Source of the DNA: Escherichia coli
GTDB taxonomy: Bacteria > Pseudomonadota > Gammaproteobacteria > Enterobacterales > Enterobacteriaceae
DNA length: 64,000 nucleotides
Assembly (NCBI RefSeq): GCF_003991155.1
Contig: NZ_CP031293.1
Reading direction: 5' to 3' (one strand)
Shown: piece by piece, positions 1 through 64,000 of the stretch
Layout of the letters: each line of letters begins with the position of its first letter
How positions within the stretch are numbered: the first letter of the stretch is position 1
The notes under the pieces: model-generated
Seen by the model: the letters and a program-made list of their open reading frames with translations, nothing else
Told to the model about the DNA's origin: nothing
The model's database searches: none
Made by a program: the position numbers and the translations under genes

Positions 1-1062
1 TGTCCTCATTTTGGCGTATGCGGCGGCTGTCAGCAACAACACGCCAGTGTGGATTTACAGCAGCGAAGCAAAAGTGCGGCACTCGCCCGATTAATGAAAC
101 ACGAAGTCTCTGAAGTGATCGCCGATGTTCCCTGGGGCTATCGCCGTCGCGCGCGTTTAAGTCTGAACTACTTACCGAAAACACAGCAACTTCAGATGGG
201 GTTTCGCAAAGCGGGCTCCAGTGACATTGTCGACGTTAAACAATGCCCCATTTTAGTGCCCCAACTTGAAGCATTGCTGCCCAAAGTCAGGGCATGCCTG
301 GGCAGCTTACAAGCTATGCGCCATCTTGGTCATGTTGAACTGGTACAGGCAACCAGCGGCACGCTAATGATTTTGCGCCATACCGCACCGCTAAGTTCGG
401 CAGATCGCGAAAAACTGGAATGCTTTTCGCATTCTGAAGGCCTGGATCTGTATCTCGCCCCCGATAGTGAGATACTCGAAACCGTCTCTGGTGAGATGCC
501 CTGGTATGACTCAAATGGGTTGCGCTTAACTTTTAGCCCGCGCGATTTTATTCAGGTCAATGCGGGTGTGAACCAAAAAATGGTAGCGCGTGCGTTGGAA
601 TGGCTGGATGTGCAACCTGAAGATCGCGTACTGGATCTGTTCTGCGGTATGGGCAACTTTACACTGCCATTGGCGACACAAGCTGCCAGTGTGGTGGGTG
701 TAGAAGGTGTTCCGGCGCTGGTGGAAAAAGGCCAGCAGAATGCGCGTCTTAATGGCTTACACAATGTGACGTTTTATCACGAAAATCTTGAAGAAGATGT
801 CACAAAGCAGCCGTGGGCGAAAAACGGCTTCGATAAAGTGTTGCTGGACCCGGCGCGAGCAGGTGCCGCAGGTGTTATGCAGCAAATTATAAAACTGGAA
901 CCTATTCGTATAGTTTATGTATCCTGTAACCCTGCAACGCTGGCTCGGGATAGCGAAGCGTTATTAAAAGCAGGATATACCATTGCGCGACTGGCGATGC
1001 TGGATATGTTCCCACACACGGGACATCTGGAATCGATGGTACTTTTCTCGCGCGTTAAATAG
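1..1062 (+). CDS. rlmD: 23S rRNA (uracil-1939) methyltransferase RlmD/RumA, 5' partial (window starts inside the gene)
   Basis: ORF runs from window edge to stop at 1062; N-terminal Cys cluster ([14 protein letters not shown]) and SAM-methyltransferase motifs ([15 protein letters not shown]); located immediately upstream of relA. Confidence 0.9.
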
Positions 1063-1109
1063 TTGCGATTTGCCGATTTCGGCAGGTCTGGTCCCTAAAG
1101 GAGAGGACG

Positions 1110-3344
1110 ATGGTTGCGGTAAGAAGTGCACATATCAATAAGGCTGGTGAATTTGATCCGGAAAAATGGATCGCAAGTCTGGGTATTACCAGCCAGAAGT
1201 CGTGTGAGTGCTTAGCCGAAACCTGGGCGTATTGTCTGCAACAGACGCAGGGGCATCCGGATGCCAGTTTGTTATTGTGGCGTGGTGTTGAGATGGTGGA
1301 GATCCTCTCGACATTAAGTATGGACATTGACACGCTGCGGGCGGCGCTGCTGTTCCCTCTGGCTGATGCCAACGTAGTCAGCGAAGATGTGCTGCGTGAG
1401 AGCGTCGGTAAGTCGGTCGTTAACCTTATTCACGGCGTGCGTGATATGGCGGCGATCCGCCAGCTGAAAGCGACGCACACTGATTCTGTTTCCTCCGAAC
1501 AGGTCGATAACGTTCGCCGGATGTTATTGGCGATGGTCGATGATTTTCGCTGCGTGGTCATCAAACTGGCGGAGCGTATTGCTCACCTGCGCGAAGTAAA
1601 AGATGCGCCGGAAGATGAACGCGTACTGGCGGCAAAAGAGTGCACCAATATCTACGCGCCGTTGGCGAACCGTCTTGGGATTGGGCAACTGAAATGGGAG
1701 CTGGAAGATTACTGCTTCCGTTATCTGCACCCGACCGAATACAAACGCATCGCAAAACTGCTGCATGAACGCCGTCTCGACCGCGAACACTATATCGAAG
1801 AGTTTGTCGGCCATCTGCGCGCTGAGATGAAAGCTGAAGGCGTTAAAGCTGAAGTGTATGGTCGTCCGAAACACATCTACAGCATCTGGCGCAAAATGCA
1901 GAAAAAGAACCTCGCCTTCGATGAGCTGTTTGATGTGCGTGCGGTACGTATTGTCGCCGAGCGTTTACAGGATTGTTATGCCGCACTGGGGATAGTGCAC
2001 ACTCACTATCGCCACCTGCCGGATGAGTTCGACGATTACGTTGCTAACCCGAAACCAAACGGTTATCAGTCTATTCATACCGTGGTTCTGGGGCCGGGTG
2101 GAAAAACCGTTGAGATCCAAATCCGCACCAAACAGATGCATGAAGATGCAGAGCTGGGTGTTGCTGCGCACTGGAAATATAAAGAGGGCGCGGCTGCTGG
2201 CGGCGCACGTTCGGGACATGAAGACCGGATTGCCTGGCTGCGTAAACTGATTGCGTGGCAGGAAGAGATGGCTGATTCCGGCGAAATGCTCGACGAAGTA
2301 CGTAGCCAGGTCTTTGACGACCGGGTGTACGTCTTTACGCCGAAAGGTGATGTCGTTGATTTGCCTGCGGGATCAACACCGCTGGACTTCGCTTACCACA
2401 TCCACAGTGATGTCGGACACCGCTGCATCGGGGCAAAAATTGGCGGGCGCATTGTGCCGTTCACCTACCAGCTGCAGATGGGCGACCAGATTGAAATTAT
2501 CACCCAGAAACAGCCGAACCCCAGCCGTGACTGGTTAAACCCAAATCTCGGTTACGTCACAACCAGTCGTGGGCGCTCGAAAATTCACGCCTGGTTCCGT
2601 AAACAGGATCGTGACAAAAACATTCTGGCTGGACGGCAAATCCTTGATGACGAGCTGGAACATCTGGGGATCAGCCTGAAAGAAGCAGAAAAACACCTGC
2701 TGCCGCGTTACAACTTCAATGATGTCGACGAGTTGCTGGCGGCGATTGGTGGCGGGGATATCCGTCTCAATCAGATGGTGAACTTCCTGCAATCGCAATT
2801 TAATAAGCCGAGTGCCGAAGAGCAGGATGCCGCCGCGCTGAAACAGCTTCAGCAAAAAAGCTACACGCCGCAAAACCGCAGTAAAGATAACGGTCGTGTG
2901 GTGGTAGAAGGTGTCGGTAACCTGATGCACCACATCGCGCGCTGCTGCCAGCCGATTCCTGGAGATGAGATTGTCGGCTTCATTACCCAGGGACGCGGTA
3001 TTTCAGTACACCGCGCCGATTGCGAACAACTGGCGGAACTGCGCTCCCATGCGCCAGAACGCATTGTTGACGCGGTATGGGGCGAGAGCTACTCCGCCGG
3101 ATATTCGCTGGTGGTCCGCGTGGTGGCTAATGATCGTAGTGGGTTGTTACGTGATATCACGACCATTCTCGCCAACGAGAAGGTGAACGTACTTGGCGTT
3201 GCCAGCCGTAGCGACACCAAACAGCAACTGGCAACCATCGACATGACTATTGAGATTTATAACCTGCAGGTGTTGGGGCGCGTGCTGGGTAAACTCAACC
3301 AGGTGCCGGATGTTATCGATGCACGTCGGTTGCACGGGAGTTAG
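1110..3344 (+). CDS. relA: GTP pyrophosphokinase, (p)ppGpp synthetase I
   Basis: 744 aa ORF; HD-like and RelA/SpoT synthetase, TGS and ACT regions recognisable; RBS GGAGAGGA upstream. Confidence 0.96.
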   Translation: MVAVRSAHINKAGEFDPEKWIASLGITSQKSCECLAETWAYCLQQTQGHPDASLLLWRGVEMVEILSTLSMDIDTLRAALLFPLADANVVSEDVLRESVGKSVVNLIHGVRDMAAIRQLKATHTDSVSSEQVDNVRRMLLAMVDDFRCVVIKLAERIAHLREVKDAPEDERVLAAKECTNIYAPLANRLGIGQLKWELEDYCFRYLHPTEYKRIAKLLHERRLDREHYIEEFVGHLRAEMKAEGVKAEVYGRPKHIYSIWRKMQKKNLAFDELFDVRAVRIVAERLQDCYAALGIVHTHYRHLPDEFDDYVANPKPNGYQSIHTVVLGPGGKTVEIQIRTKQMHEDAELGVAAHWKYKEGAAAGGARSGHEDRIAWLRKLIAWQEEMADSGEMLDEVRSQVFDDRVYVFTPKGDVVDLPAGSTPLDFAYHIHSDVGHRCIGAKIGGRIVPFTYQLQMGDQIEIITQKQPNPSRDWLNPNLGYVTTSRGRSKIHAWFRKQDRDKNILAGRQILDDELEHLGISLKEAEKHLLPRYNFNDVDELLAAIGGGDIRLNQMVNFLQSQFNKPSAEEQDAAALKQLQQKSYTPQNRSKDNGRVVVEGVGNLMHHIARCCQPIPGDEIVGFITQGRGISVHRADCEQLAELRSHAPERIVDAVWGESYSAGYSLVVRVVANDRSGLLRDITTILANEKVNVLGVASRSDTKQQLATIDMTIEIYNLQVLGRVLGKLNQVPDVIDARRLHGS

Positions 3345-3360
3345 GCCGAAATTTGCTCGT

Positions 3361-3395
3361 ATCTACAATGTAGATTGATATATACTGTATCTACA
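3361..3395. promoter_or_regulatory. mazEF promoter/operator with overlapping (alternating) palindromes
   Basis: TCTACAATGTAGA palindrome at 3362-3374 and TGTAGAT/ATCTACA arms at 3369-3375 and 3389-3395 directly upstream of mazE. Confidence 0.6.
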
Positions 3396-3421
3396 TATGA
3401 TAGCGGTTTGAGGAAAGGGTT

Positions 3422-3670
3422 ATGATCCACAGTAGCGTAAAGCGTTGGGGAAATTCTCCTGCAGTGCGGATCCCAGCTACGTTAATGCAGGCGCTCAATC
3501 TGAATATTGATGATGAAGTGAAGATTGGCCTGGTGGATGGCAAATTAATTATTGAGCCAGTACGTAAAGAGCCCGTATTTACGCTTGCTGAACTGGTCAG
3601 CGACATCACGCCGGAAAACCTCCACGAGAATATCGACTGGGGGGAGCCGAAAGATAAGGAAGTCTGGTAA
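3422..3670 (+). CDS. mazE: antitoxin MazE
   Basis: 82 aa; AbrB/SpoVT-like fold sequence [23 protein letters not shown]; overlaps mazF start by 1 nt. Confidence 0.95.
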
Positions 3671-4005
3671 TGGTAAGCCGATACGTACCCGATATGGGCG
3701 ATCTGATTTGGGTTGATTTTGACCCGACAAAAGGTAGCGAGCAAGCCGGACATCGTCCGGCTGTTGTCCTCAGTCCGTTCATGTACAACAACAAAACAGG
3801 TATGTGTCTGTGTGTTCCTTGTACAACGCAATCAAAAGGATATCCGTTTGAAGTTGTTCTATCCGGTCAGGAACGTGATGGCGTAGCGTTAGCTGATCAG
3901 GTAAAAAGTATCGCCTGGCGGGCAAGAGGAGCAACGAAGAAAGGAACAGTTGCCCCAGAGGAATTACAACTCATTAAAGCCAAAATTAACGTGCTGATTG
4001 GGTAG
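3670..4005 (+). CDS. mazF: endoribonuclease toxin MazF
   Basis: 111 aa PemK/MazF family; start overlaps mazE stop (TAATG). Confidence 0.95.
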   Translation: MVSRYVPDMGDLIWVDFDPTKGSEQAGHRPAVVLSPFMYNNKTGMCLCVPCTTQSKGYPFEVVLSGQERDGVALADQVKSIAWRARGATKKGTVAPEELQLIKAKINVLIG

Positions 4006-4076
4006 GTGTTACTAACTCACTTCTATTCTGGTCACAGGTTTCCACCTGACGGACCCGCAATTTTCAGGACAATTCA

Positions 4077-4868
4077 ATGAATCAAATCGACCGTTTGCTC
4101 ACCATCATGCAGCGCCTGCGCGACCCGGAAAACGGCTGCCCGTGGGATAAAGAGCAGACATTTGCCACCATTGCGCCTTACACCCTTGAAGAAACCTACG
4201 AGGTGCTGGACGCCATCGCCCGTGAAGATTTTGACGATCTGCGCGGTGAACTGGGCGATCTGCTGTTCCAGGTGGTGTTTTACGCGCAAATGGCTCAGGA
4301 AGAAGGGCGCTTTGACTTTAATGATATTTGCGCCGCGATTAGCGATAAATTAGAGCGTCGCCATCCGCATGTTTTTGCTGACAGTTCTGCCGAAAACAGT
4401 AGTGAAGTGCTCGCCCGTTGGGAGCAAATCAAAACCGAAGAACGCGCGCAGAAAGCACAGCATTCGGCGCTGGATGATATTCCTCGTAGTTTACCGGCTT
4501 TAATGCGTGCGCAAAAAATCCAGAAACGTTGCGCCAACGTTGGCTTCGACTGGACGACGCTTGGTCCGGTAGTCGATAAAGTCTACGAAGAGATCGACGA
4601 GGTGATGTACGAGGCGCAGCAGGCTGTTGTCGACCAGGCTAAACTGGAGGAGGAAATGGGTGACCTGCTGTTTGCCACGGTCAATCTGGCTCGTCATTTA
4701 GGGACAAAAGCGGAAATCGCATTGCAAAAAGCGAACGAAAAATTCGAGCGTCGTTTTCGCGAAGTGGAGCGTATTGTTGCCGCGCGTGGACTGGAAATGA
4801 CAGGTGTTGACCTCGAAACAATGGAAGAAGTCTGGCAACAGGTAAAACGGCAGGAAATTGATCTCTAA
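4077..4868 (+). CDS. mazG: nucleoside triphosphate pyrophosphohydrolase MazG
   Basis: 263 aa, two MazG-type EExxE-containing repeats. Confidence 0.93.
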   Translation: MNQIDRLLTIMQRLRDPENGCPWDKEQTFATIAPYTLEETYEVLDAIAREDFDDLRGELGDLLFQVVFYAQMAQEEGRFDFNDICAAISDKLERRHPHVFADSSAENSSEVLARWEQIKTEERAQKAQHSALDDIPRSLPALMRAQKIQKRCANVGFDWTTLGPVVDKVYEEIDEVMYEAQQAVVDQAKLEEEMGDLLFATVNLARHLGTKAEIALQKANEKFERRFREVERIVAARGLEMTGVDLETMEEVWQQVKRQEIDL

Positions 4869-5080
4869 GGGAATTACGCGGTCAAGCGCCATTTGTGTCA
4901 TTTTTTAAATGACAAGCGCTTGATTTGCGTCAAAAACATTTACCCCAAAGGGGCTATTTTCTCACTCCTGATTTCAATAGTGCGCTGGCGAAGAGGAGGG
5001 ATAATGAAAGTTTGTGGCACAGGTCATGTTCGGGTATACTGCTTTCCCGTCCTGGTTATTCCATCGTCTTTTCAACCTAA

Positions 5081-6733
<1,653 letters not shown>

Positions 6734-6751
6734 GAAAAAAGTTAGAACGGC

Positions 6752-6780
6752 AACGCGTACCCTGGGTACGCGTTGTTTGT
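6752..6780 (+). terminator. hairpin between pyrG and eno (partial terminator / processing site)
   Basis: AACGCGTAC-cctgg-GTACGCGTT perfect 9-bp stem followed by GTTTGT. Confidence 0.45.
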
Positions 6781-6804
6781 CTGGAGTTTCAGTTTAACTA
6801 GTGA

Positions 6805-8118
<1,314 letters not shown>

Positions 8119-8137
8119 GTCTGACTTTATCTGATTT

Positions 8138-8169
8138 AAAAATGCCAGCCTTCGGGCTGGCATTTTTTA
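8138..8169. terminator. bidirectional intrinsic terminator shared by eno (+) and the convergent TPM gene (-)
   Basis: AAAAA TGCCAGCC ttcg GGCTGGCA TTTTTT; A-run on one side and T-run on the other. Confidence 0.8.
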
Positions 8170-8177
8170 TGGTTGAG

Positions 8178-9050
8178 TTACCAGCGACCGGACGCGCCGC
8201 CACCGCCAGAAGAACCGCCCCCGCCGCTAAATCCGCCGCCACTTGAGCCGCCACCGGAACCGCTGTTGTCTGAATGATAACTTCTACCAGATGCTTTTTT
8301 CTGAAGTACACATAAACAGGTAAAGACCATAATGGTGGTGAAAGTAAAAAAGAAGAAAAATACAGCAATGGAAAAAGTTTTATCGGAGAACAGGAATAAA
8401 TCTAAAAGATAGATTGCTGAAATACAGACACTGCTTTTACATGCGCGACAAAAATTACTGCCTTGATGAAAAAACCAGAAAGGGAAGAACATCACTGCAA
8501 ATACCCAAAAAATAGCAAAGTAATAATGATCACTGGAAGACGCTGATTCAATTTCTGAAGGATTAGCCGGATATTGGTGTTGTGAAGTGAGTTGGTTATT
8601 CAAAGCGTTTATAGCTAGCTCTAATCCCTGAGCTAATTTTTGTTGTTTAAATGCGGGTATCATGTTGCTACGGATGATATCTCCAGCCAGAGCATCGGTT
8701 ACCTTTTCTTCCAGCCCATAACCTACCTGGATGCGGACAGTGCGGTCCGACCAGGCAACAATGATCAGTATCCCATCATTGCGTTTGGCATCTCCTAAAC
8801 GCCAATTGTTAAAAACCCTTGTAGCATATTGTTCAATAGAATCGTCTCCGGTGGATGGCACTATTAATACAGCGACCTGTGCCCGTGTTTTTTGTGTAAT
8901 ATCCTGCAGCTGTTGTGTTAGTGATTGTTGTTCAGACGTGCTTAAGGTACCAGTAATATCGGTCACCTGTTGGCGCAGCTCCGGCACTGCAATTTGCTGG
9001 GTAAGCCCAGGAAGGCACCATAAAGTAAGTAGAAAAAAGATTAAGCGCAT
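8178..9050 (-). CDS. TPM-domain (YgcG-like) membrane protein, paralog C; ATG start at 9050 chosen over GTG at 9059
   Basis: Signal peptide, TPM/DUF477-like domain ([29 protein letters not shown]...), hydrophobic segment, C-terminal [25 protein letters not shown]. Confidence 0.8.
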
Positions 9051-9055
9051 AATGA

Positions 9056-10204
9056 TCACCAGCGTCCGGATGAACCGCCGCCTCCTGAAGAACCGCCACC
9101 ACCGCGGAAAGAATTTCTCGACGAAGAGCGAGAATGAGCATTACGATTCCCCGTTTTCCTGTTGCTTTTTTCTCCTGACCCCAGTTTAAGATTGCCAGTA
9201 AATTTGGCCACAATGATCAGCAGAACGATGCCAGCAATGGTTATTGGGCCGATAAAATGATCAATTAACCCAATAATTGTTGAGATGAATGCAATATCTT
9301 TATTACTGGCGAACACCAGGCACCATCCCACAACAATTATCAGCATCACGACAAACAATGAATTTCGTCCTGATTCAGGAAATTGCTGGGTCTTCTTTTG
9401 TTTTTTCACTTTAGTGTTTTTATTTTTGGGGGCCAGCATCATAGGAAATGCGCGGCACATATTAAAAACTACCGCGAGACGCTGCCAGCAGGTTGTTGCT
9501 AACAATAAACTAAAACAAACGATCGACACCCGCCGAATGATGACATCATCCTGAAAGAAGAAAAACCAGACCATAGGGGTAATCATCGATATCATCCATA
9601 TGCCAGGCCCAGGACGGCTGGTAAATCGCCAGAGGACAACGATGGCAACGATCATCAGCAGTGTCCAGGCAAGACATGGCAGCGAACGTTGTGGATTAGC
9701 AAACAGATGATTGGCTAAAGCATCCAAAGGGCTAAGGTTCGCTTTGATATGGGTAAACTGTGCGATGCTTTCAATTCCGCCCGTTAATCCAGCAAAGAGA
9801 TTGCTTTTTTCGAATTCTGGCTGCATATGGTAACGAACAATTTGCGCAGCTTGTTCTGGCGGCAACATCTGTTCCAGTCCATGTCCAATCTTCATTGACG
9901 CCAGCCCTTCCGGCCATACGACGAGAATTAAGATACCTTCGCCATATCGCTTCTCTCCAACGGGTTTCCAGTGATATAACCCGTATCTCTGCGAGGCTGC
10001 AAGTTTAATGTTTTTGCCCCCTGTAGTCGGCGTAACCAACACGGCCACCTGGAAGTGGTTTTGCTGCTCGAGAGTCTGTAATTGTTGATTTAAAGCAGTT
10101 TGTTCTTCTGTCGTTAATGTCCCGGTTAAGTCAGTTACTGAAGGCAATTGTTCAGCGAATACCTGAAAACCGCATAGCATCAGAAGTAAGAGAAAAATAC
10201 GCAT
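9056..10204 (-). CDS. TPM-domain membrane protein, paralog B, with extended polytopic membrane region
   Basis: 382 aa; signal peptide, TPM domain ([23 protein letters not shown]...), about 200 aa hydrophobic region, C-terminal [15 protein letters not shown]; RBS AAGGAA. Confidence 0.8.
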
Positions 10205-10218
10205 ATCAATTCCTTTTG

Positions 10219-11112
10219 TTACCAGCGTCCGGAAGCGCCACCGCCACCAGATGAACCGCCACCACCGCGGAAATTGTCATTGTCGAATGAAGAGGATGAC
10301 GATGACGAATAGTGGGAGGAAGAATTACTTCTTGTATGGCGTGATGGCTGGTTGGTATTACGCATCGAATCCCGAACCTTTTTGCCGAAGGGAGTAAAAG
10401 CGATGGCGACAGCCAGGAACGGTGTGGCGAAGCAGAGTAATGTTGCGAGCACTCCCCAGCTTCCGCTGAAACCTGCTATAGGTAAAACAAAGGCCAGTAC
10501 AATAGCTGCGAAGCAAATCAGTCCCAGCGTTTTGATATATCCTCTGGCAGAAATAAACGTCAGTATTATCGCCCAGACTAACAAAGCCCACCAACCGCTA
10601 AAGGGCAAAGGGTGATCGGTCGGTGTTATCGTTGCTGAATTATTCCCCGTCAGGCGACTTTCAATATCGTTGATCCCCTTTTGTAAACCACCAGCCAGGT
10701 CGCCTTTTTTAAATGCCGGAATAATACTGTTGCGAATAATTTTCCCGGACTGTGCATCCGTAATAATACCTTCCAGTCCGTAACCGATTTCAATACGCAC
10801 GGTATGATCCTGCCAGGCGACTAACAGTAGAACGCCATCATCGCGGTCTTTATCACCCGGTTTCCAGCTATCGAATACCCGCGTTGCGTACTGCTCGATG
10901 GTTTCATCGCCTGTTGTATCAACCACTAACACGACCAACTGTGCGTGGTTTTTTTGCGTCAGGGCTTTAATCTGGTTGGTCAGGGTGTTTACTTCGCTGT
11001 TTGTTAATGTGCCGGTTAAGTCATTCACATACTTGGGGGATTCAGGTACTGGAATTTGTGTGGCAAACACAGATGAACAGAAGAAAGCCATAAGGAAGAT
11101 AAAATTTCGCAT
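10219..11112 (-). CDS. TPM-domain membrane protein, paralog A; start at internal ATG (MRNFIFLMAFF signal peptide)
   Basis: TPM domain ([29 protein letters not shown]...), TM segments, Ser-rich linker, C-terminal [15 protein letters not shown]; 13 bp downstream of lemA stop. Confidence 0.8.
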   Translation of the reverse strand: MRNFIFLMAFFCSSVFATQIPVPESPKYVNDLTGTLTNSEVNTLTNQIKALTQKNHAQLVVLVVDTTGDETIEQYATRVFDSWKPGDKDRDDGVLLLVAWQDHTVRIEIGYGLEGIITDAQSGKIIRNSIIPAFKKGDLAGGLQKGINDIESRLTGNNSATITPTDHPLPFSGWWALLVWAIILTFISARGYIKTLGLICFAAIVLAFVLPIAGFSGSWGVLATLLCFATPFLAVAIAFTPFGKKVRDSMRNTNQPSRHTRSNSSSHYSSSSSSSFDNDNFRGGGGSSGGGGASGRW

Positions 11113-11125
11113 AGAACTTCCCCGC

Positions 11126-11728
11126 TTAATGCGCATTAGCATTCTGGCTAAAATCTATTGTTGGGGCTTTACTTACTGCGGTGACATCATCCGGCAAATA
11201 ATTTTTCTTTGGTGTGTAATCCATGACCTTTGCGGTTAATACAGCGGGGAATTTGCGGATAGTGACATTATATTGTTCAATGGCTTTAATATATCTTCCT
11301 CGCGCAACGGCAATTCTATTTTCACTTCCTTCGAGCTGTACCATTAAGTTTTGATAGAGTTCCTGAGCTTTTAACTCAGGGTAACGTTCACTAATTATCG
11401 TTAACTGACCGAGAGTGCGAGACACCTGCGCCTGGGCTTGTTGCCAGGCTTGTAATTTTTGCGCATCTCCCGGAGCTTGCTGAAGATCGCTACTGGCGCG
11501 ATTAGCCTGGCTACGTGCCAATGTTACGGCTTCCAGTACCTCTTGTTCATGGCTGGAATAACCTTTAATACTGGCGACAAGATTAGGAATAAGATCGGCG
11601 CGACGTTGATATTGATTCAATACCTCAGACCAGGAGGCGTTAACCTGCTCATCATAGGTTTGAATATCGTTATATCCACAGCCTGATAAATTGACAATAA
11701 ATATAATTACGATGAATATCCTGAGCAT
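11126..11728 (-). CDS. lemA: LemA-family lipoprotein/membrane protein
   Basis: 200 aa; N-terminal lipobox-like NLSGC; LemA-family sequence pattern; first gene of the lemA-TPM operon. Confidence 0.8.
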   Translation of the reverse strand: MLRIFIVIIFIVNLSGCGYNDIQTYDEQVNASWSEVLNQYQRRADLIPNLVASIKGYSSHEQEVLEAVTLARSQANRASSDLQQAPGDAQKLQAWQQAQAQVSRTLGQLTIISERYPELKAQELYQNLMVQLEGSENRIAVARGRYIKAIEQYNVTIRKFPAVLTAKVMDYTPKKNYLPDDVTAVSKAPTIDFSQNANAH

Positions 11729-11900
11729 GTCTATGTCCCTTTTAATTAATTCCTTAAAACATAATACGCCGCTTCATTTTATTCTTTATGATCTCATCCA
11801 CTTTTTGCCTTAAACCTGCCTGTAACAGAATGTTAATAAGACATGATTGTTGTGGCAGGATCTGCAATAATTAACAATTATCCACTTCACAGAGAATGCT

Positions 11901-12572
11901 ATGCAGTACCCGATTAACGAGATGTTCCAGACCCTGCAAGGTGAGGGTTACTTTACCGGCGTCCCCGCCATTTTTATTCGTTTACAGGGATGCCCGGTTG
12001 GCTGTGCCTGGTGCGACACCAAACACACCTGGGAAAAGCTTGAGGATCGGGAAGTTTCCCTTTTCAGCATTCTGGCGAAGACCAAAGAGAGTGATAAGTG
12101 GGGGGCTGCGAGCAGTGAAGATTTGCTGGCTGTCATTGGTCGCCAGGGATACACCGCGCGGCATGTGGTGATTACGGGTGGTGAGCCTTGCATTCATGAT
12201 TTGCTGCCACTGACTGACCTGCTCGAAAAGAACGGTTTTAGCTGCCAGATCGAAACCAGTGGTACTCATGAAGTACGCTGCACACCGAATACCTGGGTTA
12301 CCGTATCGCCAAAGCTGAATATGCGCGGCGGCTATGAAGTGTTGTCACAGGCACTGGAGCGAGCCAACGAAATCAAGCATCCAGTGGGACGCGTACGTGA
12401 TATCGAAGCACTGGATGAATTGCTTGCGACGCTGACCGATGATAAACCGCGAGTCATTGCACTTCAGCCAATTAGCCAGAAGGAAGATGCTACGCGTTTA
12501 TGTATCGATACCTGCATAGCGCGCAACTGGCGTTTGTCGATGCAGACACATAAATATTTGAATATTGCCTGA
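11901..12572 (+). CDS. queE: 7-carboxy-7-deazaguanine synthase (radical SAM)
   Basis: 223 aa; Cys motif CPVGCAWCDT; divergent from lemA operon. Confidence 0.93.
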   Translation: MQYPINEMFQTLQGEGYFTGVPAIFIRLQGCPVGCAWCDTKHTWEKLEDREVSLFSILAKTKESDKWGAASSEDLLAVIGRQGYTARHVVITGGEPCIHDLLPLTDLLEKNGFSCQIETSGTHEVRCTPNTWVTVSPKLNMRGGYEVLSQALERANEIKHPVGRVRDIEALDELLATLTDDKPRVIALQPISQKEDATRLCIDTCIARNWRLSMQTHKYLNIA

Positions 12573-12610
12573 TTTGATTATTCATCATTAATATTTAACG
12601 TTCAGAATGA

Positions 12611-12640
12611 AAATAATCGCCCCGTTTTACAGGGGCGATG
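12611..12640 (-). terminator. intrinsic terminator for scrR (hairpin also downstream of queE)
   Basis: ATCGCCCC-gttttaca-GGGGCGAT with T-run on the minus strand. Confidence 0.65.
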
Positions 12641-12656
12641 CAAGATAGTGACGGGA

Positions 12657-13664
12657 TTATCGGTAGCGTTTTTGTAGACTGGCTGGAAGATAACGCTGTA
12701 ATGGGGATGGCGTTTCACCTTCAATCAGTTGCGAAATAAGCTCAAAGCAGTGAAAAGCAAGTTGGCGATTATCCTGTTGTATTGTGTCGATTCTTACCGA
12801 AAGTGAATCATACAAGTAATGATCATCAAAACTCGCCAGGTGGATTTTACTGTCGAGTAAATTATATTGGCTCATATAGCGCAGAACGCCTTCCAGTAAT
12901 CCACAAGCGGCAGTGAATAAGGCTTTAGGGGGACGTCCTAAACGAGCGCATAGCGCGGCAAACATTTCATAGCCTGAGCTCGGATGATAATTACCGTGAA
13001 TAATCCATTCAGGTTGTAGCGTTACTCCGGCTTGCTGCAAGCCTTGTGTAAATCCTTCCAGTCGATCGCGAGTCGGTGACAAACGGGGTTGTCCCCCCAG
13101 AAAATAGAATTCATCCGGGTGACTCCGTGCAATATCTGCCACCAGAGCGGTGGTGGGAGAAACAGAGTCAGTAATGACCAATGGCAATGTGCTGCCGTTC
13201 ATGTGGCGATCGAACAACACAACAGGTAATTGCTCGCTAAGTTTTTGATAGTCATTATCATGCAGCATACTGGATGCGACGATTAACCCATCAACCTGGC
13301 GGGCAATCATATTGTTCACCACCATTGTTTCCTGTGAAGGATTTTCATCAGTACAGGATATGAGGAGTTGGACGCCCGCTTCCCGACACAATGTTTCCAG
13401 TTCATGGGAAAATACTGCAAATCCGTAGTTAGTGATTTCAGGAACGACGAGACCAATGGTATGACTGCGGTTGTCCCGTAATGAGCGGGCATGAATGCTG
13501 GGCTGATAATGCTGCTGTTGGGCAATACTCAGCACACGCTCACGCGTTTCCTGCGCAACACGTAACTCTTTGCCACGACCATTGAGAACCAGACTGGCGG
13601 TTGCTTTCGACACTCCCGCCAGTTCAGCAATGTCTTTAATAGTAACGCGTTTGGTTTTTCTCAC
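12657..13664 (-). CDS. scrR: LacI-family sucrose operon repressor
   Basis: 335 aa; N-terminal HTH ([23 protein letters not shown]); position at end of scr operon. Confidence 0.88.
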
Positions 13665-13689
13665 GACGAGGATCCGTAATTCAAAACCC

Positions 13690-15099
13690 TCATTCTACCA
13701 TGCAGGCGCGTAGCGACCAGTAGCGTAACGTGACGTCAGACTCACCCTGTAATATCAGCGAAGCTGGATGATGGGGAAAATAACGATTACTCATTACACC
13801 TTCACCATTATTGATGAATATCTCTACGCTGGAACTGTCACAGAGAATCTTCAGTGACGTTACGCTTCCTCGCCAGTAACGAGTTAGTTTCTCTTGCCCT
13901 GCAAGGCTTCTCCTCTGTAGTTGAATACCATCGTCATTAAGATGCAGTGCCAGCGCATTGCCAAAATTCAGATACAGCTCACCCGACGGAATGATGTCCA
14001 TTTCCAGGCGTTCAATTTCGACATGCGGCGCATGATCTGCTTTTCCTTGCCAGAAGTGTTCAGCTTCACGCAGTTGCGCGAGTTCCCTGATTGGCATCTG
14101 AAACAATTTTCCCTTCTGGAATGAGAGTTCGCGAAAACAGGTCATTTGATGCTGCCAATGATGCTTTCTGGTTGGTTGCAACATCTCTTCGCCATCAGGA
14201 ACCCCCATCCAGCCGACCAGCAATCGTCGCCCGTCCGGGGCTTCCATCGTCTGTGGTGCATAGAATTCAAATCCCGCATCCAGCTCTGAGAAAGCGCCAT
14301 GCGTAAATTTGCCTGTCTCGTAATCAAACTGTCCATGTAGCCAGGCGCAGGGATAAGTATTCAGATAGCGCTCATGTTCGCGCACCATTCCCTGGGGGCA
14401 ACAGAGGAGAATGTATTCACCATCAAGGGCGAAAAAATCAGGACATTCCCACATGTATCCTGCGTTATCTATTTCATTCAGACCGTTACCAGCAATTTCT
14501 CCATGAAAAGACCAGGTATAGAGATCGACAGAGGAATACAGCAGCACTTTCCCCCGTTTCTCTTTATCTTGCGCGCCAAGCACCATGTACCATTGGCTGT
14601 TGTGCTTCCAGACTTTTGGATCACGAACATGTCCGGTGTAACCATCAGGTAACGGTATGACAGGGCCTAGTTTATCAAACCCGCCCTGGTTATTTTCGGT
14701 GGCCAGGCATTGCCATGCCGTTCTGCTGCCATCATCAAACTTAACATTACCGGTATAGCAAAGTGTGAGAACGCCCTGATTATTAACCGCGCTTCCTGAG
14801 TAACAACCATTACGGTCGTACTCTTTATCGGGCATTAGCGCTAATGGTTCATGCTGCCAGTGCAATAAATCCGTCGAACTCCAGTGCCCCCAACATTTGT
14901 ACTTATGATCACAAGCCAGTGGATTCCACTGATAAAACAGATGATAGCGGCCTCCAGACCAGCAAAAGCCATTTGGATCGTTCATTAGTCCAGTGACGGG
15001 AGCGAGATGCCAACAAGGATAGTGGGCATCTGCCAGTACTTTGGACTGACCTTTCATCACTGCCTGTAAAATCGCGGGCATTTGTGAAGGCATCGACAT
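13690..15099 (-). CDS. scrB: sucrose-6-phosphate hydrolase (GH32 invertase)
   Basis: 469 aa; GH32 motif MNDPNGF, WECPD; start overlaps scrA stop. Confidence 0.92.
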
Positions 15100-16469
15100 T
15101 ACTCCTCGTCCGTTTTGTATTTGAGTAATAAAGAGAGGCTAAAAGCGACAGCGAAAGCAATCACCATTCCAATAATATAATTAACCAACGATGTTGGCTG
15201 AACGATTGCCATGCCGGGTATTGCGGTCAGACCAACGGCAGTCATATAAACGTGAACAGAGACAACCCAGGCACCGCCGGCAGCGCCACCAATTAAGGCC
15301 GCAATAAAAGGTTTAACAAAACGAAGGTTGATACCAAAAATAGCGGCTTCAGTAATCCCTAACATTGCGGAAAAGGCCGAGGGTAGGGTGATTGCTTTAA
15401 TTTTTGTATCTTTGGTTTTAAACCATACCGCCAGACATGCACCGCCTTGCGCAACGTTTGCCATTGCCCAAATAGGCAGCAGGAAATTAACACCGATTGC
15501 AGGGTTACCTAAAAGTCCTGCTTCAATTGCGTGGAAGCTATGATGAATACCCGTAATAACAATCGCTGAATATAGTCCGCCGAATAACAACCCTGCTAAC
15601 CAGCCTGCGTGTGCAATCAGCGTGCTGAGAACGAAAGAGATACCGTCACCTAACGCTCGTCCTGCCGGACCAATAATCAAAAGAGCGATAAAGCCAGAAA
15701 TGACGACAGTCAGAAATGGCGTCAGAATGAGATCCAGAGCATCAGGGATAAACCTGCGTAACTGTTTTTCCACTATGCTCATAAACCATACTGCCAGAAG
15801 TACGGGGAAAACCGTTCCCTGATAGCCAATCATGGCGATTTCAAAACCGAAGAAGTTCATTGTCTGAAATCCCGCAGCAACGCCCCAGGCATTTGTGAGT
15901 GCCGGGTGAGTCAGAATCCCTCCTAATGTCGCGCCAAGATAAGGATTTCCACCAAATTCACGAGCAGCAGTAAAGCCAATAAGGATGGGGAGAATAATAA
16001 ATGCGGCTGAACTGCACATATCCAGCAGGATATAAATCGCATTATCGGCATTCACCCAGCCATATATTTTCACCATTCCCAGAAGCCCCATTAATAAACC
16101 AGAAGCAACAATGGCTGGAATGATGGGGACAAAAATATTAGAAAGTAGCCGTGCTATTCGCTGAAAAGGATTGAGTTTTTGAGCGGCGAGTCGAGCGGTA
16201 TCTGCTTTACTGGATTCGCTAATACCTGCAACCTGAATAAAGGCAGCATAGACTTTATTAACCACGCCGGTGCCAAAGATGATTTGCATTTGCCCTGAAT
16301 TACGAAAACAACCTTTCACTCCATCAATCTGGCCAATGGCATGTTGATCGGCAAGTGTGTCGTCAACCAGTACCAGCCGTAGGCGAGTGGCGCAATGTGC
16401 TGCACTGGTGATGTTCTCCTTACCACCTAATAAAGGAAGCAACGATTGGGCGATTTTATCGAAATCCAT
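15099..16469 (-). CDS. scrA: PTS sucrose-specific EIIBC component
   Basis: 456 aa; EIIB Cys motif (AAHCATRLRL) followed by EIIC membrane domain. Confidence 0.92.
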   Translation of the reverse strand: MDFDKIAQSLLPLLGGKENITSAAHCATRLRLVLVDDTLADQHAIGQIDGVKGCFRNSGQMQIIFGTGVVNKVYAAFIQVAGISESSKADTARLAAQKLNPFQRIARLLSNIFVPIIPAIVASGLLMGLLGMVKIYGWVNADNAIYILLDMCSSAAFIILPILIGFTAAREFGGNPYLGATLGGILTHPALTNAWGVAAGFQTMNFFGFEIAMIGYQGTVFPVLLAVWFMSIVEKQLRRFIPDALDLILTPFLTVVISGFIALLIIGPAGRALGDGISFVLSTLIAHAGWLAGLLFGGLYSAIVITGIHHSFHAIEAGLLGNPAIGVNFLLPIWAMANVAQGGACLAVWFKTKDTKIKAITLPSAFSAMLGITEAAIFGINLRFVKPFIAALIGGAAGGAWVVSVHVYMTAVGLTAIPGMAIVQPTSLVNYIIGMVIAFAVAFSLSLLLKYKTDEE

Positions 16470-16529
16470 ATAACCCTCTAATTCATTGTTATTTCAGTAA
16501 AAGCCTCACATCCGTGAGGCTGTCTGGTA

Positions 16530-18071
<1,542 letters not shown>

Positions 18072-18091
18072 TTATAAAAATTGCTAAAATG

Positions 18092-18105
18092 CTAAACCGG
18101 TTTAG
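18092..18105. promoter_or_regulatory. candidate ScrR operator (perfect palindrome CTAAACCGGTTTAG) upstream of scrY
   Basis: 14-bp perfect palindrome in scrK-scrY intergenic region. Confidence 0.6.
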
Positions 18106-18150
18106 GTGTTGATAATAAAGCTGACTTTTTAGCCAGAGCAATTATTTTCG

Positions 18151-18164
18151 CTAAACCGATTTAG
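18151..18164. promoter_or_regulatory. candidate second ScrR operator (CTAAACCGATTTAG)
   Basis: near-perfect copy of the palindrome 59 bp from the first. Confidence 0.55.
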
Positions 18165-18217
18165 TAAATGTGACAGGCACGACAAATCGGGTTACAGATA
18201 CAACAGCAGGATCACTA

Positions 18218-19135
18218 TTATGAAGGGAGATCGTGTTGTCGGGGTAAGGCGGTCATCGCGCCTTTAGCCGTGGTCGCCAGAGCACCACAAATCTGAGCTT
18301 GTGCAATGATTCGTTCAAGCTGTCTGGTATTTGTTGGTATTCCAGAATCAGCCAGACCTGCAAGTAATCCAGCGACAAAAGCATCTCCTGCCCCGGTCGT
18401 ATCGACGACAGAAACAGGTTTGGCGGGATAGTGGATAAACTGCCCCTGAAAATACACAAGTACGCCATTTTTTCCTTGTGTAATAAGCAATAAAGTCAAC
18501 GAATAACGTTGTACTAATGAATATGCGCCTTGCTGAACCTGGCTTTCGCCACTGATGAATAGCAACTCTTCTTCGGACAATTTAGCGATATTCGCCAGCG
18601 AAAGTGCGCGATCAAGGTATTTCCTTAATAGCGCTTCACTCTGCCAGAGATCGCTGCGGATATTGGGATCAAAACTGATGTTTCCGCCAGCCTGACGTAT
18701 TTTCTCCATAGCCAGAAATGCGGTACTTCGGGAAGGTTCTGCACTGAGCGCAATGGAACAAAGATGGAGCCATTCACCCGGCCCAAATGCAGGAAGGTCA
18801 CCAGGTTGTAAAAAAAGATCGGCACTTGGGCGTACCATAAAGGTAAAGTTTCTTTCTCCTTGCTCATCAAGTCCTACAGCCACAATTGAGGTGCGTTGTT
18901 GAGGATCAAGAGACATATAACGTGTATCAACATTTTCTGTACTCAGTGTCTGATACATAAAGCGACCGAAAGGATCATCGCCAACTTTGCCAATAAAGGC
19001 ACTTTTCCCCCCCAGCCTTGCGATACCGACTGCAACATTAGCAGGCGCCCCGCCAGGACACTGTAGTAGTCTCCCCTGGCTTTCGGGTAATAAATCAACA
19101 ACCGCATCACCGAGTACCCATACTCTTGCGCTCAT
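18218..19135 (-). CDS. scrK: fructokinase (PfkB family)
   Basis: 305 aa; PfkB/ribokinase motifs (DTTGAGDAF); first gene of scr cluster; RBS GGAG. Confidence 0.9.
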   Translation of the reverse strand: MSARVWVLGDAVVDLLPESQGRLLQCPGGAPANVAVGIARLGGKSAFIGKVGDDPFGRFMYQTLSTENVDTRYMSLDPQQRTSIVAVGLDEQGERNFTFMVRPSADLFLQPGDLPAFGPGEWLHLCSIALSAEPSRSTAFLAMEKIRQAGGNISFDPNIRSDLWQSEALLRKYLDRALSLANIAKLSEEELLFISGESQVQQGAYSLVQRYSLTLLLITQGKNGVLVYFQGQFIHYPAKPVSVVDTTGAGDAFVAGLLAGLADSGIPTNTRQLERIIAQAQICGALATTAKGAMTALPRQHDLPS

Positions 19136-19166
19136 AAAGGCTCCAATATACTAATTGCTAAACTAA

Positions 19167-19180
19167 TTAAATCGGTTTAG
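19167..19180. promoter_or_regulatory. candidate ScrR operator upstream of scrK (TTAAATCGGTTTAG)
   Basis: third copy of the same half-site pattern in the scrK promoter region. Confidence 0.5.
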
Positions 19181-19299
19181 CAATTAAAGCATAAACGCTG
19201 CTCAGGAGAGAACAATATTCAGCAGTGGTTACCCGGTATTTTGTGGTGGAAACGTGAATATGCCGGGATTAATCATCTACCCGGCACTGTTTATCTCAC

Positions 19300-20778
19300 T
19301 TACGCATTCGACCAGCTCTGGATCGAATCTTCATTCCCCAGCTCACCATGCATCACTTCATACGATTTTTTCAGGATCACATCAGTGTGCTTGGTTAGGT
19401 CTTTGAAAATGCCTTTATTCATCGCGTCGTAGCGTTTGGCATTGCTCTCAATCGGTATGAAGATATCTTTCACGCGAACCATTTTATCGACAGCCGTTGC
19501 GTAATCCGGGTATAGCCCCAGACCTACCGCCGTATTGATCGCTGCCCCCAGACTTGCACAACCATTAATGGCGTTACGGCGTGCCGGAAGGTTGAACACG
19601 TCGGCAAAAATCTGCATAAACAGATCGCTGTTCGAACCGCCGCCAGTAATGATCACATGCTTTGCAAAGTGATTCATTTCATTACACATATTGTCGTAAT
19701 TGTTCTTCAGCGTCAGCGCCACGCTTTCCAGTATCGAACGATATATCCATGCGTAATCCATGCTGGAATCAAAGCCGATCATAATCCCGCGTTTGTATGG
19801 TTCCCACGGATTGGTCAGCCAGTCCAGCACCGTCATCAGACCATTACAGCCAGGCGGCACACAAGACGCTTTTTTGTTGAGCAAATCTTCCGGTGAAAGA
19901 TCCTGTGCTTTGGCATCCTGAATTAACGACTCGCCTAGCATGTCGCGTAGCCAGCTCACCGTCCACATGCCTTTGCGAATACCGTAACCTTCATACAGCA
20001 AGGTTTGCGGAATAGAAGACATAATCGGCCAGTACGCTACCGGATCTTTCGGCAGTGCTTTACCGTTCATCATCAGCGCGATGTAGGTGCCAAGAGAAAT
20101 CACCGCCGTTTCATCATCCAGTAATCCGGCTCCCAGAGCTTCTACCGGTTTATCACTGGTGGTACAAACAACCGGCAGCCCAGCCGGGAAATGTGTCGCC
20201 AGCGCGGCTTGACGAGTGATATGCCCAAGAACAGTGCCCGGCATTTGCACATCAAAAAGCATCTGTCGGGGAATATTAAACTTCTCCATTACCGCGGTAT
20301 CTTCGCTCCATGCCCAGGTCTTATAATCCACCGGCCACTGACCAAAATAGTTGGCGATATTGTCTTTAAACTCGCCGGTTAAGCGATGCGTCAGATAACC
20401 TGAAAAAGAGGTGACATATGCCACGTCAGGATTCGTATGTTCGTAAGGGCGTGTAACGCGTGCATCCTGCCAGCTAATCAACGGCGCAGCTGGCGTGCCA
20501 TCGGCTTTCAATAACGCACGGCAGCAACGGATGGATCCCAGACCAATACCGACAATATCTTCTTTATTTCCGGCAAACTGACTCATCAAATCGTGACCGG
20601 CAAAACATAATGATGCCCATAAATCGTCGTCAGGATGTTCTGCGGTATCGGCATCTGGCGTGTGCATCGGCTGCAATAAGCCTTTGCCTTCGCAAACCAC
20701 ATTACCTTCCAGATCGTACATCACCACTTTTGTGCTCTGACTTCCGCCATCAATCCCTATGATGTATTTTTTCGACAT
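19300..20778 (-). CDS. ygcE: FGGY-family carbohydrate kinase
   Basis: 492 aa; FGGY N-terminal motif (IGIDGGSQSTKVV) and C-terminal domain. Confidence 0.88.
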   Translation of the reverse strand: MSKKYIIGIDGGSQSTKVVMYDLEGNVVCEGKGLLQPMHTPDADTAEHPDDDLWASLCFAGHDLMSQFAGNKEDIVGIGLGSIRCCRALLKADGTPAAPLISWQDARVTRPYEHTNPDVAYVTSFSGYLTHRLTGEFKDNIANYFGQWPVDYKTWAWSEDTAVMEKFNIPRQMLFDVQMPGTVLGHITRQAALATHFPAGLPVVCTTSDKPVEALGAGLLDDETAVISLGTYIALMMNGKALPKDPVAYWPIMSSIPQTLLYEGYGIRKGMWTVSWLRDMLGESLIQDAKAQDLSPEDLLNKKASCVPPGCNGLMTVLDWLTNPWEPYKRGIMIGFDSSMDYAWIYRSILESVALTLKNNYDNMCNEMNHFAKHVIITGGGSNSDLFMQIFADVFNLPARRNAINGCASLGAAINTAVGLGLYPDYATAVDKMVRVKDIFIPIESNAKRYDAMNKGIFKDLTKHTDVILKKSYEVMHGELGNEDSIQSWSNA

Positions 20779-20804
20779 GATTTTTCTCCTGTAATTTTCC
20801 TGGC

Positions 20805-22082
20805 TTACTTGCTGCTAGCCATTGCGGGGGCGCTATCAGCAGTACGAATTTTTTGGAACAGCAAAAAGGTAAAGATGATCACCATGGCAAGCGCCGCCAT
20901 GCCCATTAGCCACATGTTGCGGTAGGCTTCTGCAGCGGGCAGGGTGTCTTGCCAGTGGCCGATAATCGGGTAAACGAAGACATCCGGCAGGAATCCAATC
21001 ACCGAACAAATACCTACCGTGGTGCCCATAATGTAAGACGGTGTTCTCGCTTCGCCGGGGCAGGCCCAGTACAGTCCACGTGAGGCGTAGCAGGTGAATC
21101 CCAGTAGTAAAATCAGGCCAATCCCCATAGCGACCGATTGCGGGTTAGAGTTGGTAACAAGCAGGGCAGTCAGTGCCAGCAGGCCGATGATGGAAAGGAT
21201 TTGAATTACGCGGGTAGGGGATTTCACTTTACTGTAGGTGGTGATAATGCCGCCAAGTGGACCACACAGCGCGCGGAATATTTTGTTGATCACAATCCCC
21301 ATGTAGCTCGCCGCCACCAGCGACATGCCGTACATTTCGGTGAGATAGTTGGTGGAGTAACTCAGAATGGCGTAGATGGTGAAGACGCCAAAAATCACCA
21401 TGCTGCAATACCAGGTGGTGCTGATGCGCAAAACGGCCAGGATGTCGCTAAGCTGGAATGATTGTTTTTCTTCGTTATTGGCACTGCGCAGGTTGTTGTT
21501 ATCGCTAACAAAAAACCAGCACAGAATCCCCAACAAGATGTAAACCACACTATAGATGATAATGACCGTTTTCAGGCTGGCGCTGTCATCCGGTGCAAAG
21601 CGAGAAAAGACCCACATGGTAAACACCGCCAGCGACATTACACCGACGCCGCGCAGCCCTTCCATCCAGCCCATAATTTTCCCTTGCTCGCTATGATCGC
21701 CCAGCAACGATGCGGCTTTAATCGACACCGACCACAGCATTAAAATCGTCGTTATCGCAAAGGCAACCTGAATACAGAGCATTACCCACAGCGGTGGATA
21801 AGTTGCCATTAACAGACCCAGTAATCCGGTAATGATCATCGCGGAAGTAATCATTTTGCGATGTGAGAATTTATCGGCAATAACGCCACTGGGCGCATAA
21901 AGAATAATAGCTGCAATACCAAAGGTACTCATTATTAAACCTATCTCGGTATTGCTGAATCCCATAAATTTCGCCATGGGAATTTGATAAATATAACGTA
22001 AATAAGCCAGGTCGAAACTAACGCCGCCGCTAAAACTAATTATCGCGAGGGTTATCCAACGGCGATATGAGTTGTGTTGCAT
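20805..22082 (-). CDS. yqcE: MFS transporter
   Basis: 425 aa, 12 predicted TM segments. Confidence 0.85.
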   Translation of the reverse strand: MQHNSYRRWITLAIISFSGGVSFDLAYLRYIYQIPMAKFMGFSNTEIGLIMSTFGIAAIILYAPSGVIADKFSHRKMITSAMIITGLLGLLMATYPPLWVMLCIQVAFAITTILMLWSVSIKAASLLGDHSEQGKIMGWMEGLRGVGVMSLAVFTMWVFSRFAPDDSASLKTVIIIYSVVYILLGILCWFFVSDNNNLRSANNEEKQSFQLSDILAVLRISTTWYCSMVIFGVFTIYAILSYSTNYLTEMYGMSLVAASYMGIVINKIFRALCGPLGGIITTYSKVKSPTRVIQILSIIGLLALTALLVTNSNPQSVAMGIGLILLLGFTCYASRGLYWACPGEARTPSYIMGTTVGICSVIGFLPDVFVYPIIGHWQDTLPAAEAYRNMWLMGMAALAMVIIFTFLLFQKIRTADSAPAMASSK

Positions 22083-22104
22083 ATCGTATTCCCATTTGTA
22101 ATAG

Positions 22105-22153
22105 ACAAAAAAAGAGAAAAGTAAGCCGCCCTTTCAGGTGGATTACTTTTCTC
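22105..22153 (-). terminator. leader intrinsic terminator/attenuator about 23 nt upstream of yqcE start
   Basis: 11-bp stem GAGAAAAGTAA/TTACTTTTCTC with 18-nt loop, followed on the minus strand by a 7-T run. Confidence 0.6.
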
Positions 22154-22259
22154 AGGTCTCTAGTAATTGCAATAAGAAATAACATGGAAAGCAGTGGTGT
22201 TGTGTGAGAGTAGTCACGCTTCTGCTTTTTAAAATTATTTGATAATACGAATATCACAC

Positions 22260-22275
22260 TGTGATTACGATCACA
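22260..22275. promoter_or_regulatory. CRP binding site (TGTGA-N6-TCACA) in yqcE/ygcW divergent region
   Basis: TGTGATTACGATCACA is a perfect match to both consensus half-sites. Confidence 0.7.
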
Positions 22276-22327
22276 TTAGCGCTTATGCCCTTATGCTAAA
22301 AATTATATCCAGTTACCAGAGATAATG

Positions 22328-22375
22328 AGAAAGGTAACTTCCCTCTCGCGGGGGAAGTTACCTTTCTTTTTTTTT
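22328..22375 (+). terminator. leader intrinsic terminator/attenuator about 24 nt upstream of ygcW start
   Basis: 16-bp perfect stem (GAAAGGTAACTTCCCC / GGGGAAGTTACCTTTC), 7-nt loop, followed by a 9-T run. Confidence 0.75.
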
Positions 22376-22399
22376 GCTTTACGGAAATTGGAGCTAACT

Positions 22400-23185
22400 A
22401 TGTCAATCGAATCTCTCAATGCGTTCTCAATGGATTTTTTCTCCCTGAAAGGTAAAACATCAATTGTTACCGGCGGGAATAGTGGATTAGGCCAGGCATT
22501 TGCCATGGCGCTGGCCAAGGCTGGCGCAAATGTCTTTATTCCAAGTTTCGTCAAAGATAACGGCGAAACAAAGGAAATGATTGAAAAACAGGGTGTTGAA
22601 GTGGACTTCATGCAGGTGGATATCACCGCAGAAGGCGCACCACAGAAGATTATCGCTGCCTGCTGTGAGCGTTTCGGTACCGTCGATATTCTGGTTAACA
22701 ATGCCGGTATATGTAAGCTGAATAAGGTGCTGGACTTCGGGCGTGCCGACTGGGATCCGATGATTGACGTGAACCTTACCGCCGCATTCGAGTTAAGCTA
22801 TGAAGCTGCAAAAATTATGATCCCGCAGAAAAGCGGTAAAATCATTAATATCTGTTCATTATTCTCTTACTTAGGTGGACAATGGTCACCTGCATATTCT
22901 GCCACTAAACATGCTCTTGCCGGATTCACCAAAGCTTATTGTGATGAACTAGGTCAATATAATATTCAGGTAAATGGTATTGCCCCTGGATATTACGCTA
23001 CCGATATCACCCTGGCGACACGCAGTAATCCAGAAACCAATCAGCGCGTTCTTGATCATATTCCAGCAAACCGTTGGGGCGATACTCAGGATTTAATGGG
23101 CGCAGCCGTCTTCCTCGCAAGTCCGGCTTCAAATTATGTTAACGGGCATTTATTAGTGGTCGATGGCGGTTATTTAGTGCGCTAA
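22400..23185 (+). CDS. ygcW: short-chain dehydrogenase/reductase (KduD-like)
   Basis: 261 aa from internal ATG with RBS GGAG; TGGNSGLG Rossmann motif and YxxxK active site. Confidence 0.85.
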   Translation: MSIESLNAFSMDFFSLKGKTSIVTGGNSGLGQAFAMALAKAGANVFIPSFVKDNGETKEMIEKQGVEVDFMQVDITAEGAPQKIIAACCERFGTVDILVNNAGICKLNKVLDFGRADWDPMIDVNLTAAFELSYEAAKIMIPQKSGKIINICSLFSYLGGQWSPAYSATKHALAGFTKAYCDELGQYNIQVNGIAPGYYATDITLATRSNPETNQRVLDHIPANRWGDTQDLMGAAVFLASPASNYVNGHLLVVDGGYLVR

Positions 23186-23254
23186 TCCATAACGGTGGTT
23201 TCTGTTTTCTCTTATTAATGATTATTCTATTTTTATTATCAGGAAGGAATTACT

Positions 23255-24709
23255 ATGTCTTTATCTCGCGCAGCGATTGTCGACCAGCTAAAGGAAATTG
23301 TTGGTGCAGATCGCGTAATTACCGATGAAACAGTATTAAAGAAAAACAGTATTGACCGTTTTCGCAAATTTCCGGATATTCATGGCATTTATACTTTGCC
23401 GATTCCGGCAGCGGTCGTAAAACTCGGTTCCACAGAACAAGTATCCCGTGTGCTGAATTTTATGAATGCGCACAAAATTAACGGTGTGCCGCGTACCGGT
23501 GCTTCCGCTACCGAAGGTGGACTGGAAACCGTTGTGGAAAACTCGGTGGTGCTCGACGGCTCCGCCATGAATCAAATCATTAATATTGATATTGAGAATA
23601 TGCAGGCCACGGCGCAATGTGGCGTTCCGCTGGAAGTGCTGGAAAACGCGTTGCGTGAAAAAGGTTACACCACGGGGCACTCTCCGCAGTCAAAACCGTT
23701 GGCGCAGATGGGTGGACTGGTGGCGACCCGTAGTATCGGGCAGTTCTCCACACTCTACGGCGCAATCGAGGATATGGTCGTTGGTCTGGAAGCAGTATTG
23801 GCTGATGGCACCGTCACACGTATTAAAAACGTGCCACGCCGCGCGGCTGGCCCGGACATTCGTCACATTATCATCGGCAACGAAGGTGCATTGTGCTATA
23901 TCACTGAAGTAACAGTGAAAATCTTTAAGTTCACCCCGGAAAACAACCTCTTCTACGGCTATATCCTGGAAGACATGAAAACCGGCTTCAACATCCTGCG
24001 TGAAATCATGGTGGAAGGGTATCGTCCGTCGATCGCTCGTTTGTATGACGCTGAAGATGGCACCCAACACTTCACCCATTTTGCCGATGGTAAATGTGTG
24101 CTGATCTTTATGGCTGAAGGTAACCCTCGCATTGCGAAGGCGACGGGCGAAGGGATTGCTGAAATCGTGGCACGTTACCCGCAATGCCAGCGCGTGGACA
24201 GTAAGCTGATCGAAACCTGGTTTAATCACCTGAACTGGGGGCCGGATAAAGTGGCTGCCGAACGTGTGCAGATCCTCAAAACCGGCAACATGGGCTTTAC
24301 CACCGAAGTGTCCGGCTGCTGGAGCTGCATCCACGAAATCTACGAAAGCGTTATTAACCGTATTCGTACCGAGTTCGCGCACGCCGACGACATCACCATG
24401 CTGGGCGGTCACTCCTCTCATAGCTATCAGAACGGCACCAACATGTACTTCGTCTACGACTACAACGTCGTTGACTGTAAGCCGGAAGAGGAAATCGACA
24501 AGTACCACAATCCGCTCAACAAAATCATCTGCGAAGAAACCATTCGTCTCGGCGGTTCGATGGTGCACCACCACGGTATCGGTAAACATCGCGTTCACTG
24601 GAGCAAACTGGAACACGGCAGCGCGTGGGCGTTGCTGGAAGGGCTGAAAAAGCAGTTCGATCCTAATGGCATTATGAACACGGGTACTATCTATCCGATT
24701 GAAAAATAA
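23255..24709 (+). CDS. ygcU: FAD-linked oxidase (alkyl-DHAP synthase / D-lactate dehydrogenase-like)
   Basis: 484 aa; FAD-binding PCMH-type domain. Confidence 0.85.
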   Translation: MSLSRAAIVDQLKEIVGADRVITDETVLKKNSIDRFRKFPDIHGIYTLPIPAAVVKLGSTEQVSRVLNFMNAHKINGVPRTGASATEGGLETVVENSVVLDGSAMNQIINIDIENMQATAQCGVPLEVLENALREKGYTTGHSPQSKPLAQMGGLVATRSIGQFSTLYGAIEDMVVGLEAVLADGTVTRIKNVPRRAAGPDIRHIIIGNEGALCYITEVTVKIFKFTPENNLFYGYILEDMKTGFNILREIMVEGYRPSIARLYDAEDGTQHFTHFADGKCVLIFMAEGNPRIAKATGEGIAEIVARYPQCQRVDSKLIETWFNHLNWGPDKVAAERVQILKTGNMGFTTEVSGCWSCIHEIYESVINRIRTEFAHADDITMLGGHSSHSYQNGTNMYFVYDYNVVDCKPEEEIDKYHNPLNKIICEETIRLGGSMVHHHGIGKHRVHWSKLEHGSAWALLEGLKKQFDPNGIMNTGTIYPIEK

Positions 24710-24802
24710 TGTGTCAGGCAGCGTTCCGCGATGACGGTGCGTTGCCTTTTCGGCTTCTCAGGCGAGAAGCCGTTCTTATTACCGGACAATGAAGGGGTAA
24801 AG

Positions 24803-26140
24803 ATGAACACTTCACCGGTGCGAATGGATGATTTACCGCTTAACCGTTTTCACTGTCGAATTGCTGCGCTCACTTTCGGTGCACACCTGACCGACGGTTA
24901 TGTTCTCGGCGTCATTGGTTACGCCATTATTCAGCTTACGCCCGCCATGCAACTGACGCCGTTTATGGCGGGAATGATCGGCGGCTCGGCGTTACTTGGT
25001 TTGTTTCTTGGCAGCCTGGTTTTGGGGTGGATCTCCGACCATATCGGGCGGCAAAAAATCTTCACCTTCAGTTTTATGCTGATTACGCTCGCTTCGTTCT
25101 TGCAATTTTTTGCCACCACGCCAGAGCATCTTATTGGATTGCGCATTTTGATCGGCATTGGTCTGGGAGGCGATTACTCAGTCGGTCACACCTTGCTGGC
25201 TGAATTTTCCCCGCGCCGCCATCGCGGTATTTTGCTGGGCGCATTCAGTGTGGTGTGGACCGTAGGCTATGTGCTGGCAAGTATTGCCGGACATCACTTT
25301 ATTACCGAAAGCCCGGAGGCCTGGCGCTGGCTGCTGGCATCAGCAGCGTTACCAGCCTTGCTGATTACGCTGCTACGTTGGGGCACGCCGGAATCGCCAC
25401 GCTGGCTACTGCGCCAGGGGCGTTTTGCTGAAGCTCACGCTATCGTGCATCGCTACTTTGGTCCCCATGTTTTACTGGGCGATGAAGTGGCAACGGCGAC
25501 CCATAAACACATCAAAACCTTGTTCTCTTCGCGCTACTGGCGGCGCACAGCGTTTAACAGCGTCTTCTTTGTCTGCCTCGTAATCCCATGGTTTGTGATT
25601 TATACCTGGCTGCCAACTATCGCCCAGACTATTGGACTGGAAGATGCGCTGACTGCCAGCCTGATGCTTAATGCGTTGTTAATTGTTGGCGCGCTGCTGG
25701 GATTAGTTCTGACGCACCTGCTGGCACATCGCAAGTTTTTGCTGGGAAGTTTTTTGCTGCTGGCGGCAACGCTGGTAGTGATGGCCTGTTTGCCTTCCGG
25801 CAGTTCATTAACGCTGCTGCTTTTTGTTCTCTTCAGCACCACCATTTCGGCAGTCAGTAATCTGGTGGGCATTTTGCCTGCGGAAAGTTTTCCTACTGAC
25901 ATTCGCTCGCTGGGCGTCGGTTTTGCCACCGCCATGAGTCGGCTCGGCGCGGCGGTAAGCACTGGTCTGCTGCCGTGGATTCTGGCGCAGTGGGGGATGC
26001 CGGTCACTTTATTGCTTCTGGCGGCAGTGTTGTTGGTTGGTTTTGTTGTGACCTGGTTATGGGCGCCAGAAACCAAAGCTCTCCCGCTGGTGGCGGCGGG
26101 AAATGTAGGAGGTGCGAATGAACATTCTGTTAGCGTTTAA
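24803..26140 (+). CDS. ygcS: MFS transporter
   Basis: 445 aa from internal ATG (RBS GAAGGGG); multiple TM segments. Confidence 0.83.
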   Translation: MNTSPVRMDDLPLNRFHCRIAALTFGAHLTDGYVLGVIGYAIIQLTPAMQLTPFMAGMIGGSALLGLFLGSLVLGWISDHIGRQKIFTFSFMLITLASFLQFFATTPEHLIGLRILIGIGLGGDYSVGHTLLAEFSPRRHRGILLGAFSVVWTVGYVLASIAGHHFITESPEAWRWLLASAALPALLITLLRWGTPESPRWLLRQGRFAEAHAIVHRYFGPHVLLGDEVATATHKHIKTLFSSRYWRRTAFNSVFFVCLVIPWFVIYTWLPTIAQTIGLEDALTASLMLNALLIVGALLGLVLTHLLAHRKFLLGSFLLLAATLVVMACLPSGSSLTLLLFVLFSTTISAVSNLVGILPAESFPTDIRSLGVGFATAMSRLGAAVSTGLLPWILAQWGMPVTLLLLAAVLLVGFVVTWLWAPETKALPLVAAGNVGGANEHSVSV

Positions 26141-26897
26141 AGCCGAACCGGATGCCGGAATGCTGGCGGAAAAAGAGTGGCAGGCGGCGGCTCAGGGTAA
26201 TATTGGACCAGATGTTTCGCTACTGCGAAGTTTACTCGGTGCTGATGAACAGGCTGCCGCCGCGCTGCTGTTGGCGCAGAGAAAAAACGGTACGCCGATG
26301 TCTTTAACCGCGTTGAGCATGGGGGATGAACGGGCGTTGCACTGGCTGCGCTATCTCATGGCTCTTGGGTTTGAGGACGCTGTATTGCTGGAGACGGTGG
26401 CAGATCTGCGCTTTGCGCCGGAATTTGTCGCTCGCCATATTGCCGAATGGCAGCGTCAGAATCCGCTGGATCTGATAATTACCGGCTGCCAAAGCAGCGA
26501 AGGGCAGAATGGGCAAACGCCATTTTTGCTGGCGGAAATGCTGGGCTGGCCCTGCTTCACCCAGGTGGAGCGTTTTACTCTCGACGCGCCGTTTATCACC
26601 CTTGAACAGCGTACTGAACATGGGCTGCGCTGTTACCGGGTTCGCTTGCCTGCGGTGATTGCCGTGCGCCAGTGTGGTGAAGTGGCCTTGCCAGTACCGG
26701 GAATGCGCCAGCGAATGGCTGCGGGGAAAGCAGAAATTATCCGTAAAACTGTTGCTGTCGAATTGCCAGCGATGCAGTGTCTGCAACTGGCAAGAGCAGA
26801 GCAACGACGCGGAGCGACGCTGATTGATGGGCAAACGGTAGCAGAAAAAGCGCAAAAGCTATGGCAGGACTATTTACGCCAAAGGATGCAGCCATGA
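26118..26897 (+). CDS. ygcR: electron transfer flavoprotein beta-subunit-like protein
   Basis: about 259 aa; ETF-beta-like; RBS AGGAGG 6 nt upstream of ATG at 26118. Confidence 0.8.
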   Translation: MNILLAFKAEPDAGMLAEKEWQAAAQGNIGPDVSLLRSLLGADEQAAAALLLAQRKNGTPMSLTALSMGDERALHWLRYLMALGFEDAVLLETVADLRFAPEFVARHIAEWQRQNPLDLIITGCQSSEGQNGQTPFLLAEMLGWPCFTQVERFTLDAPFITLEQRTEHGLRCYRVRLPAVIAVRQCGEVALPVPGMRQRMAAGKAEIIRKTVAVELPAMQCLQLARAEQRRGATLIDGQTVAEKAQKLWQDYLRQRMQP

Positions 26898-27754
26898 ATA
26901 TCGCCATTGTGACAATAAATCAGGAGAATGCCGCAATAGCGAGCTGGCTGGCGGCACAGGATTTCAGCGGTTGTACCCTGGCGCACTGGCAGATTGAACC
27001 TCAGCCCGTAGTGGCGGAACAGGTGCTGGATGCGTTGGTGGAACAGTGGCAGCGAACGCCAGCGGACGTTGTTCTCTTTCCGCCGGGAACGTTTGGTGAT
27101 GAACTGTCGACACGGCTGGCCTGGCGTTTACATGGTGCAAGCATCTGCCAGGTGACTTCATTAGATATTCCAACCGTAAACGTACGCAAATCCCACTGGG
27201 GAAATGCGCTAACGGCGACGCTGCAAACAGAAAAACGCCCGCTATGCCTTTCCCTTGCCCGCCAGGCGGGAGCAGTGAAAAACGCCACATTGCCCTCTGG
27301 TATGCAGCAACTGAACATTGTCCCCGGCGCGCTTCCCGACTGGCTGGTTAGCACAGAGGATCTGAAAAATGTTACCCGTGACCCATTAGCTGAGGCCAGA
27401 CGGGTGCTGGTGGTGGGGCAGGGCGGAGAGGCAGATAACCAGGAAATCGCTATGCTGGCAGAAAAGCTGGGAGCCGAAGTGGGCTACAGTCGGGCGCGAG
27501 TAATGAACGGTGGCGTTGATGCCGAAAAAGTGATTGGTATTTCCGGACATCTGCTGGCACCTGAGGTGTGTATTGTTGTTGGCGCTTCTGGCGCAGCAGC
27601 GTTAATGGCAGGCGTATGCAATAGCAAGTTTGTGGTGGCGATTAATCATGACGCCAGCGCAGCGATATTTTTACAGGCAGATGTTGGCGTGGTTGATGAC
27701 TGGAAAGCGGTGCTGGAGGCACTGGTGACAAACATTCACGCAGATTGCCAATAA
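26894..27754 (+). CDS. ygcQ: electron transfer flavoprotein alpha-subunit-like protein
   Basis: 286 aa; ETF-alpha C-terminal FAD-binding region; start overlaps ygcR stop. Confidence 0.8.
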   Translation: MNIAIVTINQENAAIASWLAAQDFSGCTLAHWQIEPQPVVAEQVLDALVEQWQRTPADVVLFPPGTFGDELSTRLAWRLHGASICQVTSLDIPTVNVRKSHWGNALTATLQTEKRPLCLSLARQAGAVKNATLPSGMQQLNIVPGALPDWLVSTEDLKNVTRDPLAEARRVLVVGQGGEADNQEIAMLAEKLGAEVGYSRARVMNGGVDAEKVIGISGHLLAPEVCIVVGASGAAALMAGVCNSKFVVAINHDASAAIFLQADVGVVDDWKAVLEALVTNIHADCQ

Positions 27755-27756
27755 CG

Positions 27757-27867
27757 TGTTGCCGGATGATCCTGCCTACGGTTCTGGCCTGGGGACTTGT
27801 AAGCCTGATAAGACGCGTCAAGCGTCGCATCAGGCGCTGAATGTCGGATGTGGCGTGCAGCCTACAA
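27757..27867. repeat. REP/BIME repetitive extragenic palindromes
   Basis: GCCGGATG...CCTAC and GCCTGATAAGACGCG...GCGTCGCATCAGGC motifs between convergent ygcQ and ygcP. Confidence 0.75.
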
Positions 27868-27900
27868 ATCACACAAATTCAATTCGTTACGAATATCCCG

Positions 27901-28476
27901 TCAAAGCAATTTTTTCGCTAATGTCCAGACCCCGGTATTCGTGGTGGAAAGCGCCACGACACCTGCGTTAATCGCATTACGCGCATCTTCTTCATCGCAC
28001 ACCAGCCCGCCAGCAATCAGCGGTTGGCGGATTTTCTCCGTCACCCAGCCCAGCACTTTGGGCATACAGCCAGGCAGGATCTCAATACAATCCGGATTCG
28101 ATTGCGCAACTTGCTTATCAATGTTGTGAAACGAAATCGAATCAACAATAAACAGGCGATGAATACAGAAAAAACCTTCCGCTCTTGCTGCTTTCAGCAT
28201 CGATGCTTTCGTGCTGATAATGCCGTCCGCCTCGGTCACCAGTTTCAGAAACTGAATCACCACTTCTTTGTTCGATGCGCCTTCCAGCAAATCGACATGA
28301 ATAAATGCATATTTCCCGGCACTTTTAATCTTTTTGACGATATGACTGATGGTGCAGATATTGCCGTACAACACGGAAATAAACTGGCATTCAGAGTCGA
28401 TTGCCAGTTGCAGGCTGGCATTATCTTTAACGGCAGCAATCACCGGATTCTGGCGGAGCAGGTGTAAGAGGGGCAT
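27901..28476 (-). CDS. ygcP: GlpP-family (glycerol-3-phosphate-responsive type) RNA-binding antiterminator
   Basis: 191 aa with GlpP-like sequence. Confidence 0.8.
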   Translation of the reverse strand: MPLLHLLRQNPVIAAVKDNASLQLAIDSECQFISVLYGNICTISHIVKKIKSAGKYAFIHVDLLEGASNKEVVIQFLKLVTEADGIISTKASMLKAARAEGFFCIHRLFIVDSISFHNIDKQVAQSNPDCIEILPGCMPKVLGWVTEKIRQPLIAGGLVCDEEDARNAINAGVVALSTTNTGVWTLAKKLL

Positions 28477-28492
28477 AAATTATCCTTATTAT

Positions 28493-28753
28493 TTATCCAA
28501 AACGGTAGGTGATGCCGAATCCGGAAGGCGGATAGCGCCACTGTTGTAGTGTTGATTCGTCGCACAGCAAACGGCAGGTGCCACACTCCAGGCAGCCGCG
28601 ATAATCAACGCGTAAGTCACCTTCCGGTGTGAGCGAAAAAAGACCAGCCGGACAAGCGTTAATCAACCGTTGTACCGTCTGGCGCTCAACGGAGTCAGCC
28701 GGAACAATGTGCGGCGCATCGGCAACGCGCCAGAGATTACGGGCTACAGACAT
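28493..28753 (-). CDS. ygcO: ferredoxin-like protein (FixX-like)
   Basis: 86 aa from internal ATG; Cys-rich CPAGLF...CLECGTCRLLC. Confidence 0.8.
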   Translation of the reverse strand: MSVARNLWRVADAPHIVPADSVERQTVQRLINACPAGLFSLTPEGDLRVDYRGCLECGTCRLLCDESTLQQWRYPPSGFGITYRFG

Positions 28754-30015
28754 CGCAGACTCCTGATAACATCGCCCGCCAGATGCCACAGGCCGTGACG
28801 ACGTAAATGACGCCAGAATAACTGGCGCAGCGGTGGAACAGGTTTATCACCCTGATCCCATAAATCGCGGGAAATATCCTGCATTAACGCAGGCCACGCC
28901 CGATACCAGCCAGGGCGTTGCAAAAGCGCCGGAACATGCTGATAACGTTGTAGAACATCCCATAGCAGGCTGCGCTCTACGTTGTGATGATAAAGCGCAA
29001 ACAGATTTTGCGGCTCGCGGTGCTGGCAGGCGCTTATCAGCGTTTGTGCCGCCGCCTGCGCGCCAGTTAGCGCCATATCCATGCCGCGCACGGAAATTCC
29101 GGTATTGACGCAACTGCGCAACGCATCGCCCAGCAGCAGCCAGCCGTTACCGGCGTATTGCACCGGCATACTGTGCAAGCCACCTTCTGGCACCAGATGC
29201 GCACCATACTCCAGTGATTCTGTGTTTTTGATAAGCGGGCGCACTGCCGGATGCGTTTTAAAGCGAGCCAGCAGCTCGCTTGCCGGAACACGACTTTGCG
29301 TAAGGGAAGAGAGCGGGCAAACAATCCCTAACGAGAGCGTTTGTTGATTAGTATAAAGAAATGCGCCGCCGGGTAAGTCATCACAGATCCCGCCGCTGAA
29401 CAGCAACGCTGCGCCTTCGTTATTCTCCAGATGAAAACGTTCTTCAATAGCGGATGTTTCCAGCGACAGCACTTCTTTGATCCCCAACGCCATCGCTTCG
29501 CCAGCAGGACGAGTCACTAACCCGTGACGCTCAGCCAGGACGCTGTTGGCACCTTCTGCCAGCACCACATAACGGGCGCGGAGAATATCGTCACCACAAA
29601 TGACACCACACACCCTGCCGTTTTCTTCATACAGCGCATCCACCGTCGCACCGGGGATGCATTCGACACCTTCTTTTTCGGCTTCGGCAACCAGCCACGG
29701 ATCGAACCGTGCACGTAATACACTCCAGGATTCACCGCCGGGCTGTAAGCTGGAAAACGTCGTTGCGCCATCCGGCGTTAACAGGGAAAGGCTTTCGTGA
29801 GTGATGCGTCGTTCAAGAGGCGCGGTCAGATGAAATTGTGGGAGGAGTTCCGCGAGCGCCTGGGTATATAAACGCCCGCCGGAAAGGTTTTTACTGCCGG
29901 GGATTTCAGCGCGTTCCAGTAACAAAACGGATAAACCCGCTCGCGCGCAGCGTAACGCGCAAGCGGTGCCTGCAATACCGGCACCAATAATAATAATGTC
30001 GCAGTCGTCTTCCAT
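28744..30015 (-). CDS. ygcN: FAD-dependent oxidoreductase (FixC / ETF-quinone oxidoreductase-like)
   Basis: 423 aa from internal ATG; N-terminal GAGIAG dinucleotide-binding motif. Confidence 0.83.
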   Translation of the reverse strand: MEDDCDIIIIGAGIAGTACALRCARAGLSVLLLERAEIPGSKNLSGGRLYTQALAELLPQFHLTAPLERRITHESLSLLTPDGATTFSSLQPGGESWSVLRARFDPWLVAEAEKEGVECIPGATVDALYEENGRVCGVICGDDILRARYVVLAEGANSVLAERHGLVTRPAGEAMALGIKEVLSLETSAIEERFHLENNEGAALLFSGGICDDLPGGAFLYTNQQTLSLGIVCPLSSLTQSRVPASELLARFKTHPAVRPLIKNTESLEYGAHLVPEGGLHSMPVQYAGNGWLLLGDALRSCVNTGISVRGMDMALTGAQAAAQTLISACQHREPQNLFALYHHNVERSLLWDVLQRYQHVPALLQRPGWYRAWPALMQDISRDLWDQGDKPVPPLRQLFWRHLRRHGLWHLAGDVIRSLRCL

Positions 30016-30092
30016 GTCATGCCCCAGATATCCAGAACACAACACCCTAACATAGCGTTACTTAAGGGAAATTGACCGCCGACACACTCTTA

Positions 30093-30458
30093 TCATTCGC
30101 CGCGATAGATACAACCTGCGGTGCAGGTTTCTTTTACCATCACCGCACTTAACAGCGGCACAACGGGTTTAACCTGATCCCAAATCCATTTTGCTAAAAC
30201 TTCGCTGGTTGGGTTTTCCAGACCTGGAATATCATTGAGATAATGGTGATCGAGGCGCTCATAAGTTGGCTTAAACGCCGCTTTCAGTTCAGCGAAATCG
30301 ATAATCCAGCCCGTATGCGGATCGACTTCCCCGGTAATTTCCAGTCGCACCATAAAGGAATGCCCGTGCAGGCGACCACATTTATGTCCTTCCGGGACGT
30401 GTGGTAAGCGGTGAGCGGCTTCGAAGGTGAAATCTTTAAATAACGTGGTGGACATCAT
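30093..30458 (-). CDS. queD: 6-carboxy-5,6,7,8-tetrahydropterin synthase
   Basis: 121 aa from [10 protein letters not shown]; His/Cys zinc motif (CGRLHGHSF). Confidence 0.9.
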
Positions 30459-30773
30459 AATTTCTCTACAGGACGATAAAACCGCCGTAGAGTACCGGAA
30501 AGCCTGTTTTTTCGCATTATCTAAAACGACTTTGTTGCGCAAAATCGCTGATTTATCTTGATGATGGGAAATATTCATTTATTTTTCATTGGGTTGGTTA
30601 ATCTGTTTTGTTGTTAAAGACTATTGCTAAAACAGGTTAGTCGATTTGGTTATTAGTTATCGCTATCCCGTCTTTAATCCACACCGTTCGCCCCGTTAAC
30701 CTTACCTTCTCTTCTGTTTTATGGGCGCTGACAGGGCGCAGAAACAGCTTTGCTTACTGGAACATAACGACGC

Positions 30774-32573
30774 ATGACGACACAGGCCCCACCTTCCGCG
30801 TTGCTTCCGTTGAACCCGGAGCAACTGGCACGCCTTCAGGCGGCCACGACCGATTTAACTCCCACCCAGCTTGCCTGGGTTTCTGGCTATTTCTGGGGCG
30901 TGCTCAACCAGCAGCCTGCTGCGCTTGCAGCGACGCCAGCGCCCGCCGCAGAAATGCCGGGTATAACTATTATCTCCGCCTCGCAAACCGGCAATGCGCG
31001 CCGGGTTGCTGAAGCATTACGCGATGATTTATTGGCAGCAAAACTGAACGTTAAGCTGGTGAACGCGGGCGACTATAAATTCAAACAAATCGCCAGCGAA
31101 AAACTGCTTATCGTGGTGACGTCAACGCAAGGAGAAGGGGAACCGCCGGAAGAAGCCGTCGCGCTGCATAAGTTCCTGTTCTCCAAAAAAGCGCCGAAGC
31201 TGGAAAACACCGCATTTGCCGTGTTTAGCCTCGGCGATAGCTCTTATGAATTTTTCTGCCAGTCCGGGAAAGATTTTGACAGCAAGCTGGCGGAACTGGG
31301 CGGTGAACGCCTGCTCGACCGTGTCGATGCCGATGTTGAATATCAGGCCGCTGCCAGCGAGTGGCGCGCCCGCGTGGTTGATGCGCTTAAATCGCGTGCG
31401 CCTGTCGCGGCACCTTCGCAATCCGTCGCTACTGGCGCGGTAAATGAAATCCACACCAGCCCGTACAGCAAAGACGCGCCGCTGGTGGCGAGCCTCTCTG
31501 TTAACCAGAAAATTACCGGGCGTAACTCTGAAAAAGACGTTCGCCATATCGAAATTGACTTAGGTGACTCGGGCCTGCGTTACCAGCCGGGTGACGCGCT
31601 GGGTGTCTGGTATCAGAACGATCCGGCACTGGTGAAAGAACTTGTCGAACTGCTGTGGCTGAAAGGCGATGAACCTGTCACCGTCGAGGGCAAAACGTTG
31701 CCTCTGAACGAAGCGCTACAGTGGCACTTCGAACTGACCGTCAACACCGCCAACATTGTTGAGAACTATGCCACGCTTACCCGCAGCGAAACGCTGCTGC
31801 CGCTGGTGGGCGATAAAGCGAAGTTACAGCATTACGCCGCGACCACGCCGATTGTCGACATGGTGCGTTTCTCTCCGGCGCAACTGGATGCCGAAGCGCT
31901 GATTAATCTGCTGCGCCCGCTGACCCCGCGCCTGTATTCCATCGCCTCCTCGCAGGCGGAAGTCGAGAACGAAGTACACGTCACCGTTGGCGTGGTGCGT
32001 TACGACGTGGAAGGCCGCGCCCGTGCCGGTGGTGCCTCCAGCTTCCTCGCGGACCGCGTGGAAGAAGAGGGCGAAGTCCGCGTATTTATCGAACATAACG
32101 ACAACTTCCGCCTGCCAGCCAACCCAGAAACCCCGGTGATTATGATTGGCCCAGGCACCGGCATCGCGCCGTTCCGCGCCTTTATGCAGCAGCGCGCCGC
32201 TGACGAAGCGCCGGGTAAAAACTGGTTGTTCTTTGGCAACCCGCACTTTACGGAAGATTTCCTCTACCAGGTGGAGTGGCAGCGCTACGTCAAAGAGGGC
32301 GTGCTGACGCGTATCGATCTTGCCTGGTCGCGCGATCAAAAAGAAAAAATTTACGTACAAGACAAACTGCGCGAACAGGGCGCAGAGCTGTGGCGCTGGA
32401 TCAATGACGGTGCCCACATTTATGTCTGCGGCGACGCTAATCGCATGGCGAAAGACGTTGAGCAGGCACTTCTGGAAGTGATTGCCGAATTTGGTGGCAT
32501 GGACACCGAAGCGGCGGATGAATTTTTAAGTGAGCTGCGCGTAGAGCGCCGTTATCAGCGAGATGTCTACTAA
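30774..32573 (+). CDS. cysJ: sulfite reductase [NADPH] flavoprotein alpha component
   Basis: 599 aa; flavodoxin-like and FAD/NADPH-binding domains. Confidence 0.96.
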
Positions 32574-34285
32574 TGAGCGAAAAACATCCAGGGCCTTTAG
32601 TGGTCGAAGGAAAACTGACAGACGCCGAGCGCATGAAGCTTGAAAGCAACTACCTGCGCGGCACCATTGCGGAAGATTTAAACGACGGCCTGACCGGCGG
32701 CTTTAAGGGCGATAACTTCCTGCTGATCCGCTTCCACGGCATGTATCAGCAGGATGACCGCGACATCCGCGCCGAACGTGCTGAACAGAAGCTGGAGCCG
32801 CGCCACGCGATGCTGTTGCGCTGCCGTCTGCCGGGTGGCGTGATCACCACCAAACAGTGGCAGGCGATAGACAAATTTGCCGGTGAAAACACCATCTATG
32901 GCAGCATTCGCCTGACCAACCGCCAGACGTTTCAGTTCCACGGCATTCTGAAAAAGAACGTCAAACCGGTGCACCAGATGCTGCACTCGGTCGGTCTTGA
33001 TGCGCTGGCGACCGCCAACGACATGAACCGTAACGTACTCTGCACCTCGAACCCTTACGAGTCGCAGCTGCACGCGGAAGCCTATGAATGGGCGAAGAAA
33101 ATTTCTGAACATCTGCTGCCTCGTACCCGCGCGTATGCGGAGATCTGGCTCGATCAGGAAAAAGTCGCCACTACTGATGAAGAGCCGATCCTTGGTCAGA
33201 CCTACCTGCCGCGTAAGTTCAAAACCACGGTAGTGATCCCGCCGCAGAACGATATCGATCTGCACGCCAACGACATGAACTTCGTGGCGATCGCCGAAAA
33301 CGGCAAGCTGGTGGGCTTTAACCTGCTGGTGGGCGGTGGGCTTTCCATCGAACATGGCAACAAGAAAACCTACGCCCGCACGGCGAGTGAGTTTGGCTAT
33401 CTGCCGCTGGAGCATACGCTGGCGGTGGCGGAAGCCGTCGTGACAACTCAGCGTGACTGGGGTAACCGAACCGATCGTAAAAATGCCAAAACCAAATACA
33501 CGCTGGAGCGCGTAGGGGTTGAGACGTTTAAAGCGGAAGTGGAGCGTCGCGCGGGGATCAAATTCGAGCCGATTCGCCCGTATGAGTTTACCGGACGTGG
33601 CGATCGTATTGGCTGGGTTAAGGGCATTGATGATAACTGGCACCTGACGCTGTTTATCGAAAATGGTCGCATCCTTGATTATCCGGGGCGTCCGCTGAAA
33701 ACCGGCTTGCTGGAGATCGCGAAGATCCACAAAGGTGATTTCCGCATTACGGCGAACCAGAATCTGATCATCGCCGGCGTGCCGGAAAGCGAGAAAGCGA
33801 AGATCGAGAAGATCGCCAAAGAAAGCGGGTTAATGAATGCCGTCACGCCGCAGCGTGAAAACTCAATGGCCTGCGTGTCATTCCCGACTTGCCCGCTGGC
33901 GATGGCCGAAGCCGAGCGTTTCCTGCCGTCTTTTATCGACAACATCGATAATTTAATGGCGAAACATGGTGTCAGCGATGAGCATATCGTGATGCGTGTA
34001 ACAGGCTGCCCGAACGGTTGTGGTCGCGCGATGCTGGCGGAAGTGGGCCTGGTGGGTAAAGCGCCGGGTCGCTACAACCTGCATCTTGGCGGCAACCGCA
34101 TTGGGACACGTATCCCACGGATGTATAAAGAAAACATCACCGAACCGGAAATCCTGGCGTCGCTTGATGAACTGATAGGGCGCTGGGCGAAAGAGCGCGA
34201 AGCGGGTGAAGGCTTCGGCGACTTTACGGTGCGTGCGGGCATCATTCGCCCGGTGCTCGATCCGGCGCGCGATTTGTGGGATTAA
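32573..34285 (+). CDS. cysI: sulfite reductase [NADPH] hemoprotein beta component
   Basis: 570 aa; sirohaem/4Fe-4S Cys motif (CPNGC). Confidence 0.96.
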
Positions 34286-34298
34286 CCATCAGCCCGGT

Positions 34299-34338
34299 CT
34301 TGTAGGCCTGATAAGACGCGTGAGCGTCGCATCAGGCA
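34299..34338. repeat. REP element
   Basis: GTAGGCCTGATAAGACGCGTGAGCGTCGCATCAGGC between cysI and cysH. Confidence 0.8.
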
Positions 34339-34358
34339 AGGCAAACAGTGAGGAATCT

Positions 34359-35093
34359 ATGTCCAAACTCGATCTAAACGCCCTGAACGAACTGCCGAAG
34401 GTAGATCGCATTCTGGCGCTGGCGGAAACTAACGCCGAACTGGAAAAACTGGACGCTGAAGGCCGCGTTGCCTGGGCGCTGGATAATCTGCCTGGTGAAT
34501 ATGTACTTTCTTCCAGCTTTGGCATTCAGGCGGCGGTGAGCCTGCATCTGGTGAATCAGATTCGCCCGGATATTCCAGTGATCCTCACCGATACGGGTTA
34601 CTTGTTCCCGGAAACCTACCGCTTTATTGACGAGTTAACGGACAAACTCAAACTCAACCTGAAAGTGTACCGCGCTACCGAAAGCGCCGCCTGGCAGGAA
34701 GCACGTTACGGAAAACTATGGGAGCAGGGCGTTGAAGGCATTGAAAAGTACAATGACATCAACAAAGTCGAACCGATGAACCGGGCGCTGAAAGAACTAA
34801 ACGCGCAAACGTGGTTTGCTGGCCTGCGCCGTGAACAATCCGGCAGCCGCGCCAATTTACCGGTGCTGGCAATTCAGCGTGGCGTATTTAAAGTGCTGCC
34901 GATTATCGACTGGAATAACCGAACGATATATCAGTACCTGCAAAAACATGGCCTGAAATATCACCCATTATGGGACGAAGGATATTTATCGGTCGGTGAT
35001 ACCCATACAACCCGTAAATGGGAACCCGGCATGGCGGAAGAAGAAACGCGTTTCTTTGGCTTGAAAAGGGAATGTGGATTACACGAAGGGTAA
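34359..35093 (+). CDS. cysH: phosphoadenosine phosphosulfate reductase
   Basis: 244 aa from internal ATG with RBS GAGGAA; C-terminal ECGLH motif. Confidence 0.95.
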
Positions 35094-35112
35094 ATATTGC
35101 TGCTTAAATTAA

Positions 35113-35150
35113 ACGCCTCTGTCTGAAAAGATGGGGGCGTTTTTATTTTG
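35113..35150 (+). terminator. probable cysH terminator
   Basis: AACGCC...GGCGTT stem followed by TTTTTATTTT. Confidence 0.5.
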
Positions 35151-35357
35151 CGAGCAGGATTCCTGATTTTAAACGTGAACGCCGCAGGAAGAATCAACAG
35201 GCATAGAATGGCGTTGGGTGCTTGAGGCTGTCTGGCGTTAAGCATTCGCGAGGTTCCAGATGGACAAAAGCCCCAGGCGATATTTCTATCAACCTGAGGC
35301 CAGCGTTCGAACCTAAGCAATTCGGATGTTAGTCTCTTCTTTGCAGGGAGGCAAGAC

Positions 35358-35510
35358 ATGCTGACAAAATATGCCCTTGTGGCAATCATCGTACTGTGTT
35401 GTACAGTACTGGGATTCACGTTGATGGTAGGCGACTCGTTGTGTGAGTTGAGTATCAGAGAACGTGGTATGGAGTTTAAGGCAGTTCTCGCTTACGAATC
35501 GAAGAAGTAG
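35358..35510 (+). CDS. hokX: Hok/Gef-family type I toxin (small membrane peptide), 50 aa
   Basis: [50 protein letters not shown]: N-terminal TM helix, conserved LCE and AYES motifs of Hok; RBS GGGAGG; not in ORF track (below size cutoff); symbol by position next to cysH, from memory. Confidence 0.8.
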
Positions 35511-35515
35511 CCACC

Positions 35516-35580
35516 ACGCGGGGTAAAACCCCGCGTACTGAATTGTGATTGTTTGGCCTCCTGCACCCCTTTTTTATACT
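35516..35580 (+). promoter_or_regulatory. hok mRNA 3' fold-back element and terminator
   Basis: CGCGGGGTAAAACCCCGCG hairpin; GCCTCCTGC (35556-35564) near-complementary to the hok SD region GCAGGGAGGC (35343-35352); followed by T-run. Confidence 0.6.
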
Positions 35581-35635
35581 CTGTTTCTGGTGGCATTGAT
35601 TTCCTGCAGGCAAGGGAGTAATCATTTCAAACCCA

Positions 35636-36673
35636 TTAAGATGCCTTCGCCAGCTCCTTCACCAACGGTAGCATTATCCGCATAACATCACGGCAGCGAC
35701 GTTCTATTCTTCCTGGAAGTGCCTTATCAATATGCTGTTGATTATCCAGTCTTACGTCATGCCAGCTATTTCCTGCAGGGAATGCGGCTGTTTTTGCGCG
35801 TTGCTGATAACCATCCTTATTCCCAAGATTCCAGTTTGTCGCTTCCACCGAAAGTACAGCAATGCCCGCTTTGTCGAATATTTCTGCGTCATTACAACAC
35901 CCAGTGCCTTTCGGATAGTTTTTATTCAAACCTGGATTTGTGGTGGCGGCAATTCCATGACTGCGGGCAATTGCCAGCGCCCGGTCGCGCGTTAATTTCC
36001 TTACTGCTTCAGGTGTTTTTACGCCACTGTTGAAATACAGCTTATCGCCAACAATCAGATTATCGAGATTAATCACCAATAAAGTATTTTTCTTTTCGGT
36101 ATCACTCATGCGCTTGAGTAAATTCTCAGCGCCTAATTTCCCTTCTTCTTCACCACTGGTTGCCACAAAACGAATGCCATATTCGGTTGGCGTATTTTTC
36201 AGGCGTTCAGCCAGCTCCAGCATGACACCTAAACCTGCGGCGTTATCATCCATTCCTTGTAACGTCAGCCCGCCGAGATTGGCATCGGCGTCAGCATCGC
36301 TCAGCGGGGCGTAAGTATCCAGATGCGCCATAATGATGATCTGCTGCGGCGCTTTGCCTTCATGAGCGGCAATCACCGTACTTCCCGTCACGTTATGCCA
36401 GCTCTTGCGATTATCGCGGGCGGTATAAATATACCGACTATTAAATGTCCGAATATCACTGCGATAACCCATTTGCTGAAACTGTTGGCGAATATAATCG
36501 GCAGATAACATTTCTGCAGGAGTTCCGGTCATGCGTCCCGGAAAGAAAGTAGCAATATGTCGTGCCTGGGTATTAGCAAAATCGCCAGGTTTAGGTGACG
36601 AGGCGTGTACGGGGAGAATAAAGCATACGCCGAGCGCCAGGGCAGCGGTACGGTGGCGCAATGCGGAAAACAT
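35636..36673 (-). CDS. iap: alkaline phosphatase isozyme conversion aminopeptidase
   Basis: 345 aa; signal peptide, M28-family peptidase sequence. Confidence 0.9.
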   Translation of the reverse strand: MFSALRHRTAALALGVCFILPVHASSPKPGDFANTQARHIATFFPGRMTGTPAEMLSADYIRQQFQQMGYRSDIRTFNSRYIYTARDNRKSWHNVTGSTVIAAHEGKAPQQIIIMAHLDTYAPLSDADADANLGGLTLQGMDDNAAGLGVMLELAERLKNTPTEYGIRFVATSGEEEGKLGAENLLKRMSDTEKKNTLLVINLDNLIVGDKLYFNSGVKTPEAVRKLTRDRALAIARSHGIAATTNPGLNKNYPKGTGCCNDAEIFDKAGIAVLSVEATNWNLGNKDGYQQRAKTAAFPAGNSWHDVRLDNQQHIDKALPGRIERRCRDVMRIMLPLVKELAKAS

Positions 36674-36924
36674 AGTGAGTCCTTAAATACCATGCAAATT
36701 TTTTTACCGCCATAGTATGAAACTGCCGCTGCGCTAAAACAATTTCAAATCTTCCTAAACGCCCGAAATCCGGTGCCTTAAGCACTTTTTGATATTAGCT
36801 TTGCCAAATCGTTATTCCGTTAAGGAACTACTCATTCTAATTGGTAATTTCATTCGTTCTCTTACGCTCCCTATAGTCGAAACATCTGATGGCAAGAAAA
36901 TAGCGGTATTGCAAAGGAACGGTT

Positions 36925-37833
36925 ATGGATCAAAAACGACTTACCCACCTGCGGCAACTGGAGGCGGAAAGCATCCACATTATTCGCGAGGTGGCTGCAG
37001 AATTCTCAAATCCGGTGATGCTCTACTCTATCGGTAAAGATTCCAGCGTCATGCTGCATCTGGCGCGCAAGGCGTTTTATCCAGGTACGCTGCCTTTCCC
37101 GTTGCTGCATGTCGATACCGGCTGGAAATTCCGCGAGATGTATGAGTTCCGCGATCGTACGGCGAAAGCCTACGGCTGCGAGCTGCTGGTGCATAAAAAC
37201 CCGGAAGGCGTGGCGATGGGGATTAATCCATTCGTACACGGCAGCGCGAAACATACCGATATTATGAAAACTGAAGGCCTGAAACAGGCGCTGAACAAAT
37301 ACGGTTTTGATGCCGCCTTCGGTGGTGCGCGCCGTGACGAAGAGAAATCCCGCGCTAAAGAGCGAATCTACTCTTTCCGTGACCGCTTCCATCGCTGGGA
37401 TCCGAAAAATCAGCGCCCGGAGCTGTGGCACAACTACAACGGGCAAATTAACAAAGGCGAAAGCATCCGCGTCTTCCCGCTCTCTAACTGGACCGAGCAG
37501 GATATCTGGCAATACATCTGGCTGGAAAATATCGACATTGTGCCGCTGTATCTCGCTGCGGAACGTCCGGTTCTGGAACGCGACGGTATGTTGATGATGA
37601 TTGATGACAACCGTATCGACCTGCAACCGGGCGAAGTGATTAAAAAACGGATGGTGCGTTTCCGTACGCTGGGCTGCTGGCCGCTGACCGGTGCGGTGGA
37701 GTCAAATGCACAAACACTGCCGGAGATCATCGAAGAGATGCTGGTTTCCACCACCAGTGAACGTCAGGGCCGCGTGATTGACCGCGACCAGGCGGGGTCT
37801 ATGGAGCTGAAAAAACGTCAGGGGTATTTTTAA
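36925..37833 (+). CDS. cysD: sulfate adenylyltransferase subunit 2
   Basis: 302 aa PAPS-reductase-like fold. Confidence 0.96.
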
Positions 37834-37834
37834 G

Positions 37835-39262
37835 ATGAACACCGCACTTGCACAACAAATCGCCAATGAAGGCGGCGTCGAAGCCTGGATGATTGCGCAA
37901 CAACATAAAAGCCTGCTGCGTTTTCTGACCTGTGGTAGCGTCGATGACGGCAAAAGTACCCTGATTGGTCGCCTGCTGCACGATACCCGCCAAATCTACG
38001 AAGATCAGCTCTCATCGCTGCATAACGACAGTAAGCGTCACGGCACCCAGGGCGAAAAGCTGGATCTGGCGCTTCTGGTGGATGGTCTGCAAGCCGAGCG
38101 TGAACAGGGCATTACTATTGATGTGGCCTACCGCTATTTCTCTACCGAGAAGCGTAAATTTATTATCGCCGACACACCTGGGCACGAGCAGTACACCCGC
38201 AATATGGCGACCGGCGCATCGACATGCGAACTGGCGATCTTACTGATCGACGCCCGTAAAGGCGTGCTCGATCAAACCCGTCGTCACAGTTTTATCTCCA
38301 CACTGTTGGGGATCAAACATCTGGTCGTGGCGATCAACAAAATGGATCTGGTGGATTACAGTGAAGAGACGTTCACCCGTATTCGTGAAGATTATCTGAC
38401 TTTTGCCGGGCAGCTGCCGGGTAATCTGGATATCCGCTTTGTGCCGCTCTCTGCACTGGAAGGCGACAACGTGGCTTCGCAAAGTGAAAGTATGCCGTGG
38501 TACAGCGGTCCGACACTGCTCGAAGTGCTGGAAACCGTGGAGATCCAGCGAGTGGTGGATGCCCAGCCAATGCGCTTCCCGGTGCAGTACGTTAATCGCC
38601 CGAATCTCGATTTTCGTGGCTACGCCGGAACGCTGGCATCCGGTCGCGTGGAAGTCGGGCAACGTGTCAAAGTGCTGCCCTCTGGTGTGGAATCAAACGT
38701 CGCGCGGATCGTGACCTTTGATGGCGATCGCGAAGAAGCCTTTGCCGGAGAAGCGATCACCCTGGTGCTGACGGATGAAATCGACATTAGCCGTGGCGAT
38801 CTGCTGCTGGCGGCAGACGAAGCGTTACCGGCTGTGCAGAGCGCGTCGGTGGATGTGGTATGGATGGCGGAACAGCCGCTTTCCCCGGGCCAGAGTTATG
38901 ACATCAAAATTGCCGGTAAGAAGACGCGTGCTCGTGTTGATGGCATTCGTTATCAGGTTGATATTAATAACCTTACCCAACGCGAGGTTGAAAACCTGCC
39001 GCTGAACGGCATCGGCCTGGTGGATCTCACTTTTGACGAGCCACTGGTGTTAGATCGTTATCAGCAAAATCCGGTGACCGGTGGGCTGATTTTTATCGAT
39101 CGCCTGAGCAATGTGACCGTGGGTGCCGGTATGGTGCACGAGCCAGTTAGCCAGGCAACTGCTGCGCCATCTCAATTCAGTGTATTCGAACTTGAATTGA
39201 ATGCTCTGGTTCGCCGCCACTTTCCGCACTGGGGCGCGCGCGATTTGCTGGGAGATAAATAA
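37835..39262 (+). CDS. cysN: sulfate adenylyltransferase subunit 1 (GTPase)
   Basis: 475 aa; GTP-binding motifs ([18 protein letters not shown]). Confidence 0.96.
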
Positions 39263-39867
39263 TGGCGCTGCATGACGAAAACGTCGTCTGGCATAGCCAT
39301 CCAGTCACTGTGCAACAACGCGAGCTACACCACGGTCATCGTGGTGTAGTGCTGTGGTTTACCGGCCTCTCCGGGTCCGGTAAATCAACGGTCGCCGGGG
39401 CGCTGGAGGAGGCGTTACATAAACTCGGCGTCAGTACGTATCTGCTGGATGGCGACAATGTTCGCCACGGATTATGCAGCGATCTCGGTTTTAGCGATGC
39501 CGATCGTAAAGAGAATATCCGTCGCGTCGGTGAAGTGGCGAATTTGATGGTTGAAGCCGGACTGGTGGTGCTGACCGCATTTATCTCGCCACACCGCGCC
39601 GAACGCCAGATGGTTCGTGAACGCGTAGGAGAAGGGCGCTTTATCGAAGTGTTTGTCGATACACCGCTGGCGATTTGCGAAGCCCGCGATCCAAAAGGCT
39701 TATATAAGAAAGCGCGTGCCGGTGAACTGCGTAACTTTACGGGAATAGATTCTGTTTACGAAGCGCCTGAATCGGCAGAAATTCATCTCAATGGTGAACA
39801 ATTAGTAACAAATTTGGTACAGCAATTATTAGATCTGTTGAGACAGAACGATATTATCAGATCCTGA
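39262..39867 (+). CDS. cysC: adenylylsulfate kinase
   Basis: 201 aa; P-loop GLSGSGKST. Confidence 0.96.
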
Positions 39868-39916
39868 GACACCACCGGGTTTCCATGCCCGGTTCGTCAA
39901 AGTAACAGGATCAAAT

Positions 39917-40240
39917 ATGCGTAATAGCCATAACATTACACTAACAAATAACGACAGCCTTACTGAGGATGAAGAAACCACATGGTCACTGCCTGGTGCC
40001 GTGGTCGGTTTTATCTCCTGGTTATTTGCGCTGGCGATGCCGATGTTGATTTATGGCTCTAACACGCTGTTCTTCTTTATCTACACCTGGCCTTTCTTTC
40101 TGGCACTGATGCCTGTCGCGGTAGTGGTGGGGATTGCGCTGCATTCATTGATGGACGGAAAGCTACGCTACAGTATTGTTTTCACCCTGATGACAGTAGG
40201 CATTATGTTTGGCGCACTGTTTATGTGGCTACTGGGCTAA
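39917..40240 (+). CDS. ygbE: inner membrane protein (DUF3561)
   Basis: 107 aa, hydrophobic; position between cysC and ftsB. Confidence 0.8.
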   Translation: MRNSHNITLTNNDSLTEDEETTWSLPGAVVGFISWLFALAMPMLIYGSNTLFFFIYTWPFFLALMPVAVVVGIALHSLMDGKLRYSIVFTLMTVGIMFGALFMWLLG

Positions 40241-40433
40241 TTTGTACTTTCTTGTCTCCTCTGTTCATAATTCAAACCGTAACTAATAATGAGATTATGT
40301 TCTGCACGCCCTGGGTATACGTAACAATGGACAAATGTGGTACATTTGCCCGCGTTGTCGCGGTATCCCCAACAGAGGATGTAGAGTCGTCTTCGGATGC
40401 ATGGGATGATGATGCCGTTTTTCAGGGGGCAGG

Positions 40434-40745
40434 ATGGGTAAACTAACGCTGCTGTTGCTGGCTATTCTGGTCTGGCTACAGTATTCGCTGTGGTTCGGTA
40501 AGAACGGTATACATGACTATACCCGCGTCAATGATGATGTGGCGGCACAGCAAGCTACAAACGCGAAACTTAAAGCGCGAAACGATCAACTTTTTGCCGA
40601 AATTGACGATCTCAATGGCGGCCAGGAGGCGCTCGAAGAGCGTGCGCGTAATGAACTCAGCATGACCAGGCCGGGCGAAACTTTTTATCGTCTGGTGCCT
40701 GACGCGTCGAAGCGCGCACAGTCTGCGGGGCAAAACAATCGATAA
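40434..40745 (+). CDS. ftsB: cell division protein FtsB
   Basis: 103 aa; N-terminal TM segment and coiled coil. Confidence 0.93.
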
Positions 40746-40763
40746 ATCAGCCCAGGAATTAAC

Positions 40764-41474
40764 ATGGCAACCACTCATTTGGATGTTTGCGCCGTGGTTC
40801 CGGCGGCCGGATTTGGCCGTCGAATGCAAACGGAATGTCCTAAGCAATATCTCTCAATCGGTAATCAAACCATTCTTGAACACTCGGTGCATGCGCTGCT
40901 GGCGCATCCCCGGGTGACACGTGTCGTCATTGCCATAAGTCCTGGCGATAGCCGTTTTGCAAAACTTCCTCTGGCGAATCATCCGCAAATCACCGTTGTA
41001 GATGGCGGTGATGAGCGTGCCGATTCCGTGCTGGCAGGTTTGAAAGCCGCTGGCGACGCGCAGTGGGTATTGGTGCATGATGCCGCTCGTCCTTGTCTGC
41101 ATCAGGATGACCTCGCGCGATTGTTGGCGTTGAGCGAAACCAGCCGCACGGGAGGGATCCTCGCCGCACCAGTGCGCGATACGATGAAACGTGCCGAACC
41201 GGGCAAAAATGCCATTGCTCATACCGTTGATCGCAACGGCTTATGGCACGCGCTGACGCCGCAATTTTTCCCTCGTGAGCTGTTACATGACTGTCTGACG
41301 CGCGCTCTAAATGAAGGCGCGACTATTACTGACGAAGCCTCGGCGCTGGAATATTGCGGATTTCATCCGCAGTTGGTCGAAGGCCGCGCGGATAACATTA
41401 AAGTCACGCGCCCGGAGGATTTGGCGCTGGCCGAATTTTACCTCACCCGAACCATCCATCAGGAGAATACATAA
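40764..41474 (+). CDS. ispD: 2-C-methyl-D-erythritol 4-phosphate cytidylyltransferase
   Basis: 236 aa; [10 protein letters not shown] motif. Confidence 0.95.
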
Positions 41475-41953
41475 TGCGAATTGGACACGGTTTTGACGTA
41501 CACGCCTTTGGCGGTGAAGGCCCAATTATCATTGGTGGCGTGCGCATTCCTTACGAAAAAGGGCTGCTGGCGCATTCTGATGGCGACGTGGCGCTCCATG
41601 CGTTGACCGATGCATTGCTTGGCGCGGCGGCGCTGGGGGATATCGGCAAACTGTTCCCGGATACCGATCCGGCATTTAAAGGTGCCGACAGCCGCGAGCT
41701 GTTGCGCGAAGCCTGGCGTCGTATTCAGGCGAAAGGTTATGCCCTCGGCAACGTCGATGTCACTATCATCGCTCAGGCACCGAAGATGTTGCCGCACATT
41801 CCACAAATGCGCGTGTTTATTGCCGAAGATCTCGGCTGCCATATGGATGATGTTAACGTGAAAGCCACTACTACGGAAAAACTGGGATTTACCGGACGTG
41901 GGGAAGGGATTGCCTGTGAAGCGGTGGCGCTACTCATTAAGGCAACGAAATGA
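41474..41953 (+). CDS. ispF: 2-C-methyl-D-erythritol 2,4-cyclodiphosphate synthase
   Basis: 159 aa; [12 protein letters not shown] motif. Confidence 0.96.
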
Positions 41954-42979
41954 TTGAGTTCGATAATCTCACTTACCTCCACGGCAAACCGCAAGGCACC
42001 GGGCTGCTGAAAGCGAATCCGGAAGACTTTGTGGTGGTGGAAGATTTGGGCTTTGAGCCTGATGGTGAAGGTGAGCATATTCTGGTTAGAATCCTCAAAA
42101 ACGGCTGCAATACCCGTTTTGTGGCGGATGCACTGGCGAAATTCCTGAAAATTCATGCCCGTGAAGTCAGCTTCGCTGGGCAAAAAGATAAACATGCTGT
42201 TACGGAACAGTGGTTTTGTGCACGAGTGCCAGGTAAAGAGATGCCGGACCTCAGTGCTTTTCAACTGGAAGGTTGTCAGGTGCTGGAGTATGCGCGACAC
42301 AAGCGTAAGTTGCGTTTAGGTGCACTAAAAGGTAATGCTTTCACTCTGGTGCTGCGCGATGTAAGCAACCGTGACGATGTTGAACAACGTCTCATCGATA
42401 TTTGCGTAAAAGGCGTGCCTAATTATTTTGGTGCTCAGCGTTTTGGTATTGGCGGTAGCAACTTGCAGGGTGCGCTGCGCTGGGCGCAAACCAATACTCC
42501 GGTGCGCGATCGCAATAAACGGAGTTTTTGGTTGTCGGCAGCCCGCAGTGCGTTGTTTAATCAGATTGTTGCTGAGCGCCTCAAAAAAGCAGACGTTAAT
42601 CAAGTTGTTGACGGCGATGCGCTACAATTAGCCGGACGTGGTAGCTGGTTTGTTGCAACCACCGAAGAACTGGCGGAATTACAGCGTCGCGTCAACGATA
42701 AAGAGCTAATGATAACCGCCGCATTGCCGGGCAGTGGCGAATGGGGAACTCAGTGTGAAGCGCTGGCATTCGAACAAGCAGCTGTCGCCGCAGAAACTGA
42801 ATTACAAGCCTTACTGGTGCGCGAAAAAGTTGAAGCCGCGCGCAGAGCGATGCTGCTGTATCCGCAACAATTAAGCTGGAACTGGTGGGATGACGTCACC
42901 GTAGAAATCCGTTTCTGGCTTCCGGCGGGAAGTTTTGCAACCAGCGTTGTCAGGGAACTTATCAACACAACAGGTGATT

Positions 42980-42999
<20 letters not shown>
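41950..42999 (+). CDS. truD: tRNA pseudouridine(13) synthase
   Basis: 349 aa; overlaps ispF stop. Confidence 0.93.
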
Positions 43000-44361
<1,362 letters not shown>

Positions 44362-44500
44362 AACGTGAGGAAATACCTGGATTTTTCCTGGTTATTTTGC
44401 CGCAGGTCAGCGTATCGTGAACATCTTTTCCAGTGTTCAGTATGGTGCCTTGCACGGTAATTATGTCACTGGTTATTAACCAATTTTTCCTGGGGGATAA

Positions 44501-45640
44501 ATGAGCGCGGGAAGCCCAAAATTCACCGTTCGCCGCATTGCGGCTTTGTCACTGGTTTCGCTATGGCTGGCAGGCTGTTCTGACACTTCAAATCCACCGG
44601 CCCCGGTCAGCTCCGTTAATGGCAATGCGCCTGCAAATACCAATTCTGGTATGTTGATTACGCCGCCGCCGAAAATGGGGACGACGTCTACAGCTCAGCA
44701 ACCGCAAATTCAGCCGGTACAGCAGCCACAAATTCAGGCCACTCAACAACCGCAAATCCAGCCGGTGCAGCCAGTAGCTCAGCAGCCGGTACAGATGGAA
44801 AACGGACGCATCGTCTATAACCGTCAGTATGGGAACATTCCGAAAGGCAGTTATAGCGGCAGTACCTATACAGTGAAAAAAGGCGACACACTTTTCTATA
44901 TCGCCTGGATTACTGGCAACGATTTCCGTGACCTTGCTCAGCGCAACAATATTCAGGCACCATACGCGCTGAACGTCGGTCAGACCTTACAGGTGGGGAA
45001 TGCTTCCGGTACGCCAATCACTGGCGGAAATGCCATTACCCAGGCCGACGCAGCAGAGCAAGGAGTTGTGATCAAGCCTGCACAAAATTCCACCGTTGCT
45101 GTTGCTTCGCAACCGACAATTACGTATTCTGAGTCTTCGGGTGAACAGAGTGCTAACAAAATGTTGCCGAACAACAAGCCAACTGCGACCACGGTCACAG
45201 CGCCTGTAACGGTACCAACAGCAAGCACAACCGAGCCGACTGTCAGCAGTACATCAACCAGTACGCCTATCTCCACCTGGCGCTGGCCGACTGAGGGCAA
45301 AGTGATCGAAACCTTTGGCGCTTCTGAGGGGGGCAACAAGGGGATTGATATCGCAGGCAGCAAAGGACAGGCAATTATCGCGACTGCAGATGGACGCGTT
45401 GTTTATGCCGGTAACGCGCTGCGCGGCTACGGTAATCTGATTATCATCAAACATAATGATGATTACCTGAGTGCCTACGCCCATAACGACACAATGCTGG
45501 TCCGGGAACAACAAGAAGTGAAGGCGGGGCAAAAAATAGCAACCATGGGTAGCACCGGAACCAGTTCAACACGCTTGCATTTTGAAATTCGTTACAAGGG
45601 GAAATCCGTAAACCCGCTGCGTTATTTGCCGCAGCGATAA
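44501..45640 (+). CDS. nlpD: murein hydrolase activator lipoprotein NlpD
   Basis: 379 aa; lipobox LAGCS, LysM domain, Q/P-rich repeats, C-terminal M23 (LytM) domain. Confidence 0.94.
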
Positions 45641-45702
45641 ATCGGCGGAACCAGGCTTTTGCTTGAATGTTCCGTCAAGGGATCACGGGTAGGAGCCACC
45701 TT

Positions 45703-46695
45703 ATGAGTCAGAATACGCTGAAAGTTCATGATTTAAATGAAGATGCGGAATTTGATGAGAACGGAGTTGAGGTTTTTGACGAAAAGGCCTTAGTAGAAGA
45801 GGAACCCAGTGATAACGATTTGGCCGAAGAGGAACTGTTATCGCAGGGAGCCACACAGCGTGTGCTGGACGCGACTCAGCTTTACCTTGGTGAGATTGGT
45901 TATTCACCACTGTTAACGGCCGAAGAAGAAGTTTATTTTGCGCGTCGCGCACTGCGTGGAGATGTTGCCTCTCGCCGCCGGATGATCGAGAGTAACTTGC
46001 GTCTGGTGGTAAAAATTGCCCGCCGTTATGGCAATCGTGGTCTGGCGTTGCTGGATCTTATCGAAGAGGGCAACCTGGGGCTGATCCGCGCGGTAGAGAA
46101 GTTTGACCCGGAACGTGGTTTCCGCTTCTCAACATACGCAACCTGGTGGATTCGCCAGACGATCGAACGGGCGATTATGAACCAAACCCGTACTATTCGT
46201 TTGCCGATTCACATCGTAAAGGAGCTGAACGTTTACCTGCGAACCGCACGTGAGTTGTCCCATAAGCTGGACCACGAACCAAGTGCGGAAGAGATCGCAG
46301 AGCAACTGGATAAGCCAGTTGATGACGTCAGCCGTATGCTTCGTCTTAACGAGCGCATTACCTCGGTAGACACCCCGCTGGGTGGTGATTCCGAAAAAGC
46401 GTTGCTGGACATCCTGGCCGATGAAAAAGAGAATGGTCCGGAAGATACCACGCAAGATGACGATATGAAGCAGAGCATCGTCAAATGGCTGTTCGAGCTG
46501 AACGCCAAACAGCGTGAAGTACTGGCACGTCGATTCGGTTTGCTGGGGTACGAAGCGGCAACACTGGAAGATGTAGGTCGTGAAATTGGCCTCACCCGTG
46601 AACGTGTTCGCCAGATTCAGGTTGAAGGCCTGCGCCGTTTGCGCGAAATCCTGCAAACGCAGGGGCTGAATATCGAAGCGCTGTTCCGCGAGTAA
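45703..46695 (+). CDS. rpoS: RNA polymerase sigma factor RpoS (sigma-38), full length
   Basis: 330 aa from [11 protein letters not shown]; RBS AGGAG; sigma-70 family regions 2-4; no premature stop. Confidence 0.96.
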
Positions 46696-46709
46696 GTAAG
46701 CATCTGTCA

Positions 46710-46746
46710 GAAAGGCCAGTCTCTTATGAGGCTGGCCTTTTTCTTT
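46710..46746 (+). terminator. rpoS intrinsic terminator
   Basis: AAAGGCCAG...CTGGCCTTT stem followed by TTTTTCTTTT. Confidence 0.8.
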
Positions 46747-46771
46747 TGTATGGGGAGTTGGTGTGTTTCGT

Positions 46772-46806
46772 CGCCTGGATAAGACACGTCAGCGTCCCAT
46801 CCGGCA
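46772..46806. repeat. REP-like element
   Basis: CGCCTGGATAAGACACGTCAGCGTCCCATCCGGCA resembles REP consensus. Confidence 0.6.
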
Positions 46807-46815
46807 ATCAACATC

Positions 46816-47223
46816 CTATTTGCTCATCATCTTGCGCACCAGCTGCATAAACAGCTCCTGCTCTTCTGCACTCAAACGCCCCAAAAATTCCTCATCCACA
46901 CTGTCACCAATCGGTATCGCCGCAGCAAGTACCTTTTCTCCTTCGGCAGTCAGCCAGACAAAGCGTCGCCGCTTATCAGCAGAGTCATGTTCTCGTCTGA
47001 CTAAGCCACGATTTTCCATTCGTGCCAACATTTCTGCCAGCGTTGCTTTGGTGCTGACGGCTGCTTCTATCAGTGCCACCTGTTCGATACCAGGTTTATC
47101 AGCAATGGCGCGCATCACCGCGTACTGTGGTTTGGTCAGATCAGGTAACTCGTGCTGCCAGCGAGCCGTGTGCTGCTGAAAAAGCTGTCGTAACTGATGG
47201 AACGCTTTATTTCGTAACGCCAT
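46816..47223 (-). CDS. MarR-family transcriptional regulator; start at internal ATG (MALRNK...)
   Basis: winged-helix MarR sequence; RBS GGAG 7 nt upstream of ATG at 47223; divergent from decarboxylase operon. Confidence 0.8.
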   Translation of the reverse strand: MALRNKAFHQLRQLFQQHTARWQHELPDLTKPQYAVMRAIADKPGIEQVALIEAAVSTKATLAEMLARMENRGLVRREHDSADKRRRFVWLTAEGEKVLAAAIPIGDSVDEEFLGRLSAEEQELFMQLVRKMMSK

Positions 47224-47246
47224 GTAAACTCCGGGCAAACTATCTG

Positions 47247-47261
47247 CCGCTATCATAGCGG
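47247..47261. promoter_or_regulatory. palindrome CCGCTA-tca-TAGCGG in the MarR/decarboxylase divergent promoter region (candidate operator)
   Basis: 6-bp inverted repeat arms directly upstream of the MarR-family gene. Confidence 0.4.
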
Positions 47262-47369
47262 TTTTTCAGTGACGCAGGGGATGTTGTTACTTTTCAGTGC
47301 TTGCCGCGATGAGAACAGAGGCGTATTTTAATAATAACGTTCGTGTACGAACAATTAAGAGAATTAACA

Positions 47370-47963
47370 ATGAGACTGATCGTCGGGATGACAGGGGCCA
47401 CCGGAGCGCCTCTTGGTGTGGCATTACTGCAAGCGCTGCGGGAGATGCCGAATGTCGAGACTCATCTGGTGATGTCGAAGTGGGCGAAAACCACCATTGA
47501 ACTGGAAACGCCTTACAACGCCCGCGATGTTGCTGCCCTCGCAGACTTCTGCCATAACCCGGCGGATCAGGCCGCAACCATCTCCTCAGGTTCCTTTCGT
47601 ACCGACGGCATGATCGTTATTCCGTGCAGTATGAAAACGCTCGCCGGTATCCGTGCCGGTTACGCCGATGGCCTGGTGGGGCGCGCGGCGGACGTCGTGC
47701 TCAAAGAAGGCCGCAAACTGGTGCTGGTGCCGCGTGAAATGCCGCTTAGCACAATCCATCTCGAAAATATGCTCGCACTTTCGCGCATGGGCGTGGCGAT
47801 GGTGCCGCCGATGCCTGCCTTTTATAACCATCCCGAAACGGTAGATGACATTGTCCACCACGTGGTAGCCCGCGTGCTGGATCAATTTGGCCTCGAACAT
47901 CCTCACGCCAGGCGCTGGCAAGGATTGCCGCAGGCCCGGAATTTTTCTCAGGAGAATGAATAA
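47370..47963 (+). CDS. ecdB: UbiX-family flavin prenyltransferase (decarboxylase B subunit)
   Basis: 197 aa from MRLIVGMTGATGA; UbiX/Pad1 family; symbol by analogy with the E. coli O157 locus, from memory. Confidence 0.85.
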   Translation: MRLIVGMTGATGAPLGVALLQALREMPNVETHLVMSKWAKTTIELETPYNARDVAALADFCHNPADQAATISSGSFRTDGMIVIPCSMKTLAGIRAGYADGLVGRAADVVLKEGRKLVLVPREMPLSTIHLENMLALSRMGVAMVPPMPAFYNHPETVDDIVHHVVARVLDQFGLEHPHARRWQGLPQARNFSQENE

Positions 47964-49390
47964 TGGCATTTGATGATTTACGCAGCTTTTTACAGGCGCT
48001 CGACGACCATGGGCAATTGCTGAAAATCAGCGAAGAGGTGAACGCGGAACCGGATCTGGCAGCAGCAGCTAACGCCACCGGGCGTATCGGCGACGGCGCG
48101 CCCGCGCTGTGGTTTGATAATATTCGCGGCTTTACCGATGCCCGCGTGGCAATGAACACCATCGGTTCCTGGCAGAACCACGCGATTTCCCTCGGCCTGC
48201 CGCCAAATACCCCGGTTAAAAAACAGATTGATGAGTTTATCCGCCGCTGGGATAACTTCCCGATTGCCCCGGAGCGCCGCGCCAATCCGGCCTGGGCGCA
48301 GAACACCGTTGATGGCGACGAGATCAACCTGTTCGATATCCTGCCGCTGTTTCGTTTAAACGATGGCGATGGCGGTTTCTATCTCGACAAAGCGTGCGTG
48401 GTTTCCCGCGATCCGCTTGATCCGGATAACTTCGGCAAGCAGAACGTCGGCATCTACCGTATGGAAGTGAAGGGTAAGCGTAAGCTCGGTCTGCAACCGG
48501 TGCCGATGCACGATATCGCCCTGCATCTGCATAAAGCGGAAGAGCGCGGTGAAGATCTGCCGATTGCCATCACCCTGGGTAACGACCCGATCATCACCCT
48601 GATGGGGGCCACGCCGCTGAAATACGATCAGTCCGAGTACGAAATGGCGGGCGCGCTGCGCGAAAGTCCGTACCCGATCGCCACCGCTCCGCTGACCGGT
48701 TTTGATGTGCCGTGGGGCTCGGAGGTGATCCTCGAAGGAGTCATCGAAAGCCGCAAACGCGAGATTGAAGGGCCATTCGGTGAGTTTACCGGCCACTACT
48801 CCGGCGGGCGCAATATGACCGTCGTGCGCATTGATAAAGTCTCTTATCGCAGCAAACCCATTTTTGAATCGCTCTATCTCGGGATGCCGTGGACGGAAAT
48901 CGACTACCTGATGGGGCCAGCCACCTGTGTGCCGCTGTATCAACAACTGAAAGCTGAGTTCCCGGAAGTGCAGGCGGTAAACGCCATGTACACCCACGGC
49001 CTGCTGGCGATTATCTCCACCAAAAAACGCTACGGTGGCTTTGCCCGCGCGGTGGGCCTCCGTGCGATGACCACGCCGCACGGTCTGGGCTACGTGAAGA
49101 TGGTGATTATGGTCGATGAAGACGTTGATCCGTTCAACCTGCCGCAGGTGATGTGGGCGCTCTCTTCGAAAGTGAACCCGGCAGGGGATTTGGTGCAGTT
49201 GCCGAATATGTCCGTGCTGGAACTCGACCCTGGCTCAAGTCCGGCGGGGATCACCGACAAGCTGATTATCGACGCCACCACGCCTGTCGCCCCGGACAAC
49301 CGTGGTCACTACAGTCAGCCGGTGGTGGATTTACCGGAAACCAAAGCCTGGGCTGAAAAACTGACCGCTATGCTGGCCGCACGTCAATAA
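47963..49390 (+). CDS. ecdC: UbiD-family reversible hydroxyarylic acid decarboxylase, C subunit
   Basis: 475 aa; UbiD-family sequence; translationally coupled to upstream gene. Confidence 0.85.
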   Translation: MAFDDLRSFLQALDDHGQLLKISEEVNAEPDLAAAANATGRIGDGAPALWFDNIRGFTDARVAMNTIGSWQNHAISLGLPPNTPVKKQIDEFIRRWDNFPIAPERRANPAWAQNTVDGDEINLFDILPLFRLNDGDGGFYLDKACVVSRDPLDPDNFGKQNVGIYRMEVKGKRKLGLQPVPMHDIALHLHKAEERGEDLPIAITLGNDPIITLMGATPLKYDQSEYEMAGALRESPYPIATAPLTGFDVPWGSEVILEGVIESRKREIEGPFGEFTGHYSGGRNMTVVRIDKVSYRSKPIFESLYLGMPWTEIDYLMGPATCVPLYQQLKAEFPEVQAVNAMYTHGLLAIISTKKRYGGFARAVGLRAMTTPHGLGYVKMVIMVDEDVDPFNLPQVMWALSSKVNPAGDLVQLPNMSVLELDPGSSPAGITDKLIIDATTPVAPDNRGHYSQPVVDLPETKAWAEKLTAMLAARQ

Positions 49391-49400
49391 GGAGAACAAG

Positions 49401-49637
49401 ATGATTTGTCCACGTTGTGCCGATGAACAGATTGAAGTGATGGCGAAATCGCCGGTAAAAGATGTCTGGACGGTATATCAGTGCCAGCATTGCCTTTATA
49501 CCTGGCGCGATACCGAACCGCTGCGCCGCACCAGCCGCGAACATTATCCCGAAGCGTTCCGCATGACGCAGAAAGATATTGATGACGCGCCGATGGTGCC
49601 GAGCATCCCGCCGCTGCTGGCGGAAGGTAAGTGTTAA
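49401..49637 (+). CDS. ecdD: decarboxylase small subunit D (zinc-ribbon like)
   Basis: 78 aa; CPRC...CQHC Cys pairs; position after the UbiD-like gene. Confidence 0.75.
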   Translation: MICPRCADEQIEVMAKSPVKDVWTVYQCQHCLYTWRDTEPLRRTSREHYPEAFRMTQKDIDDAPMVPSIPPLLAEGKC

Positions 49638-49639
49638 TA

Positions 49640-49676
49640 AAAAAGTGCCGGGTAGAGGCTTTGCTTTACCCGGCCA
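49640..49676. terminator. bidirectional terminator between decarboxylase operon and pphB
   Basis: AAAAA GCCGGGTA 12-nt loop TACCCGGC; T-run on the minus strand. Confidence 0.65.
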
Positions 49677-49678
49677 CG

Positions 49679-50335
49679 TTATTTAATTTTATAAAACGAT
49701 AACCGTCTGCTTTCCGGCGAGCCGGTATCAATATAAACCTGATTGGCAAATGTCTGGATATTTATAAACATCATATGTCCAAAGATAAAACAGTCGGCAC
49801 CGTTTATTTCTTTTAACTCTCCCTTGAATGATTTCTGCACGCGATCAACAGGCCAGAGTAATTCGCTTTCTGCTATTTCTTTACCAAACTGATATTCATC
49901 ACCCGGATAATCTGCATGTGCGATGACATATTTTATGTTGTCGTTAGTGATTTCAATAATATGTGGAAGGTGATGGAATTTCAGCAACAGATCTATTGCC
50001 TCTTGTTGCTCTGAATCATTTAAATTGAAAAACCAGTCACCACCGCTGGCAAGCCACATATTTCCATCGCCAGTTTCGAATGCCTCAAGCGCCATCGCTT
50101 CGTGGTTGCCTTTAGCCGATGTAAACCAGGGCTGGTTTAGCAGGCGCAGCACGTTAAGACTCTCCGGCCCACGATCAATATTATCGCCGACAGAAATAAG
50201 TAAGTCGGTTTCAGGGCAAAAAGAGAGTTGATGTAAGCGGGATTGTAATAATTGATAGTCACCATGAATATCACCAACGGCCCATATATGGCGATAGTGA
50301 TGGGCATTGATTTTTTGATAGCGTGTAGATGGCAT
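49679..50335 (-). CDS. pphB: serine/threonine protein phosphatase 2
   Basis: 218 aa; metallophosphatase motifs GDIHG, GDNIDRG, GNHE. Confidence 0.9.
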   Translation of the reverse strand: MPSTRYQKINAHHYRHIWAVGDIHGDYQLLQSRLHQLSFCPETDLLISVGDNIDRGPESLNVLRLLNQPWFTSAKGNHEAMALEAFETGDGNMWLASGGDWFFNLNDSEQQEAIDLLLKFHHLPHIIEITNDNIKYVIAHADYPGDEYQFGKEIAESELLWPVDRVQKSFKGELKEINGADCFIFGHMMFINIQTFANQVYIDTGSPESRRLSFYKIK

Positions 50336-50440
50336 GGTTTTACCCTGTAAAATAAGATTTCCTATTATACAGGGTATTTTTATTTGATTCGTCAGTTGTC
50401 GTTAATATTCCCGATAGCAAAAGACTATCGGGAATTGTTA

Positions 50441-53002
50441 TTACACCAGACTCTTCAAGCGATAAATCCACTCCAGCGCCTGACGCGGAGTCAGTGAATC
50501 CGGGTCGAGGTTTTCCAGTGCCTCGACCGCAGGCGAAGTTTCTTCCGGTAGGGACAGCAAAGACATTTGTGTACCATCCACTTGCGTAGCAGCGGCGTTC
50601 GGCGAAATGCTTTCCAGCTCACGCAGTTTTTGCCGTGCGCGCTTAATAACCTCTTTTGGCACGCCCGCCAGAGCAGCAACCGCCAGGCCGTAGCTTTTGC
50701 TCGCCGCGCCATCCTGCACGCTGTGCATAAAGGCAATGGTGTCGCCGTGCTCCAGCGCATCGAGATGCACGTTGGCGACGCCTTCCATTTTCTCCGGCAG
50801 TTGGGTCAGCTCGAAATAGTGGGTAGCAAACAGCGTCAACGCTTTGATCTTATTTGCCAGATTTTCCGCGCATGCCCACGCCAGCGACAGACCATCGTAA
50901 GTGGAAGTTCCGCGCCCAATCTCATCCATCAGCACCAGACTGTACTCGGTGGCGTTATGTAAAATATTGGCGGTTTCGGTCATCTCCACCATAAAGGTTG
51001 AACGCCCGGATGCCAGATCGTCTGCCGCGCCTACGCGGGTAAAGATACGGTCGATCGGGCCAATCTCGACTTTTTGCGCCGGTACGTAGCTGCCGATATA
51101 CGCCATCAGCGCAATCAACGCGGTCTGGCGCATATAGGTACTTTTACCGCCCATGTTCGGACCGGTAATGATCAACATGCGGCGCTGCGGCGACAGGTTC
51201 AGCGGGTTAGCGATAAACGGCTCATTCAGTACTTGTTCAACTACCGGATGGCGACCTTCGGTAATGCGAATACCCGGTTTATCAATAAAGGTCGGGCAGG
51301 TGTAGTTCAGGGTATAGGCCCGTTCCGCCAGGTTCACCAGCACGTCGAGTTCCGCCAGCGCGCTCGCGCTCTGTTGCAACGCTTCCAGATGCGGCAACAG
51401 CAGGTCGAACAGCTCTTCATAAAGTTGTTTTTCCAGAGCCAGTGCTTTGCCTTTTGAGGTGAGAACTTTATCTTCGTACTCTTTCAGCTCCGGAATAATG
51501 TAACGCTCGGCGTTTTTCAGCGTCTGGCGGCGCATGTAGTTAATCGGTGCCAGATGGCTTTGCCCACGGCTGATCTGAATGTAGTAGCCGTGCACTGCAT
51601 TAAAGCCAACTTTCAGCGTGTCCAGGCCGGTACGTTCACGCTCGCGGACCTCCAGACGCTCCAGATAATCGGTCGCACCGTCAGCCAGCGCGCGCCACTC
51701 ATCCAGCTCTTCGTTATAGCCCGATGCGATAACACCACCGTCGCGTACCAGCACCGGTGGTGTGTCGATGATTGCTCGCTCCAGCAGATCGCGCAGCTCG
51801 GCAAACTCGCCCATCTTCTCACGCAGCGCTTGTACCGGTGCACTATCGACATTTTCTAACTGCGCACGCAACTCCGGCAGTTGCTGGAAAGCGTGGCGCA
51901 TACGGGCCAGATCGCGCGGGCGAGCAGTACGTAACGCCAGACGCGCCAGAATACGTTCCAGGTCGCCCACCTGACGCAGCACAGGCTGTATCTCGGCGGT
52001 GAAATCCTGCAATGCGCCAATAGTTTGCTGGCGCTCAAGCAACACGCGGGTATCGCGCACTGGCATATGCAGCCAGCGTTTCAGCATACGACTACCCATC
52101 GGCGTTACAGTGCAGTCGAGCACTGAAGCCAGCGTGTTTTCCGCACCGCCCGCCAGGTTCTGAGTAATTTCCAGGTTACGACGCGTCGCGGCATCCATAA
52201 TGATGCTGTCCTGCTCACGTTCCATGGTGATAGAACGAATATGCGGCAGGGTCGTGCGTTGGGTATCTTTCGCATACTGCAACAGACAACCGGCAGCACA
52301 AAGTCCGCGCGGCGCGTTCTCGACGCCAAAACCGACCAGATCGCGGGTGCCAAATTGCAGATTCAACTGCTGGCGCGCAGTGTCGATTTCAAACTCCCAC
52401 AGCGGACGACGACGCAGGCCGCGACGACCTTCAATCAGCGACATCTCGGCGAAATCTTCTGCATACAACAGCTCTGCCGGGTTGGTACGTTGCAGCTCTG
52501 CAGCCATCGTTTCGCGGTCCGCCGGTTCGCTAAGGCGAAAACGCCCGGAGCTGATATCCAACGTCGCGTAGCCGAACCCTTTGCTGTCCTGCCAGATAGC
52601 TGCCAGCAGGTTATCCTGACGCTCCTGCAACAGCGCTTCATCGCTGATGGTGCCCGGCGTAACGATACGGACAACTTTGCGCTCGACCGGCCCTTTGCTG
52701 GTCGCCGGATCGCCAATTTGTTCGCAGATGGCAACGGACTCGCCCTGATTCACCAGTTTGGCGAGATAGTTTTCCACCGCATGGTAGGGGATCCCCGCCA
52801 TCGGGATCGGCTCTCCCGCGGAAGCACCGCGTTTGGTCAGTGAAATATCCAGCAGCTGCGAGGCGCGTTTCGCGTCGTCATAAAACAGTTCGTAAAAGTC
52901 ACCCATCCGATAGAACAGCAGGATCTCGGGATGCTGGGCTTTCAGCTTGAGATACTGCTGCATCATTGGCGTATGGGCATCAAAATTTTCTATTGCACTC
53001 AT
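50441..53002 (-). CDS. mutS: DNA mismatch repair protein MutS
   Basis: 853 aa; Walker [10 protein letters not shown]; canonical MutS sequence. Confidence 0.97.
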
Positions 53003-53248
53003 GGAGTTATGTCCGGTTCCCTGATATTAAATGGGGTGTGATGGTTTTTATTTTCGTTGTAATCACATAAGGCGCACATGATACCGGAGTTAATCATTTC
53101 AGGGGAAGAAGCGAACGGCGAGTTCTTGATGGTGATTCCGGGAAAGATGCTGTTTTGCAGCTTTTGCGTGATGCTTATGAAGCAAGTACGCAAAATTGCG
53201 TCGGTTGAATAAACCTCCTCCTTCAGAGCCATAGTCCCCTTTCAAATT

Positions 53249-53271
53249 AAGTTGTAATATAAATACACCTT
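53249..53271. promoter_or_regulatory. candidate NsrR operator in ygbA promoter
   Basis: AAGTTGTAATATAAATACACCTT resembles the AT-rich inverted-repeat NsrR motif as I recall it; ygbA is a reported NsrR target. Confidence 0.35.
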
Positions 53272-53288
53272 AAGAGTATGGAGGCAGC

Positions 53289-53633
53289 ATGTCCGGCAAG
53301 CGTATCTCTCGTGAAAAACTGACGATTAAAAAAATGATCGATCTTTATCAAGCGAAATGCCCGCAGGCGTCAGCGGAGCCGGAGCATTACGACGCGCTGT
53401 TTGCCTACGCGCAAAAGCGGCTGGATAAATGTGTGTTCGGCGAAGAGAAACCAGCCTGTAAGCAGTGTCCGGTGCACTGTTACCAGCCAGCAAAGCGTGA
53501 AGAGATGAAACAGATTATGCGTTGGGCCGGGCCGCGAATGCTGTGGCGTCATCCGATCTTAACCGTGCGTCATCTCATCGATGACAAGCGTCCGGTGCCG
53601 GAGTTGCCAGAAAAATATCGTCCAAAGAAATAA
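53289..53633 (+). CDS. ygbA: nitrous-oxide-stimulated promoter family protein YgbA
   Basis: 114 aa; Cys-rich (CPQ...CKQCPVHC). Confidence 0.85.
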   Translation: MSGKRISREKLTIKKMIDLYQAKCPQASAEPEHYDALFAYAQKRLDKCVFGEEKPACKQCPVHCYQPAKREEMKQIMRWAGPRMLWRHPILTVRHLIDDKRPVPELPEKYRPKK

Positions 53634-53671
53634 ATCTGCCGGAGAGCCATACTCTCCGGCAAATAAGGCGT

Positions 53672-54100
53672 TTACGCTTTGGTGGCAATCAGGATGGCTG
53701 ATGCTTTGATCAATGCAATAACGCGCGAGCCAGTGGTGAGTTTCATTTCATCCTGACTTTCATTTGTTACCACTGCCACAATTTCAAAACCCGCATCCGT
53801 TTTGATATGGACAGTGGCGTTCACTGCGCCTTCGGTGATTGTCGACACGCTGCCAGCAAACTGGTTGCGAGCAGAGAATTTCAGTCCACAGTCTTCCGTT
53901 GCCAGTGTTACCCACGGGGCTTTAATCAGGGCAATCGCTTCTTTCCCTTTTGCCAGACCAAGAGCCTGCTGGCTGCTGTGTGTAACAATTGCCACCAGCT
54001 TTGCACCACCTGCCAGCGTCAGTTCTACTTCATCATTCACAGCGCCCATTGCTACTGCGCTAACTGTTCCGGTTAATTGATTTCTTGCTGAAACTGCCAT
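53672..54100 (-). CDS. molybdenum-pterin-binding (Mop, di-TOBE) protein
   Basis: 142 aa from MAVSARNQLTG with RBS AGGAGG; two tandem TOBE repeats each beginning SARNQ(L/F)(T/A)G(T/S)VS. Confidence 0.75.
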   Translation of the reverse strand: MAVSARNQLTGTVSAVAMGAVNDEVELTLAGGAKLVAIVTHSSQQALGLAKGKEAIALIKAPWVTLATEDCGLKFSARNQFAGSVSTITEGAVNATVHIKTDAGFEIVAVVTNESQDEMKLTTGSRVIALIKASAILIATKA

Positions 54101-54144
54101 ACTGCCTCCTTTCATTGAATGTTGATCGAGTATAACCACATCTG

Positions 54145-56223
54145 TTAAATCAATGCCGATTTATCAATTCCCAGTCGCTTCATCCGTGACAGCAGGGTCG
54201 TGCGTTTCAGCCCCAGACGTTGCGCAGCGCCTTTAGGTCCGGCAACCACGCCGTTAGTTTCTTTCAGCACGCGAACAATCAACTGATATTCATCTTCGCC
54301 CTCCTGAGCGACAACCGTTGCGGCAGGCGGCGTTTCAGGTTCTGGTAAAGCAATATCTGGCAATGACAGCTGCAGCACGTTGCCGCGTGTTAGCAATACC
54401 GCGCGCTCAATGACGTTTTCCAGCTCACGCACGTTGCCCGGCCATTCCATGTTGCTCAGGATGCGCAGCGTCTCGGCAGGAATGCTGTCGATATTGCGCC
54501 CCAGACGACGGGCAATTTTGAAGGTAAAGGCTTTCGCCAGCAGCGGAATATCTTCCGGACGCTCGCGTAGTGGCGGCAGGTGGATCGGGAATACGTTCAG
54601 GCGGTAATAGAGATCGCTACGGAACTCTCGGTCGGCGACCATTTTTTTCAGATCGCGGTTAGTCGCGGCAATTAAACGTACGTCCGTCTGAATGATTTTG
54701 TTGCTGCCAAGACGTTCAAACTCCTGTTCCTGTAATACACGCAGCAACTTCGGCTGTAACTCCAGCGGCATATCGCCCACTTCATCGAGGAATAGTGAGC
54801 TTTTATCCGCCAGTTCAAAACGACCAATGCGCTGAGCGCTGGCACCGGTAAAAGCCCCACGCTCATGACCAAATAGATCGCTTTCCAGCAATCCGGCAGG
54901 CATCGCCGCGCAGTTCATTTTGACCATGCGGCGATTATTACGCCCACTGAGATTATGGATCGCGCGGGCAATCAGCTCTTTACCTGTACCAGTTTCACCG
55001 AGGATCAGCACGGTACTGTCACTTTGCGCCACCATTTCAACTTGTTTAAGTACGCTGTACATGGCTTCGCTGCGGCCAATAATCTCGCCAAATTCACTAT
55101 CAACATTGTTGAGCTGCTCGGTCAGGGCGAGGTTTTCATCAACCAGCCGTTCTTTCAGACGATGAATTTCCTGATAGGCGAGGGCGTTATCGACAGCGAT
55201 TGCCACACGTTCGGCAATCTGGCGCAGTAAGCTCAGATTGGTAGTGGTAAATACTTTCTCTTCGCATTGCGCCAGTTTCAGCACGCCCAGCATGGTGTCG
55301 CCAGACATCAGCGGTAACAGGCACAAGGTTTGAATCTGGTTGCCCCAGGTGTCGAACAACATGCGTTCATAGGGGGCTAAATCGTCCCGCTCGTGGAGAT
55401 TAATCAACAGCATCTCTTTACTTTTGAAGACGCGTTCGGTGAGGGTTCCGGCTTCATCGACTTCGCTCTGTTCGTGGGCGGGATGCTGTTTATCAAGATA
55501 GTGAGTGGAGTAGATGTTGAGTTTGTTTTTACGGTGGCTGCGTAAGACAATGCTGATATCGTCAATGTCGAAATAGTAATGGATTTCTTTGGCGACTTCG
55601 CTGACCAGTTCGTCCATATCCAGGCGGGAAAGCACCGCGTTGGTGATGGCGACCAGGATGCGGAAGTTATCGCGTTCCCGGCATAACAACTCATAGTCGA
55701 CATTGTTAACGACGCGGCTCTGGATTTGTTCGGTGACGACAGAAACGATCTGCGTAAATGTTTGCAGGCGATTGAACTCTTTTTCACTCCACGGGCGATC
55801 GTCATAACGAATAAATTCACAGCCACCAAAAATATGCCCTTCCGCCGCCAGTGGCATCAGGCAATAGTGACCAAATTTGGGGTATAGCCCACCTGCGGCC
55901 AGCTGCGGCCAGGTTTCACAAAATTCTTCGTAACTGCAATGCAGCGTATCAGGGCGCGACAAAATGCTGCGTACCGGACCGTGTGCCAGAACAGTTTCGT
56001 CTTCATATTTAATGGGGGTGTCTTTTTCACGCGACGCGTAATAAGACGCACGTTGAGTCTGCGCTTGCCACAACACAATAGCCGCGTTGTCGGCGAGCGC
56101 AGAACGCTTTACCAGTTGCGAAAGAGCCTCACACAGCGAGGCCAGATCGGGCTGCTGCAATAGTGTCCGAGTGATGTCGAACAACCCTTGTTGTCCGAGA
56201 TCACTCATCGGTGTATATGACAT
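54145..56223 (-). CDS. fhlA: formate hydrogenlyase transcriptional activator (sigma-54 dependent)
   Basis: 692 aa from MSYTPMSDLG; GAF domains, AAA+ sigma-54 activator (GETGTGKE, GAFTGA), C-terminal HTH. Confidence 0.95.
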   Translation of the reverse strand: MSYTPMSDLGQQGLFDITRTLLQQPDLASLCEALSQLVKRSALADNAAIVLWQAQTQRASYYASREKDTPIKYEDETVLAHGPVRSILSRPDTLHCSYEEFCETWPQLAAGGLYPKFGHYCLMPLAAEGHIFGGCEFIRYDDRPWSEKEFNRLQTFTQIVSVVTEQIQSRVVNNVDYELLCRERDNFRILVAITNAVLSRLDMDELVSEVAKEIHYYFDIDDISIVLRSHRKNKLNIYSTHYLDKQHPAHEQSEVDEAGTLTERVFKSKEMLLINLHERDDLAPYERMLFDTWGNQIQTLCLLPLMSGDTMLGVLKLAQCEEKVFTTTNLSLLRQIAERVAIAVDNALAYQEIHRLKERLVDENLALTEQLNNVDSEFGEIIGRSEAMYSVLKQVEMVAQSDSTVLILGETGTGKELIARAIHNLSGRNNRRMVKMNCAAMPAGLLESDLFGHERGAFTGASAQRIGRFELADKSSLFLDEVGDMPLELQPKLLRVLQEQEFERLGSNKIIQTDVRLIAATNRDLKKMVADREFRSDLYYRLNVFPIHLPPLRERPEDIPLLAKAFTFKIARRLGRNIDSIPAETLRILSNMEWPGNVRELENVIERAVLLTRGNVLQLSLPDIALPEPETPPAATVVAQEGEDEYQLIVRVLKETNGVVAGPKGAAQRLGLKRTTLLSRMKRLGIDKSALI

Positions 56224-56296
56224 TTTGTTCTTCCAGGAAAGCACCGCAAAGCGGTGCAAAAGGTCATTGACTAACTATAGGAGATTTAGAATTTTA

Positions 56297-57307
56297 TTAG
56301 CATATACGCGGAAGCGGTTCGGCGTGTGGTAAATCGAGGGTTCGTTTCACGCCATACAGACCGGCAAGACGAACACCTTTACGTTCCACCACTTCACCAA
56401 TCAGCGCCGCGTCTTTCCCCAGTGGATGGGAATGTAACGCTGCCAGCACTTGCTCTGCCGCGTTGCGTTCAACGGCGATCACCAGTTTGCCTTCGTTGGC
56501 AAAGTTAAGGGCGTCCAGTCCCAGCAGCTCGCAAACGCCACGCACAGCAGGTTTAACCGGCAGTGCCGCTTCTGAAAGTTCAATACCACAACCGCAGGCT
56601 GCCGCGAACTCATGTACCACCGCGTTTACACCACCACGGGTGGCATCACGCAGCGCTTTCACGCCGGGAATGTCACGCAGCGTCTGAATAAGCGGCGTTA
56701 GTACGGCACAGTCGCTGACCAGTTCGCCATCCAGCCCCAGCTGCTCACGCAGGTTAAGGATAGTCGCCCCGTGGTCGCCGAGTGTACCGCTAACCAGCAA
56801 TACATCGCCTGCGGTTAGCGTCTGTGCGCCCCAGTGAATATTCGCCGGAATTGCGCCCATACCAGCGGTGTTGATAAACAGTTTATCTGCCGCGCCGCGC
56901 TGCACCACTTTAGTGTCGCCAGTAACGATGGCAATGCCTGCCGCGCGGGCGGTTTCTGCCATGCTGGTCACAACGGCTTTCAGCGTCTCCATCGGTAATC
57001 CTTCTTCAAGGATAAAGCCACAGGAGAGATAACGCGGAATAGCGCCACTGACCGCTACGTCGTTCGCGGTGCCGCAAATCGCCAGCTTGCCGATATTGCC
57101 ACCAGGAAAGAACAGCGGGTCGATGACGTAGCTGTCGGTGGTGAACGCCAGACGGTCGCCTTCCGCTACCAGCTGCGCCAGATCAAGACGTGCCTGATCT
57201 TCCTGCTCTGCCAGCCACGGGTTGGCAAAGGCTTCCATAAACAGGCTGTTGATTAATTGCTGCATCGCCTGGCCGCCGCTACCGTGGGCGAGTTGGATAT
57301 TATTCAC
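56297..57307 (-). CDS. hypE: hydrogenase maturation carbamoyl dehydratase HypE
   Basis: 336 aa; AIR-synthase-like; C-terminal PRIC motif. Confidence 0.95.
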   Translation of the reverse strand: MNNIQLAHGSGGQAMQQLINSLFMEAFANPWLAEQEDQARLDLAQLVAEGDRLAFTTDSYVIDPLFFPGGNIGKLAICGTANDVAVSGAIPRYLSCGFILEEGLPMETLKAVVTSMAETARAAGIAIVTGDTKVVQRGAADKLFINTAGMGAIPANIHWGAQTLTAGDVLLVSGTLGDHGATILNLREQLGLDGELVSDCAVLTPLIQTLRDIPGVKALRDATRGGVNAVVHEFAAACGCGIELSEAALPVKPAVRGVCELLGLDALNFANEGKLVIAVERNAAEQVLAALHSHPLGKDAALIGEVVERKGVRLAGLYGVKRTLDLPHAEPLPRIC

Positions 57308-58425
57308 GCTTCACTCTCCTGCTGACGATACTGATACCACGCGGCGCACGCTCCTTCGGAGGAAACCATCAGCGCACCAAACGCGGTTTGAGGATTACAG
57401 GTGTTACCAAACAGCGGGCATTGATGCGGCTTACATTTGCCCGTTAATACTTCTCCACAACATGCGCGCGGGTCATCGCAGACCTGCTGCGGTGCCGGGC
57501 GGAAATGCGCTTCGGCATCGAATCGTTGATAATCCGGCGTCAGGTGTACACCAGAAGATTCAATCACGCCTAAGCCGCGCCATTCGCTGTCGCCGTTGAC
57601 ACAGAACACATCGGCAATCGCCTGTTGCGCCAGCAGGTTACCGGCATCCGGCACCACCCGACGATACTGATTCTCTACCTTGCTGTGGGCCGCTATTTTC
57701 TGCTCCACCAGCATGACCACGCCTTGTAGTAGATCAAGCGGTTCGAATCCAGCAACCACCAGCGGACGATGAAAATCGCTGGCGATAAAATTATAGGCGT
57801 CGGTGCCGATAACCATACTGACGTGGCCGGGCGCGAGGAACGCGTCGATACCGTTATCCGGCTGTTCCAGCAAACTGCGCAGTGTTGGGATGAGCGTAAT
57901 GTGCTGGCAGAAGAAGTAAAAATTCTGCACATCGCGGGCTTTTGCCTGTTGCAGAGTGATGGCGGTGGTCGGCATGGTGGTTTCAAAACCTAAGCCGAAG
58001 AACACCACTTTGCGGGTTGGATTCTCCTGCGCCAGTTTCAACGCATCCATCGGCGAGTAAACGATGCGCACATCGGCACCGCGCGCTTTTGCCTGTAACA
58101 GCGAACCCTGTTTCCCTGGTACGCGCATGGCGTCGCCAAAGGTACAGAAGATGACTTCCGGATGGCTGGCAATCTCCACGCAGGTGTCGATTCTACCCAT
58201 CGGCAGTACACACACCGGGCAACCGGGACCGTGGATAAACTCAACGTTTTCCGGCAGCAACTGGTCGAGGCCGAATTTAAAAATGGCGTGGGTATGACCG
58301 CCACACACTTCCATAATCCGCAGAGGGCGTTCGGCGGTGTAAGAGAGATGTGAAGCTCGTTCGCGCAGATGCTCAATTAACTGCATCACCTGTTCCGGCG
58401 CGCGATATTCATCAACAAAACGCAT
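57304..58425 (-). CDS. hypD: hydrogenase maturation factor HypD
   Basis: 373 aa; CGxH and GPGCPVC motifs. Confidence 0.95.
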   Translation of the reverse strand: MRFVDEYRAPEQVMQLIEHLRERASHLSYTAERPLRIMEVCGGHTHAIFKFGLDQLLPENVEFIHGPGCPVCVLPMGRIDTCVEIASHPEVIFCTFGDAMRVPGKQGSLLQAKARGADVRIVYSPMDALKLAQENPTRKVVFFGLGFETTMPTTAITLQQAKARDVQNFYFFCQHITLIPTLRSLLEQPDNGIDAFLAPGHVSMVIGTDAYNFIASDFHRPLVVAGFEPLDLLQGVVMLVEQKIAAHSKVENQYRRVVPDAGNLLAQQAIADVFCVNGDSEWRGLGVIESSGVHLTPDYQRFDAEAHFRPAPQQVCDDPRACCGEVLTGKCKPHQCPLFGNTCNPQTAFGALMVSSEGACAAWYQYRQQESEA

Positions 58426-58697
58426 TATTTTTCCTCGCCATACAACAGCGCACCGACATCCGGCTCAACGTCAAACATGTTTTGTAAGGCGTCGAGAGTG
58501 TCGCGCGCTTCGGCTTCATTAATTACGCTCATGGCAAAGCCAACGTGAACCAGTACCCACTGGCCCACGCGTGGCTGACCGTTTTCATCGCAGCTGCCGA
58601 CTAACGATAAATCGACATCGCGCTGAATGCCGCAGACGTCGACTTTCGCCTGGTTGCCGTCAATGGTGCGGATCTGGCCGGGAACGCCTATGCACAT
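58425..58697 (-). CDS. hypC: hydrogenase maturation chaperone HypC
   Basis: 90 aa from MCIGVPGQ. Confidence 0.93.
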
Positions 58698-59560
58698 CGC
58701 TGTGTCTCCAGCCAGTTCAGCCACTGGTCCATCCCTTCGCCGCTGGTGGCGGAAATAAGGATGATTTCAATTTCTGGATTGACTTCGCGGGCGCAGGCGA
58801 TGCACTTCTCAACGTCAAAGTTGAGATACGGCAGCAGGTCAACTTTGTTGAGCAGCATCAGTGAGGCGGCGGCAAACATATGTGGATATTTCAGCGGTTT
58901 GTCTTCACCTTCGGTAACGGAAAGCACCGCCACTTTGTGTTTTTCACCGAGATCGAAGCTCGCCGGACATACGAGGTTGCCAACGTTTTCGATAAACAGA
59001 ATACCGTTATCGTCCAGTGGCAGGCGCGGCGCGGCGTCGGCGATCATCTGTGCGTCAAGATGGCAACCTTTACCGGTATTCACCTGAATCGCTGGCGTGC
59101 CGGTAGCGCGAATGCGCGCGGCATCGTTCACGGTTTGCTGGTCGCCTTCAATCACCGCACACGGAACGCTATCTTTCAGGCGCATTAAGGTTTCCGTCAG
59201 CAGGGTGGTTTTACCGGAACCAGGGCTGGAAACCAGGTTGAGCACCAGTTGCTTGCGGGCAGCAAAGCGCGCGCGGTTGCGTTCAGCCAGACGGTTATTT
59301 TTGTCCAGCACGTCAATTTCGACTTCCAGCATCCGACGCTGGCTCATGCCCGGCGCGTGAGTGCCCGCTTCGCCATGACCGTAATGCAGGTCGCCTTCTT
59401 CAGTCTGGCTGGGGGTAAATTCAGGCGTTTTAATGCCGGTGATTTTCATCTTCGGGCGTGCCGCCGGGGCAAATGGCGCGCTACGAAACGCGGAATGAGG
59501 GTTATGTTCATCACCCTCGATATACAGGTTGCCTTCACCGCAACCGCATGTTGTACACAT
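58688..59560 (-). CDS. hypB: hydrogenase nickel incorporation GTPase HypB
   Basis: 290 aa; N-terminal [10 protein letters not shown] metal site, His-rich stretch, P-loop GSGKTT. Confidence 0.95.
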
Positions 59561-59563
59561 CGC

Positions 59564-59914
59564 TCACTCCTGGTCTATTTCTATCCGCCGAATCTGTAAA
59601 CCGTCGTCTGCCACAATCTGTAGCATATCACCATGACACTGTGGACAGCGGCGGACGCGCTGGGTCAGTAGCGTCACATACTGTTGGCATGTTTCACACC
59701 AGCATTCGGCCTCTTGTTCTTCGAGGTGCAGTTTACAACCTTCCGCCACGCTGCCGCGGCAAACCAGATCAAAACAAAAGGCAAGAGAGCTGGTTTCGAC
59801 ACAAGAAAATGCGCCAATTTTGAGCCAGACCCCAGTTACGCGTTTTGCGCCGTGTTTTGCGGCCTGCTGTTCGATCAATTCCAGTGCCCGTTGGCAGAGG
59901 GTTATTTCGTGCAT
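59564..59914 (-). CDS. hypA: hydrogenase nickel insertion protein HypA
   Basis: 116 aa from MHEITLCQ; CxxC...CxxC zinc site; RBS GGGAGG. Confidence 0.93.
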   Translation of the reverse strand: MHEITLCQRALELIEQQAAKHGAKRVTGVWLKIGAFSCVETSSLAFCFDLVCRGSVAEGCKLHLEEQEAECWCETCQQYVTLLTQRVRRCPQCHGDMLQIVADDGLQIRRIEIDQE

Positions 59915-59943
59915 ATCGCCTCCCATTAACTATCGCCAGCTAC

Positions 59944-59961
59944 AAGCAATAATTGTGCCAG
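59944..59961 (-). promoter_or_regulatory. sigma-54 promoter for hyp operon
   Basis: minus-strand reading CTGGCAC-AATTA-TTGCT matches the -24 GG / -12 GC consensus with correct spacing. Confidence 0.7.
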
Positions 59962-60072
59962 TGTTGATTATCCCTGCGGTGAATAATGTCGATGATGTCG
60001 AAATGACACGTCGACACGGCGACGAAATTCATCTTTAGCTTAAAAATCTCTTTAATAACAATAAATTAAAAG

Positions 60073-60089
60073 TTGGCACAGAAAATGCT
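60073..60089 (+). promoter_or_regulatory. sigma-54 promoter for hyc operon
   Basis: TTGGCAC-AGAAA-ATGCT, GG and GC elements 12 nt apart. Confidence 0.7.
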
Positions 60090-60125
60090 TAAAGCTGGCA
60101 TCTCTGTTAAACGGGTAACCTGACA

Positions 60126-60587
60126 ATGACTATTTGGGAAATAAGCGAGAAAGCCGATTACATCGCACAGCGGCATCGTCGCCTACAGGACCAGTGGCAC
60201 ATCTACTGCAATTCGCTGGTTCAGGGGATCACGTTATCGAAAGCGCGCCTGCATCACGCCATGAGTTGCGCGCCGGACAAAGAACTCTGTTTCGTCCTTT
60301 TTGAACATTTTCGTATTTATGTCACCCTGGCGGATGGCTTTAACAGCCACACCATCGAGTATTACGTCGAAACAAAAGATGGTGAAGACAAACAGCGGAT
60401 TGCGCAGGCGCAACTGAGCATTGACGGCATGATTGATGGCAAGGTCAACATCCGCGATCGCGAACAAGTTCTGGAACACTATCTCGAAAAAATCGCTGGC
60501 GTTTACGACAGCTTATATACCGCCATTGAAAACAATGTGCCGGTGAATTTAAGCCAACTGGTAAAGGGACAAAGCCCGGCAGCATGA
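60126..60587 (+). CDS. hycA: formate hydrogenlyase regulatory protein HycA
   Basis: 153 aa; first gene of hyc operon, divergent from hypA. Confidence 0.92.
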   Translation: MTIWEISEKADYIAQRHRRLQDQWHIYCNSLVQGITLSKARLHHAMSCAPDKELCFVLFEHFRIYVTLADGFNSHTIEYYVETKDGEDKQRIAQAQLSIDGMIDGKVNIRDREQVLEHYLEKIAGVYDSLYTAIENNVPVNLSQLVKGQSPAA

Positions 60588-60711
60588 GCTGAGGCTTTGC
60601 CCGTTTTGCAGGCGTTACGCCTGTTTGGGGATGGGCGTGTCGATGAGTGTCGAAAATGACATTTCATCGGCATGTTTTCGTCAAAAATGACAATCACCTG
60701 AGGAATGACTG

Positions 60712-61323
60712 GTGAATCGTTTTGTAATTGCTGACTCCACGCTCTGTATCGGCTGTCACACCTGTGAGGCCGCCTGTTCAGAGACGCATCGCCAGCATGG
60801 GCTGCAATCTATGCCGCGCCTGCGAGTGATGTTGAATGAAAAAGAATCTGCGCCACAACTTTGCCACCACTGTGAAGATGCACCCTGCGCAACGGTCTGC
60901 CCGGTTAACGCCATCACCCGCGTTGATGGGGCTGTGCAGCTAAATGAAAGTCTGTGCGTAAGCTGCAAACTGTGCGGCATCGCCTGCCCGTTTGGCGCAA
61001 TTGAATTTTCCGGCAGCCGTCCGCTGGATATTCCGGCAAACGCCAATACTCCGAAAGCGCCACCGGCACCGCCTGCTCCGGCGCGTGTCAGTACGCTGCT
61101 TGACTGGGTGCCAGGTATTCGCGCGATCGCCGTCAAATGTGACCTTTGCAGTTTTGATGAACAAGGTCCGGCCTGCGTGCGGATGTGCCCGACTAAAGCC
61201 CTGCATCTGGTGGATAACACCGATATCGCCCGCGTCAGCAAACGTAAGCGTGAGCTGACTTTTAACACGGACTTTGGCGATCTCACCTTGTTTCAGCAGG
61301 CTCAAAGTGGAGAGGCTAAATGA
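60712..61323 (+). CDS. hycB: formate hydrogenlyase Fe-S subunit HycB (GTG start)
   Basis: 203 aa; multiple CxxCxxCxxxCP ferredoxin motifs. Confidence 0.93.
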   Translation: MNRFVIADSTLCIGCHTCEAACSETHRQHGLQSMPRLRVMLNEKESAPQLCHHCEDAPCATVCPVNAITRVDGAVQLNESLCVSCKLCGIACPFGAIEFSGSRPLDIPANANTPKAPPAPPAPARVSTLLDWVPGIRAIAVKCDLCSFDEQGPACVRMCPTKALHLVDNTDIARVSKRKRELTFNTDFGDLTLFQQAQSGEAK

Positions 61324-63146
61324 GCGCAATTTCCCTGATCAATAGCGGCGTGGCGTGGTTTGTCGCCGCCGCTGTTCTGGCATTTCTCTTTTCTTTTCAA
61401 AAGGCGCTAAGCGGCTGGATAGCCGGAATTGGCGGCGCGGTGGGTAGTCTGTATACGGCAGCCGCGGGCTTCACTGTACTGACTGGCGCGGTTGGCGTGA
61501 GCGGTGCGCTGTCGCTGGTAAGCTACGATGTGCAAATCTCTCCGCTTAACGCGATTTGGCTGATTACGCTCGGTCTGTGCGGTCTGTTTGTCAGCCTCTA
61601 CAACATTGACTGGCATCGCCACGCGCAGGTGAAGTGCAACGGCTTGCAGATCAATATGTTGATGGCTGCCGCCGTCTGCGCCGTCATTGCCAGCAACCTC
61701 GGCATGTTCGTGGTAATGGCCGAAGTCATGGCCTTGTGTGCGGTGTTCCTCACCAGCAACAGCAAAGAGGGCAAACTGTGGTTTGCGCTGGGGCGTCTTG
61801 GCACTCTGCTGCTGGCGATTGCTTGCTGGCTGCTGTGGCAGCGTTACGGCACGCTGGATCTGCGCCTGCTGGATATGCGCATGCAACAGCTGCCGCTTGG
61901 TTCCGATATCTGGCTGCTCGGTGTGATTGGTTTTGGCCTGCTGGCCGGGATTATCCCGCTGCACGGCTGGGTGCCACAGGCTCATGCTAACGCCTCTGCG
62001 CCAGCTGCCGCGCTGTTTTCCACGGTGGTGATGAAAATTGGCCTGCTGGGTATTTTAACTCTGTCACTGCTGGGCGGTAACGCACCGCTGTGGTGGGGGA
62101 TCGCGCTGCTGGTGCTCGGTATGATCACCGCGTTCGTCGGTGGTCTGTATGCGCTGATGGAGCATAATATCCAACGCCTGCTGGCTTACCACACCCTGGA
62201 AAATATCGGCATTATCCTGCTGGGGCTGGGCGCTGGCGTAACGGGTATCGCGCTCGAACAACCGGCGCTGATTGCCCTTGGTCTGGTCGGTGGTCTGTAC
62301 CATCTGCTTAACCATAGCCTGTTCAAGAGCGTACTGTTCCTTGGTGCGGGGAGCGTCTGGTTCCGTACCGGTCATCGCGATATCGAAAAACTCGGTGGTA
62401 TTGGCAAGAAAATGCCGGTTATCTCCATCGCCATGTTAGTCGGGCTGATGGCAATGGCTGCGCTGCCGCCGCTGAACGGTTTTGCCGGGGAATGGGTTAT
62501 CTATCAATCCTTCTTCAAACTGAGCAATAGTGGCGCGTTTGTTGCCCGTCTTCTCGGGCCGCTGCTCGCCGTGGGGCTGGCAATTACCGGTGCGCTGGCG
62601 GTGATGTGTATGGCGAAAGTCTATGGCGTTACTTTCCTCGGCGCGCCGCGTACCAAAGAAGCCGAAAACGCCACCTGTGCGCCGCTCCTGATGAGCGTAA
62701 GCGTAGTGGCACTGGCGATTTGCTGCGTAATTGGCGGTGTTGCTGCGCCGTGGCTGCTGCCGATGCTCTCTGCTGCTGTACCTCTGCCGCTGGAGCCTGC
62801 TAACACCACCGTTTCTCAACCAATGATCACGTTGCTGCTGATTGCCTGCCCGCTGCTGCCATTCATCATTATGGCGATTTGCAAAGGCGATCGTTTGCCG
62901 TCGCGTTTCCGCGGCGCGGCCTGGGTGTGCGGCTACGACCATGAAAAATCAATGGTGATTACTGCTCACGGTTTTGCCATGCCGGTGAAACAGGCGTTTG
63001 CGCCGGTGCTGAAACTGCGCAAATGGCTGAATCCGGTGTCGCTGGTACCGGGCTGGCAGTGCGAGGGGAGTGCGTTGCTGTTCCGCCGGATGGCGCTGGT
63101 TGAACTGGCGGTGCTGGTGGTGATTATTGTTTCACGAGGAGCCTGA
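61320..63146 (+). CDS. hycC: formate hydrogenlyase membrane subunit HycC (NuoL/MnhA-like)
   Basis: 608 aa polytopic membrane protein. Confidence 0.93.
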   Translation: MSAISLINSGVAWFVAAAVLAFLFSFQKALSGWIAGIGGAVGSLYTAAAGFTVLTGAVGVSGALSLVSYDVQISPLNAIWLITLGLCGLFVSLYNIDWHRHAQVKCNGLQINMLMAAAVCAVIASNLGMFVVMAEVMALCAVFLTSNSKEGKLWFALGRLGTLLLAIACWLLWQRYGTLDLRLLDMRMQQLPLGSDIWLLGVIGFGLLAGIIPLHGWVPQAHANASAPAAALFSTVVMKIGLLGILTLSLLGGNAPLWWGIALLVLGMITAFVGGLYALMEHNIQRLLAYHTLENIGIILLGLGAGVTGIALEQPALIALGLVGGLYHLLNHSLFKSVLFLGAGSVWFRTGHRDIEKLGGIGKKMPVISIAMLVGLMAMAALPPLNGFAGEWVIYQSFFKLSNSGAFVARLLGPLLAVGLAITGALAVMCMAKVYGVTFLGAPRTKEAENATCAPLLMSVSVVALAICCVIGGVAAPWLLPMLSAAVPLPLEPANTTVSQPMITLLLIACPLLPFIIMAICKGDRLPSRFRGAAWVCGYDHEKSMVITAHGFAMPVKQAFAPVLKLRKWLNPVSLVPGWQCEGSALLFRRMALVELAVLVVIIVSRGA

Positions 63147-63148
63147 GA

Positions 63149-64000
63149 ATGAGTGTTTTATATCCGTTAATTCAGGCGCTGGTGCTATTTGCCGTTGCGC
63201 CGCTGCTCTCCGGTATTACCCGCGTAGCGCGCGCCCGTCTGCATAACCGTCGTGGGCCGGGTGTGTTGCAGGAGTATCGCGACATTATCAAACTGCTGGG
63301 GCGTCAGAGCGTTGGCCCGGATGCCTCCGGCTGGGTGTTCCGCCTGACGCCGTATGTGATGGTGGGCGTCATGCTGACTATCGCCACTGCGCTGCCGGTG
63401 GTGACCGTCGGTTCTCCGCTGCCGCAACTGGGCGATTTGATCACCTTACTGTATCTCTTCGCCATCGCGCGTTTCTTCTTTGCCATTTCTGGTCTGGATA
63501 CCGGTAGCCCGTTTACCGCTATCGGCGCGAGCCGTGAAGCGATGCTTGGCGTGTTGGTTGAACCGATGCTGCTGCTTGGTCTGTGGGTCGCCGCACAGGT
63601 TGCCGGTTCCACCAACATCAGCAACATCACCGACACCGTTTATCACTGGCCACTGAGCCAGAGCATCCCGCTGGTGCTGGCGCTTTGTGCCTGTGCGTTC
63701 GCCACTTTTATCGAAATGGGCAAACTGCCGTTCGACCTGGCGGAAGCCGAGCAGGAGTTGCAGGAAGGTCCGCTCTCTGAGTATAGCGGCAGCGGTTTTG
63801 GCGTCATGAAATGGGGCATCAGCCTGAAACAGTTGGTGGTGTTGCAGATGTTCGTCGGGGTGTTTATTCCGTGGGGACAAATGGAAACCTTCACCGTCGG
63901 TGGGCTGCTGCTGGCGCTGGTGATTGCCATCGTCAAACTGGTGGTTGGCGTCCTGGTTATCGCGCTGTTCGAAAACAGCATGGCCCGTCTGCGTCTTGAT
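63149..64000 (+). CDS. hycD: formate hydrogenlyase membrane subunit HycD (NuoH-like), 3' partial at window edge
   Basis: ATG at 63149 with RBS GAGGAG; open frame to window end (MSVLYPLIQALVLFAV...); not in ORF track because no stop in window. Confidence 0.88.
   Translation, partial: MSVLYPLIQALVLFAVAPLLSGITRVARARLHNRRGPGVLQEYRDIIKLLGRQSVGPDASGWVFRLTPYVMVGVMLTIATALPVVTVGSPLPQLGDLITLLYLFAIARFFFAISGLDTGSPFTAIGASREAMLGVLVEPMLLLGLWVAAQVAGSTNISNITDTVYHWPLSQSIPLVLALCACAFATFIEMGKLPFDLAEAEQELQEGPLSEYSGSGFGVMKWGISLKQLVVLQMFVGVFIPWGQMETFTVGGLLLALVIAIVKLVVGVLVIALFENSMARLRLD

Follow-up and report, generated by a model that had tools for sequence, protein, structure and literature searches.

The ygc cluster of Escherichia coli: a function-less catabolic locus with leader RNA switches on two divergent operons and an alkyl-DHAP-synthase-like flavoenzyme

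Control of catabolic operons by a PF04309 protein together with a promoter-proximal intrinsic terminator is known for GlpP of Bacillus subtilis and its glpD, glpFK and glpTQ targets, and the same combination is found in the ygc cluster of E. coli. The 5′ UTR of B. subtilis glpD contains GGUC-CUGAGAUGAGGAGA-GACC, which overlaps the terminator (PMC9604022, Table S4). As judged from the glpD sequence and its fold, the ygc leaders resemble GlpP targets in having a tandem GAGA hairpin whose 3′ arm overlaps the 5′ arm of the terminator. In both systems, the leader elements are combined with catabolite control, and a compound phosphorylated by the pathway kinase is the expected inducer. The ygc cluster differs in its proteobacterial host, in catabolite control by CRP rather than CcpA, in targets that are not glp genes, and in that ygcP is encoded with FixCX-like genes. 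To our knowledge, no GlpP-type system has been studied in a proteobacterium.

The redox proteins of the cluster also have described relatives. FixABCX (found with caiTABCDE) and YdiQRST of E. coli comprise the same four-protein set as YgcRQNO, namely ETF beta, ETF alpha, a FixC-like flavoprotein and a FixX-like ferredoxin, each set being tied to a specific catabolic cluster. The ygc proteins, however, all score under the FixABCX equivalog cut-offs, their partner enzyme is a VAO-family flavoenzyme rather than an acyl-CoA dehydrogenase, and their genes are divided between two operons. LctBCD, the lactate dehydrogenase/EtfAB complex of Acetobacterium woodii (PDB 7qh2), has an FAD_binding_4 dehydrogenase beside etfB and etfA, as is the case for ygcU, but LctD carries GEHG where YgcU has HHHG, the ferredoxin domain at the N-terminus of LctC is absent from YgcQ, and a FixCX-type quinone link is added in E. 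coli. The VAO-type FAD fold of YgcU is common to AGPS (ADPS) of eukaryotic ether-lipid synthesis; unlike AGPS, YgcU lacks ~170 N-terminal residues (the N-terminal domain) and the segment lining the C16 lipid tunnel, and is soluble, bacterial, encoded in a catabolic operon and ETF-partnered. Erythritol catabolism in Brucella follows a similar logic, with an FGGY kinase (EryA) and then flavin-linked oxidation of a polyol phosphate (by the FAD dehydrogenase EryB), yet EryB is GlpD-type (DAO family) and the pathway has no ETF, AGPS-like enzyme or antiterminator.

In the window, meaning the whole 64,000-nucleotide stretch of E. coli DNA that was analysed, ten open reading frames lie where the first-pass annotation had put them, between 19300 and 30015, in the groups ygcE-yqcE (minus strand), ygcW-ygcU-ygcS-ygcR-ygcQ (plus) and ygcN-ygcO-ygcP (minus). 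All ten names are those of the RefSeq E. coli annotation, taken from RefSeq genomes 100% identical over this interval. The proteins, with the domain matches on which each description rests, are as follows.

19300..20778, minus: ygcE, FGGY-family kinase, 492 aa (Pfam FGGY_N and FGGY_C)
20805..22082, minus: yqcE, MFS transporter, 425 aa, heading the yqcE-ygcE operon (Pfam MFS_1)
22400..23185, plus: ygcW, short-chain dehydrogenase (SDR), 261 aa (Pfam adh_short)
23255..24709, plus: ygcU, FAD-linked flavoenzyme, alkyl-DHAP-synthase-like, 484 aa (Pfam FAD_binding_4 and FAD-oxidase_C)
24731..26140, plus: ygcS, MFS transporter of sugar-porter/aromatic-acid/organic-cation type, 469 aa (Pfam Sugar_tr/MFS_1)
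26118..26897, plus: ygcR, ETF beta/FixA-like subunit, 259 aa (Pfam ETF)
26894..27754, plus: ygcQ, ETF alpha/FixB-like subunit, 286 aa (Pfam ETF_alpha and ETF; PDB matches)
27901..28476, minus: ygcP, GlpP-family antiterminator protein, 191 aa (Pfam G3P_antiterm, E 2.5e-62)
28493..28753, minus: ygcO, FixX-like ferredoxin, 86 aa (NCBIfam FixX, Pfam)
28744..30015, minus: ygcN, FixC-like flavoprotein, ETF:quinone-oxidoreductase-like, 423 aa (Pfam DAO and ETFQO_UQ-bd)

Pfam verified all ten earlier domain calls, so that the inventory of an FGGY kinase, two MFS transporters, an SDR, an FAD-linked oxidase and ETF alpha/beta-like, FixC-like, FixX-like and GlpP-like proteins was right, and with it the description of the locus as an orphan catabolic cluster equipped with an ETF/FixCX electron path of its own. 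None of the ten proteins reached the cut-off of an NCBIfam equivalog. YgcE is nearest in solved structure to LsrK and then to glycerol kinases, and its top NCBIfam matches (xylulokinase, LsrK, GlpK) are all far under cut-off; YgcW scores 347.7 bits against the KduD equivalog, slightly under the cut-off of 369, and among solved structures it is nearest to 2-deoxy-D-gluconate 3-dehydrogenase and gluconate 5-dehydrogenases. Against a glycerol-derived substrate, these likenesses of YgcW (KduD, gluconate 5-dehydrogenase) and YgcE (LsrK, xylulokinase) fit a five- or six-carbon sugar derivative equally. YqcE matches the D-galactonate transporter subfamily TIGR00893 (NCBIfam) weakly; its best family match, an anion-type MFS subfamily, and the lack of a BCCT or Opu transporter in the E. 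coli cluster also count against the reading with a substituted glycerol. Every NCBIfam subfamily match of YgcS is under cut-off; ygcS and ygcR overlap by 23 nt, and YgcR is very divergent (best PDB E-value 1e-10). YgcN scores 378 bits against NF007450 and 362 bits against FixC, both under cut-off, and YgcO scores 84 bits against FixX (cut-off 166) with a weak Pfam ferredoxin match (Fer4_9, E 5.6e-4). The searchable literature nowhere assigns a function to the cluster, and a March 2026 paper names YgcU merely 'FAD-binding oxidoreductase'. The earlier statement that the substrate is unknown also stands, as no curated family model and no paper in the library searched names one. The cluster was already known, without a function, whereas the RNA switches of both operons described below were unannotated before and are new here.

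At odds that we put at roughly even (about 0.5), the ygc cluster forms a catabolic regulon, inducible and controlled at two levels (CRP and YgcP), whose core of three enzymes turns a C1-substituted glycerol into DHAP. Within this reading the regulation is well supported, and the chemistry is what we infer. The substrate would be glycerol bearing a C1 substituent X (X-CH2-CHOH-CH2OH), for instance an ether-linked or onium-type group. YgcE would phosphorylate the free primary hydroxyl to give a glycerol-3-phosphate analogue, the would-be inducer, and YgcW would oxidise C2 to a ketone, running the alkyl-DHAP reductase step backwards. YgcU might then use the alkyl-DHAP-synthase mechanism, in which Tyr-assisted deprotonation at C1 and a covalent flavin-N5 adduct lead to loss of X, releasing X and DHAP, the latter entering glycolysis. 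Electrons would pass from the YgcU flavin to YgcRQ (ETF), to YgcNO (an ETF:quinone oxidoreductase of FixCX type) and on to the quinone pool, a path that may either hold the flavin oxidised or serve a net two-electron oxidation. Import of the substrate and/or export of the released group would fall to YqcE and YgcS.

In sequence and in fold, YgcU is closest to alkyl-DHAP synthase. AGPS is its best PDB match by both sequence and profile (E 2e-61), all of the top 29 Foldseek matches in the PDB are AGPS, and R262, Y398 and H438-H440 of YgcU align with R419, Y578 and H615-617 of AGPS, equivalents that are invariant within the YgcU family. The first-pass annotation's FAD-linked oxidase is confirmed and can be refined to an alkyl-DHAP-synthase-like enzyme (HHH loop, Tyr and Arg; no GEHG). 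Against the comparison, identity to AGPS is only 23-26%, the N-terminal domain and lipid-tunnel region of AGPS are missing from YgcU, and D-lactate dehydrogenases are almost equal in fold (TM 0.78, against 0.76-0.84 for AGPS). In line with the chemistry proposed for YgcU, AGPS works only with its FAD oxidised, and the flavin is reduced by the substrate via an N5 adduct (review PMC3509576). Because AGPS chemistry is redox-neutral, the need for an ETF/FixCX chain of its own is not evident, a point against AGPS-like chemistry in YgcU.

This point leads to a conventional polyol or sugar-acid pathway, which we regard as possible but doubtful. Here, YgcW and YgcE would make a phosphorylated keto-sugar, and YgcU would be an ordinary ETF-dependent dehydrogenase, LctD/EtfAB- or GlpD-like, with a 2-hydroxy acid or polyol phosphate as its substrate and with its electrons going via YgcRQ and YgcNO to quinone; regulation would be identical to that proposed above. 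Net oxidation is the simplest account of a dedicated ETF/FixCX chain, and the fold that YgcU has in common with D-lactate dehydrogenases and LctD, the position of etfBA next to ygcU in many genomes, the near-KduD score of YgcW and the xylulokinase and LsrK matches of YgcE all suit it. On the other hand, the YgcU family has an invariant HHHG, in contrast to the GEHG of LctD and of the second FAD oxidase encoded at related loci, and retains the catalytic Tyr and Arg of AGPS. Moreover, ETF and FixCX are lacking at loci with a YgcU 76-84% identical to that of E. coli; several Erwinia, Pantoea and Serratia loci have none near the core. The electron-transfer chain recognised in the first-pass annotation is present, but ETF and FixCX are accessory to the core.

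What is conserved across phyla is SDR, YgcU and FGGY kinase. In other phyla this core is usually linked to betaine/choline/carnitine-type transporters or MttB methyltransferases, not to sugar transporters; BCCT or OpuA/OpuC-type transporters or MttB adjoin it in 11 of ~16 non-enteric loci. The conserved trio, these neighbours, the glycerol-3-phosphate-sensing family of YgcP and the EtfBA genes directly 3′ of ygcU in most anaerobe loci all favour the reading with a C1-substituted glycerol. The polyol-type pathway originally suggested is still compatible with the data, though these partners do not favour it. The same BCCT, Opu and MttB genes, the many strict anaerobes among the hosts, and the paralogy of YgcRQNO with FixABCX would fit a reductive system like FixABCX of the carnitine (cai) operon, in which YgcNO and YgcRQ feed electrons from quinol or NADH to YgcU, so that in anaerobically growing cells YgcU could reductively cleave a quaternary-amine substrate at a C-N or C-O bond. 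Such a system is improbable in our view, as the E. coli cluster contains no BCCT or Opu (quaternary-amine) transporter, and the combination of kinase, SDR and GlpP-type sensor suits carbon assimilation better than an electron sink.

The proposed regulation of the catabolic regulon draws on the following elements, which lie between yqcE and ygcW.

22105..22182, minus: yqcE leader RNA element (covariance-model match, 84 bits)
22184-22176, minus: extended -10 of the yqcE promoter, TGtTATTTC
22203..22218: CRP site TGTGAGAGTAGTCACG (read from the sequence)
22260..22275: CRP site TGTGATTACGATCACA, perfect consensus (read from the sequence)
22294-22302: extended -10 of the ygcW promoter, TGcTAAAAA
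22297..22377, plus: ygcW leader RNA element (terminator scan; covariance-model match, 87 bits)

There is good support for a conserved CRP promoter of class II at the head of both yqcE-ygcE and ygcWUSRQ, the two being divergent. Both CRP sites are centred 41.5 nt upstream of a predicted transcription start, TGTGAGAGTAGTCACG for yqcE (~22169, minus strand) and TGTGATTACGATCACA for ygcW (~22309). On the yqcE side, all 50 loci have a CRP site with at most one mismatch 42.5-44.5 nt from the antiterminator arm, and 49 of the 50 have TGnTA 15-17 nt from it; on the ygcW side the position of the CRP site is kept in all 52 loci. Overall, CRP sites and extended -10 boxes keep fixed distances. The CRP ChIP-seq target 'ygcW/yqcE' of ETEC H10407 has exactly TGTGATTACGATCACA (PMC4287617), and a list of Crp-activated genes includes yqcE-ygcE (PMC8085971).

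The two leaders have a common design, in which a short leader holds a strong intrinsic terminator and an overlapping weak 6-bp hairpin with two GAGA boxes in its loop, the 3′ arm of the small hairpin doubling as the 5′ arm of the terminator. In the ygcW leader, arms 22312-22317 (GUUACC) and 22333-22338 (GGUAAC) enclose the 15-nt loop AGAGAUAAUGAGAAA, and a 19-bp terminator stem (22327-22368) is followed by a U-tract (22369-22375) ~24 nt ahead of the AUG at 22400; the terminator hairpin is at -31 kcal/mol, the antiterminator on its own at -6.7 kcal/mol, and for the 103-nt leader as a whole the fold is at -41 kcal/mol (z -6.4). In the yqcE leader, arms 22167-22162 (AUUACU) and 22147-22142 (AGUAAU) enclose the 14-nt loop AGAGACCUGAGAAA, and the terminator hairpin (22153-22114; -20.5 kcal/mol, against -1.4 kcal/mol for the antiterminator on its own) is followed by a U-tract (22113-22107), with the AUG ~25-30 nt further. 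The terminators are kept in ~50 Enterobacterales loci, where no variation occurs at the base of the terminator stem or in two GAG boxes and the apex covaries. Antiterminator-stem positions pair in 91.7% of cells of a MAFFT alignment (equalled by 0 of 500 shuffles; slid controls 16-60%) and in 97.9% once 56 distinct variants had been realigned with motifs as anchors (0 of 2000 shuffles), with compensatory changes at three positions. The ygcW leader has no matching Rfam family and no RefSeq annotation, and a covariance-model search found no such element upstream of ygcN.

YgcP belongs to a glycerol-3-phosphate-sensing family (Pfam and PDB matches, including 3kts, 'glycerol uptake operon antiterminator', E 4.6e-28). 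The GlpP-like antiterminator of the first-pass annotation is thus confirmed, and to it we add the two conserved leader elements behind CRP promoters as proposed targets. Transcripts would begin ~3 nt ahead of the small hairpin, and by default the terminator would fold and end transcription ~25-30 nt upstream of the start codon. YgcP, supplied from the separate ygcNOP operon, would regulate both leaders, binding and stabilising the small hairpin when loaded with a phosphorylated inducer and so blocking the terminator. This inducer is most likely what the YgcE kinase produces. As glycerol-3-phosphate is made constantly in E. coli, that compound itself is probably not the ligand.

Alternatively, the hairpins could be ordinary terminators or a metabolite-binding riboswitch on which YgcP does not act, as might be argued from the small hairpins, whose stability is not significantly above that of shuffled sequence. 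We give this little credence. Each terminator is in sense orientation, with a promoter before it and the gene served by that promoter after it, and because the region is divergent no gene lies upstream for it to terminate; the conserved part, a 6-bp stem with a 14-19-nt loop, is below typical aptamer size. The element resembles the GlpP target in glpD, and in the sampled loci it tracks the presence or absence of a ygcP homologue with two partial exceptions. It adjoins ygcP homologues in Enterobacterales, Photobacterium (Vibrionaceae), Firmicutes and Sporomusa, and was not found in seven related loci without ygcP.

That the cluster is a cryptic, decaying remnant without current function in E. 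coli is very improbable: the searchable literature reports no phenotype or inducing condition and ~7% of genomes lack most of the cluster, but all ten reading frames are intact, 5060 of 5426 complete E. coli genomes (93%) carry the stretch at a coverage of at least 80%, core proteins are 80-97% identical between Enterobacterales genera, and promoters, CRP sites and RNA elements are kept base for base across those genera.

Together, the likeness of YgcU to AGPS and the RNA switches point to concrete experiments towards the substrate of the cluster.

The ygc/yqc cluster (19300-30015) comprises ten genes, delimited by the ORF list and by the RefSeq annotation of genomes identical over the stretch:

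19300-20778, minus strand: ygcE, FGGY kinase
20805-22082, minus strand: yqcE, MFS transporter
22400-23185, plus strand: ygcW, SDR
23255-24709, plus strand: ygcU, FAD-linked oxidase
24731-26140, plus strand: ygcS, MFS transporter
26118-26897, plus strand: ygcR, ETF beta-like protein
26894-27754, plus strand: ygcQ, ETF alpha-like protein
27901-28476, minus strand: ygcP, GlpP-like antiterminator
28493-28753, minus strand: ygcO, FixX-like ferredoxin
28744-30015, minus strand: ygcN, FixC-like flavoprotein

They fall into three units, ygcE with yqcE (minus), ygcW-ygcU-ygcS-ygcR-ygcQ (plus) and ygcP with ygcO and ygcN (minus), which we read as three operons because stop and start codons overlap (ygcS/ygcR by 23 nt, ygcR/ygcQ by 4 nt, ygcN/ygcO by 10 nt). 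The stretch is found at ≥80% coverage in 5060 of 5426 complete E. coli genomes (93%). The cluster is already known and annotated, and the ORF list, RefSeq and Pfam bear out both the gene cluster and all the domains named in the first-pass annotation. As far as NCBIfam and the searchable literature reach, its further claim that the substrate in E. coli is unknown also stands, and the orphan status is confirmed. None of the ten proteins reaches an NCBIfam equivalog cut-off (June 2026 release), a full-text search with all gene names returned incidental mentions only (most subscription journals lie outside that search), and the literature on GlpP targets, on BCCT with FGGY and ETF, and on betaine-lipid or glyceryl-ether catabolism assigns no function to the cluster. 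In a paper of March 2026 YgcU appears as an 'FAD-binding oxidoreductase' that has yet to be characterised, and deleting it made no difference in the assay used there. The source names of 120 YgcU homologues are either that generic label or, by similarity, 'alkyldihydroxyacetonephosphate synthase'. A link of ygcU to D-serine leads nowhere (1.69-fold induction, no deletion phenotype).

Next to the cluster, between queE and ygcE, lies a sucrose (scr-type) island (12657-19135) encoding a LacI-family regulator, sucrose-6-phosphate hydrolase, sucrose PTS IIBC, a carbohydrate porin and a fructokinase-like 'aminoimidazole riboside kinase'. In the K-12 gene order ygcE adjoins queE, so the island is apparently an insertion that varies among strains.

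The most informative part of the locus is the 317-bp divergent region between yqcE and ygcW (22083-22399), in which the following features were located:

22327-22368, U-tract to 22375, plus strand: ygcW leader terminator, a perfect 19-bp hairpin ~24 nt before the start codon (terminator scan)
22153-22114, U-tract to 22107, minus strand: yqcE leader terminator, about 25 nt before the start codon (leader fold)
22260-22275, ygcW side: CRP site TGTGATTACGATCACA, 41.5 nt from the predicted transcription start
22203-22218, yqcE side: CRP site TGTGAGAGTAGTCACG, 41.5 nt from the predicted transcription start

The ygcW terminator hairpin alone folds at -31 kcal/mol and the 103-nt leader at -41 kcal/mol (z-score -6.4), and the two terminators have a stem base in common (GAGAAARGUAA / UUACYUUUCUC). 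Upstream of each terminator lie six nucleotides (GUUACC for ygcW, AUUACU for yqcE) that are complementary to the first bases of the terminator 5' arm (GGUAAC and AGUAAU, respectively) and could form with them an antiterminator hairpin whose 14-19-nt loop holds both GAGA boxes (GAGA...GAGAAA). These small hairpins are weak alone (-6.7 kcal/mol for ygcW, -1.4 for yqcE), so termination would be the default state.

For comparison, 63 loci encoding YgcU relatives (numbered with the prefix L) were fetched, and about 50 of those from Enterobacterales have a terminator in both leaders, 25-45 nt ahead of the ATG. Alignment of 96 distinct leaders (A1) shows the 'GAG' and 'GAGAAA-G' boxes to be invariant and the terminator apex to covary freely. 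The antiterminator stem pairs in 91.7% of cells, with 58 double-change cells, a result matched by 0 of 500 shuffles and to be compared with 16-60% for slid controls; after realignment on the conserved UURC motif and addition of distant copies, pairing rises to 97.9% of cells in 56 distinct variants (0 of 2000 shuffles match). Compensatory changes occur at positions 1 (G-C/A-U), 4 (A-U/G-C; four cases, Firmicutes included) and 6 (U-A/C-G). In essentially all of 50-52 loci the hairpin arm is also preceded by an extended -10 element (TGnTA), at 15-18 nt, and by a CRP-consensus site, whose centre lies at a distance of 42.5-45.5 nt. Judged from the predicted transcription starts, both E. coli promoters would have a class II CRP arrangement; the site at 22260-22275 is a CRP ChIP-seq target in ETEC, yqcE-ygcE is listed as Crp-activated, and the two CRP promoters are strongly supported.

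Neither leader bears a RefSeq annotation, and neither was matched when 18000-31500 was scanned against Rfam (E ≤ 1), which gave just two chance-level matches, a snoRNA model inside ygcE and naRNA4 at 27803-27835 (29 bits). The latter arises from a REP-type palindrome (GCCTGATAAGACGCGTCAAGCGTCGCATCAGGC) at 27800-27840, between the convergent ygcQ and ygcP. Within the 64-kb window, a covariance model of the leaders (R1) finds the two leader copies and no others, and a third copy is absent upstream of ygcN, where a non-significant hairpin overlaps the start codon. An ygcNOP operon free of the leader switch makes sense if the regulator is needed before induction. A BLAST search of all E. coli genomes with the 41-nt element was too insensitive to be of use, missing the yqcE copy itself. 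In Limnobaculum eriocheiris (L035 3057-3186), the yqcE-ygcW intergenic region spans only 130 bp and contains one palindromic terminator with flanking A-runs and T-runs that appears to serve both directions; upstream antiterminator arms are not recognisable there.

The candidate regulator of these leaders is YgcP, which matches G3P_antiterm (PF04309) over the full profile (E 2.5e-62) and the structure 3kts (E 4.6e-28). To our knowledge, no GlpP-type antitermination has been studied in a proteobacterium. In Bacillus subtilis, the glpD 5' UTR targeted by GlpP contains GGUC-CUGAGAUGAGGAGA-GACC (PMC9604022, Table S4), and its GACC arm forms part of the terminator 5' arm, with folds of -6.1 versus -42 kcal/mol. 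By eye and by folding, the layout of the ygcW and yqcE elements is the same as that of this GlpP target.

The first clue to the chemistry that such a switch would govern comes from YgcU, which has the FAD_binding_4 and FAD-oxidase_C fold (Pfam). Its best solved relative by sequence is mammalian alkyl-DHAP synthase (AGPS, the eukaryotic ether-lipid enzyme; E 3e-40), followed by glycolate oxidase, the ETF-linked lactate dehydrogenase LctD and D-LDH, and a profile of 24 family members (54-86% identity) matches AGPS at E 2e-61 with the C-terminal cap aligned too. R262, Y398 and H438-440 of YgcU, invariant in all 24, align with AGPS Arg419 (ASIRLMD), Tyr578 (GACIYFYF) and His615-617 (SHHHGVGK). The 29 top Foldseek matches of its AlphaFold model (pLDDT 83.5) are all AGPS (E about 1e-30, TM 0.76-0.84), with D-LDH next at 9e-28. 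The N-terminal domain, gating helix and C16 tunnel of AGPS are absent (484 versus 658 residues; the alignment begins at AGPS residue 178 and leaves 433-523 unaligned), and lacking these lipid-channel parts YgcU is AGPS-like, not an AGPS. Also absent is the C-terminal GEHG motif of LctD, GlcD and D-LDH, whose Glu and His are probably metal ligands in the D-2-hydroxyacid dehydrogenase family; where YgcU has SMVHHHGIGK, both LctD and a second FAD oxidase from Photobacterium show GEHG(I/L)G, and the GlcD equivalog gives YgcU 144 bits against a cut-off of 568. The AGPS-like active-site signature is strongly supported, and this identity of YgcU appears to be new. AGPS needs oxidised FAD, and its tyrosine takes the C1 proton from acyl-DHAP, after which a flavin-N5 adduct forms and the C1 substituent is expelled (review PMC3509576).

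The two other enzymes are similarly set apart from characterised families. YgcE is nearest LsrK, xylulokinase and glycerol kinase and a member of none, with all named FGGY equivalogs (XylB, LsrK, GlpK, GntK, AraB, FucK) below the NCBIfam cut-off; its best scores are 142 bits for XylB (cut-off 380), 141 for LsrK (528) and 102 for GlpK (590). YgcW, a KduD / gluconate-5-dehydrogenase-like SDR, misses the KduD equivalog narrowly (347.7 versus 369 bits), which makes it a close relative with probably different specificity. SDRs of this kind typically oxidise a secondary alcohol adjoining a terminal CH2OH.

We searched all fetched loci with the ten cluster proteins by tblastn. In Enterobacterales, ygcW, ygcU and ygcE are conserved, usually with yqcE and ygcP; no ETF or FixCX genes lie near the core in Erwinia, Pantoea, Izhakiella, Ewingella and some Serratia, where YgcU is 76-84% identical to that of E. 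coli. Outside the order, FixCX is absent and etfB-etfA usually directly follows ygcU. Conservation of the three-enzyme core (YgcW, YgcU, YgcE) is strongly supported. Its non-enteric neighbours include BCCT genes in SAR324, Hornefia, a Firmicutes MAG (two copies), Photobacterium, Alkalihalobacillus oceani and Sporomusa, OpuA- or OpuC-type betaine ABC systems in three Firmicutes loci, and MttB-family methyltransferases in two further loci, so that 11 of about 16 non-enteric loci have a BCCT, Opu or MttB gene beside the core. These families typically handle quaternary ammonium or sulfonium compounds, and the module's link to quaternary-amine handling in other phyla appears to be new. A second, very divergent GEHG-type FAD oxidase often follows in non-enteric loci, and in two of them a second ETF has an alpha subunit with an N-terminal ferredoxin domain, as in LctC (second FAD oxidase or ETF: L065 12187-15591, L062 13233-16789, L067 12241-13782, also L068-L072); the E. 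coli cluster has neither.

Several other neighbours deserve mention. Genes for an aldo/keto reductase and for a Fae-like protein of the formaldehyde-activating enzyme family (PF08714) are linked to the core in Erwinia, Pantoea and Serratia, together with a ygcS homologue and a LysR regulator, and in a SAR324 MAG, beside BCCT (L033 1332-5402, L039, L047, L050, L051 5033-7400). The Fae-like neighbour hints at an aldehyde, possibly formaldehyde, as by-product. In A. oceani (L066 932-4984), genes for Lyase_1 (aspartase/fumarase family), an aldehyde dehydrogenase and a Zn-ADH precede BCCT-SDR-FGGY-YgcU and could process a released substituent. Two contigs labelled 'Planctomycetota MAG' (L003) and 'Chryseobacterium sp.' (L026) encode YgcU 99% and 88% identical to that of E. 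coli, the former with ygcU alone detected and the latter in enterobacterial gene order; both are probably contaminant or mis-binned enterobacterial DNA.

It is tempting to speculate that the substrate is a glycerol bearing a substituent on C1. YgcE would phosphorylate it to a glycerol-3-phosphate analogue that could serve as the YgcP ligand. YgcW would then oxidise C2, and YgcU, working by covalent flavin catalysis as AGPS does, would strip off the C1 substituent to leave DHAP, with ETF and FixCX perhaps passing electrons from the YgcU flavin to quinone. We advance this conversion of a C1-substituted glycerol to DHAP tentatively. It would account for three enzymes sufficing, for a regulator from the glycerol-3-phosphate-sensing family, for the AGPS-like flavoenzyme and for the betaine-type partner transporters elsewhere; the transporters of the E. 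coli cluster are MFS proteins. It leaves unexplained an electron-transfer chain for a redox-neutral reaction. A bolder and more doubtful extension is that the core, with or without ETF, constitutes a widespread, so far undescribed bacterial route cleaving C1-substituted glycerols to DHAP, reversing the first steps of ether-lipid synthesis and switched in E. coli by a GlpP-type riboregulator sensing the phosphorylated intermediate; alkyl-DHAP-synthase chemistry would then have its first role in catabolism. Once deacylated, betaine lipids are quaternary-amine glyceryl ethers, and candidate substrates in such a route would be glyceryl-ether head groups from deacylated betaine lipids (DGTS, DGTA, DGCC), other glyceryl ethers or onium-glycerols. 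Carnitine was dropped as a lead because FGGY kinases typically act on primary hydroxyls and because its product would not be a central metabolite, and DHPS (a sulfonate) because the partner transporters serve cations or zwitterions. A metabolic-engineering paper on nicotinamide mononucleotide production (PMC8601175) names YgcS 37 times, which may bear on the handling of cationic or zwitterionic compounds by this transporter (24731-26140).

The main alternative is that YgcU simply dehydrogenates a hydroxy acid or polyol phosphate and hands the electrons to ETF, which is a possibility to be taken seriously even if we would not favour it outright. It draws on the presence of ETF genes and on a fold likeness to D-LDH that nearly equals that to AGPS, but the HHH/Tyr/Arg signature of YgcU and the loci without ETF argue against it. 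The electron-transfer proteins themselves make up a complete FixABCX-type set (ETF beta, ETF alpha, a FixC-like flavoprotein with a UQ-binding domain and a FixX-like ferredoxin), all four scoring below the FixA/B/C/X equivalog cut-offs and hence paralogous. YgcQ and YgcR are very divergent, and their best PDB matches mix non-bifurcating (5ow0, 1efv, 1efp) and bifurcating (7qh2, 5ol2) ETFs. A reductive, cai/fix-like role for a cluster with such a set seems improbable. Across Enterobacterales (L006-L031 versus 26118-30015), ETF and FixCX diverge much faster than the core: Klebsiella spallanzanii retains 97, 94 and 95% identity to E. coli in YgcW, YgcU and YgcP against 74, 58, 71 and 78% in YgcR, YgcQ, YgcO and YgcN, and in Pluralibacter and Mixta YgcR and YgcQ fall to 39-47% with YgcU still at 91%. 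Relaxed constraint or replacement by paralogues are both possibilities.

Were YgcU a plain dehydrogenase, the regulation would be unchanged. R1 gives clear matches in five of six non-enteric loci with a ygcP homologue (L054, L062, L063, L065, L067) and a marginal one in the sixth, Hornefia (L058; 21 bits, E 0.06), versus none in seven related loci in which no ygcP homologue was found (L051, L053, L061, L064, L066, L068, L069), a count that leaves out L070 and L072, both encoding a ygcP homologue. Beside ygcP homologues, the element is present in a Syntrophomonadaceae MAG and in two copies each in a Firmicutes MAG, Enterococcus canis, Photobacterium gaetbulicola and Sporomusa. The locus thus combines a PF04309 regulator, leader terminators, an overlapping element and co-occurrence of regulator and element, all features of the GlpP type. 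The terminator/antiterminator leaders and their link to YgcP-type proteins are strongly supported, and we put the probability of the full regulatory model, CRP promoters followed by leader switches under YgcP control, at about 0.85. The co-occurrence has a further exception in Serratia microhaemolytica (L032), which has both elements and in whose fetched stretch ygcP was not detected. Given the co-occurrence elsewhere, a leader switch independent of YgcP is unlikely. That the cluster is a decaying remnant is very unlikely indeed, given a core conserved across Enterobacterales genera.

The regulation is thus best seen as a new member of the GlpP-type kind, with paired elements behind CRP promoters in E. 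coli and its relatives that appear to be new, and the enzyme module as a new variant with no characterised counterpart. GlpP-type antitermination in a proteobacterium would widen the known repertoire of E. coli gene control. The cluster consists of ten long-standing 'y-genes' that are carried by 93% of strains and have no reported phenotype, and the two leader elements provide a direct handle on it: a leader-reporter fusion would report the inducer, and with the terminators removed or YgcP overproduced the cluster could be turned on to screen for phenotypes and metabolites. Should the AGPS-like reading prove true, the module in marine bacteria and gut anaerobes, beside betaine-type transporters and MttB, would mark an unrecognised sink for glycerol-linked quaternary-amine compounds, which are abundant, and might be connected with trimethylamine formation. 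Current knowledge is not overturned; rather, a gap that has long stood in the list of E. coli genes becomes experimentally tractable.

Follow-up and report, generated by a model that had tools for sequence, protein, structure and literature searches.

The classic case of antiterminator-hairpin logic in E. coli is BglG. In Bacillus subtilis, the protein GlpP together with glycerol-3-phosphate binds the antiterminator of glpD (PMC7430163, PMC9604022), and the sequence of the glpD 5′ UTR is printed in the supplement of one of these studies (PMC9604022). When folded, this 5′ UTR contains a GGUC/GACC helix around the loop CUGAGAUGAGGAGA, and the GACC strand of the helix begins the terminator arm. 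The leaders of Shouchella glpD and Metabacillus glpF, both of which lie beside a canonical glpP, have a layout similar to that of B. subtilis glpD.

The ygc genes are a long-standing block of E. coli K-12 genes with no assigned function, and we know of nothing about their induction besides CRP. We analyzed a 64-kb stretch of E. coli DNA, referred to here as the window, whose ygc region is 100% identical to that of E. coli strain 2016C-3878 and 96–98% identical to that of most other E. coli, including K-12. Gene names were taken from the 100% identical annotated genome and from an ORF list. Two divergent operons, yqcE-ygcE and ygcW-ygcU-ygcS-ygcR/ygcQ, are flanked by ygcP, the final gene of ygcN-ygcO-ygcP. 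The original prediction had placed a GlpP-family protein in this cluster, and YgcP indeed matches the family profile over its whole length (residues 12–184 against positions 1–173 of 173 of PF04309, E = 2.8e-62). A YgcP profile also finds the solved GlpP-like proteins 3KTS from Listeria (E = 5e-41) and 1VKF (E = 2e-24), and the identity to a canonical GlpP of Bacillaceae is ~30%. The FGGY kinase of the cluster, YgcE, and its GlcD-like FAD oxidase, YgcU, are linked to ygcP in all taxa. None of YgcE, YgcU, YgcW, YqcE and YgcS has an NCBIfam equivalog above cut-off that would name the substrate. ygcW starts at 22400 rather than 22401.

A strong terminator-like hairpin precedes each of the two operons. 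On the plus strand, the stem comprises 19 pairs, 16 of them consecutive Watson–Crick pairs, with a 4-nt loop; it is followed by nine T, and the ygcW ATG lies 24 nt past the T-run. This hairpin has a folding energy of −34.7 kcal/mol (z = −5.7), and 0 of 200 shuffled sequences were as stable. On the minus strand, the stem (22153→22114) runs for 11 bp in its lower part, is interrupted in its upper part and is followed by seven T (22113→22107), with the yqcE ATG 24 nt further; its folding energy is −21.8 kcal/mol (z = −3.6), and 1 of 200 shuffles was as good. Sequence and folding confirm both structures as they had been described, namely a 16-bp perfect stem with a 9-T run before ygcW and an 11-bp stem with a 7-T run before yqcE, and RNA folding, which had been proposed as a check, finds each leader far more stable than its shuffles. 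Across 1.5 kb, a terminator scan returned 7 sites against 1.5 expected.

The two hairpins have the sequence GAGAAARGUAA...UUACYUUUCU in common, a pattern with no match in 100 shuffles of the window, and the upstream box RUUACYAGAGA is likewise common to both leaders. Both hairpins are copies of one leader RNA motif of ~65 nt, and the ygcW copy can be aligned with 76 other instances. The consensus, beginning 1–3 nt into the transcript, reads RUUACY, 0–4 nt, AGAG, N3-5, GAGAAARGUAAY, a variable GC-rich stem-loop, RCYUUUCUC and U6-9. We used 41 enterobacterial copies to build a covariance model (R1), which gave no match in the window besides the two leaders. The coordinates of the motif, its elements and the surrounding genes are listed in the table.

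Table. Features of the ygc region in window coordinates; R1 is the covariance model of the leader motif and P1 the candidate antiterminator hairpin.
Feature	Position	Strand	Description
ygcE	19300-20778	-	FGGY kinase
yqcE-ygcE operon	19300-22082	-	proposed to be leader-controlled
yqcE	20805-22082	-	MFS transporter; ATG at 22082
yqcE leader RNA motif	22106-22170	-	R1 73.0 bits, E = 1.5e-12
Predicted extended -10, yqcE promoter (TGtTATTTC)	22176-22184	-	predicted start ~22170-22168, from conserved spacing
CRP box 2 (candidate), TGTGAGAGTAGTCACG	22203-22218		9/10 consensus positions; centre 43.5 nt upstream of yqcE-leader AUUACU
CRP box 1, TGTGATTACGATCACA	22260-22275		centre 44.5 nt upstream of ygcW-leader GUUACC, ~-41.5 from predicted start
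Predicted extended -10, ygcW promoter (TGcTAAAAA)	22294-22302	+	predicted start ~22309-22311, from constant spacing
ygcW leader RNA motif	22309-22376	+	~+1 to U-tract end; R1 81.6 bits, E = 2e-14
Candidate antiterminator hairpin P1, ygcW leader	22311-22339	+	AGUUACC (22311-22317) : GGUAACU (22333-22339)
ygcW leader intrinsic terminator	22327-22375	+	stem 22327-22368, U-tract 22367-22375
ygcW	22400-23185	+	SDR; ATG at 22400
ygcW-ygcU-ygcS-ygcR/ygcQ operon	22400-27754	+	proposed to be leader-controlled
ygcU, ygcS, ygcR, ygcQ	up to 27754	+	ygcU FAD oxidase; ygcS MFS; ygcR/ygcQ electron transfer flavoprotein
ygcP	27901-28476	-	GlpP-family (PF04309), 191 aa; proposed antiterminator
ygcO, ygcN	beyond ygcP	-	
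queD	beyond ygcN	-	

In published Term-seq data from MG1655 grown in LB, each hairpin has an RNA 3′ end: 40,640 reads support the one located 38 nt upstream of ygcW, and 1,557 reads the one located 36 nt upstream of yqcE. According to that study, neither end is Rho-dependent; the intrinsic terminator scores are 15.8 for ygcW and 11.4 for yqcE, and no regulatory element is noted for either in the Term-seq table (PMC7815308). When mapped on K-12, the ends (MG1655 positions 2900556 for ygcW and 2900311 for yqcE) lie inside the 3′ arms (after ...GUUACC and after ...CUUACUUUU) and outside the U-tracts, a position that may reflect exonucleolytic trimming through the A/U-rich lower stem, or another process. 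These Rho-independent ends are consistent with the short terminated leader RNAs that the original prediction had proposed to look for. That the hairpins lie within transcribed leaders is supported by the same ends and by the promoter elements found upstream of more than 70 instances of the motif.

Within the motif, RUUACY can pair with RGUAAY, located in the middle of the terminator 5′ arm, around the GA-rich loop AGAG-N3-5-GAGAAA. We refer to this candidate antiterminator hairpin as P1. In the ygcW leader, P1 encloses the loop AGAGAUAAUGAGAAA (22318–22332), and the terminator 5′ arm overlaps both this loop and the P1 3′ strand; in the yqcE leader, AUUACU (22167→22162) pairs with AGUAAU (22147→22142) on the minus strand. 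The minimum-energy fold of the nascent RNA up to the P1 3′ strand is P1 itself (−6.7 kcal/mol for ygcW and −1.4 kcal/mol for yqcE), and the full leader folds as the terminator (−33.8 and −20.7 kcal/mol, respectively). As the terminator fold is much stronger than P1, the default state would be OFF, and a trans-acting factor that holds P1 would be needed. The first 12 nt of the terminator 5′ arm are contained in P1 and its loop, and the upper GC stem is able to form beside P1 in the nascent RNA. With P1 held, only this upper stem would form, 12 nt from the U-tract and hence too distant to terminate.

Both folds are conserved. The terminator stem is 90.6% paired over 76 distinct sequences, with changes on both sides at 11 of its 17 pairs, including the compensatory combinations GAGAUAAG/CUUAUCU, GAGAACAG/CUGUUCUC and GAGGAUAG/CUGUCCUC; in a control in which the partner strand was slid, the paired cells drop to 57–69%. 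P1, which was outside the covariance model R1, is 98% paired when the sequences are aligned independently with MAFFT and 95.5% paired in the larger alignment, which was fitted to the terminator, against 16–64% in the slid control; kinship among the sequences inflates the shuffle statistics. Up to four of the six P1 pairs show changes on both sides. These include an exchange of A-U for G-C at the outer pair and of U-A for C-G at the inner pair, as well as GUUGC:GCGAC in two lineages and CUACC:GGUAG in one. In 27 and 48 of the 76 sequences, the terminator leaves the final two bases of GUAAC unpaired, but P1 pairs them nearly always, so that the conservation of UAAC is not explained by the terminator.

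The element is small, consisting of a helix of 5–7 bp and a loop of 14–20 nt, with no further conserved helices or pseudoknot. The conserved GAG elements are separated by spacers of varying length (about 1–6 and 3–7 nt), which would fit a protein site made of short repeats. Membership of a known RNA family was rejected, as a scan of Rfam 15 at permissive E-values yielded noise: the best matches reached 13–24 bits against gathering scores of 39–115, all of them to unrelated families. Leader-peptide attenuation was rejected as well. The in-frame AUG at 22325 (ORF 22325–23185) lies within the AUGAGAAA core, and its equivalent in other taxa is AAG, ACG or CCG.

Essentially every gammaproteobacterial copy is preceded by a CRP-like box, centered 43.5–45.5 nt before RUUAC (more than 45 copies), and by a TGnTA extended −10 element at a fixed distance from RUUAC, while in Firmicutes and Spirochaetes TTGACA-17-TATAAT occupies the equivalent position. 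Promoter elements at a fixed distance upstream of the motif are present in more than 70 instances. This constant spacing places the predicted transcription start 1–3 nt before RUUAC and the CRP box near −41.5. In MG1655 coordinates, the predicted starts fall at ~2900503–2900505 on the plus strand and ~2900362–2900364 on the minus strand. The original prediction had assigned one CRP site to both leaders. Its perfect palindrome is present as box 1, but the box-to-leader distances give one box to each leader, and a single shared site was rejected. We therefore suggest that each promoter has a CRP box of its own, box 1 probably serving ygcW and the candidate box 2 yqcE. The CRP activation that had been proposed is already published. 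A CRP site was predicted here in 2007 (PMC1794230), the ygcW/yqcE region containing box 1 is bound in CRP ChIP (PMC4287617), box 1 is bound in vitro with a Kd of about 1.7 nM (PMC12871828), and a further study lists yqcE-ygcE as activated by Crp (PMC8085971).

Scanning genomes with an alignment of YgcP yielded 80 loci. Wherever a ygcP locus extends to the sequence upstream of ygcW, R1 has a match there, and the ygcP loci lacking a match are contigs that end before this region. The positive loci come from Enterobacterales, Vibrio and Photobacterium; from the Bacilli Halobacillus, Thalassobacillus and Gracilibacillus; from several Clostridia and Tissierellia and from Sporomusa (Negativicutes); and from one Anaerolineaceae genome (Chloroflexi), Spirochaetes and Saccharopolyspora (Actinobacteria). 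The motif and ygcP thus occur together across at least five phyla, usually with 2–3 copies per locus, each heading a transcription unit. Across phyla, the core of the cluster comprises ygcW, ygcE, ygcU, usually ygcR/ygcQ, and ygcP. The ygcW unit is headed by the motif everywhere, and extra units (ygcU, yqcE or ygcE, other transporters) are headed by it where the cluster is split. In Lelliottia and the distant Leminorella, the module flanks the divergent region in the same way, and in Leminorella, Limnobaculum and Budvicia the two copies are nearly identical 70-nt inverted repeats. Among 5,426 complete E. coli genomes, 5,063 carry the motif only at these two leaders; a BLAST search for extra copies gave a median of two sites per genome and no copy on a plasmid.

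From E. coli to Firmicutes, Spirochaetes and Actinobacteria, ygcP is the sole conserved regulator-like gene of the cluster. Across the surveyed clusters, the motif is absent directly before ygcP, and a third leader before ygcN-ygcO-ygcP, which would have implied autoregulation, was rejected, since the 77-nt gap after queD contains no hairpin.

The co-occurrence sample was drawn largely by ygcP search, and the reverse comparison consists of five metagenome matches and four clusters without ygcP, some of which may use another substrate. The latter were found through YgcU representatives and the genomic context of their closest full-length relatives. One high-GC cluster (L100) encodes proteins with 60% (YgcW), 57% (YgcU) and 44% (YgcE) identity to those of E. 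coli and an IclR-type regulator, with no PF04309 protein within 10 kb. A second cluster (L097; YgcW 59%, YgcU 48%, YgcE fragments) also has an IclR-type regulator, a third (L098; YgcU 45% and a distant FGGY kinase with 21% identity to YgcE) a GntR-type regulator, and a fourth (L099; YgcU 44%, YgcE 44%, ETF) a YhfZ-type regulator, and none of these three loci contains a PF04309 protein. With filters off and at E ≤ 1, R1 gave no match in any of the four, and it has a match in the actinobacterium Saccharopolyspora, which carries ygcP. In the opposite direction, a motif scan of metagenomes returned seven loci, five of which are ygc clusters, with ygcP present in all four informative ones; the other two, identical ORF-poor contigs, were dismissed as chance matches, as no terminator follows the match. 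In this small sample, the motif follows ygcP and not the enzymes, which is the pattern predicted for a regulator and its target, and which argues against YgcP being an enzyme and against an autonomous riboswitch.

Given these features, we consider it likely that YgcP, probably together with the phosphorylated product of YgcE, stabilizes P1 and thereby prevents termination in both leaders. CRP would activate each of the divergent ygc operons from its own promoter, and each transcript would open, within 1–3 nt, with the ~65-nt regulatory leader. By default, the leader would fold as a strong intrinsic terminator and transcription would stop ~25 nt before the start codon. Alternatively, its first 30 nt could form the weak hairpin P1, and the TIM-barrel protein YgcP would bind and hold P1 and its GA-loop, allowing RNA polymerase to read through. 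YgcP is expected to act when loaded with a phosphorylated metabolite produced by the FGGY kinase YgcE, in analogy to GlpK, glycerol-3-phosphate and GlpP. By this analogy, we infer that P1 would be the binding site of YgcP and that the YgcE product would be the inducer. Because the pathway contains an SDR, a GlcD-like FAD oxidase and an ETF, the ligand is unlikely to be glycerol-3-phosphate itself. Since the operon of the transporter and the kinase is itself preceded by a leader, induction would reinforce itself, as it does for B. subtilis glpFK. Protein-mediated antitermination with YgcP as the likely effector, the central claim of the original prediction, is thus supported, with the computational and literature tests all pointing in the predicted direction (covarying P1, co-occurrence with ygcP and a glpD-like layout).

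We considered several other explanations for the leaders. The P1/GA-loop element might bind a pathway metabolite directly, as a riboswitch, with YgcP acting as a pathway enzyme or in another role. The existence of two mutually exclusive folds and of a conserved core that stays unpaired would be in keeping with this, as would the confinement of the motif to one catabolic cluster and the weak similarity of the YgcP TIM barrel to HisF-type phosphate-binding enzymes. However, the element is very small, its spacers are variable, it lacks additional conserved helices or a pseudoknot, and it matches no Rfam family. Moreover, the GlpP family consists of established RNA-binding antiterminators (PMC7430163, PMC9604022), and in clusters that have the enzymes but not ygcP, the motif is missing too and the regulator is of a DNA-binding type, all of which makes a riboswitch unlikely. 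The boldest form of this idea, a phylum-spanning orphan riboswitch that senses a phosphorylated YgcW/YgcE/YgcU intermediate and in which the GlpP-like protein is an accessory or an enzyme, appears similarly improbable. It is also conceivable that the leaders are the antitermination targets of another RNA-binding factor and that their link to ygcP reflects nothing but the shared pathway. The sequence of the ygc motif does differ from canonical GlpP targets, but no other regulator-like gene is conserved in the cluster and the presence of the motif tracks ygcP, and we regard this explanation as quite unlikely.

Two further readings dispense with antitermination altogether. The hairpins could be unregulated, serving as constitutive attenuators, as 5′ stabilizers or as terminators of trans-acting leader sRNAs, with induction occurring only through the CRP promoter. 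The abundant short RNA 3′ ends in LB, the resemblance of the lower stem and U-tract to an Hfq-type sRNA terminator and the documented CRP control are all consistent with such a role. Yet a terminator of −34 kcal/mol with a 9-U tract would leave the operon almost silent unless there were a mechanism of relief, and unregulated hairpins would leave unexplained the conserved, covarying P1 that competes with the terminator, the conservation of the UAAC bases unpaired in the terminator, and the strict linkage to ygcP; we therefore consider this reading very unlikely. Finally, the inverted repeats might function at the level of DNA, as operators for a dimeric DNA-binding protein, or might be remnants of a mobile or duplicated element, given that the leader modules are mirror images and that the inverted copies in Leminorella, Limnobaculum and Budvicia are nearly identical over 70 nt. 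This is hardly credible in view of the constant orientation of the motif to the downstream gene, the occurrence of the U-tract on the transcribed strand only, and the tolerance of G-U pairs (13 G-U at the closing pair and 17 U-G at another), which indicates pairing in RNA rather than in DNA. In addition, Firmicutes carry single copies with no mirror partner, the cluster has no conserved DNA-binding regulator, and E. coli has only the two copies per genome and none on plasmids.

The motif represents an uncatalogued cis-regulatory RNA that extends from Enterobacterales to Firmicutes, Chloroflexi, Spirochaetes and Actinobacteria. In the literature that we searched, no paper connects ygcP with these leaders or reports the motif. 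The kind of mechanism proposed here is known; what is new is the class of RNA, its breadth across phyla and its occurrence in E. coli, where it is under CRP control. If the proposal is correct, this would be, to our knowledge, the first proteobacterial example of GlpP-family antitermination to be described, and among the very few protein-mediated leader antiterminators in E. coli that we know of besides BglG. The compact consensus and its natural variation could reveal how GlpP-type TIM-barrel proteins recognize RNA. Now that the RNA elements are defined and both a candidate regulator and a class of inducer (the YgcE product) can be predicted, a fusion of the leader to a reporter could be used to screen for the substrate of this sugar-like pathway.

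The proposed system shares individual features with several classes of leader control. Like transcriptional riboswitches, the ygc leaders have two exclusive folds, a predicted default OFF state and a position at the 5′ end of metabolic mRNAs; unlike them, they lack a conserved structure of aptamer size or an Rfam match and are tied to a dedicated regulator gene. With the targets of HutP and TRAP, which contain spaced NAG/GAG triplets, they have in common unpaired GAG elements separated by short variable spacers and the control of a leader terminator. However, the ygc motif has two GAG elements within one hairpin loop instead of 6–11 repeats, the HutP/TRAP proteins are unrelated to the family of YgcP, and TRAP promotes termination. 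The BglG/SacY/LicT-RAT systems (E. coli bgl, B. subtilis sac and lic) resemble the proposal in that a hairpin stabilized by protein overlaps the terminator 5′ arm of a catabolic operon. They differ from ygc, which has no PTS-dependent phosphorylation module and whose regulator has a TIM-barrel fold; no CAT-PRD protein was found among the annotated or Pfam-typed genes of the cluster, and comparison of the ygc leader with the RAT consensus by eye found only GUUACU in common.

The closest counterpart is the GlpP system of B. subtilis, which acts on glpD, glpFK and glpTQ. In sequence, the RNAs of the two systems differ: the ygc leaders have RUUACY/RGUAAY with GAGAAAAG, whereas the glp leaders have a GGUC/GACC-type helix with UGAG..GAGGAGA. 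When R1 was run against the glp leaders, Metabacillus glpF reached 15.4 bits (E = 0.2) and Shouchella glpD was unranked; homology of sequence between ygc and glp leaders was rejected on this basis, and the likeness to the GlpP target is architectural only. In Listeria, no glp genes accompany the GlpP locus (L087), which hence offers no leader to compare. The ygc system also departs from GlpP in its gammaproteobacterial promoters, predicted from their spacing to be class II CRP-dependent, and in its presence in Gram-negatives and in at least five phyla. What the ygc and glp leaders have in common is a 5′ AGUUA, GAG repeats and the architecture; the three glp leaders start with AGUUA(A) and the ygc leaders with AGUUAC. 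At the level of the system, the correspondence is broader. Both use a regulator of family PF04309 and place an intrinsic terminator in the 5′ UTR of the regulated operons, and in both a short helix with a GA-loop lies upstream, its 3′ strand starting the terminator 5′ arm. The targets of both include a transporter and an FGGY kinase, together with an FAD-dependent dehydrogenase, and the regulator gene itself has no leader. The logic of the ygc cluster parallels that of glp, with the transporter and FGGY kinase in one operon, the FAD-dependent dehydrogenase in the other and a GlpP homologue encoded nearby.

The intergenic region between the divergent ygcW and yqcE genes contains a second CRP-like box (TGTGAGAGTAGTCACG), separated by 57 bp from the perfect CRP box assigned to ygcW. 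The distance from TGTGAGAGTAGTCACG to the yqcE leader equals that from the perfect box to the ygcW leader, and this paired arrangement is kept in other Gammaproteobacteria. A strong sigma-70-like match directed at yqcE is located within the ygcW leader, and its K-12 version, TTCTCA-18-GATAAT, has been put forward as the yqcE promoter in a genomic SELEX study (PMC3946193). The -35 element of this match is the mere complement of the conserved UGAGAA core of the leader motif. Transcripts initiated from the match would still traverse the yqcE leader.

Coordinates of the features discussed
Feature	Source	Position	Strand	Details
CRP-like box TGTGAGAGTAGTCACG	Window	22203-22218		9/10 consensus positions
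Sigma-70-like match	Window	22302-22331	-	TTCTCA-18-TATAAT, 10/12
Extended ygcW ORF	Window	22325-23185		286 aa; starts at in-frame AUG within leader motif
Term-seq 3' end	MG1655	2900311 (window ~22118)	-	Published
Term-seq 3' end	MG1655	2900556 (window ~22362)	+	Published
Sucrose PTS gene set	Window	12657-19135		LacI-type regulator, sucrose-6-phosphate hydrolase, PTS IIBC, porin, sugar kinase
Convergent ygcQ/ygcP gap	Window	27760-27850		REP-like repeats
ygcW/yqcE gap	L041	13880-13951
Split yqcE and ygcR	L004	12257-13098; 17290-18578
Canonical GlpP-regulated leader	B. subtilis			glpD 5' UTR
Canonical GlpP-regulated leader	L088	4228-4318
Canonical GlpP-regulated leader	L086	3201-3292

Both 3' ends reported by Term-seq in MG1655 (PMC7815308) fall inside the 3' arm of the respective terminator stem, 5-13 nt short of the expected U-tract release site. 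Trimming that proceeds through the lower, A/U-rich part of the stem could account for these positions, as could breakdown of RNA folded into P1, the candidate antiterminator hairpin. The extension of the ygcW ORF to 286 aa is very likely not real, because the AUG at its start is not kept in other taxa.

In Limnobaculum eriocheiris (L041), the divergent ygcW/yqcE gap has shrunk to ~70 nt and holds one hairpin between an A-run and a T-run, with P1 boxes and promoters absent; it may derive from a rearrangement between two near-identical inverted leader copies, such as those present in its relatives L044 and L049. In Leminorella richardii (L004), yqcE and ygcR are each split into two adjacent ORFs, which suggests frameshifts or decay; despite this, both leaders are intact and nearly identical. 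A record titled Chryseobacterium sp. 18061 (L029) carries a ygc cluster ~90% identical to that of Enterobacteriaceae and is probably a contaminated or mislabelled assembly.

The wider neighborhood in this strain includes a sucrose PTS gene set, flanked by queE and ygcE; K-12 is not known to have such an insert between these two genes. The genes ygcQ and ygcP converge on an intergenic stretch that contains REP-like palindromic repeats (gcctgataagacgcgtcaagcgtcgcatcaggc).

We compared three canonical GlpP-regulated leaders, from B. subtilis and from loci L088 and L086 of other genomes. All three start at the 5' end with AGUUA(A) and carry UGAG..GAG repeats in the loop, with a closing 4-bp helix that overlaps the terminator. 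No catalogue entry for a box of this kind was found; together, these features may constitute a definable canonical GlpP box.

Follow-up and report, generated by a model that had tools for sequence, protein, structure and literature searches.

A cas-less allele of the cysH–iap CRISPR-I site of Escherichia coli, with an intact hokX/sokX unit and a 48-bp segment specific to cas-less alleles

The CRISPR-I site of Escherichia coli, located between cysH and iap, exists in alternative forms. Nine CRISPR-I arrangements are defined in the text of Almendros et al. (2014, mBio, PMC3903273), where hok/sok is described in all strains but the carriers of cas-E2, and the IG3 segment in E1 and cas-less strains. 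The cas-less form, arrangement B (cysH–hok/sok–IG3–iap), is derived in that text from a cas-E1 allele by 'deletion of the IG6-IG3 intervening region', and the E. coli type I-E system is treated there as largely silent and dispensable. Arrangement B, as that text describes it, is the equivalent of the 'Region B without CRISPR-Cas components' of Slukin et al. (2025, PMC12736100), who studied 237 uropathogenic (UPEC) strains: Region B (iap–cysH) is without CRISPR-Cas components in 54% of them (Groups V–IX), cas genes are lacking in 110 of the 237, hok and sokX are found in 90% of strains and scr genes occupy Region C in 47%. That about one-fifth of complete E. coli genomes lack the I-E system at cysH–iap has been on record since 2010–2014; most B2 strains are among them, and so, apparently, is the lineage studied here. 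The cas-less cysH–iap state described below is a re-observation of this known polymorphism, and the hokX locus and the scr insertion have also been published already; one point of mild evolutionary interest is a 48-bp allele-specific segment.

In the window (the whole 64-kb stretch of DNA that was analysed), cysH and iap are separated by 542 bp, at 35094–35635 (Table 1). Both flanking genes scored far above the curated NCBIfam cutoffs in a profile search. The only gene annotated between them in the RefSeq record of a chromosome identical to the window (NZ_CP029747.1) is Hok/Gef, and no transposase open reading frame (ORF) is present in 35094–35635. An earlier note on this DNA had described a gap of about 540 bp filled by the hok locus; the measured length agrees, and the content is borne out by the Hok/Gef ORF and by a match to the Rfam sok family. 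We conclude with high confidence that the window carries a cas-less CRISPR-I allele, composed of cysH, an intact hokX/sokX unit, the 48-bp segment and iap, for which arrangement B is the best fit and which appears to be an old haplotype of a presence/absence polymorphism.

Table 1 Features of the cysH–iap interval and of the scr insertion, in window coordinates.
Feature	Position	Strand	Basis
scrK-scrY-scrA-scrB-scrR sucrose regulon, 6.7 kb, in the ygcE–queE site	12575–19294	-	RefSeq annotation
cysH (PAPS reductase), left flank of the CRISPR-I site	34359–35093	+	NCBIfam TIGR02057, 347 bits; RefSeq annotation of window-identical record
Terminator-like hairpin followed by T-run, directly after cysH	35111–35142	+	Consensus scan; kept in K-12 and O157
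hok mRNA leader / sok target region	35216–35373	+ (hok-sense)	Rfam 'sok' RF01794, full-length match 1–157
Candidate SokX antisense RNA, about 55 nt	~35319–35265	-	Inferred by reading the sequence
hokX toxin ORF, 50 aa, intact	35358–35510	+	Pfam PF01848
GC-rich hairpin at the hok 3' end, ACGCGGGG-TAAAA-CCCCGCGT	35516–35536	+	Sequence; IS186/IS421 insertion target in other strains
3' end of the hok transcription unit, GGCCTCCTGCACCCC and T-run	35537–35576	+	O157 alignment; RNA fold
48-bp segment specific to cas-less alleles, TACTCTGTTTCTGGTGGCATTGATTTCCTGCAGGCAAGGGAGTAATCA	35577–35624		Absent from K-12/O157 loci
Right flank of the CRISPR-I site: iap and its 11-bp 3' flank	35625–36673	-	NF007568; alignments
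iap	35636–36673	-	NCBIfam NF007568, 705 bits

The annotated gene order in K-12 is cysH, cas3, casABCDE, cas1, cas2, CRISPR and iap, in agreement with the type I-E layout given in the earlier note, and O157:H7 has a K-12-like layout with another cas variant and with hok kept. The window has the chromosomal site and its flanks in common with these I-E loci (cas-E2 in K-12 and cas-E1 in O157:H7); both loci also have the cysH terminator and sokX, and the cas-E1 (O157-type) allele has hokX and its 3' end as well. Homology to cas-E1 alleles extends from cysH through the whole hok unit and ends at 35574–35576, after the hok T-run, whereas homology to K-12 ends at 35360, so that K-12 has sokX without hok. 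Homology to all cas-bearing alleles restarts at 35625, 11 bp past the iap stop codon. When the full 9.5–10 kb cysH–iap intervals were compared with the window by blastn, only their first 267 bp (K-12) and 481 bp (O157) matched, corresponding to the sok/hok part; in the alignment with K-12, which had been proposed as a check, homology is confined to those 267 bp. The window has none of the eight cas genes of the K-12 and O157:H7 loci, and neither their leader and array nor their degenerate terminal repeat. The description of the strain as 'retaining' the toxin locus holds relative to O157-type strains; K-12 itself has sokX alone, without hok. A weak local similarity was also observed between the end of the hok unit and the arrays of K-12 and O157: positions 35511–35548 (the hok 3' hairpin and the next 16 nt) can be aligned with the last canonical I-E repeat and the conserved terminal spacer, 28 of 38 positions being in agreement, a score reached by only 1–3 of 500 dinucleotide shuffles. 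This similarity may be due to chance among GC-rich palindromes, or may be a trace of module integration.

No component of a CRISPR-Cas system was detected in the window. The 29-bp I-E repeat (GWGTTCCCCGCGCCAGCGGGGATAAACCG), an I-E variant, the K-12 degenerate terminal repeat and the I-F repeat had no match on either strand of the 64 kb with up to 3 mismatches, nor with up to 9 mismatches of 28–29 positions; degenerate repeat remnants were rejected on this basis. Tandem Repeats Finder returned no array and no tandem or spaced repeats of the CRISPR kind. A tblastn search with 16 Cas proteins (eight each from the K-12 and O157 I-E operons) yielded only noise across the window (best E = 0.018), with nothing in 35094–35635, and no cas gene is annotated across the 64 kb of the window-identical RefSeq record. 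There is likewise no homology within the window to the leader and array of K-12 or O157. The constituents of a type I-E locus (cas3, cse1, cse2, cas7, cas5, cas6e, cas1 and cas2, and a repeat array with leader) are therefore not found in the window. These searches agree with the earlier statements that the window contains no 29-bp I-E repeat, which extends to as many as 9 mismatches, and that the strain has no CRISPR-Cas system at cysH–iap, given the lack of repeats, of similarity to Cas proteins and of K-12 or O157 homology beyond the hok part; within 35094–35635, neither an I-E repeat nor a cas remnant was seen. As it stands, the cysH–iap site of the window would be able neither to acquire spacers nor to interfere with invading DNA.

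The hokX/sokX locus appears to be the sole functional unit in the cysH–iap interval. The hokX ORF matches PF01848 over the full length of the model (E = 6.3e-10; residues 5–46 against model positions 1–42 of 42), identifying it as a Hok/Gef-family ORF. The NCBIfam HokA and Hok models match it below their cutoffs, and because the HokA score (53 bits) is below the curated cutoff of 89, we regard hokX as a member of the Hok family and not as HokA. The protein is WP_000956458.1, 'Hok/Gef family protein', and is identical in sequence in O157:H7 and B2 strains; the name hokX has been used at cysH–iap in the B2 strain NRG857c (PMC7232551). The RF01794 match scores 110 bits against a gathering score of 59, and the conserved hok leader and Sok target structure is thus present. 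Read from the sequence, the leader 5' end (GGGTGC-TTGAGGC, 35216–35228) is complementary to the 3' end of the hok transcript. In the predicted fold of the hok RNA (-119 kcal/mol, z = -2.6), GGCCTCCTGCACCCC and the T-run pair with the surroundings of the hok Shine–Dalgarno sequence and with the 5' end. A candidate SokX promoter lies on the minus strand, with a -35 element TTGCCT (35354–35349), a 17-nt spacer and a -10 element TAACAT (35331–35326); it has 8 of 12 consensus matches and falls below the threshold of the consensus scan. It is accompanied by a candidate terminator on the same strand, a hairpin at 35300–35270 followed by TTTT, again read from the sequence.

Compared with described hok/sok type I toxin–antitoxin loci (hok/sok of plasmid R1, the chromosomal hokA–E, and hokX of E. 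coli B and NRG857c), the window has in common the 50-aa PF01848 toxin and the RF01794 leader, as well as the complementarity for 5'/3' fold-back and a putative antisense promoter and terminator at the expected place. If the locus works as hok/sok does, its hok mRNA, stable and folded, would be kept untranslated by a short-lived antisense SokX RNA. Unlike in plasmid R1-type hok/sok, the frame upstream of hokX does not overlap the hok start: this would-be mok (35222–35332) ends 26 nt before it, so a canonical mok coupling frame, and with it R1-like translational coupling, is not evident. In E. coli ETEC1738, whose allele is likewise cas-less, the hok 3' hairpin is interrupted by an IS4-like IS421 (IS186-type) element flanked by a duplication of GGGGTAAAACCC. 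This insertion fits the IS186 hotspot that the text of Almendros et al. (2014, PMC3903273) places in GC-rich sequence at the IG2–IG3 boundary.

Between the end of the hok unit and the iap flank lies the 48-bp segment. In local alignments with five targets from the K-12 and O157 intervals, it showed no similarity above that of shuffled sequences (p = 0.05–0.73). We accordingly rejected a decayed repeat, a leader fragment and a cas fragment as candidates for it. Among 5,426 complete E. coli genomes, cysH, hok and iap are contiguous in 1,135, the junction of the window is present in 1,129 and the 48-bp segment in 1,128 (in 1,116 of these at 99% identity or more). As the segment has no counterpart in cas-bearing alleles and the set that carries it equals in size the set with the cas-less junction, it serves as a marker specific to the empty allele. 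B2 strains, for example 536, clone D i2 and ST131, have an identical junction. The whole cysH–iap interval, by comparison, is found at 99.8–100% identity in only 43 complete genomes, and its identity to B2 alleles is 96–97% (96.7% for strain 536). Over its entire length, the window matches the chromosome of E. coli 2016C-3878 (NZ_CP029747.1, assembly GCF_003204955.1; human rectal swab, USA) at 100% identity.

The organization of this allele corresponds to arrangement B as it is set out in the text of Almendros et al. (2014). hok/sok adjoins cysH, as seen from PF01848, RF01794 and the RefSeq Hok/Gef coding sequence. An IG3-like segment is present at the 3' side of hok, where 35537–35576 aligns with O157 downstream of hok before homology stops; this stretch is probably the IG3 of Almendros et al., a mapping that follows from the wording of that paper's text. 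IG4, IG5, the leader, the cas-E genes, the array and insertion sequences are absent. We see no structural difference from arrangement B as described there, and the haplotype of the window is a minor sequence variant of it; the 48-bp segment delimited here goes unmentioned in that paper's text.

For comparison outside E. coli, a scan anchored on iap was carried out with one genome per species, giving 80 loci. iap adjoins cysH directly (<300 bp) at 34 of them, and a further seven have the order iap–hok–cysH without cas genes or repeats (E. whittamii, Escherichia sp. E1V33, E. coli E69, three Atlantibacter and a Lelliottia). Another insert, again without cas genes or repeats, is present at 10 loci, and the state downstream of iap is unresolved at 15. 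An I-E operon with an array is found at 10 loci, including those of E. albertii, Salmonella diarizonae and some Citrobacter, Klebsiella, Raoultella and Enterobacter, and I-E repeats without cas genes at four. Orphan I-E repeats of this kind (2–7 copies, between iap and cysH) were seen in an E. coli lineage, in Superficieibacter and in two uncultured Enterobacteriaceae. These loci are real scars of cas loss, in contrast to the scar-free allele of the window. Orthologues of the 48-bp segment that differ from it by a few substitutions occur in E. whittamii, Escherichia sp. E1V33 and E. coli E69; because of these differences, an exact 20-mer taken from the segment gave no hits in a search of one genome per species.

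iap and cysN differ in how they relate to the species tree. The iap of the window is 95.0% identical to that of K-12, 93.5% to O157, 90.3% to AR_0013 and 95.7% to E. whittamii (90.3–95.4% to other E. coli overall). By contrast, cysN (37835–39262) follows the species tree, with 96.6–96.8% identity to E. coli and 92% to E. whittamii. The divergence of iap beside the CRISPR-I site suggests recombination or trans-species polymorphism, and since iap loses the species signal here, exchange by recombination is plausible. The I-E module (an E1 or E2 cas operon, leader and array) is a presence/absence polymorphism at a conserved chromosomal site. Its alternative alleles are inherited, with homologous recombination through the cysH/hok and iap flanks as the probable route of exchange.

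The remaining canonical CRISPR sites of E. coli were inspected as well. In K-12, the ygcE–queE site holds the second annotated I-E array (CRISPR-II). In the window, the scr genes lie between queE (11901–12572) and ygcE (19300–20778), and the 1.37 kb of K-12 ygcE–queE intergenic DNA has no counterpart. An scr locus at the queE/CRISPR2.2 position is described in B2 and F strains (PMC11251922; Trevino-Quintanilla 2007), and the block in the window, which replaces the CRISPR-II DNA, shows no difference from it; as a hint that the strain belongs to phylogroup B2 or F, this is only suggestive. At the I-F site, clpA–infA, infA, serW and clpA are adjacent in NZ_CP029747.1, with a serW–clpA gap of 283 bp, and no cas-F genes or array, and hence no I-F locus, are present there. 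A solitary degenerate I-F repeat (GTTCACTGCCGTACAGGCAGATAAAATG, 5 mismatches at the 3' end) is located on the minus strand of this gap. A search for I-E and I-F repeats at other loci, as the earlier note had advised, thus returned none at ygcE–queE and this single degenerate copy at clpA–infA of NZ_CP029747.1. The strain is CRISPR-Cas-free at all three canonical E. coli loci (cysH–iap, ygcE–queE and clpA–infA, the last from NZ_CP029747.1). For annotation, the strain should be treated as CRISPR-Cas-negative at these loci, and CRISPR typing consequently fails on it.

Could the missing system be elsewhere, or have been lost in the assembly? The earlier note expected defence to be provided elsewhere, and the sites inspected here are the three canonical loci. 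Relocation of a CRISPR-Cas system (I-E, I-F or another type) to a non-canonical chromosomal site or a plasmid nevertheless seems improbable to us, given that cysH–iap, ygcE–queE and clpA–infA are all empty and that cas-less strains are common (the 110 of 237 UPEC strains cited above; PMC12736100). An assembly artefact, whether a chimeric window or a cas operon and array that were collapsed or dropped, can be dismissed with near certainty. Short-read assemblies can in general collapse CRISPR arrays, and nothing else was found in favour of an artefact; against it, a complete circular chromosome matches the window at 100% identity, 43 independent complete genomes carry the interval at 99.8–100% identity, the junction is common to more than 1,100 genomes and a collapsed array would leave at least one repeat, of which there is none. 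The more substantial question is how the empty allele arose. In the published parsimony scenario, the change from arrangement A to arrangement B in the text of Almendros et al. (2014), an O157-like cas-E1 module would have been lost recently through a single clean deletion reaching from the 3' end of hok to the iap flank. Consistent with this, the left breakpoint falls where the sequence common with E1 alleles ends, cas genes are said to be often lost in E. coli (PMC2886076), and the orphan arrays without cas genes beside iap in other taxa indicate that loss happens. We consider a recent deletion unlikely all the same. The junction contains 48 bp without counterpart in the K-12 and O157 alleles; some 1,128 cas-less genomes all have them, and virtually no cas-bearing genome does (1,128 against 1,129 with the junction). 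The same 48 bp are orthologous yet diverged in E. whittamii and two other Escherichia lineages, and no repeat scar remains, in contrast to the orphan-array loci. A simple deletion of an O157-type allele is incompatible with the extra 48 bp; as the orthologues have diverged, any deletion would have to be ancient and to have started from an allele that differed from those of today, and only this form of the scenario is kept.

Since the 48 bp are orthologous but diverged across Escherichia species, the empty haplotype would be old: it looks like an old haplotype and not a recent deletion scar, its age and its polarity both being deduced from comparison. That a strain lacks the I-E system need not mean that it was lost, as the empty allele carries 48 bp seen in no cas-bearing allele. 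From orthology of the 48 bp alone, one cannot tell which came first, the empty state or the I-E module. Taken together, the conservation of the segment and the predominance of empty iap–cysH junctions across Enterobacteriaceae speak for an empty state that is old and may be ancestral. We tentatively entertain, at less than even confidence, a reversal of the published deletion scenario, in which empty cysH–hokX–48 bp–iap would be the ancestral Escherichia state and the I-E module would have been inserted later, replacing the 48 bp. If the empty state is ancestral, the similarity between the hok hairpin and the last repeat would be a trace of module integration, and both alleles would persist as a trans-species polymorphism at a recombination hotspot. 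The argument for an old or ancestral allele is comparative, and cross-species recombination could confound it, iap being without species signal here.

Finally, other variable features were observed in the window and in the identical chromosome. Relative to the K-12 gene order, NZ_CP029747.1 has a large chromosomal inversion with breakpoints at lysO|yohP and aqpZ|dusC, and transposases of the IS110 family (and IS3) are located at both ends. Beside CRISPR-II, another variable spot lies between queE and eno (8178–11728 of the window), where a LemA gene and three TPM-domain genes, one of them a truncated pseudogene, are found at the position of yqcG and ygcG in K-12. The mutS–rpoS stretch is a known polymorphic region in E. 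coli, and within it, between pphB and rpoS (46816–49637), the window encodes a MarR-family regulator and the B, C and D subunits of a hydroxyarylic acid decarboxylase. Inside nlpD, a 24-nt tandem repeat (TCAGCAACCGCAAATTCAGCCGG, 3.2 copies, 44695–44771) probably corresponds to the Gln/Pro-rich linker of the protein.

Follow-up and report, generated by a model that had tools for sequence, protein, structure and literature searches.

The spacer between cysH and iap of the E. coli strain studied here carries a compact set of genes and control elements on both DNA strands (all coordinates refer to the window, i.e., the whole stretch of 64,000 nucleotides that was analysed). On the plus strand, an open reading frame (ORF) of 50 amino acids (35358–35510) encodes HokX, a predicted membrane toxin of the Hok/Gef family, and is preceded by the Shine-Dalgarno (SD) sequence GGGAGG (35346–35351), located 6 nt 5' of the ATG. 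On the minus strand, opposite the toxin's leader, lies the counterpart of the K-12 gene for the 59-nt antisense RNA SokX (35261–35319). Taken as a whole, the region 35204–35575 is very probably the known chromosomal type I toxin–antitoxin locus hokX/sokX in intact form, which is already annotated and published and is not new. A first-pass annotation had placed both the 50-aa ORF and its ribosome-binding site exactly here and called the ORF unlisted. The latter holds true only because the gene falls below the length cutoff of the first-stage ORF list, as RefSeq annotates the same ORF. Genome scans that discard ORFs shorter than about 60 aa miss hokX.

The assignment of the peptide draws on Pfam, RefSeq, NCBIfam, an alignment with HokE, and Table S2 of a 2026 preprint on Hok homologs (bioRxiv 10.1101/2025.08.07.668861). 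The alignment proposed in the first-pass annotation as a check comes out in its favor, with residues 5–46 matching positions 1–42 of the 42-position Pfam model HOK_GEF (PF01848) at an E-value of 6.3e-10. The sole NCBIfam matches are the Hok family and HokA models, both under their curated cutoffs. The N-terminal transmembrane helix and the LCE and AYES motifs described earlier are likewise present: residues 6–24 form the best 19-residue hydrophobic window (mean Kyte-Doolittle value of 2.76), LCE occupies residues 28–30, and AYES occupies residues 45–48. The conserved residues C14/C15, T16, L28-C29-E30, and E39 are in place as well, as judged by eye, without an alignment, against the conserved positions in the preprint's logo. 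In Table S2 of that preprint, the identical peptide is listed as 46_982 (construct LRP171). According to the text of this source, 42 of the 45 tested Hok homologs were toxic on induction, and 46_982 is not among the three non-toxic identifiers that are named there. A side observation concerns the codons for Tyr46-Glu47, TAC GAA (35493–35498), which form a TACG motif within the hairpin loop CUUACGAAU of the minimum free energy (MFE) fold. The same preprint links TACG to TadA-dependent A-to-I editing and Tyr-to-Cys recoding in Hok genes.

The protein WP_000956458.1 is found in all six E. coli strains with an intact ORF whose sequences were fetched. Five of these six alleles differ from the window by about 4–6% in DNA, and when they are aligned with the window, all seven variable nucleotide sites in the hokX ORF are synonymous (7/7), next to an upstream spacer in which 18% of the sites vary. 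This pattern points to purifying selection on the ORF. Its small size is the only thing that could make one think of a chance ORF in the cysH–iap spacer, unrelated to Hok. That idea is refuted by the Pfam, NCBIfam, and Rfam matches, the RefSeq annotation, and the purifying selection, and we regard its probability as negligible.

The genomic context agrees with this identification. In RefSeq, the identical protein (WP_000956458.1, named Hok/Gef family protein) is encoded next to cysH. The 547-nt cysH–iap spacer of the window, used as a query, matches 5425 of the 5426 complete E. coli genomes; in 4139 of the 5426, the hokX module is present to at least 80%. Strain 2016C-3878 is 100% identical across the 547-nt query and has the same gene order as the window (cysJ-cysI-cysH-hok-iap-cysD-cysN). 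A position directly 3' of cysH, identity with K-12 sokX, and the RefSeq HokX protein are thus all found together. The literature has also described the locus. Almendros et al. (2014; PMC3903273) included a "hok sok toxin-antitoxin system" in the CRISPR-I locus and found that only strains with the K-12-type cas variant lack it. Among uropathogenic strains surveyed in 2025 (PMC12736100), 90% have hok and sokX adjoining cysH, and a study of AIEC strains (PMC7232551) named the cysH–iap gene hokX. A literature search for the name "mokX" found no paper using it.

Comparison with K-12 MG1655 shows how the right-hand border of the locus differs between strains. Downstream of cysH, K-12 carries sokX (b4701), followed by cas3 and the whole type I-E CRISPR-Cas block, and then iap. 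The alignment of both sequences is near-identical from cysH to the hok ATG and stops at 35360, so K-12 has retained the leader and sokX and lost the toxin ORF. In K-12 and about a quarter of the E. coli genomes, either the hokX ORF is lost or an insertion sequence (IS) sits in its 3' untranslated region (UTR). In the window, only 48 bp (35577–35624) separate the hokX 3' end (35576) from the point where the iap-flank homology with K-12 begins (35625), whereas the equivalent position of K-12 is filled by about 9.7 kb comprising cas genes and an array. With up to three mismatches allowed, no type I-E CRISPR repeat was found in the whole 64-kb window. The window strain therefore has no type I-E CRISPR-Cas block, and its hokX abuts iap, an arrangement that is among those already catalogued (PMC3903273 and PMC12736100).

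Several observations on the neighborhood and on related loci deserve a short mention. HokX-type genes lie directly 3' of cysH in Kluyvera, Pseudocitrobacter, Lelliottia, E. whittamii, and another Escherichia sp., so this chromosomal position appears to be older than the genus Escherichia. In several species, two HokE-type genes stand in tandem at a distance of about 500 bp, resembling the "islets" described in the Hok preprint. In strain PSS-07, an IS4-like element of the IS421 family is found just 3' of hokX, and the homology of this strain to the window ends within the GC-rich 3' hairpin (window-equivalent 35531–35535), upstream of the fold-back element discussed below. K-12 hokE has IS186 inserted 18 nt past its stop codon. 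Such insertions just 3' of hokX/hokE-type toxin genes would sever the fold-back element.

To the left of the module, the terminator scan found the intrinsic terminator of cysH (cysJIH) with its T-run (35111–35142, plus strand; a 14-bp stem plus TTATTTT). It insulates hokX against read-through and, lying outside the module, is mentioned as context only. Weak Rfam matches at this site (ctRNA_p42d, Spot_42, and PyrR) are far below their gathering scores and reflect the terminator hairpin. Further upstream, between cysI and cysH, a REP-like palindrome (34306–34338) aligns, on either strand, with half of the naRNA4 model (33.6 bits, well under the gathering score of 59.5). Finally, a 152-aa ORF (34961–35419, minus strand) runs antisense over the 3' end of cysH and the hokX leader, and RefSeq lists a similar "hypothetical protein" running antisense over the leader of hokE; neither is likely to be a genuine gene.

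The putative antitoxin gene was located by mapping K-12 b4701 (NC_000913.3, 2887353–2887411) onto the window by alignment, the correspondence with K-12 hokX/sokX that the first-pass annotation had suggested checking. SokX is predicted to fold into a free single-stranded 5' tail and a long hairpin, ending in a 3' UUUUG (−22.7 kcal/mol). The earlier proposal that a Sok-type RNA lies opposite the leader agrees with this mapping, and its approximate position (about 35280–35360) has to be moved, as K-12 sokX maps further upstream and 35326–35354 corresponds to a putative promoter. The latter consists of a −10 box TAACAT (35326–35331) and a −35 box TTGCCT (35349–35354) on the minus strand, read from the sequence and the 5' end of K-12 sokX. 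With a 17-nt spacer, these boxes have 8 of the 12 consensus positions (below the scan threshold), predict a +1 at 35319 that coincides with the 5' end of K-12 sokX, and overlap the hok SD on the opposite strand. The promoters of hokX and sokX and the Sok terminator all escaped a consensus promoter/terminator scan, and the calls given here come from the K-12 alignment and from reading the sequence.

Only one Rfam family in the 64-kb window reaches its gathering score, namely RF01794, which matches 35216–35373 on the plus strand (model positions 1–157; 110 bits versus a gathering score of 59). Since this match is on the plus strand, the model really describes the leader of the hok mRNA. Although labeled "sok antitoxin", RF01794 matches the hok mRNA strand, from the 5' end of the mRNA to shortly after the start codon, and not the strand that encodes Sok. 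Pipelines using this family will consequently annotate "sok" on the strand opposite to the real one and overestimate its length by about 100 nt.

Position 1 of the Rfam model also supplies the 5' end of the predicted full-length hokX mRNA, which is about 360 nt long (35216–35575, plus strand). A putative −10 box, TAGAAT (35204–35209), lies 7 nt 5' of the predicted +1 and is accompanied by a poor −35 region. The 3' end was placed by a T-run (35570–35575) and by the point where homology stops among strains with different right-hand neighbors; homology to cas3-bearing strains ends at about 35576. Folding of 35216–35576 gives an MFE of −131.3 kcal/mol (z = −3.4 versus shuffles). Within this RNA, we recognize the elements known from hok mRNAs. 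At the very 5' end is the candidate translational activator element tac, GGGUGCUUGAGGCU (35216–35229), and near the 3' end is the candidate fold-back inhibitory element fbi, GGCCUCCUGCACCC (35555–35568). A local complement of tac (35234–35247) is its partner in a metastable 5' hairpin that is predicted for the RNA when its 3' end is removed, a concept taken from PMC9841398. Further into the leader, the MFE pairs and the Rfam alignment indicate a stem-loop (35270–35300) between GCCCCAGG (35270–35277, resembling the ucb/anti-SD element) and CCUGAGGC (35293–35300). The latter provides a GAGG box positioned like the mok SD, and the complement of the whole stem-loop is the terminator hairpin of SokX. 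Past the stop codon, both the sequence and the folds contain the GC-rich stem-loop CGCGGGGUAAAACCCCGCG, which forms the perfect hairpin CGCGGGGTAAAACCCCGCG (35517–35535) already noticed in the first pass. It has equivalents in hok paralogs and, following the model for R1 hok (PMC9841398), is presumed to be the protective 3' end of the processed, active mRNA.

Which part of the mRNA does the 3' element pair with? In both the MFE and the centroid fold of the full-length RNA, GGGUGC..GAGGCU (35216–35229) is closed with GGCCUC..GCACCC (35555–35568), i.e., tac with fbi. The duplex of tac with the 3' UTR of the window has a predicted energy of −24.1 kcal/mol, a value reached by none of 300 shuffles. 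At pndA-like, srnB, Proteus IncX8, and IncHI2 hok loci, the corresponding duplexes amount to −20 to −23 kcal/mol (reached by 0–8 of 300 shuffles). The intact hokE locus gives only −15.5 kcal/mol, no better than shuffles (78–110 of 300), and its tac/3' pairing is supported by the position of the site and by full-length folds. At all six loci compared, the 3' sites are located 44–51 nt past the stop codon.

The first-pass annotation had proposed another partner. It described GCCTCCTGC (35556–35564) as nearly complementary to GCAGGGAGGC (35343–35352), which is correct (one base is bulged), and from this it proposed that the 3' element pairs directly with the hokX SD region and masks the SD until 3' processing. 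For the window allele, the folds do provide arguments for such a helix. The SD/3' duplex has a predicted energy of −21.8 kcal/mol, and dinucleotide shuffling of the 3' UTR attained this value in 7 of 300 cases. The partition function pairs the 3' element with the SD region at a probability of about 0.45–0.49 (versus 0.51 with tac), and the best structure holding the SD/3' helix is only 1.2 kcal/mol above the MFE. Moreover, hokX has no mok frame, and for such a gene it would be functionally sensible to mask the hok SD directly. The probability of tac–fbi pairing is only about 0.5–0.6 in the window allele, compared with 0.95–1.00 in the three other E. coli hokX alleles that were folded.

Natural variation among the six E. 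coli hokX alleles cannot separate both pairings, as the sole variable fbi position (C35557T) changes a G-C into a G-U pair in either helix. The comparison was therefore moved to paralogs and to other genera. Among six divergent hok loci, 87% of the cells pair between the first nine nucleotides and their 3' partners, and four of the nine pairs show compensatory double changes (the 3' nonamers having been picked by complementarity). Only 1 of 500 shuffles comes up to this, and slid registers drop to 31–50% paired. A wider set was collected by a pattern scan with one genome per species. It yielded 42 stretches that carry genes of the HokX/HokE type and come from about a dozen Enterobacteriaceae genera; 40 of these loci had enough flanking sequence for folding of the full-length RNA. 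In all 40, nucleotides 1–6 are predicted to pair with the distal 3' UTR at a probability above 0.5 (median 0.98). In addition, tac position 7 covaries with its partner: of the 26 distinct combinations, 8 have C-G and another 8 have U-A or U-G.

The SD/3' helix behaves differently in the same comparisons. Its probability is 0.06, 0.00, and 0.00 in the three other E. coli hokX alleles, and close to zero in 38 of the 40 HokX/HokE-type loci; the orthologs linked to cysH in Kluyvera, Lelliottia, Pseudocitrobacter, and E. whittamii are among these 38. At the hokE, srnB, pndA-like, Proteus, and IncHI2 loci, the SD/3' duplex is no better than shuffles. The tac sequence GUGCUUGAGGC and the SD region UGCAGGGAGGC look alike, so a complement of tac is also a partial complement of the SD region, and the SD/3' complementarity probably arises as a by-product of this resemblance. 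Two bases of the window allele also have a bearing on the SD/3' helix. The helix is lengthened by T35550, which is specific to the window and a G in every other E. coli allele aligned. C35557 is shared only with the ST131-type allele (the one with an SD-helix probability of 0.06), and the window is the only allele folded with an appreciable alternative SD/3' helix. We thus consider it unlikely that masking of the SD by the 3' element is how the locus works; such masking would be a minor, non-conserved, and allele-specific possibility. Of the mechanism first proposed, the fold-back inhibitory element is retained, and its conserved partner is predicted to be the mRNA 5' end (tac) and not the SD. 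The window also illustrates that alleles differing by single nucleotides may have a differently tilted predicted equilibrium of the competing inactive folds.

Returning to the conserved tac–fbi pairing, a full scheme of control can be drawn up with R1 hok as the model. In R1 (PMC9841398), fbi pairs with tac and the ucb anti-SD box masks the mok SD, until trimming of the 3' end lets tac pair with ucb, exposing both the SD and the Sok target. By analogy, a full-length hokX mRNA closed by tac–fbi would be translationally silent and refractory to SokX. Slow trimming of the 3' end up to the GC hairpin (35517–35535) would then remove fbi and allow the leader to refold. Trimmed hokX RNA would be bound by SokX and degraded; once SokX is depleted, it would be translated instead, and the peptide would damage the inner membrane. 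When the 3'-truncated hokX RNA was folded, a local 5' hairpin was obtained and not the tac/ucb helix expected from R1, so the activation step of this scheme rests on analogy.

The leader of hokX departs from the R1 model in one more respect, as no mok-like ORF was found in it, even with non-ATG starts included. There is no start codon 5–9 nt past the GAGG box (35296–35299), and neither alternative frame is open. A 12-codon upstream ORF (uORF; 35326–35364, plus strand) is the sole candidate for a leader ORF; its TGA overlaps the hokX ATG (ATGCTGA). Its own ATG (35326) is at the same time the complement of the sokX −10 box, which makes conservation of this ATG ambiguous. At hokE, the equivalent upstream ATG is in frame with the toxin, whereas that of hokX is out of frame. 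Considering this double role of the ATG and the different frame in hokE, the uORF was not called as mok. With mok absent, hokX has only a strong SD of its own and the 12-codon uORF by which its translation might be coupled to SokX control. One could picture hokX as a mok-less variant of hok regulation, in which the toxin is translated from its own strong SD, perhaps coupled to the uORF. The ribosome-binding region of this uORF would abut the SokX target, and fbi would be bifunctional in the window allele, covering the 5' end or, alternatively, directly the hok SD. We put this picture forward as a rather doubtful one.

The missing mok frame also invites the opposite thought, namely that the locus is a regulatory relic, in which the peptide and antisense genes persist, the toxin is never translated without mok, and the module is inactive. 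Apart from the absence of the canonical frame, this thought is fed by K-12 and the roughly one quarter of E. coli genomes that have no ORF or an IS in the 3' UTR, and by the report that the five hok loci of K-12 are non-functional (PMC7232551). However, a relic would hardly be expected to keep its protein identical, with only synonymous changes at the seven variable ORF sites, across strains that are only 94–96% identical in DNA, nor to be retained as a cysH-linked gene across genera. Tac, fbi, and the 3' hairpin are all intact, as are the putative Sok promoter and terminator, and a strong SD precedes the hokX ORF. Furthermore, the identical peptide belongs to the toxicity-assay set of the Hok preprint and is not named among the non-toxic constructs in the text of that source. 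All in all, we find an inactive relic a rather improbable description of the window's locus.

What remains is an intact and apparently selectable copy of a toxin gene that was lost in K-12. Beyond correct annotation, its significance is small. Two aspects may nonetheless help those working on type I toxins, even if neither changes the established picture: the pairing of 5' and 3' ends is conserved in the hokX/hokE cluster over about a dozen genera, yet hokX is without a canonical mok frame, and the balance between the predicted folds depends on the allele.

Among the known systems, hok/sok of plasmid R1 is the more distant relative, with a Hok peptide that is 41% identical to HokX over 41 residues. 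R1 has, and hokX is predicted to have, a cis-antisense Sok RNA opposite the leader, tac–fbi pairing of the mRNA ends, an anti-SD stem, and a protective 3' hairpin. In R1, Sok acts on a 70-codon mok frame, and translation of hok is coupled to that of mok (PMC9841398), whereas hokX has the 12-codon uORF only. The hokX gene is chromosomal and syntenic across genera, and a role in plasmid stabilization does not apply to it.

A much closer relative is hokE/sokE of E. coli, located between ybdK and entD instead of cysH and iap. Its peptide is 78% identical to HokX and, according to the Hok preprint (bioRxiv 10.1101/2025.08.07.668861), belongs to the same cluster "46" at 60% identity. The hokE leader can be aligned with that of hokX and shares its Sok geometry, and the 3' GC hairpin is the same. 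As in hokX, tac/fbi pairing is predicted. The tac of hokE differs in having a C at position 7, paired to a G in fbi, and the SD/3' complementarity of the window hokX is absent.

The closest match is the known hokX/sokX locus of E. coli itself (sokX being b4701 in K-12), which lies directly 3' of cysH as in the window. The RefSeq protein WP_000956458.1, identical to that of the window, occurs in strains with and without cas genes. The window allele carries T35550 and C35557. The leader and sokX of K-12 are nearly identical to those of the window up to the hok ATG, and whereas the hokX ORF is absent from K-12, it is intact in the window strain.

Follow-up and report, generated by a model that had tools for sequence, protein, structure and literature searches.

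Does the rpoS gene of this Escherichia coli strain still encode a working sigma-S, and what can an intact copy tell us about the general stress response of its host? We addressed this question in a window comprising the whole stretch of DNA analysed (64,000 nucleotides), in which rpoS lies directly downstream of nlpD. Positions 45703-46695 almost certainly hold the full-length wild-type rpoS of a natural (non-K-12) E. coli, encoding a functional sigma-S, and no feature of the sequence speaks against this. The doubt that is left concerns RpoS output at the level of the strain and not the rpoS gene itself.

The rpoS gene and its product

The coding sequence and two short elements are located as follows:

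45691..45695, + strand: Shine-Dalgarno motif AGGAG, read from the sequence, 7 nt before ATG 45703
45703..46695, + strand: rpoS CDS, encoding sigma-S, identified by translation, NCBIfam models, solved RpoS chains and DNA identity to annotated rpoS
45799..45801, + strand: rpoS codon 33, GAG (Glu), the allele usual in natural isolates, from codon comparison (CAG, Gln, in MG1655)

Translation of 45703-46695 yields 330 sense codons without interruption on this strand, followed by one TAA, and a product of 330 aa that ends in NIEALFRE; the opposite strand, read in the same register across 45703-46695, contains several stops. The sequence-only reading had proposed a full-length gene of 330 codons with no premature stop, and both its coordinates and its count proved exact by translation, by NCBIfam and by alignment with MG1655.

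The identity of the product is supported by several comparisons. Two NCBIfam equivalog models of RpoS recognize it above their cutoffs, NF004207 with 604.6 bits (cutoff 394) and TIGR02394 with 480.7 bits (cutoff 378.7), and in the NCBIfam profile search the models for RpoD, RpoH and other sigma factors all scored under their own cutoffs. Pfam detects Sigma70_r1_2 at residues 56-88, r2 at 94-163, r3 at 174-248 and r4 at 262-315 of the 330-aa protein; regions 1.2, 2, 3 and 4 thus appear in order and without the long region 1.1 and non-conserved insert of RpoD, which is the architecture of a group-2 sigma-70 factor. All 330 residues match those of the solved E. coli RpoS chain 6kj6_F except residue 33 (Q in 6kj6_F, E here), while a second solved chain, 5ipl_F, also carries E33 and departs from our protein solely at residues 2 and 329, both engineered in that construct. 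The gene order pcm-nlpD-rpoS is present, and the position of rpoS directly downstream of nlpD corresponds to the conserved enterobacterial synteny.

We then compared the gene codon by codon with rpoS of E. coli K-12 MG1655 (b2741, NP_417221.1). Both genes measure 993 nt including the stop and align without indels, with identity at 985 of 993 nt and at 329 of 330 aa. Among the eight nucleotide differences, seven are synonymous (codons 55, 88, 118, 154, 191, 244 and 273) and one changes an amino acid, Q33E. Codon 33 is a known polymorphic position: it is TAG (amber) in some K-12 strains and specifies Glu, Tyr or Gln in others, in agreement with the sequence-only reading, which had mentioned an amber codon near position 33 in some laboratory lineages, whereas GAG is common in natural non-K-12 isolates and was found in all VTEC strains studied (Dong et al., 2009, PMC2700278). 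A K-12 rpoS bearing Gln33Glu was unaffected in HPII catalase, glycogen and survival of H2O2 and cold (Iwase et al., 2017, PMC5405132). By analogy, the published activity of this K-12 variant supports sigma-S activity in the present strain.

Two other readings of the gene have to be weighed against that of an intact 330-codon rpoS. The program-made ORF list opens the frame 12 codons earlier, at ATG 45667, which would lengthen the protein by 12 residues at its N-terminus, to 342 aa. We consider this very improbable and rejected it: no Shine-Dalgarno motif precedes ATG 45667, the AGGAG standing instead before 45703; residues 1-329 of the 330-aa form align to positions 1-329 of the 329 positions of the curated RpoS model; and the upstream start is unused in annotations, the solved-structure constructs and RefSeq both taking the 330-aa form, with RefSeq placing the start of identical DNA at ATG 45703. 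Because the AGGAG motif, the alignment of the RpoS model from residue 1 and the RefSeq start coincide, 45703 is a credible start for rpoS. The second reading, that a frame-preserving missense change inactivates or attenuates the allele, draws on known alleles of this kind: a clinical isolate, for example, lost RpoS function through Ile128Asn (Iwase et al., 2017, PMC5405132). Its probability here is close to nil. Ile128 is retained, and the alignment with reference RpoS that the sequence-only reading had put forward as a check for inactivating substitutions returned none: the sole amino-acid difference from the functional MG1655 protein is Q33E, which was experimentally functional in the same study. 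The alignments to MG1655 and to the solved chains effectively refute hidden missense inactivation. Lys173, in the segment through which the RssB adaptor recognises the protein (PMC10372455), is also kept.

An intact rpoS among natural isolates

The same allele is widespread. In a survey set of 5426 complete E. coli genomes, 5414 had an rpoS match, and the matching gene was at least 99% identical to ours in 4990 of these 5414. At least 30 complete genomes carry an annotated rpoS that matches our 993 nt at 100% DNA identity; among the matches listed, these identical genes come from human, cattle, chicken, dog and pig sources and from wastewater. The 61-mer centred on codon 33 with GAG occurs exactly in 4821 of the 5414 genomes with a match; on these counts, Glu33 is the majority state of the species, and the Gln33 of MG1655 the deviant one. 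Gross disruption of rpoS, a count that leaves out point nonsense and frameshift alleles, affects 12 of the 5426 genomes, which have no match, and 14 more that lack an 80% contiguous match.

These figures bear on how much weight an intact gene can carry. The sequence-only reading started from the premise that null or attenuated rpoS alleles are common. This holds mainly for laboratory-stored collections and not for natural isolates: when such isolates are carefully handled, only 2% are without functional RpoS, and the mutations are laboratory-arisen (Snyder et al., 2012, PMC3484664). An intact rpoS is therefore the default expectation in natural isolates and does not distinguish this strain from others. 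The further suggestion that an intact allele points to a functional general stress response stands as far as support goes; the gene neither proves nor quantifies such a response. RpoS-positive strains can differ by as much as 7-fold in their amount of RpoS protein, and the range in the ECOR collection reaches up to 7-fold above MG1655 (PMC3074542). Because levels vary several-fold among strains that all possess RpoS, the intact gene does not fix the RpoS level or the stress phenotype.

What we describe here is a textbook gene, already known, in the form that natural isolates most often carry. The strain has escaped the loss of rpoS that is often selected by laboratory passage or nutrient limitation, and the intact gene can serve as a marker of the quality or "wildness" of the isolate and as a baseline for the tolerance of acid, oxidative stress and starvation to be expected of it. 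Beyond annotation it matters little, and it raises no new question.

Promoter, leader and sigma-S output

The elements upstream of the coding sequence, together with a gene of the window that relates to RpoS accumulation, are the following:

44501..45640, + strand: nlpD (murein hydrolase activator lipoprotein), a 379-aa ORF annotated as nlpD in identical genomes and host of the rpoS promoter and leader
45102..45130, + strand: presumed main rpoS promoter PrpoS, with -35 TTGCTT at 45102-45107, a 17-bp spacer and -10 TATTCT at 45125-45130, placed from published distance, K-12 identity and spacing
45136..45702, + strand: rpoS 5' untranslated leader, 567 nt, mostly within the nlpD CDS, its length taken from PMC10948607
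45585..45606, + strand: upstream strand of the predicted translation-inhibitory hairpin and pairing "hub" for the activating small RNAs DsrA, RprA and ArcZ, from the predicted fold and the mechanism in PMC10372455 and PMC10948607
1110-3344: relA, an intact 744-codon ORF

The main rpoS promoter of K-12 is located inside nlpD (PMC10948607, PMC10372455), and its start site lies 567 nt upstream of the ATG (PMC10948607), a distance that places +1 at about 45136 here. The sequence-only reading had expected the promoter and a long leader inside the upstream nlpD gene, and both the comparison with K-12 and this start distance agree with it. NlpD itself shows 0 amino-acid differences from its K-12 counterpart. 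The hexamers TTGCTT and TATTCT are presumed to be those of PrpoS on the basis of the K-12 promoter and of their spacing. A scan of 44300-46900 for the sigma-70 consensus missed PrpoS, the hexamers matching too few consensus positions; its sole match, at 46406-46434 inside rpoS, is at chance level (one found, 2.1 expected). Because the consensus scan is too strict for a weak promoter, we placed PrpoS by the 567-nt distance and by identity with K-12.

Within PrpoS, a single base departs from K-12: G>T at 45106, which turns the -35 element from TTGCGT into TTGCTT and is synonymous in nlpD (Ala202, GCG to GCT). The 61-mer with T at 45106 is found exactly in 325 of about 5418 complete genomes (~6%), and the K-12 form in 3434 (~63%). 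This change probably does no more than mark a lineage, with little effect. An altered basal level of rpoS transcription in the lineage as its consequence seems to us very improbable; if true, it would represent a cis-acting, heritable shift of the balance between stress and growth that is invisible to ORF-based screening.

The leader differs from that of K-12 at five positions (-318, -309, -294, -183 and -162), all of them synonymous third positions of nlpD codons, and the form around -183/-162 is the majority one, occurring exactly in 4285 genomes. From -161 to +95 of rpoS there is no difference at all, and the K-12 elements mapped in this interval are preserved because the sequence is identical there. 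The presumed Hfq sites, the A-rich (AAN)4 element at 45507-45518 and the A6 run at 45531-45536, are likewise unchanged relative to K-12. The fold predicted for -150 to +30 has a free energy of -54.3 kcal/mol; relative to shuffled sequences, its z-score is -2.2. It pairs -15 to +5 with -97 to -118, and the AUG with -111 to -113; the pairing probability of the AUG reaches 0.96-1.0, and the AGGAG motif falls in an internal loop. The upstream strand of the hairpin is predicted to form a duplex of -31.8 kcal/mol with an assumed sequence of the 5' region of DsrA. No Rfam family reached its gathering threshold in the rpoS/nlpD region.

In K-12, small-RNA activation of rpoS occurs by an anti-antisense mechanism (PMC10372455, PMC10948607), and the predicted DsrA duplex fits this published activation. 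By analogy with K-12, the leader would combine an inhibitory hairpin with a small-RNA pairing site, and the cis-regulatory layout around rpoS is conserved. If regulation in this strain follows the K-12 scheme, rpoS would be transcribed mainly from the promoter inside nlpD, giving the 567-nt leader, whose fold would pair the start-codon region with about -97 to -118 and hold translation down. The small RNAs DsrA, RprA and ArcZ, which depend on Hfq, would pair with the upstream strand during stress and so make the ribosome-binding region accessible. Proteolysis by RssB/ClpXP would then control the stability of sigma-S, which would steer RNA polymerase to general-stress promoters. Each of these steps, from the transcription start through hairpin repression, small-RNA relief and RssB/ClpXP control to activation of the regulon, would be carried over from K-12.

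Could rpoS be intact and sigma-S output nevertheless be materially unlike that of K-12? Such a difference might arise in cis, through the -35 change at 45106 and the leader SNPs, or in trans, through variation in rssB, spoT/ppGpp, Hfq or the small RNAs, and a normal general stress response could then no longer be read from an "intact" rpoS. The -35 variant is indeed a minority allele by its exact 61-mers, and the levels found among RpoS-positive ECOR strains, up to 7-fold above MG1655, give this idea some substance. We nonetheless consider it unlikely. Neither G nor T fits the sigma-70 consensus TTGACA at 45106, so that little change is predicted, and the substitution, silent in nlpD, has the look of a lineage marker; at -183 and -162 the leader bears the bases of the species majority, and the region of the hairpin and small-RNA pairing is the same as in K-12. 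On the trans side, ppGpp promotes RpoS accumulation, which makes relA relevant to rpoS, and relA is also intact in the window; rssB, hfq, dsrA, rprA, arcZ, spoT, crl and iraP/M/D are located outside the 64 kb. An intact rpoS under a K-12-like regulatory region therefore remains our preferred reading of the locus.

The surroundings of rpoS and comparison with known systems

Downstream of rpoS and elsewhere in the window, we located the following features:

46709..46751, + strand: rpoS intrinsic terminator, with a 15-pair stem, a 4-nt loop and a T-rich tail, from a terminator scan
46816-47223, - strand: MarR/SlyA-like regulator, from ORFs and the annotation of matching genomes
47370-49637: genes for subunits B, C and D of a hydroxyarylic-acid decarboxylase, from ORFs and the annotation of matching genomes
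49679-50335: pphB, from ORFs and the annotation of matching genomes
50441-53002, - strand: mutS, from ORFs and the annotation of matching genomes
35358-35510: Hok/Gef family CDS within the cysH-iap gap
3422-4005: mazE/mazF toxin-antitoxin pair

Several loci away from rpoS deserve mention in their own right. The gap between cysH and iap spans only about 540 bp (35093-35636) and contains a hok/sok-type toxin-antitoxin locus, with an Rfam sok match at 35216-35373 (110 bits) that is the only Rfam match in the window. In K-12, the cysH-iap interval is occupied by the type I-E CRISPR-Cas locus. No type I-E CRISPR repeat was found in the whole window at up to 3 mismatches, and the strain seems to be without type I-E CRISPR-Cas at the usual site.

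Coordinates in the first part of the window (1-31999) assume collinearity with strain 2016C-3878, which was verified at relA only, where the ORF lies exactly at the predicted position. Under this assumption, and following the annotation of a matching genome, a sucrose-utilisation cluster extends over ~12657-19135, in the interval between queE and ygcE, and comprises genes for a kinase, a carbohydrate porin, a sucrose PTS IIBC component, a sucrose-6-phosphate hydrolase and a LacI-family regulator; K-12 presumably has no such cluster between queE and ygcE. The annotation of the matching genome also places, with the same reliance on collinearity, a truncated TPM-domain pseudogene ("missing C-terminus") at ~10441-11112, adjoining a LemA-family gene and two intact TPM-domain genes.

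Immediately downstream of rpoS, the terminator has the same stem arms as in K-12 and differs in its loop, which is AAGC in K-12 and TTAT here. Similarity to K-12 stops just after the T-run of the terminator, and the sequences are unrelated beyond ~46746. Where K-12 carries the ygbN-ygbI genes downstream of rpoS, this strain has none of them and instead a MarR-family gene, the decarboxylase genes and pphB. The segment 46696-50440 is the known polymorphic mutS-rpoS region in its o454/ygbN-negative, O157:H7/EHEC-1-like form, "pattern I" as defined by Ewers et al. (2014, PMC4209514).

The 12-kb neighbourhood of rpoS is 100% identical to that of several complete genomes, and from 32000 to 64000 the window differs from strain 2016C-3878 by one base, at 60599; this sole difference falls in the region of the hyc formate hydrogenlyase genes. 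The RpoS entry WP_000081550.1 of RefSeq (E. coli O7:K1 CE10, strain 2016C-3878) corresponds to rpoS DNA that is 100% identical and sits in the same genomic context, with no rpoS difference detectable. The rpoS(Am33) laboratory alleles of K-12 represent the same gene and the same polymorphic codon, TAG in those alleles (PMC2700278) and a sense GAG in the strain studied here.

Follow-up and report, generated by a model that had tools for sequence, protein, structure and literature searches.

Two questions are raised by the cluster at positions 46816-49637 of the window, the whole 64,000-nucleotide stretch of Escherichia coli DNA that was analysed: what the interval between rpoS and mutS encodes, and whether its content marks a recent acquisition by pathogenic lineages or an inheritance from enterobacterial ancestors. 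The best explanation, to which a probability of roughly 90% is assigned, is a HosA-controlled hydroxyarylic acid decarboxylase operon in an O157-type rpoS-mutS interval, ancestral in Enterobacteriaceae and deleted in K-12. The operon is the one published under the names ecdBCD, kpdBCD, vdcBCD, yclBCD or 'HAD operon'. The computation here covered the identity and intactness of the genes, their motifs, the operator with its conservation, synteny, and frequency in the population; for enzyme activity, oxygen sensitivity, the part played by VdcD and the reaction of HosA to 4-hydroxybenzoate (4-HBA), the source is published work on near-identical or homologous proteins.

Organisation of the locus

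The cluster comprises a minus-strand MarR-family gene followed by divergent genes for a UbiX-like protein, a UbiD-like protein and a 78-aa zinc-ribbon protein, with rpoS on one side and pphB-mutS on the other. A preliminary description had proposed this arrangement, and the open reading frames lie where it placed them. The features of the interval and its flanks are as follows.

45703-46695, plus strand: rpoS, left flank, a core gene at its full length of 330 aa (NCBIfam RpoS equivalog, 604 bits; annotated rpoS in the identical RefSeq record).
46709-46742, plus strand: rpoS terminator hairpin, a 15-pair stem followed by a T run, the last sequence common to K-12 before the cluster.
46816-47223, minus strand: hosA, MarR-family repressor sensing 4-hydroxybenzoate, 135 aa from the start annotated in the identical RefSeq record.
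47370-47963, plus strand: vdcB (ecdB, kpdB, pad1), UbiX-family flavin prenyltransferase, which makes prFMN.
47963-49390, plus strand: vdcC (ecdC, kpdC, yclC), UbiD-family prFMN-dependent decarboxylase, the catalytic subunit.
49401-49637, plus strand: vdcD (ecdD, kpdD, yclD), zinc-ribbon activator subunit, 78 aa.
49647-49674, no strand assigned: vdcD/pphB hairpin, an 11-pair stem between convergent genes, at the junction of the O157-type (pattern I) arrangement.
49679-50335, minus strand: pphB, right flank (NF007425, 460 bits).
50441-53002, minus strand: mutS, right flank, an 853-aa ORF annotated mutS in the identical RefSeq record.

All four cluster genes are intact, and their NCBIfam and Pfam profile matches exclude an origin as chance ORFs. 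The MarR-family ORF spans 46816-47256 on the minus strand and is shortened to 46816-47223 by the RefSeq start. Because the vdcB stop overlaps the vdcC start (TAATG) and a gap of 10 nt separates vdcC from vdcD, which is preceded by GGAG, the three genes are regarded as one operon divergent from hosA; the B-C-D order is kept, and a hairpin lies downstream of vdcD. The GC content of the cluster (55-59%) is slightly higher than that of the flanks. Inspection of the ORF list and of hairpins and repeats in the window found no mobility genes or repeats at the cluster borders, and the sole match of an Rfam scan of the whole window at gathering thresholds was sok at 35216-35373, with no RNA family found at the cluster or close to it. 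The alignment with K-12 stops at position 46741, inside the rpoS terminator.

Identity of the enzyme subunits

VdcB passes the NCBIfam model NF041206 with 312.7 bits (cut-off 290), scores 248 bits with TIGR00421, and is identical to PDB 1SBZ at 193 of 197 residues (98%). VdcC reaches 790 bits with NF041204 (cut-off 650) over profile positions 2-466 of 467, and aligns end to end with PDB 7AE4 chain A (ShVdcC, a vanillate/4-HBA decarboxylase; E=8e-160). Its motifs NVGIYR (161-166, with N161 and R166), of the N-x-G-x-Y-R metal/cofactor type, and EGPFGE (269-274, with E269 and E274) supply the predicted Glu-Arg-Glu (ERE) residues R166, E269 and E274; at the sequence level the motifs align with ShVdcC, including its catalytic E278. 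VdcD covers profile positions 1-70 of 70 in NF041205 (121.2 bits, cut-off 30), matches PDB 7AE4 chain a (ShdD), and carries cysteines 3, 6, 28 and 31 in two CxxC knuckles together with a Pro-rich tail, MVPSIPPLL; the four cysteines occupy the positions of the zinc ligands reported for ShVdcD (PMC8379154). Pfam domains across the cluster are MarR, Flavoprotein and, in VdcC, all three of UbiD_N, UbiD and UbiD_C. With B, C and D subunits present in B-C-D order, the cluster is, as judged from its predicted proteins, a non-oxidative hydroxyarylic acid decarboxylase operon. The preliminary description had named this reversible decarboxylase architecture and its small Cys-pair D subunit, and the NCBIfam VdcB/C/D and PDB matches bear it out.

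The VdcCD enzymes of Sedimentibacter hydroxybenzoicus and Bacillus subtilis (7AE4) likewise combine an ERE-triad, UbiD-fold C subunit with a Cys4 zinc-ribbon D subunit bearing a Pro-rich tail; their VdcC requires VdcD for activity, accepts both 4-HBA and vanillate as substrates, and is inactivated by O2 (PMC8379154). Their identity to the proteins of the window is moderate, their hosts are Gram-positive anaerobes/Firmicutes, and their regulators are different. The kpdBCD genes of K. pneumoniae, when placed in E. coli, convert 4-HBA to phenol, according to Lupa 2005 as reported in PMC6424909. The probable substrates of the E. coli enzyme, among 4-HBA, vanillate and protocatechuate, are extrapolated from homologues that are about 55-60% identical (7AE4) or come from other genera.

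An AroY-type protocatechuate (3,4-dihydroxybenzoate) decarboxylase, in place of a 4-hydroxybenzoate/vanillate enzyme, would have the same UbiD fold and prFMN dependence, and the B and D subunits of Klebsiella and Enterobacter raise AroY activity in engineered strains (PMC5779730). However, VdcC matches the AroY structures 5O3M and 5NY5 with E values of about 1e-25 to 1e-28, against that of 7AE4 given above, and it passes the VdcC-specific NCBIfam model. AroY also functions without a D subunit (PMC5779730), whereas the operon here retains a conserved one, and the cognate regulator HosA responds to 4-HBA (bioRxiv 10.1101/2024.04.24.590444; PMC6261655). Assignment to AroY is considered very unlikely.

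The genes might instead be spare UbiX/UbiD paralogues for ubiquinone synthesis, decarboxylating 3-octaprenyl-4-hydroxybenzoate. B and C do belong to the UbiX and UbiD families, and 4-HBA is the precursor of the ubiquinone ring. Yet VdcC fails the UbiD equivalog NF008175 (174 bits, cut-off 788) and matches E. coli UbiD structures at 5e-47, UbiD has no D subunit, and ubiquinone is still made without the cluster, which is missing from K-12 and from more than half of E. coli genomes. Control by free 4-HBA suits a catabolic or detoxifying role, and a part in ubiquinone synthesis is held to be extremely improbable.

HosA, its operator and the predicted promoter

The regulator is identical at 132 of 134 residues to PDB 8AGA, 'Transcriptional regulator HosA', and contains a winged-helix MarR domain (Pfam MarR, 45.7 bits). 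HosA and the HAD operon were described by Roy & Ranjan 2016, as summarised in bioRxiv 10.1101/2024.04.24.590444 and PMC6261655. In strain UMN026, HosA represses itself and the HAD operon through a palindrome downstream of the transcription start and is released by 4-HBA (bioRxiv 10.1101/2024.04.24.590444); its binding site is 14 bp long and its KD for 4-HBA is 4.7 uM (PMC6261655). The hosA-vdcB intergenic region of the window holds the following elements.

47247-47261, no strand assigned: conserved palindrome CCGCTATCATAGCGG, with arms CCGCTAT and ATAGCGG around a central C, 24-38 nt upstream of the hosA start.
47301-47329, plus strand: predicted sigma-70 promoter of vdcBCD, TTGCCG and TATTTT separated by 17 nt, proposed on the basis of cross-genus conservation.
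47339-47352, no strand assigned: HosA operator GTTCGTGTACGAAC, a 14-bp palindrome with half-sites GTTCGT and ACGAAC around GT, just upstream of vdcB, the single match in the window.

The published HosA site, taken from the UMN026 oligonucleotides, is GTTCGTATACGAAC and differs from that of the window at one central base, the spacer being GT in the window and AT in the experimentally tested version. Over positions 47316-47373 the window departs from the published UMN026 oligonucleotide at two places, this central base and one flanking position. The described E. coli HosA/HAD system (PDB 8AGA for HosA, 1SBZ for the B subunit 'Pad1') is alike at 132/134 positions of HosA and 193/197 of VdcB, with a close operator region. 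In a cross-taxon alignment, both operator half-sites are invariant in 15 taxa. In 53 of 80 species loci, exactly one or two operator copies stand directly 5' of the leading gene of the operon, and the operator has this position also in species without vdcB.

A sigma-70 promoter scan of 46600-49800 returned nothing at the scanner threshold of 9; the predicted vdcBCD promoter was missed because it matches 8 of 12 consensus positions. Within it, all 15 taxa share TTG (47301-47303), TA (47324-47325) and T (47329). This predicted promoter would place the operator downstream of the vdcB transcription start. The palindrome at 47247-47261 has a core, AT-ATA-C, that does not change among 15 taxa although the intergenic region around it varies, and it may represent a candidate hosA -10 element (TATGAT, minus strand) or a second regulatory site.

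Distribution within E. coli

Of 5426 complete E. coli genomes, 2379 (44%) have the cluster and 4577 the ygb segment. Cluster-free genomes align to the query over about 42 bp only, at the rpoS-terminator end. In K-12 MG1655, ygbI-ygbN occupy the locus and a search there for the cluster genes found them absent, so the earlier statement that K-12 has ygbI-ygbN instead holds for that strain. It does not hold as a general rule, as the two segments are adjacent rather than alternative: at least 1530 genomes, and by estimate about 29% of the complete ones, carry both, in the order rpoS-hosA-vdcBCD-ygbN..ygbI-pphB-mutS in strain ES8. The contiguous window-type arrangement (pattern I, O157-type) is found in 810 of 5426 genomes (~15%).

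The interval had been called a known polymorphic hotspot, in agreement with the patterns I-IV defined by Ewers 2014 (PMC4209514) and with the patterns of Herbelin 2000, LeClerc 1999 and Kotewicz 2003, as cited there. In the window, hosA-vdcBCD is present, ygbN (o454) to ygbI are absent, and the cluster lies directly beside pphB. This matches mutS-rpoS/o454-nlpD pattern I (O157:H7/EHEC-1), in which slyA(hosA)-kpdBCD is present and o454/ygbN is absent. The HosA and HAD operon of E. coli UMN026, E2348/69 and O157:H7 has the same genes, order and locus as the window. Elsewhere in the window, a c3292-like TOBE/'modE' gene lies between fhlA and ygbA, whereas EDL933 lacks it; such a gene is reported in B2 strains, IAI39, E. 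albertii and E. fergusonii.

The allele of the window has 94-96% nucleotide identity to most E. coli copies and is exactly the same in about 49 genomes. The low identity is confined to the stretch past rpoS, and from the rpoS terminator on, synonymous divergence between alleles is about 7-fold higher than in rpoS itself. Divergence of the whole strain, for example as a member of a cryptic clade, was ruled out, pyrG-eno being at least 99% identical to 2278 genomes.

Ancestry and selection

The cluster occupies the same rpoS-mutS position in Citrobacter, Salmonella arizonae/diarizonae, the Klebsiella oxytoca group, Enterobacter, Kluyvera, Leclercia, Kosakonia, Atlantibacter, Franconibacter and Mangrovibacter, and Salmonella diarizonae has both segments. 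Unlike in the other genera compared, pphB adjoins the cluster in Escherichia and Pseudocitrobacter, and the vdcD-hairpin-pphB junction of pattern I is common to O157, Escherichia sp. E1V33 and Pseudocitrobacter. Either pattern I or pattern IV may be ancestral in Escherichia, the two segments of Salmonella diarizonae and this shared junction pointing in different directions. Orthologues of the Klebsiella oxytoca group and Enterobacter have VdcC proteins about 96-97% identical to that of the window; their regulators (72-78%) and B subunits (87%) have diverged far more. Across Enterobacterales, VdcC protein identity is 88-100% and its dN/dS across genera is 0.015-0.03, a tighter constraint than that on MutS and a sign of strong purifying selection. 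Across genera, dS is 0.7-1.2 for vdcC, 0.5-1.1 for rpoS and 0.9-1.5 for mutS. K-12 keeps only the terminator that follows vdcD in strains with both segments.

The presence of the cluster in the same interval across genera under purifying selection argues for ancestry followed by loss, and the distal terminator, which remains in K-12 as a deletion scar, indicates that K-12 lost the cluster. These data point to an operon of long standing in the family, which some E. coli lineages, K-12 among them, have lost. A horizontal island, gained recently and marking pathogenic lineages, would account for the patchy presence in E. coli and the slightly raised GC content, and a transfer from Shigella has been claimed (bioRxiv 10.1101/2024.04.24.590444), but the chance of this is minimal given the shared synteny and a synonymous divergence similar to that of the flanking core genes, on which recent horizontal acquisition is rejected, together with the scar in K-12, borders at which mobility genes and repeats were not found, and a range of carriers that takes in wastewater and river-water isolates as well as strains from livestock and companion animals. 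The preliminary description's view of the cluster as a marker of pathogenic lineages is too narrow, considering its frequency of 44%, its environmental and animal carriers and its occurrence in many genera.

Repeated loss within E. coli fits awkwardly with very strong purifying selection across genera. VdcC is nearly unchanged yet repeatedly deleted, and synonymous divergence rises about 7-fold past the rpoS terminator; on these grounds VdcC might have an important unrecognised conditional role, its presence or absence being under balancing or niche-specific selection and riding on recombination-prone mutS haplotypes. This is thought unlikely. If true, the role could be, for example, control of the free pool of 4-hydroxybenzoate, a ubiquinone precursor, under anoxia, or gut phenol production.

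Proposed mechanism and significance

For the HosA-controlled decarboxylase operon favoured here, a mechanism can be outlined from homologous systems. In the absence of substrate, a HosA dimer would occupy the operator just downstream of the predicted vdcB promoter and block transcription; 4-hydroxybenzoate would bind HosA, which would then leave the DNA. VdcB would prenylate reduced FMN to give the prFMN cofactor, with which VdcC, a UbiD-fold enzyme using Mn2+ and the Glu-Arg-Glu triad, would reversibly convert 4-hydroxybenzoate to phenol and probably also vanillate to guaiacol. By analogy with its homologues, VdcD, through its Cys4 zinc ribbon, is expected to bind VdcC stoichiometrically and keep the catalytic loops positioned.

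The gene set was read correctly in the preliminary description, which had held it to be no new system, and it matches the published EcdBCD/KpdBCD/VdcBCD enzymes, HosA and the mutS-rpoS patterns. It is nonetheless ordinary, being already described, widespread in E. coli and of long standing within the enterobacterial family. The main value of the present analysis lies in annotating the locus correctly and in a feature for strain typing at a well-studied hotspot, the rpoS-mutS interval. HosA with its operator already serves as a biosensor for 4-HBA, and muconate engineering makes use of the B and D subunits. The synteny and dN/dS values obtained here oppose the recent claim of hosA transfer from Shigella (bioRxiv 10.1101/2024.04.24.590444); they support an operon that is ancestral and repeatedly lost, which is a modest correction and not a discovery. 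Candidate roles in E. coli include detoxification of plant phenolic acids and parabens, gut phenol production, and an interplay with 4-HBA as ubiquinone precursor. By analogy with characterised homologues, the operon would give its carriers the capacity to convert 4-hydroxybenzoate derived from parabens, plant phenolics and tyrosine metabolism into phenol, and may thereby be relevant to phenol in the gut.

Identity and integrity of the operon

The segment between rpoS and mutS carries an intact divergent pair of a regulator gene and a three-gene operon. Positions were taken from the ORF list and from the annotation of E. coli 2016C-3878 (NZ_CP029747), a RefSeq record 100% identical across the interval:

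45703-46695, plus strand, rpoS
46816-47223, minus strand, MarR-family gene (hosA)
47370-47963, plus strand, UbiX-like gene (vdcB)
47963-49390, plus strand, UbiD-like gene (vdcC)
49401-49637, plus strand, 78-aa gene (vdcD)
49679-50335, minus strand, pphB
50441-53002, minus strand, mutS

The cluster boundaries in the preliminary description, 46816-49637, are exact, running from the stop codon of the regulator to that of the last gene. The vdcB stop and vdcC start overlap as TAATG, a 10-nt gap with GGAG separates vdcC from vdcD, and a hairpin lies between vdcD and the convergent pphB. NCBI curated models match VdcB (312.7 bits, cut-off 290), VdcC (790 bits, cut-off 650) and VdcD (121 bits, cut-off 30) over their whole length, with consistent Pfam domain assignments.

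VdcB is identical at 193 of 197 residues to PDB 1SBZ, a UbiX-like protein named 'Pad1' from E. coli O157:H7. VdcC aligns end to end (E=8e-160) with 7AE4 chain A, the vanillate/4-hydroxybenzoate decarboxylase VdcC of Sedimentibacter hydroxybenzoicus, and is far more distant from E. coli UbiD (5e-47); AroY-type protocatechuate decarboxylases reach only about 1e-25 to 1e-28. Its motifs NVGIYR (161-166) and EGPFGE (269-274) are predicted to provide the catalytic 'ERE' triad of UbiD enzymes, the first its Arg and the second its two Glu. The regulator is HosA, with 132 of 134 residues identical to PDB 8AGA ('Transcriptional regulator HosA'). VdcD matches 7AE4 chain a (ShdD), its cysteines 3, 6, 28 and 31 occupying the zinc-ligand positions of ShVdcD, with which it shares a Pro-rich C-terminal tail (PMC8379154).

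In homologous systems, VdcC is inactive without VdcD, a stoichiometric zinc-ribbon partner stabilising the ERE loops, decarboxylates 4-hydroxybenzoate (4-HBA) and vanillate via prenylated FMN (prFMN) with Mn2+, and is inactivated by oxygen at the cofactor (PMC8379154). The prenylated flavin is made by the B homologues (PMC5779730), and E. coli expressing Klebsiella kpdBCD turns 4-HBA into phenol (Lupa 2005, quoted in PMC6424909).

Operator and predicted promoter

As summarised in bioRxiv 10.1101/2024.04.24.590444, HosA of strain UMN026 represses its own gene and the decarboxylase operon through a palindrome located downstream of where transcription begins, and its release by 4-HBA induces the operon. 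The HosA site spans 14 bp, with a KD for 4-HBA of 4.7 uM (PMC6261655). The oligos published for HosA (CAGAGGCGTATTTTAATAATAAC-GTTCGTATACGAAC-AATTAAGAGAATAAACATGAG; PMC6261655 supplement) closely match the window at 47316-47373, differing at one central operator base and one flanking base and placing the operator at 47339-47352, where it reads GTTCGTGTACGAAC.

When hosA-vdcB intergenic sequences of 15 taxa, E. coli to Mangrovibacter, were aligned (alignment A1), overall conservation was poor (60% mean column identity), with both operator half-sites invariant in all 15. TTG at 47301-47303, TA at 47324-47325 and T at 47329 are also invariant, and would be key positions of a predicted sigma-70 promoter, TTGCCG-17-TATTTT. 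With this putative vdcB promoter the operator would span about +4 to +17 relative to an equally predicted start, in agreement with the published downstream location. A second conserved palindrome, CCGCTATCATAGCGG (47247-47261), just upstream of hosA, may be the hosA -10 element (TATGAT, minus strand) or a further regulatory site.

Of 80 species loci, 53 contain an exact GTTCGTNNACGAAC, in each case directly before the first gene of the operon, also in species without vdcB. Two exact operator copies precede vdcB in Pantoea latae (locus L066, 7300-7313 and 7370-7383) and Vibrio salinus (locus L082, 7287-7300 and 7356-7369), while a second, degenerate copy, ATCGTATACGAAC, is present in Pseudocitrobacter, K. 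oxytoca, Enterobacter and Kluyvera and absent from E. coli (A1 columns about 125-150).

Distribution within E. coli

In K-12 MG1655, ygbI-ygbN fills the space between pphB and rpoS and the cluster is absent, so the original interpretation survives the comparison by which it could have been refuted. The ORFs, curated models and structure matches uphold its gene and operon assignments. That K-12 has ygbI-ygbN here instead is true of K-12, but the segments do not exclude one another. Of 5,426 complete genomes, 2,379 (44%) carry hosA-vdcBCD, 4,577 (84%) the ygb segment and at least 1,530 both, in the order rpoS-hosA-vdcBCD-ygbN...ygbI-pphB-mutS in strain ES8. Contiguous hosA-vdcBCD-pphB-mutS, as in the window, occurs in 810 (15%). 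The survey reproduces the published patterns I (O157 type), II (K-12 type), III (B2 type) and IV (kpdBCD, slyA [an alias of hosA] and ygb) (Ewers 2014, PMC4209514), the window being pattern I. Association with pathogenic lineages, as first proposed, is too narrow a framing, carriers including wastewater, river water, livestock and companion-animal isolates.

The hairpin AAAAGGTCCGATGCCCATCGGACCTTTTT is kept in K-12 right after the rpoS terminator and sits after vdcD in strains with both segments, which identifies K-12 as a clean hosA-vdcBCD deletion. The vdcD-hairpin-pphB junction of the window is common to O157, Escherichia sp. E1V33 and Pseudocitrobacter, so pattern I is old and not a recent scar. 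Besides deletion, the cluster may be inactivated by IS insertion, with IS200/IS605 in E400634, IS1B in MRY15-117 and MRY15-131, and ISVsa5 in 23CRST013 lying within the matched stretch (E. coli records H2, H78, H79 and H134).

Divergent haplotype beyond rpoS

The window is about 99% identical to K-12, O157 and ES8 through rpoS. Exactly at the rpoS terminator (about 46700) identity falls to 93-96%, and the drop extends across hosA-vdcBCD, pphB, mutS and ygbA up to about 54500, within fhlA. Against O157, dS is 0.035 for rpoS and 0.26-0.27 for vdcC and mutS. Divergence of the whole strain was ruled out, pyrG-eno being at least 99% identical to 2278 genomes. The exact haplotype occurs in about 49 of 5426 genomes, and the next-closest, at 97%, include IAI39, CE10 and SMS-3-5, reference strains of phylogroup F; on this match, the window strain probably belongs to a lineage related to phylogroup F. 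The identity drop fits the mosaic structure and proneness to recombination already described for the mutS region (Brown 2001 and Denamur 2000, as cited in PMC4209514; PMC7232297).

Short patches of about 90-95% identity to O157/ES8 at 36001-36500 and 42001-42500, in iap and truD, within sequence otherwise 97-99% identical, suggest more small recombination tracts. Between ygbA and fhlA lies a TOBE-domain (molybdopterin-binding, 'modE'/c3292-like) gene (53663-54143; ORF 53672-54139, minus strand), absent in K-12, O157 and ES8, whose alignments skip 480 bases, and reported in the literature from B2 strains, IAI39, E. albertii and E. fergusonii. With its O157-type interval, the window thus joins an O157-type rpoS side to a B2/F-type fhlA side.

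Elsewhere, the cysH-iap interval contains a hok/sok-type toxin-antitoxin (35216-35510; Rfam sok, 110 bits, 35216-35373; annotated Hok/Gef CDS, about 35358-35510). Type I-E CRISPR-Cas occupies the cysH side of iap in O157 and ES8, where the window strain has no cas genes. A sucrose-utilisation cluster, presumably lacking in K-12, spans about 12657-19135 (sucrose PTS IIBC, carbohydrate porin and kinase by identical-record annotation; further ORFs at 12657-15099).

Ancestry across genera

Scanning one genome per species found 353 relatives, with VdcC protein identity of 88-100% in the best 80. The cluster occupies the rpoS-mutS position in Citrobacter, Salmonella enterica subsp. arizonae and diarizonae, the Klebsiella oxytoca group, Enterobacter, Lelliottia, Leclercia, Kluyvera, Kosakonia, Atlantibacter, Pseudocitrobacter, Phytobacter, Franconibacter and Mangrovibacter; hosA-vdc(B)CD lies away from rpoS/mutS in Pantoea, Erwinia, Rahnella, Chimaeribacter, Leminorella and one Vibrio. 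The cassette is inverted relative to E. coli, vdcD facing rpoS, in S. enterica subsp. diarizonae (L019) and arizonae (L020) and in Phytobacter (L023, L049, L051). S. diarizonae holds both ygbI-M and hosA-vdcBCD between mutS and rpoS, ygbI-ygbM adjoining hosA.

About a dozen species have a vdcB-less operon, hosA-vdcCD (Superficieibacter, Cedecea, Pluralibacter, Chimaeribacter, Mangrovibacter phragmitis, Siccibacter, Rouxiella, some Rahnella, Erwinia; loci L038, L054, L055, L064, L065, L068, L074-L076, L080, L083, L085), with the exact operator directly upstream of vdcC in L038, L055, L075, L083 and L085. These species presumably draw prFMN from the housekeeping UbiX.

Against other genera, dS is 0.7-1.2 for vdcC, 0.5-1.1 for rpoS and 0.9-1.5 for mutS, and vdcC dN/dS (0.015-0.03) lies between rpoS (about 0.008) and mutS (0.02-0.05). 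Cross-genus synteny, dS near that of flanking rpoS and mutS, and low dN/dS fit a cluster that was passed down vertically, under strong purifying selection, and later lost from some lineages of E. coli. Horizontal origin of hosA and the operon from Shigella dysenteriae has been claimed (bioRxiv 10.1101/2024.04.24.590444), but Enterobacteriaceae synteny and dS point to a cluster ancestral at this locus.

The enzyme, cofactor synthase, zinc-ribbon activator, regulator, operator, inducer and interval polymorphism are all in the literature, so the initial judgement that this is not a new system holds. To this are added frequencies in current genomes (44% with the cluster, 15% pattern I, about 29% both segments), conservation support for the predicted promoter and operator, and the synteny and dN/dS argument for the ancestry of the cluster.
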